DNA of 11,747 nucleotides, from contig SKZA01000299.1 of assembly GCA_007127595.1 (NCBI GenBank), positions 1-11,747 on the forward strand. The letters are read 5' to 3'. The notes below the pieces were generated by a model. That model worked only from the letters and a program-made list of their open reading frames with translations. It had not been told where the DNA came from and made no database searches. Positions 1 to 11,747 of this stretch are shown piece by piece. Every line of letters starts with the position of its first letter. The first letter of the stretch is position 1. A program made the translations under genes and the position numbers. The DNA is from Kiritimatiellia bacterium. GTDB lineage: Bacteria; Verrucomicrobiota; Kiritimatiellia; SLAD01.

Positions 1-2
1 AT

Positions 3-1514
3 GGGGTGATTATGGGGCGGGCTGTGGAATCGCTGGCGCCGACGCCTTTGGCGGAACTGCGCAAAAGAGCGAATCAAGGATTGCTGCGGGCCTTGTCCAA
101 GAACCCATCAACCCGGTTCCCAGGGTGCAGCGAGTTTGTGAAATCCTTACAGAGCAATCCTCGAAGTGTGTCTGAGTGGGCGGCGTCACCTAATCGCGTA
201 GCGGTGACCGGTATTGTGATCGCTGGCGTTATTGTTGGCATCTGGTTGAGTGCGAACGCGCGTAAAGACAAGTTGGCAGCGGGACCTTTACCTGAGCAGA
301 CCGCTGTGGAGCGCCCTATTGAGATCGAGGGGAACGCTTTGATGCGGGATCAAGGGGATCCGGAAATGTCTCCATCCATGCACCTACTTGAGGCGGAGCA
401 TGTTGAGGATGAGACAATAGAGCGAGGGCGTATGGCGGCGGGCCCGTCTCTGTCGGCTTCGGATCAGGCCGAAAAAGCCAGGGAGTCGCTGCGTGCTCAA
501 GCTGAGTCGCATCGTGCTGCGGCATTGGCGGCTCGCGAAGAAGCGGTCGAACAGAAGGCGGAAGAATGGGCCTCACATCTTTGGCGGCTGGCCGACGACG
601 AACTGCGACTCGCGGATCAGGCTTACGCGGATGATCGTTTTGCCGAGGCGACGACACGTTGGGCGAGTGCCGTGCATGGATACATGGCCGCCCAAGAGTT
701 GGCGCAGCGGACAGAGCTGAAAGAGAAAGCAGAGCAAGCCCGACGTTCCGCCGAAGCAGTGCGACAGCGCGCCGAGGCTGCCGGTGCCGAGCAGTTCGCA
801 GCGAGATCATGGCGGTTGGCGGAAGCATCCATGACGGCTGCGGCGGACCATGCTGGCGAAGGCCGTTACAGCGATGCAAAACGTGAGTGGGATGCTGCCC
901 GGGACGCCTACGAGGCTGGCCGAACTTCAGCCATGAATTATCAGCGGGAACAACGAAGACAGCAGGAATTAGCCCGCGTCCGAGAATCGGCCGAGCGTGC
1001 CCGGGAAAACGCGATTGCTGCGCGTCGTGCTGCGGAAGAGGCTGATGCGGTTGATGACGCTGCAGCCTTATGGCGACAAGCAATCGCTCAGATGGAAAGT
1101 GCAAGTGCCGCCACTGATGATCATCGGTATGCGGAAGCGGAGAGCGACTGGCTTGCTGCTGAAAAGCTGTTTTTTGAGGCGCGACATGAGGCTGAGGGCA
1201 TCCGTCAGCATCGCGAAGAGCAGTTGGCCGCTCGTCCTGCGGCTCTGACATCGCAACAAACAGCAGCGTCGTCCCGGCGTGCGGCTGAACGAGTGAATGC
1301 AGAACACGAAGCGAGTACGGCTTGGCGACGGGCCACGGCGGCACAAAGAAGAGCGGAGACTTTTATGGCAGACCAACAATTCAGGGATGCCAGGCACGCA
1401 TGGGAACAAGCGGCTACACACTTCAACGAGGCCGCTCAAATAGCGCGTCACGCGCAAGAAAATCGTGAGGCGATCGGTAGGAGGCCACCGCCCGTTTTGC
1501 CTCCCTCATTCTGA
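3..1514 (+). CDS. Ser/Thr protein kinase, 3' portion (5' end lies outside the window). It holds the end of the kinase C-lobe, one TM helix (aa 65-83) and a roughly 400-aa extracytoplasmic Ala/Glu/Arg-rich helical repeat domain
   Basis: The open frame reaches the window edge, and the ORF track begins at GTG 6. Residues 'LLRALSKNPSTRFPGCSEFVKSL' match Hanks kinase subdomain XI (LxRALAKDPxxRyxSAxEF). The hydrophobic stretch VAVTGIVIAGVIVGIWLSA follows. Four repeats follow, each of form W-R-x-A...R-Y/F-x-E/D-A...W-x2-A-x3-Y/F-x2-A. Stop TGA at 1512-1514. Confidence 0.7.
   Translation, partial: GVIMGRAVESLAPTPLAELRKRANQGLLRALSKNPSTRFPGCSEFVKSLQSNPRSVSEWAASPNRVAVTGIVIAGVIVGIWLSANARKDKLAAGPLPEQTAVERPIEIEGNALMRDQGDPEMSPSMHLLEAEHVEDETIERGRMAAGPSLSASDQAEKARESLRAQAESHRAAALAAREEAVEQKAEEWASHLWRLADDELRLADQAYADDRFAEATTRWASAVHGYMAAQELAQRTELKEKAEQARRSAEAVRQRAEAAGAEQFAARSWRLAEASMTAAADHAGEGRYSDAKREWDAARDAYEAGRTSAMNYQREQRRQQELARVRESAERARENAIAARRAAEEADAVDDAAALWRQAIAQMESASAATDDHRYAEAESDWLAAEKLFFEARHEAEGIRQHREEQLAARPAALTSQQTAASSRRAAERVNAEHEASTAWRRATAAQRRAETFMADQQFRDARHAWEQAATHFNEAAQIARHAQENREAIGRRPPPVLPPSF
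564..1445 (+). repeat. Four protein-level repeats of about 46 aa at a period of about 84 aa, inside the kinase extracytoplasmic domain. The defining Trp residues are at aa 188/218, 269/295, 356/382 and 440/466
   Basis: The translation was aligned by hand. Unit 1 is EEWASHLWRLADDELRLADQAYADDRFAEATTRWASAVHGYMAAQE. Unit 2 is FAARSWRLAEASMTAAADHAGEGRYSDAKREWDAARDAYEAGRT. Unit 3 is AALWRQAIAQMESASAATDDHRYAEAESDWLAAEKLFFEARHEAE. Unit 4 is STAWRRATAAQRRAETFMADQQFRDARHAWEQAATHFNEAAQIAR. Confidence 0.6.
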
Positions 1515-1524
1515 TGAGCAAAGA

Positions 1525-2334
1525 TTAGAATGTGACAAATCCATGCAGTACCCAGCCCGATAGATCAAGTCGGATTTTGTACACTTCAGGGGCTGAGTAA
1601 GCGCCTAGCTCGTAACGATACCCTCCTCGAAGGCCGAACCCACTTCCGCGTCCAATCGATTGAGCCACCTGAATGCCCGCCTCTCCAACGAGACTAATTC
1701 TTTGCGCCCGGTCGAGGCCGCTTTTGCTATTCCCGAGACCAGACAACGAGCCGGATAGGTAAGCGTCCACCCCCGCCAGCCCAAGCGGAAAGGAGGTCCC
1801 ACCGCCCAGTCCAAGACCAAAAAGTTTCAAGTCTTCCCTCACCAGTTCCAAGGCCTCATTCTGATTATTAGCGCGAAGAGCGATTAAATCGTGCGATCCA
1901 TACCTGAGGCCAATCGCAAAATGTCCGGCTTCACCGAAGGTTATCCATGACAAGTCGACCAGATCAAAGGATCCGGAAAAATCAACAGTGCTGGATCGAG
2001 GAGACGTGCGAGGAATCGTGTCTCGGGTAGCAGTTCCCTGCGCAAAAGCATCAAAGGCATATCGTTGATACTCTAGTCGAAACCCTTGCCCACTATGAAT
2101 GTCATATTGCCAAATATGGGAAACCGTCAGGAATAAGGCTTGGTCCATATCATAATTCAATCGAGCGAGTTCAAGTGAGTCCCCGCTGCTTAGTGCGCGC
2201 AACGACGCGCTTGCCGATGGCTTAAAGTAGCTCCCTCCCACGATCCAGCGCCCCAAGGCTAGACACTCGCGAGTTTGCAGGAAAACGACAAATGCGATGA
2301 TCGCGATTCGCAGCAAAATTCTGTTTGTCCGCAT
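1525..2334 (-). CDS. Outer-membrane beta-barrel protein (269 aa) with a signal peptide
   Basis: ATG at 2334 is preceded by AGGGAGA. The N-terminus MRTNRILLRIAIIAFVVFLQ is a typical signal peptide. Gly/Ser/aromatic-rich alternating amphipathic segments follow, and the protein ends in a C-terminal Phe (…HGFVTF*), the classic outer-membrane protein signature. The upstream part of ORF 1525..2400 begins at a non-Met position. Confidence 0.7.
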   Translation of the reverse strand: MRTNRILLRIAIIAFVVFLQTRECLALGRWIVGGSYFKPSASASLRALSSGDSLELARLNYDMDQALFLTVSHIWQYDIHSGQGFRLEYQRYAFDAFAQGTATRDTIPRTSPRSSTVDFSGSFDLVDLSWITFGEAGHFAIGLRYGSHDLIALRANNQNEALELVREDLKLFGLGLGGGTSFPLGLAGVDAYLSGSLSGLGNSKSGLDRAQRISLVGEAGIQVAQSIGRGSGFGLRGGYRYELGAYSAPEVYKIRLDLSGWVLHGFVTF

Positions 2335-2401
2335 AGACAATCTCCCTTCATTGAGAGAGTAGTAGTTACATTTACTTCCGTCGATGATAATAGCCCGCAT
2401 C

Positions 2402-2423
2402 CAGCGGCGAAAAATCGCCGCTG
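2402..2423. other. Perfect 8-bp stem with 6-nt loop: CAGCGGCG-AAAAAT-CGCCGCTG
   Basis: Read directly from the sequence. It lies in the 365-nt gap between the two outer-membrane protein genes, about 68 nt upstream of the 1525..2334 gene start on the minus strand. No U-tract follows on either strand, so it is not a clear intrinsic terminator. It could be a 5' UTR structure or an operator. Confidence 0.3.
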
Positions 2424-2498
2424 CCTTCTGGCCTGAACACTTGCCACTCTTCCTGTGTGGTATATATCAATAAGTATATCTTTTAGTGGGGCGAATTT

Positions 2499-2692
2499 AT
2501 GGTTACGACAAAAGTGTTTCAGTCAGGACGGAGTCAGGCGGTACGGGTGCCCAAGCGGTATCGTTTCCGATCAAAGGAGGTCAATGTTCTGGCGACGCCA
2601 ATATTCAGACCCCGACCACGCTGGCAGACGACACGCGCCTAACTTCTCCACACGGGTCTTGGTCGCCTTCCCGCATCACGGCCCGCCAATAA
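2499..2692 (+). pseudogene. Orphan VapB/VagC-type (SpoVT/AbrB-fold) antitoxin remnant, probably frameshifted, with no toxin gene downstream
   Basis: ATG 2499 gives MVTTKVFQSGRSQAVRVPKRYRFRSKEVNV…, which closely matches the VapB/VagC N-terminal consensus M-x-TT-K-v-F-x-s-G-n-S-Q-A-V-R-l-P-K-x-f-r-F. That frame stops at 2640-2642 after 47 aa. The -1 frame continues …SGDANIQTPTT…SW… to 2692, matching the expected 'GDxxIxxP…W' continuation. This implies a 1-nt indel near 2570-2585. The adjacent gene at 2700 is an unrelated minus-strand outer-membrane protein. Confidence 0.45.
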
Positions 2693-2699
2693 CGCGTGG

Positions 2700-3386
2700 T
2701 TAAAACTCCTGCCGAAAACCAATCTCGACAAAGGGCATCGTAGTCTTCTCATCAAAGTCACCGCCCTTGAGCTGTTGGTGGCGGTAGCCGATGGCGAAGA
2801 AGACGGTACTGTCGGCTACGATGGTGTCCATAATCATGGAATAGGCTAGGCCTCCTTCGTAGGCCCATAACACGGCGGTGCCGTCGCTATCGTCCACGTC
2901 GGTCTTCATGCGCATGGGCGCGACCCGGGTGCTGCCGAAGACGAAGAAGCCGGAATAGCCGAGCGGCACACTGCCTTCCAAGCCGATTCCCGCACCAATC
3001 CCGGTGGTCTTGATGTCGCGCTCCAATTCATCCAATGCGCCTTGATCCAAATCCTGCCAGAGATAGCGAAGGTTGGCGAAAAGGCGAAAGGAGGGGGCAA
3101 TATTGAAACCAACCAGCAACTCAAAATCGGCCCGGTCCAACTTGCCGATGGAACCATAGGCGGCATCCAATCCGACCACGAATTGATCGCGATTACCAAA
3201 GTCGTATCGGATCGTGGGCCCGAACTGGACGCCATCCTCCTGTGCCCGTTCATCAAAGAGACTTTTCTCTTCCCAGTCCATGAAGCTCAACCGGAATCCG
3301 TAGGCGGCACTGTCGGCGCGGGTCGTCGTGGCGACCACCGAAAAGATTATTGCGGTGGCAGACAACATCATCATCGTCTTCTTCAT
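2700..3386 (-). CDS. Outer-membrane beta-barrel protein (228 aa), small OmpA/OmpW-like barrel
   Basis: ATG 3386 is preceded by AAGGAGAT. The signal peptide is MKKTMMMLSATAIIFSVVATTTRA. Alternating hydrophobic beta-strand pattern throughout. The C-terminus is …GFRQEF*. Confidence 0.7.
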   Translation of the reverse strand: MKKTMMMLSATAIIFSVVATTTRADSAAYGFRLSFMDWEEKSLFDERAQEDGVQFGPTIRYDFGNRDQFVVGLDAAYGSIGKLDRADFELLVGFNIAPSFRLFANLRYLWQDLDQGALDELERDIKTTGIGAGIGLEGSVPLGYSGFFVFGSTRVAPMRMKTDVDDSDGTAVLWAYEGGLAYSMIMDTIVADSTVFFAIGYRHQQLKGGDFDEKTTMPFVEIGFRQEF

Positions 3387-3410
3387 CGTTGTATCTCCTT
3401 ATTCCGTTGT

Positions 3411-4106
3411 TTACCGCGGTCGGGTCGTGGCTCGCAGGATACTGCGCAACAGCCATACGACGACAATCGCGGCAACGAGAATGGCGACGCCCCAAATGAG
3501 TTGGGTGCTGTAGTGGAACAGAAAGTCGCGGGGCGAGAGCACGGCCTCGCCGGTATAGATGCCACCGGCCAGTTGCTCGCGGGTATCGACCCGGGCGAGA
3601 AAGACTTGCACGCGCACGATGGTGCGCAGCCAGGTATGTTCGACCGACCGGACATGACCCAGCAGAATGGCGTCGGCGCCAATCGTCGTCTCGGGAATCC
3701 CAGCTTCCTCGGTCCACACGATTGTGGCGCGATTGAAGATGTCCCCGTAGCCTTCATCGGGATCCGTGCGGGCCAGTTCCCGTTCAATCACGTTCCAGAC
3801 CGATCCGCCCAATGTGACGATGCGTATGGCGTCGAGCCGGGTCATCTTGCCTTGTAGAATCGAGCTGAGATTACCGGGATCGCGGTCGAGTCGAACAATA
3901 CCGACCCGCTGTACCGCCTCGGCCTTGGGATCGGCCTGAAGGTCCGCAACCCACTGATCAAAAGCCCGTTCGGCAGCCAGATCAATATAGCGATCGACAA
4001 TGGGGCCGCTGGGTCCCTCGATGCGTTGGGCGCTGGCTGTGGCGGACCACAGCAGCAGGCCGGCGATTACTGTCGTTATCCATACGGTTTGAGTGGTCAA
4101 TTTCAT
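3411..4106 (-). CDS. Periplasmic protein (231 aa) with an N-terminal signal peptide and a C-terminal TM anchor, possibly with a CsgG/LpoB/FlgP-like fold
   Basis: ATG 4106 is preceded by AAGGAAAC. The signal peptide is MKLTTQTVWITTVIAGLLLWSATASAQ. The segment 'RVGIVRLDRDPGN…LSSILQGKMTRLDAIRIVTLGGSVWNVIERELA' resembles the conserved N-terminal motif of CsgG/LpoB/FlgP-family periplasmic proteins. This is a tentative call made from memory. The C-terminal hydrophobic helix LIWGVAILVAAIVVVWLL is followed by the basic tail RSILRATTRPR. Confidence 0.6.
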   Translation of the reverse strand: MKLTTQTVWITTVIAGLLLWSATASAQRIEGPSGPIVDRYIDLAAERAFDQWVADLQADPKAEAVQRVGIVRLDRDPGNLSSILQGKMTRLDAIRIVTLGGSVWNVIERELARTDPDEGYGDIFNRATIVWTEEAGIPETTIGADAILLGHVRSVEHTWLRTIVRVQVFLARVDTREQLAGGIYTGEAVLSPRDFLFHYSTQLIWGVAILVAAIVVVWLLRSILRATTRPR

Positions 4107-4131
4107 GACAGTTTCCTTTCGTGACGGGACC

Positions 4132-5043
4132 TTATTTATAACGCGAAACGTTGCGACGCAGAACATCCATGCGGCCGGGCTCGTAGCGGGAGGGGCGAAT
4201 ACCCAGCTGAGGGATTTCGCTGAGTAGCTGGGCGATGTCGGCCTCATGTTGCAGCCCATAAATCACCTCGTAGGTCGCCACACGGGATTCCTGGTCCCAA
4301 GCCAAAAGCTCAACATGATCGACGTAGTCGCGCTGTTCCAGCATCAGTCGGATGTGCTGGGCTTGGGCCATGTTGGGCACTTGATTAATCACAATGGCGG
4401 CCCACAACAGTTGATCGGATTTTCGCATCAGGTCGCGGATCAATTCATCGACCAGCGGCGAGGCCAATTGTTCCAGGGCCGCCCGGCCGGCGCGCAGACT
4501 GTCCTGACGGCGGGGACCATTATCCTCCAAACGGTTAGAGGCCAGCAGGGTCCCGTCCCGCCCTCGAATCGCTTTCACATCGGCGACGGCGCGATAGCGG
4601 GTGAAGTGACCGGTGGAATTCAGGAATTCGCTGCGGGCGTCGATGTCGATCACCAAATGAGCGCCGGTTCGCCGTGTAAGCTCGGCAATGGAGCCGGCCG
4701 GTGTGACGGACCCGGTGAAGATACGAAAATCCCGCTGCACCAATCCGCGTTCCAAGGCTTGGCCGATTTCGCTAACATCCGTTTGCCCGCCTTGCGCATC
4801 AATGACGCGTTCATTGCTGCGAATAACCGTTCGCAATTTGCCAAAAGAAATGAATTCACCCGACATCTCCTCCGCTTCGATGGGGTCAAGCCGGGGGGGC
4901 GATTCGGTCGGCGGTGGCGTCACGCGGGCGCGCGGAGGGGGCGCGGTTCCCGGGCGTGCGGTTCCGCATCCGGTCAAGAACACCGTGACCAGTGCGAGTG
5001 GGGCCAATATCAGCCAATCCCTGTATGTGCTGCGTCTTTTCAT
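4132..5043 (-). CDS. Lipoprotein (303 aa) of unknown function
   Basis: ATG 5043 is preceded by GGAGAAG. The lipobox is …LVTVFLTGC. A Pro-rich linker (PPPRARVTPPPTESPP) follows, then a globular region of alternating hydrophobic pattern (…AHLVIDIDARSEF…). It ends 25 nt before the next gene start. Confidence 0.7.
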   Translation of the reverse strand: MKRRSTYRDWLILAPLALVTVFLTGCGTARPGTAPPPRARVTPPPTESPPRLDPIEAEEMSGEFISFGKLRTVIRSNERVIDAQGGQTDVSEIGQALERGLVQRDFRIFTGSVTPAGSIAELTRRTGAHLVIDIDARSEFLNSTGHFTRYRAVADVKAIRGRDGTLLASNRLEDNGPRRQDSLRAGRAALEQLASPLVDELIRDLMRKSDQLLWAAIVINQVPNMAQAQHIRLMLEQRDYVDHVELLAWDQESRVATYEVIYGLQHEADIAQLLSEIPQLGIRPSRYEPGRMDVLRRNVSRYK

Positions 5044-5079
5044 TTCTTCTCCTTGTTGAACCTTTCTTCCAATTACACA

Positions 5080-6705
5080 TTATGAATTCGGCGGGTCCGA
5101 CCATGAGTTGTGCGGACCCACATCCACAATCTGGCCGCCGATGTATAGGGTCTTCCCATGCGTCAACCATTCCTTCTGTTTGCCGTCAACAAGCAGGAAA
5201 CCATCTTGCATTCGGCAGATCCATGCGTCGGTATCCGACCATTGCAAATCACGGCAGGCCACGGCTTCCCATAAAATCACATGCGTCACCGGTACATGGC
5301 GCGAACGCAGCACCAGGCTGAGCGCTTGATGATCGGCCTTGTGTTTGAGTTGCTTAAAGGGCGTGTGCCGCGCTTTGTCGCGGGTCTGTTGATAGCCCTC
5401 GAACACGTACGCGTCGGGTTCTTGATCACTGCCGGCCAGCGTCAGGGTAAAGGCGCGGTCTTTGGGTAAGGGACTGCTGCCGCCCGGCTGGACACGTTGC
5501 CCGTCCAGATACGTTCCGTAGGCACTGGGTTTATCGGTTCCCTGGTCGGGATAATAACCCAAGTCAACAACCGAACTGCGACCGCCGCGCCGCTCGATCC
5601 GGCAATGATAGCGACTGATTGCGGCGTCGCGCTCTTTCTCTTTTCTGGAACTGCCGGACCGGGCCACGATGGGACATTTACGGTTCTTGCCAATCTGAAT
5701 ATCGTCACCGGACAGCAGTTGAACGATTTGGGCGCCGCATCGAAGCGTTAGGTAGGGAAAGTGGGCATTGGCCGGTTGCGCCGGGATGCCGTCGCTATCG
5801 TCTTCCTCCAGGTCATTGCGTTTGCATAAGTGAAGATTGAGGTTGTTCCAGCAGGCGGGGATGTCGATGGCCGCCAGTTCGGTGACCGGATTGTCCTCTT
5901 TCGGGCGCAAGGCTTCCAAGCCGTCCATGTGCTGCTTGATCACATTATCGGCGGCGCCTTCAGCTTTGAGGTTGTTGTTGATCTCGATCTTGAGGCTGCT
6001 AATCACTGCACTGACTTTTTCAAAGCCGCGGAAGATCGTATGCGTGGGGCGGGCTTTGAATACTTGCCGTGTCTTCCGGCTGTCGTAGCCGATATAGATT
6101 TCAAAACTGATAATGCCTTGTAGGCCGGGCGGCGGACGATACGCCATATGAATATCGAGGCGCCGATGCGCAAATAACATCTCGTCCGGTTCCTCACGGG
6201 CGACCGGATTGCCATTCCGCCGGATTTCAATGAAGAGATTGGTTAAATGACTTTCTTGCGGGGTAATCCTGAATTGGAACGGGACATGCAGGCCATCCAT
6301 AAACACCCGGCTAAAGTTATACTCGACGCGCAATTCCTTGCAGTCCGACACCGGCGGTATCGCGGGGGACGTCTGGTTCTGTGGCGCTCGGGTATGGTCG
6401 TCACCGGCTTGATCCCGTGCCGCAGTGCTCGCTTCAGTCGGTAGCTGTTCGGTGGTCAACCCAATCGCTTGTTTGGCTTTATCCCAGATGGCGCCGGCCG
6501 TTTTCGCCGCCGCGTCCACGGACGACGCCTCATCGGTAGGCGCGGGGAGAGGCGGCTTTGGAAGTGGCGTAGCCGACTCAGCGGAGGCCGGCATCGCAAT
6601 CGGCGCGCGATCCGGCTGACTTAAGTCTGCCCCGCACGAAGAGCACATCCGGTCCCCATCCGGTGTCGGCATCGCGCAGGCGGGGCATCGACGGATTTCG
6701 CTCAT
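5080..6705 (-). CDS. Zinc-ribbon and FHA-domain protein (541 aa). It has an N-terminal Cys4 ribbon, a Pro-rich linker, a roughly 250-aa uncharacterised central domain, an FHA domain and a roughly 110-aa C-terminal extension
   Basis: ATG 6705 is preceded by GAGGA. The N-terminus is MSEIRRCPACAMPTPDGDRMCSSCGADL (CxxC…CxxC). The FHA signature is …IQIGKNRKCPIVARS…ISRYHCRIERRGG…VVDLG…SAYGTYLDGQRV…FTLTLAG, carrying the G-R…S-R-x-H…S-x-N/G-T core. Spacing to neighbouring genes is 35-54 nt. Confidence 0.8.
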   Translation of the reverse strand: MSEIRRCPACAMPTPDGDRMCSSCGADLSQPDRAPIAMPASAESATPLPKPPLPAPTDEASSVDAAAKTAGAIWDKAKQAIGLTTEQLPTEASTAARDQAGDDHTRAPQNQTSPAIPPVSDCKELRVEYNFSRVFMDGLHVPFQFRITPQESHLTNLFIEIRRNGNPVAREEPDEMLFAHRRLDIHMAYRPPPGLQGIISFEIYIGYDSRKTRQVFKARPTHTIFRGFEKVSAVISSLKIEINNNLKAEGAADNVIKQHMDGLEALRPKEDNPVTELAAIDIPACWNNLNLHLCKRNDLEEDDSDGIPAQPANAHFPYLTLRCGAQIVQLLSGDDIQIGKNRKCPIVARSGSSRKEKERDAAISRYHCRIERRGGRSSVVDLGYYPDQGTDKPSAYGTYLDGQRVQPGGSSPLPKDRAFTLTLAGSDQEPDAYVFEGYQQTRDKARHTPFKQLKHKADHQALSLVLRSRHVPVTHVILWEAVACRDLQWSDTDAWICRMQDGFLLVDGKQKEWLTHGKTLYIGGQIVDVGPHNSWSDPPNS

Positions 6706-6759
6706 ACGGTCATCCTCAAGGCCGACAAATAGTTGGTTTCCAAGCGTATCATCACGGCA

Positions 6760-8457
6760 TCATTTTATGATTTGTTGAGTGCCGGCTCCGGGGTTCTTGG
6801 CGGCTTCCGCTGTGGTTTCCAACGCCTTCTGCATGATGCGCTCGACCCGGTCGGCGGCCTCGTCCAGGACCTGTTTGCGCTCGGTCCATTCCTTGTCGCG
6901 TTCATCGCTCTTCGCTTTTTCCTGCTCGAGCAGGACACGCGCAAGGTCCGGGTTCTCTGCCGCATAAGCCGCCATTATTTCTTCCGGCGTCTTTCCGGCG
7001 GTTTGCATCTGCTTGTTCAGGTCCAGAAGGGATTGCCGTTTCGCCGGATCGTCAACTAGGCTGATCAAGGTGGCCAAATCAGCACCTTTACGGCTCTCAA
7101 TCCGTTGCGCCTCATCCTCGCGTGCCAGTTGGGCGCGGGCGGCGGCCTCGTCCCGCTCGATTTTTAGGCGCTCCTGCTCAAACTCCAACTCGAGCCGCCG
7201 CTTTTCCTGTTTTACCTTCAGCCACATTTGTGTGATGGCAACTTCGTTCTCTTCTTCCAAGCGTTTGGCTTCCCGGCTATACGCGTCGCCCAATTTCTTC
7301 AGGCCGATTTCGTTGGCCGTTTGCGCGGTGGCTTGGGCAAAGGCAAAGTCTGCCGCCTGCTTGTCAATTTCCTGACGATGCACCAGCCGCAGGAGGGCCA
7401 GTTCCTGAGTCCGGTGTTCCGTGGCCAAGCCCCGTTCTTGCGCCAATTGCGCGATGTATTCATTCAATTCCGCTTCCGACTTGAATTGATCCATCTTATC
7501 CGAGGCCAGCAGTTCGCGCAGACGCTGATCCAACTCGATCTGTCGCCGTTTCACCTCGACATCACCGGATTTCATCCGCAGCTCTTCGTATTCCTTGCCG
7601 GTGAACTCCGCTGCCGCCACGCGGATCAATTCCAATCCGTAACGGGGCAGTACATCCTTCATGGTTTGCGTCAGCGCATCTTCAATATGGAGTCGGCGTT
7701 GGGGGTCTTTGACCAAGTCTTCGATCGTCGACGTATTGGCGATGTTTTCCATCGCGTACCGGATCTCGCCGGTGAGCAGGGTCTCGATTTCCTGAAACGT
7801 TAGACGCTGATTGCCCTTGAATACGTTGGCCAGAAAGTCGGCCGCTTTCTTGTCAACGAAGTGAAACGCTACCTCCGTGTAAAGCTCAACCGGTATATCT
7901 TCCGCTGTGCGCAGGGCTTCTACCCGCAGCGGCAGGACGACGTCGCCGTTCTCCACCAGGACCACCGTGCGGGGCGGGGGATTGCCCCAATGATTGATCT
8001 TAAGCGCCATGCTTTCCGGGTTGTAGCGGCCGGGTGACAAGACATCCTTAAGCGCGCCACCATCCAGCAAAAGGGCGACAGTGCCTGCTTCGACAATTAG
8101 GCCGTCCTTCAGCATGGGCCGGATGTCACCGATTTCGAATCGTTCAGCCAACACCCCGCCCGGCCGTTGCCAGCGTCCACCGGCAATGCCGGCCCGCGTA
8201 TCTGGAAACAGCGGGGTACTGCAGTTCCAGCAGAAGTGCGACTCATTCCCGACCCACTTATTGCAGGTCGGACAACGCCACCATCCTCCGGGCGCACCCG
8301 CGCCGCACTGGCCGCAGAAGCGGGCGGCCTTCTTCACGCGATTACCGCAGCGCGGCGCTTTCGGATTTTGCCGGGCAGCCGTCAAGGCTTCGCCCGTCAA
8401 TACCTTTCCCGTTCGGGAATCGACCAATGCCTGACAACGATCTGAAAACAAGCCCAT
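6760..8457 (-). CDS. Double zinc ribbon, SPFH/Band-7 (flotillin/HflK-like) domain and long coiled-coil protein (565 aa), with no obvious TM segment
   Basis: Two in-frame ATGs occur (8463, 8457). AAGGAG lies 7 nt from the second. The N-terminus has CGNRVKKAARFCGQCG plus CPTCNKWVGNESHFCWNC. The SPFH-like region is …PGRYN…TAEDIPVELYTEVAFHFVD…TFQEIETLLTGEIR…GLELIRVAAAEF…. An E/R/K/A/Q-rich coiled coil of about 250 aa runs to the stop at 6760. Confidence 0.8.
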   Translation of the reverse strand: MGLFSDRCQALVDSRTGKVLTGEALTAARQNPKAPRCGNRVKKAARFCGQCGAGAPGGWWRCPTCNKWVGNESHFCWNCSTPLFPDTRAGIAGGRWQRPGGVLAERFEIGDIRPMLKDGLIVEAGTVALLLDGGALKDVLSPGRYNPESMALKINHWGNPPPRTVVLVENGDVVLPLRVEALRTAEDIPVELYTEVAFHFVDKKAADFLANVFKGNQRLTFQEIETLLTGEIRYAMENIANTSTIEDLVKDPQRRLHIEDALTQTMKDVLPRYGLELIRVAAAEFTGKEYEELRMKSGDVEVKRRQIELDQRLRELLASDKMDQFKSEAELNEYIAQLAQERGLATEHRTQELALLRLVHRQEIDKQAADFAFAQATAQTANEIGLKKLGDAYSREAKRLEEENEVAITQMWLKVKQEKRRLELEFEQERLKIERDEAAARAQLAREDEAQRIESRKGADLATLISLVDDPAKRQSLLDLNKQMQTAGKTPEEIMAAYAAENPDLARVLLEQEKAKSDERDKEWTERKQVLDEAADRVERIMQKALETTAEAAKNPGAGTQQIIK

Positions 8458-8469
8458 GACCATGCTCCT

Positions 8470-8820
8470 TTATTTCTTCTTCTCCGATTTCTTGTCCGTA
8501 TGTTCTTCGCAGGTGCGGATCTTTTTACGCGTCCAGCAATCATTGCAGATCGGCTCATCGCACACCTTGCACTTCTGTTGCACGGAGAGCCGGCTGTAGT
8601 AGCGCTTGCCACAGCTCGCGCAGCGCGTCTCCGGAGGATTGCGATTCGTCTTGCTTTGTTCGAGGTAGGCATGGAGGTCGGGGGTGGCGACACGGAAAAC
8701 GCGTCCGACGCGAACGGCGGGTAGCTCGCCGGAGCGAACCAGTTTGTAAATCAACTGATAGTTGACGCCGAGGACCTCCGCGACTTCTTCGAGCGATAAA
8801 AATGGCTTTTCCAGGGGCAT
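8470..8820 (-). CDS. Excisionase/MerR-family HTH DNA-binding protein fused to a C-terminal Cys-rich zinc ribbon (116 aa). It is the first gene of the operon and a putative regulator
   Basis: ATG 8820 is preceded by AAGGAC. The sequence 'LSLEEVAEVLGVNYQLIYKLVRSGELPAVRVGRVFRVATPDLHAYL' matches the excisionase-family HTH consensus (LT…EAAELLGVS…YRL…GELPA.R.GR..R…DL…L). The C-terminus is CASCGKRYY…CKVCDEPICNDCW…RTCEEH. The upstream 'M' at 8877 in the ORF track is a TTG inside a TTGACA -35-like box, not a start codon. Confidence 0.75.
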   Translation of the reverse strand: MPLEKPFLSLEEVAEVLGVNYQLIYKLVRSGELPAVRVGRVFRVATPDLHAYLEQSKTNRNPPETRCASCGKRYYSRLSVQQKCKVCDEPICNDCWTRKKIRTCEEHTDKKSEKKK

Positions 8821-8915
8821 AACCAAGTCCTTGATTAAATGTTTCTCCTGTTTATCTTTATTTATCTCTGGTGTCAATCAATTATTTTAAAACATTTTTG
8901 CACTTGGTTTATTTG
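8821..8915 (-). promoter_or_regulatory. AT-rich (about 30% GC) promoter island for the minus-strand operon. The candidate -35 is TTGACA (8877..8872), with a 17-nt spacer and a weak -10 TAAACA (8854..8849)
   Basis: Window GC is about 60%, and this 95-nt segment is about 30% GC. TTGACA was read on the minus strand. The first operon gene starts at 8820. Confidence 0.4.
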
Positions 8916-8923
8916 CGCCCAAA

Positions 8924-9055
8924 TTGGGCATTGGTGTCCTCGGCGCCGGTGGAACGGGGGAGGTGTATGGGGTTGAGCATACGACGTTGGAGCGAAGGTA
9001 CGCGCTGAAGTTGATGCCGGGGGTCTCTTGGCTGGGAAAATGTGACAATGCCTAA
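8924..9055 (+). pseudogene. Remnant of a Ser/Thr kinase N-terminal region (about 43 codons) holding only the Gly-loop through the catalytic Lys. It has no N-terminus and no remaining kinase domain
   Basis: Translation (L)GIGVLGAGGTGEVYGVEHTTLERRYALKLMPGVSWLGKCDNA* contains the GxGxxG loop followed by Y-A-L-K, the VAIK lysine motif. Upstream in frame there is only the AT-rich promoter, with a stop at 8888-8890. A stop follows at 9053-9055. Confidence 0.55.
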
Positions 9056-9156
9056 CAATACTTCTTGGGGCTCGAGCATAGCTAGAGGAGGAGGCGTGTT
9101 TGGGCCCCGCCATGAGGATCGATACCAGTTGAGCGACGAGACGCGTGATACAGTGC

Positions 9157-9483
9157 CTATCGCGCCATTATGCCTAGGAGGCAGTGCAGTTGGCAGGCAA
9201 TATCACCAATGTGTTTACGGTCGTCGCCCAGATTTCTGCGCCATGTAATATCTTCGCCGCTTTTAGCCATGTTTCGGCTCAGGATGTTACACGCATCAAT
9301 AAAGGCATTGTGGGCGCGAGTCCGCTCATCTTCCATCTCTTGTCGCGCTTCTGCAGAAGCCATAAACCAGTCCGTTCGCTTGCGCGCATAACGCACTGCA
9401 GCCAGTACCATGTTATCGACAAGATCGGTATGCCTCGAGCCCTTAATCGCCCTATACAGGCTTTCTATATCTTCAAAACTCAT
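9157..9483 (-). CDS. Hypothetical all-helical protein (108 aa) on a low-GC (about 47%) segment, divergent from abiEi
   Basis: ATG 9483. The track's upstream 'M' at 9492 is TTG. The segment 9240-9600 is 42-57% GC, versus about 60-65% in flanking genes. I recognise no family for MSFEDIESLYRAIKGSRHTDLVDNMVLAAVRYARKRTDW…. Confidence 0.45.
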   Translation of the reverse strand: MSFEDIESLYRAIKGSRHTDLVDNMVLAAVRYARKRTDWFMASAEARQEMEDERTRAHNAFIDACNILSRNMAKSGEDITWRRNLGDDRKHIGDIACQLHCLLGIMAR

Positions 9484-9682
9484 TACTCGCAATCAGTAGA
9501 ATTACGCCGCACATTTTTCTGTCCAGAGTGAGAGAGAAGATAGGCACAGACATCCTTGATTCCGAGAATATTCTTAAAGTTTCAGTTCAGCCTTCCCAGT
9601 CAGGAGTGCTACCATTCACGGACAAGAGGAATAAATGGTGGTCTCGACTTCAGCCACTGCGCTTCTACGGTCATGCGGTAAG

Positions 9683-9716
9683 CCGGCGACCCGCTGCTAA
9701 CCCGGCGACCACGCTG
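9683..9716. repeat. Near-tandem direct repeat: CCGGCGACC-CGCTG (9683-9696) and CCGGCGACCACGCTG (9702-9716)
   Basis: Read directly. It lies about 100-130 nt upstream of abiEi. It may be a regulator-binding site or a recombination/att remnant. Confidence 0.3.
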
Positions 9717-9774
9717 ATGCACTGAAACCGGGCGAGGTGGTCCCGGAGGGGCATCTCGGCGGGTGGGAATCGAT

Positions 9775-9821
9775 TTTCATTGCAACAAGGAGACGGAAGT
9801 GTCATTATGTTGCAATGAAAA
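9775..9821 (+). promoter_or_regulatory. Perfect 13-bp inverted repeat TTTCATTGCAACA-N21-TGTTGCAATGAAA spanning the abiEi RBS and start codon. It is the predicted AbiEi autoregulatory operator
   Basis: Left arm is 9775-9787 and right arm 9809-9821. The ATG at 9815 lies inside the right arm. The spacer holds AAGGAGA (9787-9793). AbiEi antitoxins are known to autorepress by binding inverted repeats in their promoters. Confidence 0.5.
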
Positions 9822-10453
9822 TTGAAGAGCTGCGAAATATCTTGGGCGACCAGGCGGTGTTCCGGACAGGAAACCTGCTGGCTGGGCAGGACGCGCCCGC
9901 CCATGTCCGGCGGCAATTGGCGCGGTGGGTGAAGGCGGGGAAAGTTATTCCGCTCCGTAGGGGACTCTACGTGCTGGCGGAGCCGTACGCGAAACAAACG
10001 CCGCATCCCTTCATACTGGCCAATGAAATGCGCCGGGCCTCCTATGTCAGCATGCAGTCGGCCCTTGCCTGGTACGGGTGCATTCCGGAATATGTGCCGA
10101 CGGTAACAAGCGTAACCACGGAACGACCGGAAGAAATAGAAAACGTCAAGGGCCGCTTTATCTTCCGTCATATCAAAAGAGATCTTCTGTGGGGCATGAC
10201 GCGGGAGGAGGTCGCGCCGGGCCAGATCGCGCTGGTGGCCTCTCCCGAAAAGGCCTTGATTGATCTGCTCTATCTAACAGCACACAGCGATGACGAGGGA
10301 TATCTTGATGAACTGCGATTGGATCCCGGGCACCGTCTATCGCCAGACCGCCTGATTGAGATGGCCGATCGCACGGGCTCCCAAAAAGTATTGCGCGCTG
10401 TTCATTACTTGGCCCGGGCATGGAAGCAGACGGAGGGGGGAGAGGATATATGA
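9815..10453 (+). CDS. abiEi: AbiEi-family antitoxin / transcriptional regulator (type IV TA), 212 aa
   Basis: MKIEELRNILGDQAVFRTGNLLAG…QLARWVKAGKVIPLRRGLYVL matches the AbiEi N-terminal wHTH motif (…L…G.l.R..RGvY.l). Its stop TGA at 10451-10453 overlaps the ATG of the next gene (ATGA). An alternative GTG start at 9737 cannot be excluded. AAGGAGA lies 21 nt upstream of ATG 9815. Confidence 0.75.
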   Translation: MKIEELRNILGDQAVFRTGNLLAGQDAPAHVRRQLARWVKAGKVIPLRRGLYVLAEPYAKQTPHPFILANEMRRASYVSMQSALAWYGCIPEYVPTVTSVTTERPEEIENVKGRFIFRHIKRDLLWGMTREEVAPGQIALVASPEKALIDLLYLTAHSDDEGYLDELRLDPGHRLSPDRLIEMADRTGSQKVLRAVHYLARAWKQTEGGEDI

Positions 10454-11253
10454 AGGATTTACTGCTGAATACCCTGCGTGATGAATCCGACGCCTTGCGC
10501 AAACGCAATCGGGCCCGCGAATTTCTGCAGGCGCGCATTTTGCTGTCCCTCCAGGATCAGGGTGCCTTCGCCAACTGGGCTTTTGTAGATGGGACAGCTT
10601 TGCGTTTTCTCTACGACCTGCCACGCTATTCCGAAGACCTGGACTTCTCGCTGCGGGCCCCCGGTGACGACGCCCGCTTCGCGTCCATCCTGCGGGCCGT
10701 TAAATCGGATCTCGTAGCCGAGGCGTACGAAGTGGACATCCGGGTCAGGGAGCAACGGACCGTCGCCGCCGCCATAATCAAATTCCGAGGGCTTCTCTAT
10801 GAAATGGACCTTTCCCCGCATCGCGACGAGACGTTTGCGGTCAAGGTGGAGATGGACACGAACCCACCGTCTGGCGCGGTATGTACGACGCGACTCGTGC
10901 GTAAACACTATCTGCTCCATCTCATGCAGCATGACCAAAGCTCCTTACTAGCCGGCAAGCTGCACGCCGTTTTGACGCGCAAATATACCAAGGGCCGGGA
11001 CCTATACGACTTGCTGTGGTATCTCTCGTCACCTGAATGGCCACCGCCGAACCTTGACCTATTGAGCGATGCCCTGGAGCAGACGGGTTGGGCTGGGGAG
11101 GCCCTGACGGAAACCGCCTGGCGGCAGGCGATCGCGGCACAACTCAAGAATATTGACTGGAAGCAAGCGCGTGAAGATGTGGCCCCCTTTCTCGAACGCA
11201 GTCAGGAGATCAATTTGATTGCGCCGGAACCCCTTGAACAATTGCTGAGATAA
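10450..11253 (+). CDS. abiEii: AbiEii/AbiGii-family nucleotidyltransferase toxin (DUF1814), 267 aa
   Basis: 'FVDGTALRFLYDLPRYSEDLDFSL' matches the AbiEii GGTAL…R.SEDLDF nucleotidyltransferase motif. The gene is translationally coupled to abiEi through the ATGA overlap. Confidence 0.8.
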   Translation: MKDLLLNTLRDESDALRKRNRAREFLQARILLSLQDQGAFANWAFVDGTALRFLYDLPRYSEDLDFSLRAPGDDARFASILRAVKSDLVAEAYEVDIRVREQRTVAAAIIKFRGLLYEMDLSPHRDETFAVKVEMDTNPPSGAVCTTRLVRKHYLLHLMQHDQSSLLAGKLHAVLTRKYTKGRDLYDLLWYLSSPEWPPPNLDLLSDALEQTGWAGEALTETAWRQAIAAQLKNIDWKQAREDVAPFLERSQEINLIAPEPLEQLLR

Positions 11254-11366
11254 AATTGCACCGTCTTACCATGATCAAATAATACGAAGGATTTTCTCCG
11301 TGTCTTGACGCCCAGCTATGGTTACACTGCCTTGAGTTAATCAGCATTGTTCGATTCGGGGTAGCC

Positions 11367-11657
11367 ATGGACAAATCATTAGGAGATCAACCGACACCGC
11401 GACCGGCTGACGATCTGGGCGAAGGCATCGTCTCGATCGGCGAGGTCCTGACCCGCCGCCAGCGCGCTCGTCTGAAGGCGGGCGATGTGTTGCTCGGGCG
11501 CTACAAGATTTTGGGCGAACTGGGGCAGGGCGGCATGGGGCTGGTGTTCCGCTGTCTTGACGAGGTCTCAGGTATCGAAGTGGCCGTCAAGATGCTGCCA
11601 CCGGAAGTTTCCCGCGATTCCGAGCGGAAGCCGGGGTCGGACCACAGGTTTTTCTAG
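11367..11657 (+). pseudogene. Ser/Thr kinase N-terminal fragment (96 aa), truncated 22 residues after the catalytic lysine. The kinase domain does not continue in any frame
   Basis: …LLGRYKILGELGQGGMGLVFRCLDEVSGIEVAVKMLPPEVSRDSE… carries the Gly-rich loop and the VAVK motif, then a stop at 11655-11657. Neither downstream frame looks kinase-like. Confidence 0.5.
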
Positions 11658-11747
11658 AGCATCAACGACTTACGACAGGGAGAAGGCACTATTTGGGGGC
11701 TTAGAGGCGTTTTTTGCGGGTGTTTTGGGTCTCTAAGGGTTTAGAAT

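Follow-up and report, generated by a model that had tools for sequence, protein, structure and literature searches.

The window, 11,747 nucleotides of a Kiritimatiellia bacterium contig, carries seven minus-strand open reading frames, g1 to g7, whose starts were adjusted by reference to homologues and to the gene calls of the source contig (Table 1). The intergenic gaps from g1 to g6 measure 12, 54, 36, 25 and 24 nt and that between g6 and g7 365 nt; the tight packing with a single long gap described in the original prediction holds after correction. We read positions 2700-8924 as a six-gene operon, g1-g6, packed tightly behind an AT-rich island, with co-transcription deduced from gene spacing and synteny. 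Clusters of this kind are conserved in Verrucomicrobiota, Lentisphaerae and Kiritimatiellae, the operon being the form found in one lineage.

Table 1. Features of the window, with domain positions where assigned.
Feature	Position	Strand	Basis
AT-rich island, likely promoter	8800-8924	-	Composition profile and sequence read
-35 hexamer, exact TTGACA	8877-8872	-	Next come 17 nt of A-rich spacer, then a -10-like TAAACA
g1, 116 aa	8470-8820	-	Excisionase/MerR-type winged HTH and Cys-rich zinc module; HTH_17, TIGR01764
g1 winged HTH	about 8653-8802	-	
g1 C-terminal Cys-rich zinc-binding module	about 8494-8628	-	
g2, 565 aa	6760-8457	-	Double zinc ribbon, SPFH/Band 7, helical C-terminal region; Band_7, DZR
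g2 N-terminal double zinc ribbon	about 8221-8355	-	
g2 SPFH/Band 7	about 7582-8097	-	
g3, 541 aa	5080-6705	-	Cys4 zinc ribbon and FHA domain
g3 FHA domain	about 5464-5697	-	E 3.4e-8, above cut-off
g4, 303 aa, lipoprotein	4132-5043	-	Signal peptide, lipobox LTGC
g5, 231 aa, periplasmic, tail-anchored	3411-4106	-	Cleavable signal peptide, C-terminal TM helix
g5 TM helix	about 3423-3521	-	
g6, 228 aa, probable small outer-membrane beta-barrel	2700-3386	-	OMP_b-brl, signal peptide, C-terminal Phe
g6-g7 intergenic gap, 365 nt	2335-2699	-	AT-rich stretch near 2450-2500
g7, 269 aa, ORFan	1525-2334	-	N-terminal hydrophobic segment, C-terminal Phe
Convergent Ser/Thr kinase, C-terminal 503 of 791 aa	3-1514	+	Pkinase in full gene on source contig
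18-nt inverted repeat at AbiEi start	9770-9825		
AbiEi/AbiEii toxin-antitoxin (abortive infection) module	9815-11253	+	AbiEii PADLOC 2.6e-65; AbiEi_4, AbiEi_3 weak
Divergent Ser/Thr kinase, N-terminal part	11367-11657	+	Cut at contig end

The island has a GC content of 29-30%, against about 57% for the whole window, which bears out the predicted 30%-GC promoter island. In 23 of 28 loci an exact TTGACA occupies the same fixed position ahead of g1 (background, 0.022 per 140 nt); a generic sigma-70 scan did not call a promoter in the island. The hexamer is likely a conserved promoter element ahead of g1 that drives transcription of the cluster. The g1 start given by the open reading frame listing, TTG at 8877, in fact belongs to the -35 hexamer; the true start is the ATG at 8820, supported by the source gene call and by homologue N-termini.

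The first three products are predicted to be cytoplasmic, as originally proposed, a search for hydrophobic or transmembrane segments in g1, g2 and g3 having returned none. The excisionase-type HTH and Cys cluster of g1 were correctly recognized: g1 matches HTH_17 (Pfam, E 1.1e-12), Rv2175c_wHTH (4.2e-6) and the TIGR01764 excisionase model (1.1e-14), and its Cys module is similar to the N-terminal part of family c7 (hhalign 94.7%). For g2, the SPFH assignment stands (Band_7 E 1.1e-12; 48.9 bits vs. a Pfam cut-off of 23.6), eight Cys are invariant across 18 homologues, the DZR match (7.6e-6) falls slightly under cut-off, and at least 180 full-length homologues were found at E<=0.001. The C-terminal ~270 aa of g2 are charged and helical (66% E/K/R/Q/A/L); composition and a crude heptad score suggest a coiled coil there, a weaker case than the 250-aa coiled coil first stated. 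In g3, a Cys4 ribbon and low-complexity linker are followed by a conserved domain of unknown fold (residues ~120-320), the FHA domain and, at the C-terminus, a further conserved domain with a W..PG motif, in agreement with the predicted zinc ribbon plus FHA architecture. FHA was matched in 17 of 20 family members, and G339, S364, H367, S394 and G397 show little or no variation, giving an intact FHA signature; among solved structures the N-terminal ribbon and linker come closest to the archaeal ZnF-FHA protein ArnA (1.5e-7).

The assignments of g4 as a lipoprotein and of g5 as an inner-membrane-anchored periplasmic protein were likewise upheld. The lipobox Cys26 of g4 is invariant in 16 homologues and precedes a ~35-aa Pro-rich tether, a first domain (residues 60-207) of PelC/FlgT/HpaA/TolB-N/CsgG fold and a second, alpha/beta domain (residues 213-300); g5 has a periplasmic LpoB/CsgG-fold domain and ends in ...T-R-P-R-COOH, and its superfamily keeps the C-terminal helix and an R-[PV]-R end. 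Structure models of both proteins, of moderate confidence for g5 (pLDDT 66), point to the PelC/LpoB/CsgG/FlgT fold; by sequence, Pfam searches place neither in CsgG, PelC or LpoB. This fold is common to many functionally unrelated lipoproteins. Two outer-membrane barrels had been claimed, of which g6 is a probable one: it has a signal peptide, an invariant C-terminal ...GFxQEF, a beta-moment ~2 sd above shuffles and an OMP_b-brl match under cut-off (E 1.6e-4), and a search among solved structures returned no match. The gene is limited to one subclade of six loci (the window, L035, L001, L002, L008 and L041).

These envelope proteins invite the reading that the cluster exports or assembles a surface polymer or fibre under kinase/FHA control, with g4/g5 as a PelC/CsgG-type periplasmic ring feeding a g6 channel, by analogy with Pel, curli and the TagQRST-PpkA-Fha1 control of type VI secretion. 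Many proteins of the PelC/CsgG/FlgT fold do make rings under the outer membrane, and kinase-gated FHA proteins control assembly of the type VI secretion system, a precedent for such control; but the annotated loci hold no glycosyltransferase, polymerase, secretion ATPase, secretin, amyloid subunit or type VI core gene, g6 is confined to six loci, most type I clusters (see below) have no outer-membrane candidate, and sequence membership of CsgG, PelC or LpoB fails as stated above. We consider export improbable.

The second claimed barrel, g7, does not belong to the conserved system as judged from its lack of conservation, codon usage and variable position, and the seven-gene operon originally proposed is reduced accordingly. 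Searches against 1.84e9 representative proteins returned only g7 itself, Pfam returned no match, comparison with g6 revealed no similarity, and the gene is absent from all related loci; its GC3 is 0.51, vs. 0.66-0.71 for g1-g6, indicating foreign codon usage, and its beta-moment does not exceed that of shuffles. The N-terminal hydrophobic segment and C-terminal Phe could mark g7 as an envelope protein, or g7 may be no real gene. The closest relative has nothing at the g7 position, and its convergent kinase lies 88 nt beyond g6; the conserved operon ends at the 365-nt gap, and a scan of the gap for a terminator gave no signal above chance.

Across 38 distinct loci, drawn from Verrucomicrobiota, Lentisphaerae and Kiritimatiellae, g1-g2-g3 proved nearly invariant (g1 in 32 of the 38), and tblastn found the three in nearly all of 34 loci. 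Relatives of g4 (24 loci) and g5 were collected by blastp clustering and iterated HMMs, those of g5 being validated by hhalign (97-98%). Two gene orders occur, each on one strand: type I, g1 g2 g3 g4 g5 [g6] [c7] [c8 c11], of which locus L008 has g1-g6 and then c7, c8 and c11; and type II, g1 g2 g3 c8 c11 c7 g5 g4 c18 c23. The conserved core is g1, g2, g3, g4 and g5.

This synteny bears directly on whether the window merely holds two unrelated operons that happen to adjoin. Mean identity is 24-27% for the envelope genes and 45-53% for g1 and g2, so the envelope genes diverge faster; pairwise identities of the components correlate positively but modestly (Spearman 0.16-0.60), also between envelope and cytoplasmic genes; and three informative loci (L010, L031 and L032) lack both g4 and g5, all as expected of separate operons. 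Against this, in 24 of the 27 informative loci g4 and a g5-superfamily gene are clustered with g1-g2-g3 on one strand, a linkage kept in three PVC classes and in both gene orders even with other genes interleaved; the gaps between g2 and g6 are only 24-54 nt, and neither gene set matches a known operon. Synteny thus contradicts a chance juxtaposition, which we regard as very improbable, and supports the cytoplasmic and lipoprotein/periplasmic genes as one conserved unit.

The cluster is usually larger than could be seen from the window: most relatives add another zinc-ribbon protein, a Snf7-like protein (c8), a CdvC/Vps4-like AAA ATPase (c11) and M48-like peptidases. All 17 c8 proteins match Pfam Snf7 (best E 4.7e-7), and the c8 profile finds yeast Snf7 as its top solved structure; c11 matches the NCBIfam CdvC model over practically its whole length (2e-56), residues 16-366 covering positions 19-365 of the 370 in the model. 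Neither the Snf7-like nor the AAA gene is present in the window, its 21-kb contig or the close relatives L035, L041 and L001. In B. subtilis the SPFH protein YdjI connects PspA, an ESCRT-III homologue, with the membrane (PMC8581546), and archaeal ESCRT loci encode SPFH-coiled-coil-zinc-ribbon proteins, FHA proteins and Ser/Thr kinases (PMC10936438).

Such genes could also fit a regulator of cell-wall synthesis or division, in which LpoB-like g5, with g4, activates or positions peptidoglycan synthases while the SPFH and FHA proteins organize the cytoplasmic side, under kinase control of the kind found in the PknB-FhaA/FhaB networks of Actinobacteria. In B. subtilis, peptidoglycan synthesis is reported to become delocalized upon loss of the SPFH partners YdjG and YdjH (PMC8581546), and archaeal CdvC and ESCRT-III act in division, with a CdvC-like ATPase in the relatives here. 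Yet no penicillin-binding protein, SEDS, Mur or Fts gene occurs in the annotated loci, LpoB is matched at 13% identity in the structural alignment, and the fold is as widespread among unrelated lipoproteins as noted above; a cell-wall role seems doubtful to us.

Kinases flank the cluster on both sides. The gene converging on g7 at 10 nt encodes, as predicted, a membrane kinase with extracytoplasmic repeats: the full 791-aa Pkinase protein has one TM helix, and the part in the window comprises the end of the catalytic domain, that helix and an extracytoplasmic region of four W-x25-W helical repeat units, for which Pfam gave no match. Its catalytic domain is 58-68% identical to those of the kinases closing type II clusters, where SPFH identity is just 35-38%; most cluster-adjacent kinases share 40-68% identity, most others 25-34%. 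These values support a recurrent membrane Ser/Thr kinase subfamily attached to the cluster, although kinases are abundant in these genomes, and regions rich in them could account for some of the linkage. Among the Pfam-annotated loci, none showed a phosphatase. The upstream, divergent kinase fragment shares 79% identity with the first divergent kinase in L035; it had been taken for truncated kinase fragments, but its frame runs off the end of the source contig and changes near 11627, ~120 nt from the window end, and the truncation is probably an assembly or contig-end effect.

Between the operon and the divergent kinase lies the AbiE module, correctly identified in the original prediction, whose place is taken by kinases in L035 and L041. 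Its position directly upstream raises the prospect of anti-phage defence or abortive infection, with kinases and FHA sensing infection and the SPFH and membrane components damaging or sealing the membrane. Toxin-antitoxin genes and transposases lie near some relatives, g1 weakly matches the MADS mad1 HTH, the kinase resembles the PD-T4-6 and mad6 kinase models, c11 resembles IetA, and c23 resembles Lit-type peptidases; these matches are, however, all generic and domain-level (HTH, Pkinase, AAA and zinc-peptidase models), and PADLOC has none for g2-g6, c7-like ribbons, c8, c16, c18, c19 or c21. A search of viral contigs and plasmids found no relatives, and the cluster does not appear to be mobile; a promoter conserved over three classes and the identity of g1 and g2 give it the look of a housekeeping or lineage trait and not of a patchy island, and periplasmic and outer-membrane parts are unusual in defence systems. 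Defence is therefore an unlikely function. No characterized secretion, curli, Tol-Pal, type VI or defence system matches at system level, as originally stated; the cluster is real and uncharacterized.

The best explanation, to which we assign a probability of about one half, is that the kinase-flanked g1-g5(g6) cluster serves membrane scaffolding or remodelling that is controlled by phosphorylation and linked to the envelope. The external kinase domains would sense something outside the cytoplasm, and the kinases would phosphorylate threonines on cluster proteins or their disordered linkers; the g3 FHA domain would read these phosphothreonines and gather the components. In turn, g2 would build an SPFH scaffold at the cytoplasmic face of the inner membrane (membrane association is assumed, g2 having no anchor), and g5, through its membrane helix and conserved R-x-R end, would form a physical link across that membrane, joining the g4 lipoprotein in the periplasm and, in the window's subclade, also g6. 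Transcription of the operon may be set by g1, possibly under kinase control, for which Rv2175c and PknL provide a mycobacterial precedent.

The observation underlying the original prediction is partly confirmed, standing for six of the seven genes, and its interpretation as an envelope-spanning phospho-signalling system is partly supported: the intact FHA signature, the kinase linkage and the Rv2175c-related winged HTH of g1 are consistent with a phospho-signalling role, while the larger cluster of the relatives shifts the proposed function from pure signalling towards membrane scaffolding and remodelling. With Snf7-like and CdvC/Vps4-like genes in most relatives, the likely output would be local membrane remodelling, repair or stabilization at an envelope contact site; in the lineage of the window, which lacks these two genes, the module may act as a scaffold or sensor alone, or may use partners encoded elsewhere.

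Comparison across related genomes shows that g1–g5 of the window belong to a conserved multi-gene cluster with both cytoplasmic and envelope parts, and the reading that we favour, with a probability of about 0.5, is that this cluster carries out phosphorylation-controlled membrane scaffolding or remodelling coupled to the cell envelope. The original prediction had described an envelope-spanning phospho-signalling operon of seven minus-strand ORFs (g1–g7) behind an AT-rich island, with a convergent gene 10 nt from g7. This layout was reproduced (see table), with gaps of 12, 54, 36, 25 and 24 nt from g1 to g6, 365 nt between g6 and g7, and a GC content of 29–30% at 8800–8924 against a window mean of ~57%. 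Gene starts were corrected from the gene calls of an ENA contig that carries the same locus (L039; ERZ27301262 k141_2361241, 21,356 bp) and from homologue N-termini, whereas the mechanical ORF listing spans 1525–8877.

The analysis, which is entirely computational, covered 38 distinct loci, nearly all of the related ones in metagenome-assembled genomes: 33 came from a one-genome-per-species scan and the rest from exact-protein look-ups, plus the window. Loci were analysed by tblastn, blastp clustering, iterated HMMs and best-family assignment; because the iterated g1 and g3 HMMs drifted through shared zinc ribbons, they were replaced for counting by blastp clustering with best-family assignment. 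At least 180 full-length homologues of g2 were found at E≤0.001, the named ones being from Verrucomicrobia, Lentisphaerae and Kiritimatiellae. Among the 38 loci, g1 lies before g2 in 32 and g3 lies after g2 in 31; where g3 does not follow, all but one of the cases are contig ends. The lipoprotein g4 forms one blastp cluster over 24 loci; by hhalign, two larger families, c16 and c21, are homologues of g5 (97% and 97.8%), and these adjoin g4 elsewhere. Both g4 and a gene of the g5 superfamily are present in the cluster at 24 of the 27 loci with enough flank, both are missing at L010, L031 and L032, and two further loci end inside a g5 relative. Two gene orders recur, each with all genes on a single strand: type I (g1 g2 g3 g4 g5 [g6] [c7] [c8 c11]) and, in Kiritimatiellia, type II (g1 g2 g3 c8 c11 c7 g5 g4 c18 c23), in which the c-numbers denote protein families recurring at related loci. 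At one locus, L008, c7, c8 and c11 come directly after g1–g6, which places both halves in one cluster. Correlations of pairwise identity, as a measure of co-evolution, were only modest. Rather than separating into well-known operons that happen to adjoin, g1–g5 keep their synteny; g6, present in six loci, does so in part, and g7 not at all. The idea that these genes are chance neighbours is contradicted by this synteny and appears very improbable.

Table. Genes of the window, and recurrent features at the window and related loci
Feature	Position in window	Strand	Length (aa)	Related loci
g1	8470-8820	minus	116	
g2	6760-8457	minus	565	
g3	5080-6705	minus	541	
g4	4132-5043	minus	303	
g5	3411-4106	minus	231	
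g6	2700-3386	minus	228	
g7	1525-2334	minus	269	
R-[PV]-R end (g5 C-terminus; c16/c21 elsewhere)	3411-3425			L003, L006, L011, L012, L013, L018, L020, L021, L026, L029, L036, L038
c8 + c11, same-cluster pair				L003:12581-14326; L008:17207-18968; L018:13338-15103; 15 other loci
c18				L018:17969-18637; L020:18349-19011; L025:19049-19579
c23				L018:18664-20580
c19				L003:4478-5320; L006:8707-9531; L007:351-1202; L008:8194-9039; L036:8697-9602; L037:8714-9589

The prediction of g7 as an operon member did not survive, and g7 may or may not be the second outer-membrane barrel that had been proposed. A search of 1.84 billion representative proteins returned only g7 itself; no Pfam or NCBIfam family matches it; it is absent from every related locus; and it shows no similarity to g6 that would indicate paralogy. 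The protein has an N-terminal hydrophobic segment and a terminal Phe, but its beta-moment is not above that of shuffled sequences. Its GC3 of 0.51 resembles the 365-nt gap (GC and GC3 ~0.50–0.52 over 1525–2699) and differs from the 0.66–0.71 of g1–g6. At L035, the closest relative (g2 86% identical), the convergent kinase gene comes directly after g6, 88 nt on, and at L041 other small genes occupy this place. The stretch 1525–2699 has the appearance of a segment inserted between g6 and the convergent kinase gene, and we conclude from these comparisons that g7 is probably a recent insertion or a doubtful gene, outside the system. An AT-rich stretch near 2450–2500 could be its own promoter.

On the other side of the operon, the AbiE module that had been recognised beside it is clearly present: AbiEii matches at 2.6e-65 with 251 of 270 profile positions covered (PADLOC), and the overlapping ORF upstream of it gives weak AbiEi_4 and AbiEi_3 matches (Pfam). 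It is a neighbouring module outside the operon; compared with L035 and L041, AbiE and a 108-aa ORF are inserted between the divergent kinase gene at the right end of the window and g1. This ORF (9157–9483) lies on the minus strand, that of the operon, between AbiEi and the promoter island; its LemA/MamQ-like matches are insignificant (E 0.06–0.09) and it has no counterpart at related loci. An 18-nt inverted repeat (9770–9825, 94% complementary, 20-nt spacer) straddles the AbiEi start (9815 in the L039 call). AbiEi antitoxins autoregulate at inverted-repeat sites of this kind. Rfam, tRNA and repeat scans of the window returned nothing else of relevance. At related loci the place just upstream of g1 is often taken by c19, usually divergent, a protein of ~280 aa with a signal or TM segment, two to three C-terminal TM helices and a conserved C-E-R-I-A end; c19 is absent from the window, where AbiE occupies that position. 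Its profile similarity to g5 and c16 is marginal (hhalign 73–78%), and the c19–g5 link (73%) was not used.

The “truncated kinase fragments” reported upstream of the operon could not be upheld. At the contig end lies the N-terminus of a divergent kinase; this fragment shares 79% identity with the first divergent kinase of L035, and on L039 its ORF runs off the end. Over 11367–11747 the window and L039 share 86.5% protein identity across the kinase N-terminus; in the window the reading frame changes near 11627, ~120 nt from the right end, and the sequence continues ~100 nt past the end of L039. Given this mismatch, the window is probably another assembly of the same population as L039, and the “truncated kinase” is unreliable.

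A single AT-rich promoter island before the operon was borne out by conservation. An exact TTGACA lies 54–122 nt (mostly 75–88 nt) upstream of the g1 S-L-E-E codons at 23 of 28 non-redundant loci in three PVC classes; it sits in an AT-rich island, and the same-strand background is 0.022 per 140 nt. In the window it occupies 8877–8872 on the minus strand, coinciding with the “TTG start” at 8877 of the mechanical g1 ORF, and is followed by an A-rich 17-nt spacer and a −10-like hexamer at 8854–8849 (whole element 8849–8877). In a generic sigma-70 and terminator scan of the window no signal rose above shuffles, and the conserved TTGACA was not picked up. The conservation of the element supports a single conserved promoter in front of g1; the recurring TTGACAAC/A with its A-rich spacer could also be an operator for g1.

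The cytoplasmic half of the cluster agrees well with what had been predicted: zinc ribbons in g1–g3, an excisionase-type HTH in g1, an SPFH domain in g2 and an FHA domain in g3 were all recovered. g1 matches HTH_17 at 1.1e-12 (Pfam) and the excisionase model TIGR01764 at 1.1e-14 (NCBIfam), the only finding of the NCBIfam search among the window proteins; it also matches the Rv2175c wHTH model at the gathering score (Pfam, 4.2e-6) and carries seven Cys C-terminal to the HTH. g2 is an SPFH/Band 7 protein (PF01145, E 1.1e-12, 48.9 bits against a cut-off of 23.6, residues 123–294), and the domain is present in most of the 120 g2 homologues listed. Its N-terminus is a double zinc ribbon, with a DZR match just under cut-off and eight Cys invariant across 18 homologues. 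The last ~270 residues of g2 are 66% E/K/R/Q/A/L with four Pro; composition and a positive crude heptad score agree with the proposed 250-aa coiled coil but do not prove one, and the region appears compatible with a long helical or coiled stretch. No 19-residue Kyte–Doolittle window in g2 exceeds 1.6, i.e. the protein lacks the N-terminal TM helix or hairpin of flotillin, HflK/C or stomatin, and no hydrophobic segment is present in g1 or g3 either. Neither the single g2 sequence nor an 18-sequence g2 profile matched a solved structure. No NfeD partner gene was seen, and the sole FtsH-like gene, at L035, is encoded on the other strand.

g3 carries one Cys4 ribbon, an FHA domain above cut-off (PF00498, 3.4e-8; also matched by 17 of 20 relatives), a conserved middle domain and a conserved C-terminal domain. 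The phosphothreonine-loop positions G339, S364, H367, S394 and G397 vary little or not at all among 20 relatives, and the residue after G339, Lys in the window, is Arg or Lys in most family members; the phosphothreonine-binding signature of Gly-Arg loop, Ser-x-x-His and Ser/Asn-Gly-Thr loop is thus intact as judged from sequence, and binding is predicted. Searched alone, the g3 sequence matched no solved structure; for its ribbon and linker, the closest protein of solved structure is ArnA, an archaeal zinc-finger–FHA protein (1.5e-7). The likeness to ArnA, a regulator of the Sulfolobus archaellum, lies in this N-terminal architecture of zinc ribbon and FHA domain; the match, however, covers the ribbon and linker only, and g3, at 541 aa, has two further conserved domains. 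g1 likewise resembles Rv2175c, the PknL-controlled wHTH protein of M. tuberculosis, but has an extra Cys-rich module, and its primary match is to the generic HTH_17/excisionase families. ArnA and Rv2175c are both controlled by Ser/Thr kinases.

The envelope half was also largely predicted correctly. g4 is a lipoprotein with a signal peptide, an LTGC lipobox at residues 23–26, a Cys26 that is invariant in 16 homologues, and a Pro-rich tether next to it; g5 is an inner-membrane-anchored periplasmic protein with a signal peptide, a periplasmic domain and a C-terminal TM helix. The AlphaFold2 model of g4 (pLDDT 74.5) has two domains, and the nearest Foldseek relatives of the whole protein are the flagellar H-ring protein FlgT and an LPHT-ring protein (~9e-8). 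According to this model and to that of g5, which is of moderate confidence, both proteins have predicted PelC/LpoB-type folds. This kinship is at fold level only: neither protein matches any Pfam family, CsgG, PelC and LpoB included, with faint or weak LpoB matches on record only for the larger relatives; hhalign finds no sequence-level relation of g4 to g5, c16, c7 or c18; and identity to the ring-forming lipoproteins PelC, CsgG, LpoB, FlgT, GNA1162 and TolB-N is 8–15%. Unlike these lipoproteins, g5 is anchored by its TM helix, with a conserved R-x-R end, and not by lipid. The helix lies at the C-terminal end of all complete g5-superfamily proteins listed (g5, c16, c21), and most of them carry beyond it a terminal R-[PV]-R-COOH (TTRPR, MSRPR, MTRVR and MLRVR, among others). 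This end may be a cytoplasmic docking motif, and would then be the most obvious candidate contact between the two sides of the membrane.

That g6 is an outer-membrane barrel is only probable: a signal peptide, an invariant terminal Phe and a beta-moment ~2 sd above shuffles favour it, but its match to an outer-membrane protein family (PF13505, OMP_b-brl) reaches only 22.3 bits against a cut-off of 28.7, and its profile found no relative among solved structures. g6 is probably a small outer-membrane protein. In Kiritimatiellia clusters g4 is followed by another small protein, c18, which has an aromatic C-terminal residue in most members, matches the LA_2272 surface-repeat and VC2662 families, and may be the counterpart of g6; hhalign finds no relation between c18 and g6. 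One or two M48-like zinc peptidases follow c18 (c23 is M48-peptidase-like). Given lipoprotein and outer-membrane components, the cluster could serve to export a polymer; no synthesis or secretion genes appear at the annotated loci, g6 is not general, and we regard this explanation as improbable. The curli, Pel, Tol–Pal and T6SS-accessory readings were rejected because their partner genes are absent: curli CsgA/B/E/F, PelA–G and class A PBP are not found among the Pfam-annotated neighbours at six loci, and there is no Pfam match to TolQ/R/A, the TolB beta-propeller or OmpA-like Pal, the fold of the TolB N-domain alone being shared.

A membrane Ser/Thr kinase with extracytoplasmic repeats had been proposed for the convergent gene, and the complete protein on L039 confirms it: 791 aa, a full Pkinase domain, one TM helix and an external region with four W-x25-W units (window 582–1480, residues ~194–492 of the C-terminal part). 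The Trp pairs W194/W220, W270/W296, W357/W383 and W441/W467 are each exactly 26 residues apart in an Ala/Glu/Arg-rich helical context. This region has no Pfam match; it recurs, with 26% identity along 225 aa, in a kinase encoded upstream of the cluster at L025. Kinases occur at nearly every related locus. The catalytic domain of the convergent kinase is 58–68% identical to those of the kinases that close the type II clusters of L018, L020 and L025, loci at which SPFH identity to the window is only 34–38%; most cluster-adjacent kinases are 40–68% identical, and most of the remainder, among them the convergent kinase that holds the equivalent position at L035, are 25–34% identical. These values suggest that a cluster-associated kinase subfamily exists. 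No phosphatase was seen at annotated loci.

The P. aeruginosa H1-T6SS offers a precedent for such an arrangement: in its TagQRST–PpkA–PppA–Fha1 pathway an outer-membrane lipoprotein and a periplasmic protein act upstream of a membrane Ser/Thr kinase, and the phosphothreonine that it produces is read by an FHA scaffold. The envelope-spanning logic is the same, without any sequence relationship. A kinase and an FHA protein are present at annotated loci, but T6SS core genes, PP2C and ABC-type TagS/TagT are not; and g3, in contrast to Fha1, carries a zinc ribbon and two extra domains and pairs with an SPFH protein.

The gene set originally proposed was incomplete: g1–g5 do form one cluster, but relatives add c7, the Snf7-like c8, the CdvC-like c11 and M48-like peptidases. 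c7 (19 loci) is soluble, and its N-terminal ribbon resembles the Cys module of g1. c8 (18 distinct loci) matches Pfam Snf7 in 17 of 17 members tested, with a best E of 4.7e-7 and mostly below threshold, and PspA_IM30 is not among the Pfam families that it matches at E≤0.01. Among solved structures the c8 profile matches yeast Snf7 best, but weakly (E 0.1), and many c8 proteins carry a C-terminal amphipathic helix, E-L-D-x-R-V-x-x-G-Q-E-R-V-K-x-L-L. c11 (15 loci) belongs to the classical AAA ATPases; residues 16–366 align to positions 19–365 of 370 of the NCBIfam CdvC model at E 2e-56, far below its 650-bit equivalog cut-off, and c11 scores about equally against Cdc48 (D2) and PAN. Weak Vps4_C matches occur in 5 of 14 c11 members, and the N-terminal three-helix region is MIT-like by eye only. 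None of c7, c8 and c11 is in the available sequence of the window, L035, L041 and L001, and neither an ESCRT-III/Snf7 gene nor a Vps4/CdvC ATPase gene is in the window or on the 21-kb L039. An LpoB-like fold and a CdvC-like ATPase would also fit control of the cell wall or of division, but no PBP or Fts gene appears at the annotated loci, and this alternative is unlikely.

In the PspA–YdjGHI envelope-stress module of B. subtilis, PspA, a homologue of ESCRT-III, is brought to the membrane by the SPFH protein YdjI (Scholz et al. 2021, PMC8581546). [quoted passage not shown] The differences are several: no PspA_IM30, PspB, PspC or PspF match was found in the window or annotated relatives, and the ESCRT-III-like partner of the relatives matches Snf7, not PspA; the match of g2 to the YdjI-type family Band_7_1 (Pfam, 3.3e-4) is below cut-off; the zinc ribbons are here fused to SPFH, FHA and HTH proteins; and the cluster adds FHA, Ser/Thr kinases, an AAA ATPase, periplasmic lipoproteins and outer-membrane proteins.

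Archaeal ESCRT loci of the Meth_adaptin, Halo_FHA and main clades likewise hold SPFH, FHA and Ser/Thr kinase genes (Makarova et al. 2024, PMC10936438). The parts list that these loci share with our cluster comprises an SPFH–coiled-coil–zinc-ribbon protein, FHA, membrane kinases (PEGA and PQQ repeat kinases among them), ESCRT-III and a Vps4/CdvC ATPase (PMC10936438). That survey, which covers archaea, describes ESCRT components as not identifiable in bacteria (PMC10936438), and a survey of PSP systems reports isolated transfers of Vps4-like ATPases to bacteria, with snf7 displaced, and does not mention FHA (PMC11237479). The present cluster differs in its bacterial host and in its diderm-specific periplasmic lipoprotein and outer-membrane parts; no ESCRT-I, ESCRT-II, adaptin-appendage or CdvA-like domains were detected here, and the comparison is one of parts.

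The statement that no characterised secretion, curli, Tol–Pal, T6SS-accessory or defence system corresponds to this gene set was upheld by HMM and PADLOC searches and by the absent partners. Against PADLOC-DB 2.0, g2–g7 gave no match, g1 matched as a generic HTH, and the partners of the relatives matched as generic kinase, AAA and peptidase. The MADS system was rejected because a methyltransferase is missing and the similarity of HTH, kinase and ATPase is generic only. Anti-phage defence more broadly, for which such domain-level generic matches are the only ones, is an improbable function; no relatives of the cluster occur in viral and plasmid collections. Our literature search found no description of the cluster, nor of a Snf7-like/AAA ATPase pairing in PVC bacteria. 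Its parts come from known domain families, and there are precedents for its logic.

Under the favoured reading of phosphorylation-controlled scaffolding, the kinases would sense an external cue and phosphorylate cluster proteins; the FHA domain of g3 would read the phospho-mark; g2 would assemble into an SPFH scaffold at the inner membrane, a site that g5 and g4, here also g6, would tie to the outer membrane; and g1 would regulate transcription of the operon. Because most relatives carry Snf7-like and CdvC/Vps4-like genes, the comparison points to membrane remodelling or repair as the likely output, a direction also suggested by the precedents of YdjI–PspA (PMC8581546) and the archaeal ESCRT loci (PMC10936438). 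Tentatively, and as a less likely but real possibility, g1–g6 may represent the sensing and scaffolding half of an ESCRT-like machine specific to Verrucomicrobiota, Lentisphaerae and Kiritimatiellae. In its full form, a zinc-ribbon SPFH cage and a phosphothreonine-reading FHA adaptor would recruit a Snf7-like polymer and a CdvC/Vps4-like ATPase to the inner membrane; membrane Ser/Thr kinases would be in control, and the tail-anchored LpoB-fold protein and the PelC/FlgT-fold lipoprotein would couple the machine physically to the outer membrane. Diderm bacteria would then have their own equivalent of those archaeal ESCRT systems that carry SPFH, FHA and kinase accessories; such a machine could serve membrane scission, vesicle formation, envelope repair or division.

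If the favoured reading is right, the cluster is an unrecognised multi-protein system of mostly uncultured PVC bacteria that joins eukaryote-like Ser/Thr phosphosignalling to an SPFH scaffold and reaches across the periplasm to the outer membrane, most members also having Snf7-like and Vps4/CdvC-like proteins. Current surveys list no bacterial ESCRT components beyond PspA/Vipp1 (PMC10936438); a conserved bacterial cluster with the archaeal ESCRT accessory set would bear on the recruitment and regulation of ESCRT-III and on gene flow between archaea and PVC bacteria, and would provide a concrete handle on the envelope biology of a superphylum long discussed for its unusual membranes. Even the modest reading yields a new conserved neighbourhood with five protein families of unknown function, together with two motifs that lend themselves to testing: one is the promoter element before g1, the other the C-terminal R-x-R of the tail-anchored protein.

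Follow-up and report, generated by a model that had tools for sequence, protein, structure and literature searches.

The 541-residue protein encoded at positions 5080-6705 of the DNA analysed here is, on balance, probably a cytoplasmic, non-enzymatic adaptor that couples an envelope module to a sub-membrane SPFH platform in a phospho-dependent way. It is called the adaptor below. Judged by its domain composition and predicted folds, it consists of interaction modules only, and no enzyme signature was found for it in Pfam, NCBIfam, PADLOC or the PDB. The window, which is the whole stretch of DNA that was analysed, has 11,747 nucleotides and comes from a Kiritimatiellia bacterium (contig SKZA01000299.1 of assembly GCA_007127595.1). 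All coordinates are those of the window, and all features are on the minus strand unless stated otherwise.

In bacteria, the main readers of Hanks-kinase signalling are FHA adaptors. To our knowledge, few of these have known partners. The family described here offers a defined partner set: an SPFH scaffold, an HTH protein, an LpoB-like protein with a conserved four-residue terminus as its only cytoplasmic part, and kinases in or next to the operon.

The reading frame was confirmed exactly, with a GAGGA sequence 7 nucleotides 5' of its ATG. From the N-terminus on, the protein has a zinc ribbon, a disordered linker, an Ig-like sandwich with helices, an FHA domain and a small beta domain. This takes the annotation from "hypothetical" or "FHA domain-containing protein" to a five-module adaptor, and it defines two sequence families that have no Pfam model, namely the Ig-like-plus-helical module and the C-terminal beta domain. 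Neither a transmembrane segment nor a signal peptide is predicted for the adaptor, which is therefore considered cytoplasmic. The AlphaFold model used is based on an alignment of 103 sequences and has a pLDDT of 84. It supersedes a model from a four-sequence alignment, which was unusable at a pLDDT of 42.

The adaptor belongs to an unnamed family of 113 clusters at 50% identity, all with the same architecture. Going by the names of homologues of the SPFH partner, the family occurs in Verrucomicrobia, Kiritimatiellia and Lentisphaeria, within the PVC superphylum. These groups are known for their unusual envelope and membrane biology. Conservation counts given below rest on the 103 aligned sequences, and Pfam tallies for the family on 95 members. 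No relatives of the adaptor turned up in genome_contigs (two scans) or metagenome_contigs (one scan), and the deeper alignments contained no stretch of sufficient conservation for such a scan. A word-indexed protein search with the 103-sequence profile returned the same four proteins only.

The FHA domain is divergent and spans residues 313-445 (5371-5769). The Pfam model PF00498 matches residues 337-414 at 34.3 bits, well over its gathering threshold of 20.7 bits (E=3.4e-8), and it also matches 84 of the 95 family members at E<=0.05. The beta-sandwich in the model superposes on solved FHA domains. A preliminary description of this DNA, made from its letters alone, had proposed an FHA protein with an N-terminal zinc ribbon, and the profile score bears out the FHA part without any trouble at the threshold.

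The phospho-binding signature of this domain is under purifying selection across the 103 sequences. G339 is kept in 102 of them, R or K at position 340 in all 103, S364 in 98, H367 in 100, S394 in 90 and G397 in 93. The G-R/K and S-x-x-H elements are almost invariant. From this sequence signature, it is plausible that the adaptor reads phosphothreonine through its FHA domain. Phosphoserine is disfavoured by FHA domains.

Two large insertions in the ligand-binding loops are found family-wide. The first, residues 350-363 (5617-5658), separates conserved Arg349 from Ser364, in the loop that leads up to the SRxH motif. It is 14 residues long in the adaptor and most often 16 in the family (70 of 103), and the model has a helix at 354-361. 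It contains the stretch SGSSRKEKERD, which had been picked out earlier as unusual and is indeed a real insertion. The second had gone unnoticed: residues 382-393 (5527-5562; LGYYPDQGTDKP), 12 residues between D381 and S394, in the loop that precedes the S-x-x-G-T motif.

Other features of the binding site are less canonical. The phosphate-binding arginine is Lys340 in the adaptor (R in 76 and K in 27 of the 103 sequences). The Asn of the NG motif is replaced by Tyr396, in a column that is variable throughout the family, where just 17 of 103 members have Asn. The mode of binding may for this reason be atypical, or even phospho-independent. In the latter case the divergent FHA domain would be a structural or oligomerisation module, and its enlarged loops would hold a partner that is not phosphorylated, such as the coiled coil of the SPFH protein or the RxR tail described below. 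The kinases would then be incidental. The way the two insertions reshape the binding loops fits this as well. It is nevertheless a rather unlikely reading, given that near-invariant G339, S364 and H367 together with a basic residue 340 are the pattern expected of a working phosphate pocket.

Between the linker and the FHA domain lies a central region for which the preliminary description could name no domain over some 250 residues. At the level of sequence families that still holds, since residues 121-312 have no match in Pfam, NCBIfam, PADLOC or PDB sequences. The fold, however, is recognisable from the AlphaFold model and the fold searches. Residues 121-228 (6022-6345) form a family-specific Ig-like beta-sandwich of nine strands, and residues 229-295 (5821-6021) a helical element that combines three helices with one short strand and carries the family motifs GHAxD and PxxWxxLxL.

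Fold searches with the model return Ig-like sandwiches only, and for residues 121-228 the match is to those of the Ig-like E-set, DUF11/CARDB/ASH type. The likeness is one of fold, and it extends to Ig-like E-set and PapD-like domains in general (DUF11, CARDB, ASH/HYDIN-VesB Ig, complement MG and the lumenal domain of TRAP-alpha). In comparison with these, the sandwich of the adaptor is cytoplasmic, and it is fused to the helical element and the FHA domain. The family profile weakly but repeatedly matches two DUF11/ASH/HYDIN proteins, in all of their Ig repeats, and Pfam models of the Ig-like E-set clan match none of the 95 family members.

By its modelled fold, then, the central region is an Ig-like sandwich plus a three-helix element, which is to say an interaction module and not an enzyme. 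An enzymatic domain here would have given the protein a more conventional annotation, and none could be mapped. The best PDB sequence match, a proteasome alpha subunit at E of about 0.9, was rejected as chance.

The C-terminus holds a small all-beta domain, residues 455-535 (5101-5343), with the family motifs LxLxRxDxxE...W and WLxPG. It is modelled with a pLDDT over 90. The last 110 residues had been thought to look like a second, degenerate FHA domain, and this idea is not borne out. A second FHA domain would be expected to have profile similarity and a sandwich of 11 strands in 100-120 residues. The model fits roughly 8 short strands into some 75 residues, hhalign against the FHA sub-alignment gives a probability of 0.8%, and no Pfam FHA match was found in this region in any family member. 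On these grounds the second FHA domain is rejected at the sequence-profile level.

Nor does the C-terminal domain have a match in Pfam, NCBIfam, PADLOC or, at significance, among PDB sequences; a PDB profile search gave chance matches only (SmrB/YfcN, E=0.25). A Pfam TagH_C match (E=0.012) is found in just 2 of 95 members and is therefore rejected as chance.

At the other end, the predicted zinc ribbon covers residues 5-28 (6622-6693), with four cysteines at C7, C10, C21 and C24. The pattern is CxxC-x10-CxxC, which in the adaptor reads CPAC-x10-CSSC. Pfam matches here (Zn_ribbon_3, DZR and Zn_Ribbon_1) all stay under gathering; Zn_ribbon_3 for example scores 21.2 against 27 bits, and another 18.8 against 27.3. 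Both CxxC knuckles are present. The four cysteines are kept in 81-84% of the 103 family members, the remainder being gaps from truncated sequences, and zinc-ribbon Pfam families match 33-38 of the 95 members. The ribbon has a pLDDT of about 90.

The linker that follows, residues 29-120 (6346-6621), is rich in Pro, Ala, Ser and acidic residues. It is predicted to be disordered, and its pLDDT is mostly below 55. Family-wide it contains 14.7% Pro, 15.6% Ala and 9.7% Ser, and its length varies from 20 to 144 residues. Threonine is just slightly elevated, at 5.9% versus 4.3%. A helix at 66-80 is found in close relatives only.

The adaptor gene is part of an operon. The first gene (8470-8820) encodes an HTH_17 excisionase-type protein with a Cys-rich, FYVE/zf-like C-terminal tail. 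It is followed by the SPFH partner (6760-8457), a flotillin-like protein of 565 residues that has a double zinc ribbon, an SPFH/Band_7 domain, a long coiled coil and no transmembrane segment. Homologues of this partner number at least 202 at a cutoff of E<=1e-30. Downstream of the adaptor come a lipoprotein of 303 residues (4132-5043) with a signal peptide and an LTGC lipobox, a tail-anchored periplasmic protein (3411-4106), and an outer-membrane beta-barrel protein of 228 residues (2700-3386; Pfam OMP_b-brl E=1.6e-4, below gathering).

Gaps within the operon are 6-54 bp, and no terminator-like sites were found between its genes on the minus strand. Going by this spacing, the adaptor gene is predicted to be co-transcribed with the HTH and zinc-ribbon SPFH genes. 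The order HTH_17, zinc-ribbon SPFH, adaptor is kept in all nine independent loci that have upstream sequence, and it still holds where adaptor identity has dropped to about 22-25%. No description of such an HTH-SPFH-FHA operon was found in the literature.

A lipoprotein and a tail-anchored protein come after the adaptor in all ten loci with downstream sequence. The loci come in two operon variants, and the lipoprotein of the window is weakly homologous to the lipoproteins of 259-273 residues in the other one. The tail-anchored protein has 231 residues in the window, with a signal peptide, a periplasmic domain, one C-terminal transmembrane segment and a cytosolic tail that ends in TTRPR. This tail, 7-12 residues long, is the only part of the envelope module that is exposed to the cytoplasm. 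All 10 orthologues or analogues end in [ST]-R-[PAV]-R-COOH. The analogue in locus L015 matches Pfam LpoB over threshold, at 27.7 versus 22.3 bits. The candidate phosphorylated residue is Ser in 4 of the 10 tails, a point that sits better with the phospho-independent scaffold.

An operon that spans the envelope also brings secretion systems to mind. The adaptor could be an FHA gatekeeper like Fha1/TagH of T6SS or the cytoplasmic domain of YscD/PrgH of T3SS, with the lipoprotein, the tail-anchored protein and the outer-membrane protein making up a conduit. T6SS H1 is regulated through kinase-FHA control, which would provide a precedent, and 9 of the 95 family members also match Pfam Yop-YscD_cpl, from the FHA clan. 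Yet no T3SS, T6SS, secretin or ATPase core gene is found in the window or the ten related loci, the adaptor has no transmembrane segment, and the outer-membrane protein is just a small barrel of about 228 residues. The barrel is conserved in L002, L006, L007 and L013 but missing from the second operon variant. This makes a secretion role very improbable.

A role in defence against phage, where the HTH-SPFH-FHA trio would sense or regulate and the effectors would vary, is also improbable, if slightly less so. There are several observations in its favour. An AbiEi/AbiEii pair adjoins the operon in the window, the HTH protein resembles a MAD1-type HTH, and a diversity-generating retroelement and AAA_14/DUF4143 genes are found near the L011 and L002 operons. 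The adaptor's rate of evolution is also roughly double that of its SPFH partner.

Two loci have extra genes between the SPFH and adaptor genes as well: L007 has one for a zinc-ribbon protein of 416 residues, and L008 one for an HExxH protein. The faint Peptidase_U49 match of the latter is sub-threshold (E=0.034), which counts against a defence role. In PADLOC-DB v2, neither the adaptor nor the SPFH protein nor any of the envelope proteins has a match; just the first gene gets one, to a generic HTH (mad1). The flanking genes vary from one locus to another and do not make up a consistent defence island, whereas the linkage to housekeeping-like envelope proteins (lipoprotein, LpoB-like and outer-membrane protein) is stable in ten loci. 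As an aside, the inserted genes of L007 and L008 were considered as paralogues of the adaptor and rejected; they have only the zinc ribbon in common with it.

The window starts with the 3' part of a gene for a Hanks-type kinase of 791 residues (1-1514, plus strand), convergent with the operon. This part encodes the end of the kinase domain, one transmembrane segment and a helical-repeat extracytoplasmic region. The preliminary description had put this neighbour forward as candidate writer of the phosphothreonine. What stands is that a Pkinase gene is found within about 5 kb in 9 of 9 loci with enough flank. The convergent kinase itself is not positionally conserved, and it is not an operon-linked orthologue. 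Among the other loci, its closest relatives are divergent-upstream in L002 and 2.5 kb downstream in L007, and with these only the kinase domain aligns, at 42-43% identity.

The host genomes are rich in kinases, with as many as 6 genes for them within 21 kb, and position and orientation vary. This variable position would suit a scaffold that has no need of phosphorylation. Against that, kinases are near every flanked locus, and in L009, L011, L014 and L015 they are co-directional and downstream of the operon genes.

With the phospho-dependent adaptor as the preferred reading, a mechanism can be sketched. One or more of the neighbouring membrane Hanks kinases would phosphorylate a threonine and so report the state of the envelope. 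This threonine might be in a partner protein, in the linker of the adaptor itself or in the [ST]RxR cytosolic tail of the tail-anchored protein. Docking on this mark would fall to the FHA domain, and the adaptor would thereby couple the envelope module to the SPFH platform. The output might be transcriptional, through the HTH protein, or it might be membrane remodelling or repair in those relatives that have Snf7-like and AAA genes.

FHA scaffolds and adaptors regulated by Hanks kinases include FhaA (Rv0020c), GarA and the FHA modules of Rv1747 in M. tuberculosis, and the T6SS protein Fha1 in P. aeruginosa. From its sequence, the adaptor appears to be a variant of this known kind with a new architecture. 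It differs from these proteins in its accessory domains (zinc ribbon, Ig-like sandwich and C-terminal beta domain), and its family has the two binding-loop insertions and no conserved Asn in the NG motif. The adaptor is also found in an obligate operon with an SPFH protein, and in the PVC superphylum instead of Actinobacteria or Proteobacteria. The N-terminal domain of FhaA (DUF3662) has no Pfam match in the adaptor or its family.

Three of the ten related loci (L011, L013 and L015) also have a gene for a conserved Snf7-like protein of 208-217 residues. Pfam Snf7 matches it with E=6.9e-6 (26.3 bits) in L011, 3e-3 in L013 and 5.5e-5 in L015, all just under the gathering threshold of 27.3, and its top PDB match is yeast Snf7 (E=0.34). 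The operons of L013 and L015 furthermore encode a conserved single-domain classical AAA protein, closest to the D2 domain of VAT/Cdc48 (E=1.7e-93), in which no MIT domain was detected.

It is possible, if speculative, that the adaptor is the phospho-reader of an undescribed envelope system of the PVC superphylum. Hanks kinases, the zinc-ribbon SPFH platform and the Ig-FHA adaptor would there recruit a Snf7-type ESCRT-III polymer and a classical AAA protein to sites marked by the LpoB-like sensor, as a bacterial counterpart of archaeal ESCRT variants linked to FHA proteins and kinases. Neither the window nor the rest of its 21-kb contig has ESCRT-III (Snf7/PspA) superfamily or AAA genes, which would have to be elsewhere in the genome. 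Should the link hold, phosphorylation control of a bacterial ESCRT-III-like system becomes directly testable, in parallel to the archaeal variants.

The archaeal 'Halo_FHA' variant has the FHA protein arCOG13166 together with Vps4, ESCRT-III, Ser/Thr kinases and phosphatases (PMC10936438). L011, L013 and L015 similarly combine an FHA protein, a Ser/Thr kinase and an ESCRT-III family protein, and L013 and L015 the AAA protein too. The likeness is one of gene content. There are differences too: the adaptor is bacterial, it has an Ig-like domain where the archaeal protein has a CdvA-like C-terminus, and the AAA protein is of the Cdc48/VAT D2 kind without a detected MIT domain. The window's own contig, as noted, does not share this gene content.

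Archaeal 'Meth_adaptin' loci have zinc-ribbon SPFH proteins with a coiled coil (PMC10936438), much like the SPFH protein of the adaptor operon. In B. subtilis, the ydjFGHI-type operon encodes PspA, the zinc-ribbon protein YdjG and the SPFH protein YdjI, with a proposed role in envelope stress (PMC11237479, PMC10936438). It shares with the operons described here a sub-membrane SPFH scaffold that is encoded along with zinc-ribbon proteins and a member of the ESCRT-III superfamily. This member is however PspA and not Snf7-like, and the B. subtilis system has no FHA protein or Hanks kinase. The SPFH protein of the adaptor operon, for its part, does without a transmembrane segment and carries its zinc ribbons at the N-terminus.

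The gene at window positions 5080-6705 (minus strand) encodes a protein of 541 amino acids, with GAGGA 7 nt 5' of its ATG. This protein, here called the adaptor, has no hydrophobic segment and is therefore cytoplasmic. Pfam matches an FHA domain to residues 337-414 (E=3.4e-8; score 34.3 bits, gathering score 20.7), and zinc-ribbon families match residues 6-28 below threshold. Residues 30-335 and 415-541 have no match in Pfam, NCBIfam, PADLOC or the PDB sequence set. The preliminary description, an FHA protein with an N-terminal zinc ribbon and an unmatched centre, was accurate in this. That the gene serves a defence or conflict system is a rival explanation. FHA adaptors are a known kind of protein; what is new here is an architectural variant within an undescribed, conserved operon.

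A word-indexed protein search with the adaptor finds three relatives only. For an exhaustive HMMER search the profile was restricted to the central region (residues 115-335), because FHA-only proteins would otherwise swamp it. This yields 113 cluster representatives with E<=1e-3, of which 73 reach E<=1e-10. In nearly all of them the length is 400-590 aa and the central domain sits at the same relative position. Among 95 scanned members, Pfam FHA matches 84 and zinc-ribbon families 33-38; the central and C-terminal parts lie outside all Pfam families. The four zinc-ribbon cysteines occur in 81-84% of aligned rows, the remainder being N-terminally truncated sequences. The five-part architecture is a property of the whole family, not of an orphan protein.

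A four-sequence alignment leads to an unusable structure model (pLDDT 42); an alignment of 103 sequences gives a mean pLDDT of 83.9 and a pTM of 0.68, with 312 residues at pLDDT >= 90. The zinc ribbon (residues 5-28) is followed by a disordered linker (29-120), which is rich in Pro, Ala, Ser and acidic residues family-wide and 20-144 aa long. Next come a predicted nine-strand beta-sandwich (121-228), three predicted helices (229-295), an acidic connector (296-312), the FHA domain (313-445) and a predicted eight-strand beta domain (455-535). Foldseek matches to C3/C5 MG domains, NBR1, TMEM106B, arrestin and the PapD-like domain of HYDIN agree with an Ig-like fold. Two odd matches to the family profile, P0071 and P0086, are both multi-repeat Ig proteins of the DUF11/ASH/HYDIN type, and are matched once per repeat, with a periodicity of about 100 aa. 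Taken together, the model, the Foldseek matches and these per-repeat matches make the central region an Ig-like interaction module specific to the family and extended by helices, rather than an enzyme. What had been called a large unassigned central domain indeed matches no named sequence family, but its predicted fold can be assigned.

It had also been suggested that the C-terminus is a second, degenerate FHA domain. This finds no support: when its profile is compared with that of the FHA part, the probability is below 1%, and a PDB profile search with the C-terminal domain returns chance matches only. Its conserved motifs are LxLxRxDxxE...W and WLxPG. Several of its columns (window 5101-5343, minus strand) are Cys in 30-50% of family members, at positions equivalent to 442, 456, 463, 481, 495, 497 and 511. 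The window protein keeps C497 only; its lineage may have lost a metal or disulfide site.

Over 103 family sequences, the conserved columns of the FHA domain are G339 (102), R349 (94), S364 (98), H367 (100), D381 (92), S394 (90), G397 (93) and T398 (63). Position 340 is R in 76 and K in 27, the window protein having K. Where canonical FHA domains have the Asn of the NG motif, the family varies, with N in 17/103 members and Y in the window protein. Compared to canonical FHA domains, the family has two insertions. The first, between R349 and S364, has a mode of 16 residues, with 14 in the window protein, where it includes SGSSRKEKERD and a predicted helix; this stretch, remarked on earlier as unusual, is therefore a genuine FHA insertion. 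The second is 12 residues, between D381 and S394. Going by FHA structures, both lie in loops flanking the site of phosphopeptide binding. From these counts the phosphate pocket looks intact, but peptide recognition is probably atypical. A phospho-independent scaffold is the rival to pThr-dependent binding.

The adaptor gene is part of a conserved order: HTH_17 excisionase-type protein with a Cys-rich tail, double-zinc-ribbon SPFH/Band_7 protein of about 550 aa with no TM segment, adaptor, lipoprotein, tail-anchored periplasmic protein. It is found in the window (L001) and in L002-4, L005, L006, L007, L008, L009, L011, L013, L014 and L015/16, these being contigs with adaptor relatives. The order is kept on independent contigs whose adaptors span 69% down to about 22-25% identity. 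The HTH_17 and SPFH genes are present in 9/9 independent loci extending upstream (the L004 contig copy excepted), and the lipoprotein and tail-anchored protein genes in 10/10 extending downstream (L008 excepted). Gaps of 6-54 bp separate these genes in the window, with no intergenic terminator-like site between them on the operon's minus strand.

In the product of the window's first operon gene (8470-8877, minus strand), HTH_17 is fused to a Cys-rich C-terminus, CASCGK...CKVCDEPICNDCW...CEEH, which has weak matches to FYVE/zf-CRD. All three cytoplasmic operon proteins therefore carry Cys-rich zinc modules, the second being the SPFH/Band_7 protein (6760-8457, minus strand). Within the same loci, SPFH proteins are 45-57% identical versus 22-37% for adaptors; the adaptor's rate of evolution is about double that of the SPFH protein. 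The SPFH protein has at least 202 homologues at E<=1e-30, named by NCBI as Verrucomicrobia, Kiritimatiellia/Kiritimatiellae and Lentisphaerae/Lentisphaeria bacteria; from these names the system is assigned to the PVC superphylum.

Downstream there are two variants. Variant A (window, L002, L005, L006, L007, L013) has a 300-312-aa lipoprotein, a 229-232-aa tail-anchored protein and an OM beta-barrel of about 228 aa; in L005, where the contig ends within this third gene, the barrel is putative. In variant B (L009, L011, L014, L015) the lipoprotein measures 244-273 aa and the tail-anchored protein 363-371 aa. Homology between the pair of variant A and that of variant B is weak (E 1e-4 to 1e-5). 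A further rival explanation is a secretion-type FHA gatekeeper. About 365 bp downstream of the barrel, and only in the window's contig, follows a predicted exported protein of 269 aa without a Pfam match (1525-2334, minus strand), which may lie outside the operon. Extra genes within operons encode a 416-aa zinc-ribbon protein (L007 6754-8004), a 310-aa HExxH protein with a faint Peptidase_U49 match (L008 2080-3012) and a trypsin-like protease (L015 15264-16199). Some operons may have optional proteolytic components.

The tail-anchored protein is encoded at window 3411-4106 (minus strand), L002 12499-13194, L005 5878-6573, L006 10539-11234, L007 10516-11205 and L013 7962-8660 for variant A, and at L009 4953-6053, L011 12414-13505, L014 7639-8754 and L015 14148-15248 for variant B. 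The L015 protein exceeds the Pfam LpoB threshold (27.7 vs 22.3 bits). All ten carry a signal peptide and a single C-terminal TM segment, after which 7-12 residues form a cytosolic tail. This tail ends in [ST]-R-[PAV]-R-COOH in 10/10 loci (Thr in 6, Ser in 4; ...RATTRPR in the window). As the envelope module's sole cytoplasm-exposed part, it would be the natural point of physical contact with the three cytoplasmic proteins, and may be a docking or phosphorylation site.

Every locus with sufficient flank has a Pkinase gene no more than about 5 kb away; in L009, L011, L014 and L015 this gene is co-directional with the operon genes and downstream of them. As an association, the operon-kinase link is well supported. 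The window's convergent 791-aa Hanks-type kinase (3' part at 1-1514, plus strand) is membrane-bound and has a helical region outside the cytoplasm. Its closest matches, L007_k739 (43%) and L002_k727 (42%), align in the kinase domain only and are positioned differently. This gene had been named as a candidate for the kinase behind the FHA domain's ligand; it is only one candidate, and its position is not kept. A further ORF (11367-11657, plus strand) opens like a Hanks kinase (YKILGELGQGGMGLVF...VAVKML) and stops after 96 aa, with another frame open from 11485. A frameshift or truncation in a kinase gene could explain this, as could an error of assembly.

The best-supported reading of the adaptor is a non-enzymatic, probably pThr-dependent connector, which would couple an SPFH platform beneath the membrane to Hanks-kinase signalling and to the tail-anchored envelope sensor. 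The domain identities, the family, the conservation of the operon and of the FHA signature, and the nearness of kinases are observed. Which protein is phosphorylated, what the FHA, Ig-like and C-terminal domains would bind and the physiological output are inferred; the output would be transcriptional or, in some relatives, ESCRT-III-like.

Those relatives have operon extensions at L011 13514-15514, L013 9559-12619 and L015 16260-19050. All three encode a protein of 313-342 aa that combines a Cys-rich finger at its N-terminus with a long coiled coil (mutual identity 38-50%), and a 208-217-aa Snf7-like protein (52-71% across loci). The latter match Pfam Snf7 just below the gathering score (E=6.9e-6, 3e-3 and 5.5e-5 respectively), near full-length in L015, and the top PDB match is yeast Snf7. 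The C-terminus, ELDARL...RVKKLL, may resemble an MIT-interacting motif. The L013 and L015 operons add a classical AAA ATPase (365-367 aa, 55% mutual identity), closest to VAT/Cdc48 D2. The window's contig has no Cys-rich coiled-coil, Snf7-like or operon AAA gene within reach. The set of FHA, kinase, ESCRT-III and AAA parts, and separately the zinc-ribbon SPFH, is reminiscent of the archaeal Halo_FHA and Meth_adaptin ESCRT variants (PMC10936438). The combination of parts also recalls the Bacillus PspA/zinc-ribbon/SPFH operon (PMC11237479). The bacterial operon of the adaptor family is not described in these two papers or in the literature searched in full text.

In L011 the AAA gene is found only further downstream, past the kinase and a diversity-generating retroelement (bAvd and reverse transcriptase, 18673-20369) directly 3' of that operon-linked kinase. 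In the window, the operon is adjoined by an overlapping type IV toxin-antitoxin pair (9737-11253, plus strand), an AbiEi-like antitoxin with sub-threshold Pfam matches and an AbiEii nucleotidyltransferase toxin (E=1.5e-22).

Follow-up and report, generated by a model that had tools for sequence, protein, structure and literature searches.

Membrane microdomains are organised by SPFH proteins in all domains of life, and how these proteins are targeted to and select their membranes is a central question. PVC bacteria have long been debated for their eukaryote-like membrane biology. To our knowledge YdjI and PspA provide the only example of SPFH-ESCRT-III cooperation other than the one proposed below. 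In Bacillus subtilis the membrane proteins YdjG/YdjH recruit YdjI, an SPFH protein with a Zn-finger motif at its C-terminus and no hydrophobic anchor (PMC8581546); YdjI is linked genetically to PspA, a member of the ESCRT-III superfamily, which it recruits (PMC8581546; PMC11237479). Deletion of YdjG/H delocalises cell-wall synthesis in this bacterium (PMC8581546). Archaea supply further related systems, since certain ESCRT loci ('Meth_adaptin') encode a protein with SPFH domain, coiled coil and Zn-ribbon beside ESCRT-III and Vps4 (PMC10936438), and others ('Halo_FHA') carry FHA proteins and Ser/Thr kinases or phosphatases (Makarova et al. 2024, PMC10936438). Recent reviews describe Snf7-type ESCRT-III as predominantly archaeo-eukaryotic, with bacterial examples being only occasional, and a Vps4-like ATPase as apparently absent in bacteria. 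Ravi et al. (2024) described occasional bacterial Snf7 homologues with AAA+ ATPases as well as transfers of a VPS4-like ATPase to bacteria, and proposed ATP-dependent membrane remodelling for the bacterial Snf7-clade/AAA+ proteins (PMC11237479). Literature searches on a cluster of DZR-SPFH, FHA and ESCRT-III genes, PVC phyla included, yielded no description of it. Here we describe such an SPFH protein with an N-terminal double zinc ribbon (hereafter DZR-SPFH), encoded in a stretch of 11,747 nucleotides from a Kiritimatiellia bacterium (hereafter the window), together with its operon and its relatives.

The DZR-SPFH gene lies at 6760..8457 on the minus strand and encodes 565 aa, as supported by its ORF, a Shine-Dalgarno sequence, homologue starts, Pfam matches and an AF2 model of the whole protein (pLDDT 84.2). 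The enclosing frame, 6760..8463 on the same strand, is a real ORF, and translation starts at its third codon, the ATG at 8457. This start had been proposed in an earlier sequence-only reading of the window and is correct: an AGGAG Shine-Dalgarno is found 7 nt 5' of it, every homologue examined begins with MG[LI]F, and the gene call of the source contig itself also gives 565 aa. Cysteine positions are counted from this methionine, M3 of the long ORF. The MGLFSD N-terminus was also weighed as an N-myristoylation site, an idea that we dropped because its Ser occupies position 5 instead of 6 and the responsible enzyme is, as far as we know, absent from bacteria. A scan for promoters and terminators was uninformative, with fewer promoter-like sites than in shuffled sequences and terminator-like sites at chance level.

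The SPFH (Band 7) core comprises residues ~101-296 (7570..8157, minus strand) and was identified by Pfam Band_7 and fold searches. Band_7 (PF01145) scores 48.9 bits over residues 121-292 against a cut-off of 23.6 and also matches 52 of the 65 distant relatives. A long coiled-coil helix comes after the alpha/beta SPFH fold, which is the layout of the superfamily, and profile score and fold matches both bear out the SPFH assignment first made by eye. Kinship to SPFH structures in the PDB is visible by fold comparison only, since sequence searches of that database (phmmer with the protein, hmmsearch with a 79-sequence profile) found no meaningful relative. The protein had been called flotillin-like. 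That is right for the superfamily but not for the flotillins as such: the Pfam flotillin domain (Flot) gave no match at E<=0.01, and matches of the model to stomatin, HflC, prohibitin and erlin are as strong as the flotillin match. NCBIfam contained no match for DZR-SPFH, nor for the lipoprotein and the LpoB-like protein of the operon described below.

An Ala/Glu-rich helical and coiled-coil region follows the core (residues ~297-554; 6796..7569, minus strand), as seen from composition and DSSP analysis of the AF2 model. Ala and Glu make up 14.6% and 14.2% of residues 300-567, and the EA-rich helix measures ~260 residues; together with predicted helices of 91 (366-456) and 52 residues (503-554) this agrees with the long EA-rich coil noted before. 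With aligned lengths of 216-250, the region corresponds to the coiled-coil wall in structures of SPFH cages.

HflK/C and QmcA are among the best structural matches, which fits a cage that encloses and restrains a protease, as in HflK/C-FtsH and stomatin-NfeD. Protease genes do occur near some relatives: a trypsin-like protease gene is found within the cluster at locus L005, a 1183-aa AAA+Peptidase_M41 gene beside the cluster of the 86% identical relative (locus L001), and one distant member of the family carries a trypsin domain of its own by fusion. However, neither the window nor most loci contain a protease gene, trypsin homologues being confined to a few loci, and DZR-SPFH is cytoplasmic and lacks the TM segment that positions HflK/C around FtsH. 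A protease-regulating cage therefore has only a slim chance of being the right explanation.

The same lack of a TM segment had been noted from the sequence and holds throughout the close clade as judged by hydropathy. The highest 19-residue Kyte-Doolittle score of DZR-SPFH is 1.29, for a segment within the SPFH core; all of 120 close relatives stay below 1.6, a value attained by only 6 of 146 distant representatives, two of which have a strong C-terminal segment. By this measure no N-terminal TM helix or hairpin anchor of the HflK/C, FloA/FloT, stomatin or prohibitin type was found, and the linker between ribbons and SPFH core (residues 82-100) is polar. A search for an amphipathic membrane helix by hydrophobic moment picked out charged coiled-coil segments alone. 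Thus neither of the two results that would speak against the sequence-only reading, a TM segment or hairpin between ribbons and SPFH core or a failing SPFH assignment, was obtained. DZR-SPFH is a cytoplasmic protein of the SPFH superfamily without TM segment, consisting of a near-invariant MGLF start, a basic, Trp-rich double ribbon, an SPFH core and a coiled coil.

The N-terminal module (residues 1-82; 8212..8457, minus strand) combines the MGLFSD motif with the double zinc ribbon and is defined by Cys conservation, Pfam DZR and a pLDDT of 79-95. Its two Cys4 sites are formed by C8, C37, C48 and C51, and by C62, C65, C76 and C79; all eight residues are invariant in 144 sequences (79 close and 65 distant relatives). 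This confirms the two N-terminal ribbons that had been recognised before, with one refinement. Ribbon 1 is not of the canonical CxxC...CxxC form, since its first knuckle is split in the close clade by a 28-residue insertion (C8...C37); in distant relatives the knuckle is intact, as a CxxC at residues 8-11. The DZR profile (PF12773), which had been named as a check, scores 26.4 bits on DZR-SPFH, 0.9 under the cut-off of 27.3, so the window protein itself falls just short, and all of the 65 distant relatives match it at E<=0.001 (best 2.4e-16). Having two consecutive Cys4 sites, the N-terminus agrees with the definition of a double zinc ribbon, and zinc binding is predicted. No Cys occurs after residue 79 of the window protein, which therefore has no C-terminal ribbon; a C-terminal CxxC...CxxC ribbon is present in many members of the 65-sequence distant set.

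This module is the best-conserved part of the protein, with a column identity of 0.77-0.82 versus 0.63 in the SPFH core and 0.35 in the main coiled coil. The module is furthermore Trp-rich and basic, with a mean net charge of +5.9 in the family and +8 in the window protein, and the protein outside it is acidic. Its top conservation and uniformly basic charge suggest that it most likely serves as the membrane attachment site. Basic ribbons could also bind nucleic acid, and a gene for a DNA-binding HTH_17 protein is located upstream at a gap of 12 nt, from which DZR-SPFH might be thought to act with the HTH protein in gene regulation, not at the membrane. We find this hardly credible. The SPFH proteins matched in the PDB are all membrane or cage scaffolds, none of them nucleic-acid-binding, and like ribbons are present on the FHA protein, the kinases and a coiled-coil protein of related loci, which argues for a shared role in protein or membrane docking.

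The fusion of DZR to SPFH inside an FHA/kinase neighbourhood had been regarded as unusual; that the fusion is rare is not borne out by a profile search, which collected 735 clusters at E<=1e-10 and 1246 cluster representatives at E<=1e-3: the architecture defines a large conserved family. The close clade is restricted to PVC bacteria and every member comes from a MAG. Looking for the same architecture in other genomes and for what lies next to it, as had been advised, was thus fruitful, and in relatives the gene was found to be part of a conserved operon.

DZR-SPFH is the second gene of this tight operon, which is conserved in PVC bacteria. It is composed, with intergenic gaps of 12-54 nt, of genes for an HTH_17 protein with Zn module, DZR-SPFH, a Zn-ribbon-FHA protein, a lipoprotein, an LpoB-like single-pass protein and an OMP barrel, all on the minus strand, and relatives at 86%, 57% and 44% identity show the identical gene order. 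The first gene (8470..8820, 116 aa) encodes an HTH_17/excisionase-type DNA-binding protein (Pfam HTH_17 48.5 bits, NCBIfam TIGR01764, gene call) with a C-terminal C2-C2-C2-CH zinc module of conserved Cys. Its stop is 12 nt ahead of the DZR-SPFH start, 8469 being the first base after the stop codon, and an HTH_17 gene is found 5' of the SPFH gene in 43/49 related loci. The third gene (5080..6705, 541 aa; Pfam FHA 34.3 bits, Zn_ribbon matches) codes for an N-terminal zinc ribbon with conserved CxxC...CxxC, a low-complexity linker, a middle domain and an FHA domain (residues 337-414). The protein is fast-evolving, with only four word-based homologues, and an FHA gene is located 3' of the SPFH gene in 33 of 44 related loci.

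The last three genes encode predicted envelope proteins. Gene 4 (4132..5043, 303 aa) specifies a predicted lipoprotein with lipobox LTGC and hydrophobic N-terminus; gene 6 (2700..3386, 228 aa) an outer-membrane beta-barrel-like protein with signal peptide, C-terminal Phe and a weak Pfam OMP_b-brl match (22.3 bits). Lipoprotein homologues as well as the position of the OMP gene are kept in loci L001, L002, L007, L010 and L011, and the equivalent lipoprotein of another cluster variant, at L005, has 273 aa. Gene 5 (3411..4106, 231 aa) encodes the LpoB-like protein with signal peptide, LpoB-like periplasmic domain, C-terminal TM (residues ~253-271 of its long ORF) and a cytoplasmic tail that ends in ...ATTRPR (C-terminal 15 residues ...LLRSILRATTRPR). 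The tail signature [T/S/R]R[P/V/A]R-COOH is conserved in nearly all of 28 homologues, making the protein a candidate membrane receptor for the anchorless cytoplasmic proteins.

Convergent with the operon, at 6..1514 on the plus strand, the window contains the C-terminal part of a 791-aa Ser/Thr protein kinase (Pkinase gene call on the source contig), with one TM helix (residues 65-83) followed by an Ala/Glu/Arg-rich repeat region. At nearly all related loci the cluster has kinase genes beside it. With the FHA domain encoded by the adjoining gene, this substantiates the FHA/kinase neighbourhood that the sequence-only reading had seen.

These companions allow DZR-SPFH to be read as an envelope-assembly scaffold that is independent of ESCRT-III. 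On the cytoplasmic side the SPFH, FHA and HTH proteins would be joined to the lipoprotein, the LpoB-like protein and the OMP, giving a trans-envelope module under kinase regulation that could control, for instance, peptidoglycan synthesis, as LpoB activates PBP1b, or outer-membrane biogenesis. HTH, FHA, lipoprotein, LpoB-like and OMP genes are indeed the only constant companions of SPFH in the sub-clade, the window lineage has no adjoining Snf7 or AAA gene, Pfam LpoB matches the 366-aa counterpart of the LpoB-like protein at L005, and the YdjG/H deletion provides a precedent for an effect on the cell wall. However, this LpoB match is a weak one, with 27.7 bits across 60 residues, the cluster contains no PBP or cell-wall gene, and an ESCRT-III gene occurs in the same gene string at 21/34 loci. 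We consider this alternative unlikely.

An AbiEi/AbiEii pair is situated 860 nt upstream, and strong PADLOC matches fall on these neighbours alone. Among the six operon proteins, five gave no PADLOC match and the HTH protein gave only weak ones (Cas10 at 16.5 bits and, on its HTH motif, mad1 at 25.2 bits). With the strong matches restricted to the adjoining pair, we dismissed a known defence system. FGE-sulfatase and caspase-like Peptidase_C14 domains are typical of conflict systems (PMC7159879). Kinases of related loci carry FGE-sulfatase domains, and FGE-sulfatase and caspase-like Peptidase_C14 proteins abound at L061, a distant locus; along with the AbiE pair, this would accord with an anti-phage or programmed-death system whose kinase/FHA signalling triggers membrane disruption or protection. 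Against it stand the lack of meaningful PADLOC matches among the operon proteins and the flanks, which vary at every locus (FeoB, TonB receptor, peptidases, carotenoid genes), so that the AbiE adjacency is incidental; furthermore, gene order and divergence track PVC taxonomy rather than an island-like pattern. A role in biological conflict is improbable in our opinion.

In most relatives further genes follow in the operon, encoding a Zn-module coiled-coil protein, a Snf7-family ESCRT-III protein and a classical AAA ATPase, and Ser/Thr kinase genes lie next to them. Among 34 non-redundant related loci with a downstream flank of at least 8 kb, a Snf7-family ESCRT-III gene was found downstream in 21 and a classical AAA ATPase gene in 20; 13 of these loci have no ESCRT-III gene. 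In the 57% identical relative the Snf7 gene lies 14 kb downstream on the same strand. All 21 Snf7-like proteins match Pfam Snf7 at E<=0.01 (best 2.5e-8), the one at locus L007 scoring 29.5 bits against a cut-off of 27.3, and 'Snf7 family protein' is the NCBI name of some of them. The best PDB matches of the Snf7-like AF2 model are CdvB2, Asgard ESCRT-IIIB, Ist1, CHMP1B and Snf7, at weak E-values of 0.03-0.3, and a profile of the Snf7-like proteins finds Snf7 in the PDB at E 0.08. By these sequence matches the proteins of the related loci, not of the window, belong to the Snf7 family. The Zn-module coiled-coil protein was considered as a second ESCRT-III paralogue and rejected: hhalign against the Snf7-like family gave 0.3% probability, and a profile search of the PDB came back empty.

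The partner AAA has a single classical AAA domain with AAA_lid_3 in 22/22 cases. Vps4_C was detected in one of these 22, at the distant DZR-SPFH locus L062 (21.9 bits against a cut-off of 21.3), which also has HTH_17 and kinase genes. The N-terminus looks MIT-like by eye, but Pfam and a PDB phmmer search gave no match to an MIT domain, and the best PDB sequence matches are to Cdc48/p97. The protein is hence 'Vps4-like' by architecture and context only, and is likely the ATPase of the ESCRT-III-like protein. No Snf7 or AAA gene was found in the window, in 16.6 kb of the 21,356-bp source contig (record positions 4793-21356) or in the 10-kb flanks of the 86% identical relative (L001), because of which the ESCRT link of the window gene is one of orthology only. 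As no such gene adjoins the operon in this genome, Snf7 and AAA would have to be encoded elsewhere.

Taken together, we propose by analogy with YdjI-PspA that DZR-SPFH serves as a peripheral platform of SPFH type on which membranes are remodelled or repaired under phospho-regulation, a function for and against which we would argue about equally. As in other SPFH proteins, the SPFH core and the coiled coil would drive oligomerisation, and the resulting ring or cage would sit on the inner membrane, on its cytoplasmic side. The zinc-ribbon module, found at the site of the canonical TM helix or hairpin, most likely stands in for the anchor, either by direct binding of acidic lipids or by docking on a membrane partner, for which the best candidate would be the conserved tail, ...TR(P/V)R, that the operon's LpoB-like protein extends into the cytoplasm. 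The platform might then localise or gate the work of the ESCRT-III-like polymer and ATPase in remodelling or repairing the membrane, with Ser/Thr kinases and the FHA protein possibly controlling it by phosphorylation and linking it to the operon's envelope proteins. The logic of the model is that of YdjI, an SPFH protein with a Zn finger but no anchor, which depends on YdjG/H for its membrane localisation and recruits the ESCRT-III homologue PspA. A more far-reaching possibility, which we offer tentatively and with more doubt than conviction, is that DZR-SPFH is the membrane-platform subunit of a genuine ESCRT-like machine of PVC bacteria, with Snf7-type ESCRT-III, Vps4-like AAA, FHA adaptor and Ser/Thr kinases, connected to Gram-negative envelope proteins, which would parallel the archaeal SPFH/FHA/STK-associated ESCRT through ancient transfer or common descent.

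With membrane contact being predicted, the DZR-SPFH family would represent a second solution to membrane attachment besides the TM helix or hairpin, in which a conserved basic double zinc ribbon occupies the exact anchor position in hundreds of lineages. The genomic company carries more weight than the architecture: Snf7-type ESCRT-III, AAA ATPase, FHA and Ser/Thr kinase genes form one string with the gene in most relatives, and SPFH with Zn ribbon, FHA and STK is the combination known from the surroundings of archaeal ESCRT systems. Should the link prove functional, PVC bacteria would provide a bacterial model of SPFH-ESCRT-III cooperation, and the evolutionary origin of the SPFH-ESCRT connection would become testable in them.

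Compared with described systems, DZR-SPFH differs from the cages of HflK/HflC, QmcA, stomatin, prohibitin, erlin and flotillin, which have a TM helix, hairpin or acylation anchor, and resembles YdjI (pspA-ydjGHI operon; Band_7_1/COG4260 type) as an anchorless SPFH protein with zinc finger. The likeness extends to the many distant DZR-SPFH members with a C-terminal CxxC...CxxC ribbon; in the window protein, which lacks that ribbon, the finger is N-terminal and double whereas that of YdjI is C-terminal. Band_7_1 (PF13421) scores 20.8 bits on DZR-SPFH against a cut-off of 24, over residues 200-281 only, and matches 15/65 distant relatives at E<=0.001. The coiled-coil region is far longer in DZR-SPFH, and the YdjI system works with PspA, whereas relatives of DZR-SPFH are accompanied by Snf7-type ESCRT-III with AAA ATPase, FHA protein and Ser/Thr kinases. 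As to the ESCRT-III protein and membrane receptors that mark a YdjI-type system, the operon contains candidate membrane proteins and the ESCRT-III gene belongs to related loci, not to the window; YdjG/YdjH differ in architecture from the LpoB-like protein and the lipoprotein, going by the reported descriptions. The contexts of Ravi et al. (ABC transporter/OmpA, TPR-6TM) differ from the PVC cluster, and SPFH-DZR, FHA and 'Verrucomicrobia' are absent from their text (PMC11237479). An anchorless zinc-finger SPFH protein, set apart in the sequence-only reading from the canonical membrane-anchored ones, is already known from YdjI (PMC8581546; compare the archaeal SPFH protein with coiled coil and Zn-ribbon, PMC10936438), and the form with an N-terminal double ribbon is a variant of that type. 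Relative to the archaeal ESCRT loci, compared here by description, the PVC loci are bacterial and bring SPFH-Znr, FHA, STK, Snf7 and AAA into a single cluster, along with Gram-negative envelope proteins.

The protein under study, the DZR-SPFH protein, is encoded at 6760-8457 on the minus strand, within an ORF that runs 6760..8463 (-). Its true start is the ATG at 8457, which is preceded at 7 nt by an AGGAG Shine-Dalgarno sequence lying immediately past the stop of the preceding gene; all DZR-SPFH homologues have MG[LI]F as N-terminus and the gene call of the source contig equally gives 565 aa. The coordinates proposed by the sequence-only reading are therefore exact. Numbered from this Met, the protein opens with a near-invariant MGLFSD and has eight Cys, at residues 8, 37, 48, 51, 62, 65, 76 and 79. 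A polar linker then leads to the SPFH core (about residues 101-296), which is followed by about 260 helical residues rich in Ala, Glu, Leu, Arg, Gln and Lys. The SPFH assignment, on whose failure that reading was to be abandoned, stood, whereas the term flotillin-like applies at superfamily level only, since no flotillin-domain match was returned for the protein. A PDB sequence search with the protein alone and with the family profile recovered no relative, and judged by sequence the family is remote from every solved structure.

The presence of a membrane anchor was judged solely by Kyte-Doolittle hydropathy in 19-residue windows. The top score of the protein, 1.29, falls within the SPFH core; a score of at least 1.6 was reached by none of 120 close relatives, the PVC clade of the protein, and by only 6 of 146 distant representatives from the wider profile-search family, including two long ones with a clear C-terminal TM. 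A search of the protein for amphipathic helices with one hydrophobic face was negative. The reported lack of a hydrophobic segment is thus borne out by hydropathy, which revealed no TM segment or hairpin between the ribbons and the SPFH domain. We conclude that the protein has the SPFH fold, a conserved N-terminus of Zn ribbons and, as far as hydropathy goes, no anchor.

None of the eight Cys varies among 79 close relatives (40-89% identity) or among 65 distant ones (21-44%). With Pfam DZR the protein reaches 26.4 bits, 0.9 under the cut-off; the domain is matched by 65/65 distant relatives, with a best E of 2.4e-16. The latter open with MGLFSDKCxxCG... and show a canonical CxxC-x10-CxxC-x10-CxxC-x10-CxxC array from residue 8. 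In the close clade the first knuckle, a plain CxxC in the distant relatives, is split between Cys1 and Cys2 by a partly helical insertion of 26-50 residues, which in the window protein counts 28 (residues 9-37, window 8347-8433 (-)) and lies in a region with an AF2 pLDDT of about 90. The two Cys4 ribbons recognized earlier hence hold in their eight invariant Cys, with the refinement that the first knuckle is split. Measured by column identity across the family, conservation is highest in the N-terminal module, at 0.82 in residues 1-7 and 0.77 in the ribbons; SPFH has 0.63 and the main coiled coil 0.35. The module is uniformly basic (family mean +5.9, window protein +8), the remainder being acidic, and contains conserved Trp in GGWW, KWVGN and FCWNC. 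Nucleic-acid binding is a very unlikely rival explanation. In the explanation we prefer, the module would take the place of the canonical SPFH TM or hairpin and substitute for an anchor, either because it binds acidic lipids or because it docks to a membrane partner.

The fusion of DZR and SPFH, which the sequence-only reading held to be unusual in an FHA/kinase neighbourhood, is not rare. A word-indexed search gave 180 full-length relatives, the few named ones being Verrucomicrobia, Lentisphaerae and Kiritimatiellae MAGs, and scanning GTDB with each species represented by a single genome gave 50 loci, all from MAGs, of which every taxonomically labelled one is PVC. When the profile was run exhaustively against 1.84 billion cluster representatives, 1246 of them matched at E<=1e-3; 735 of these also passed E<=1e-10, and 330 passed E<=1e-30. 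Because homologues are numerous and the DZR-SPFH-coiled-coil layout is common to the profile matches listed, this is a conserved family rather than an oddity of one genome. Many distant members have an extra C-terminal ribbon, which the window protein does not.

The gene is the second of six minus-strand genes in series with gaps of 12-54 nt. Ahead of it lies the gene of an HTH_17/excisionase-type protein (8470-8820 (-)). Four genes come after it: 5080-6705 (-) codes for a protein of 541 aa that carries a zinc ribbon at its N-terminus as well as an FHA domain, 4132-5043 (-) for a lipoprotein of 303 aa, 3411-4106 (-) for a protein of 231 aa that combines a signal peptide, an LpoB-like domain and a single C-terminal TM helix, and 2700-3386 (-) for an OMP-barrel-like protein of 228 aa. 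Judged by spacing, the SPFH gene is co-transcribed with the HTH, FHA and three envelope protein genes. A convergent Ser/Thr kinase gene (6-1514 (+)) ends at 1514, and with the FHA gene third in the operon the FHA/kinase neighbourhood is confirmed. The kinase tail beyond its single TM consists of Ala/Glu/Arg-rich repeats with regularly spaced Trp (...EEWASHLWRLA..., ...ARSWRLAEAS..., ...ALWRQAIAQ..., ...STAWRRATAAQ...), lacks a Pfam match and may form a periplasmic repeat sensor domain.

Gene order is the same at SPFH-protein identities of 86%, 57% and 44%. A variant in another sub-clade encodes a lipoprotein of another kind and an LpoB-like protein of 366 aa. A tblastn comparison of 53 non-redundant loci places the HTH gene upstream in 43/49 loci and an FHA gene downstream in 33 of the 44 with enough flank; upstream and far-downstream neighbours change from locus to locus. 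On the opposite strand, 860 nt past the operon start, lie AbiEi antitoxin and AbiEii toxin genes (9737-10453 (+) and 10420-11253 (+), 34-nt overlap; PADLOC E 6e-53 and 2.6e-65), an apparently incidental neighbour since related loci have unrelated genes there; that the cluster itself is a conflict system is another, unlikely rival explanation. A 111-aa ORF in between (9157-9492 (-); 108 aa in the source-contig call) has no family match. At the other end, after a 365-nt gap, a 269-aa protein (1525-2334 (-)) starts with a signal peptide and ends in ...GFVTF, a C-terminus typical of outer-membrane barrels; it lacks family matches and homologues in the related loci.

The short cytoplasmic tail that follows the single TM of the LpoB-like protein ends in [T/S/R]R[P/V/A]R-COOH in nearly all of 28 homologues, at the same position (...LLRSILRATTRPR in the window, 3411-3452 (-)). 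Given this conservation, the tail may serve the operon's predicted anchorless cytoplasmic proteins as a docking or phosphorylation site; it is the best candidate for the membrane partner, and the Thr that is frequent in it could be targeted by kinase and FHA protein. The last 40 residues of the HTH_17 protein (8470-8600 (-)) form a conserved C2-C2-C2-CH zinc module, C-x2-C...C-x2-C...C-x2-C-W...C-x2-H, with seven Cys and one His. Terminal zinc ribbons also occur on the SPFH and FHA proteins and on many of the kinases, and Zn modules may be a common docking element of the system.

In the 34 loci where 8 kb or more of downstream sequence was available, the cluster usually continues with a coiled-coil protein (24/34), a protein of ~210 aa (21/34) and an ATPase of ~370 aa (20/34). 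In most loci the coiled-coil protein opens with a module very similar to that of the HTH_17 protein (L007:16181-17149, L005:16260-17288 and others). All 21 of the ~210-aa proteins match Pfam Snf7 at E<=0.01 (best 2.5e-8; 29.5 bits in L007 against a cut-off of 27.3), some being named 'Snf7 family protein' by NCBI. An AF2 model (pLDDT 80) has CdvB2, Asgard ESCRT-IIIB, Ist1, CHMP1B and Snf7 as best PDB matches, at weak E of 0.03-0.3, with PspA and Vipp1 ranking lower. The N-terminus of these Snf7-like proteins (MGFLFFKSKKEKER...) seems to resemble the hydrophobic-then-basic membrane-insertion motif of ESCRT-III proteins. All 22 ATPases contain one classical AAA domain and AAA_lid_3, and their C-terminus (IPSSVTxxLMxxYExFxxxRFG) we take to resemble the C-terminal helix of Vps4, katanin and spastin. 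Since Vps4_C is detectable in one of the 22 (L062) and MIT in none by sequence, we call them Vps4-like from architecture and context only.

In these PVC loci the DZR-SPFH gene shares a cluster with a Snf7-family gene adjoining a single-domain classical AAA gene (L007:17207-17836 and 17856-18971 (+); L005:18391-19050 and 17272-18375). In the 57% relative, L063, the Snf7-family gene (10001-10630) lies on the same strand at a distance of 14 kb downstream, with kinase genes inserted before it; downstream of this stretch, RVT_1 reverse transcriptase and bAvd genes (19322-20630 (+)) carry the signature of a diversity-generating retroelement. Distant loci encode FHA and kinase (L061) or HTH_17, AAA and three kinases (L062). 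SPFH orthologues are, in sum, linked to Snf7-type genes, AAA genes and kinases. Neither Snf7 nor AAA genes were present in the window and the 16.6 kb retrieved of the 21,356-bp source contig, nor in flanks of 10 kb in L001, the 86% relative; an envelope-assembly role independent of ESCRT is a further, less likely rival, to be set against the linkage at the other loci. Just past the cluster of L001 lies a gene (17462-21013 (-)) whose 1183-aa product combines two AAA domains with a Peptidase_M41 domain of FtsH type; it is notable because the SPFH proteins HflK/C regulate FtsH, and is not conserved at other loci. A protease-regulating cage is one more unlikely rival. In the preferred explanation the DZR-SPFH protein would oligomerise as other SPFH proteins do, and the platform would position or gate membrane remodelling or repair of ESCRT-III type under control of phosphorylation. 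We give this explanation as a whole an even chance.

Part of it has a precedent in YdjI of B. subtilis, which is without hydrophobic anchor, has a C-terminal zinc-finger motif, reaches the membrane only with YdjG/YdjH and is needed to recruit the ESCRT-III homologue PspA to it (PMC8581546). An anchorless Zn-finger SPFH protein and an SPFH-ESCRT-III link are hence already known, but the zinc finger of YdjI is C-terminal and the double ribbon here N-terminal. Archaeal ESCRT loci contain SPFH+CC+Znr proteins, FHA proteins and kinases (PMC10936438), bacterial Snf7/AAA+ associations are occasional and in other contexts (PMC11237479), and according to a 2025 review a Vps4-like ATPase appears absent from bacteria (PMC7619361). 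Our literature search found no published description of the DZR-SPFH family. By itself the protein is of moderate interest; more surprising is the cluster, of which the Snf7/AAA part lies outside the window and has a predicted function. What is new is that proteins with a double ribbon at the N-terminus make up a large family, that the first knuckle is split in the window clade, and that a conserved PVC operon ties DZR-SPFH to signalling through FHA and kinases, to envelope proteins of Gram-negative type and, in most cases, to Snf7-type and AAA proteins.
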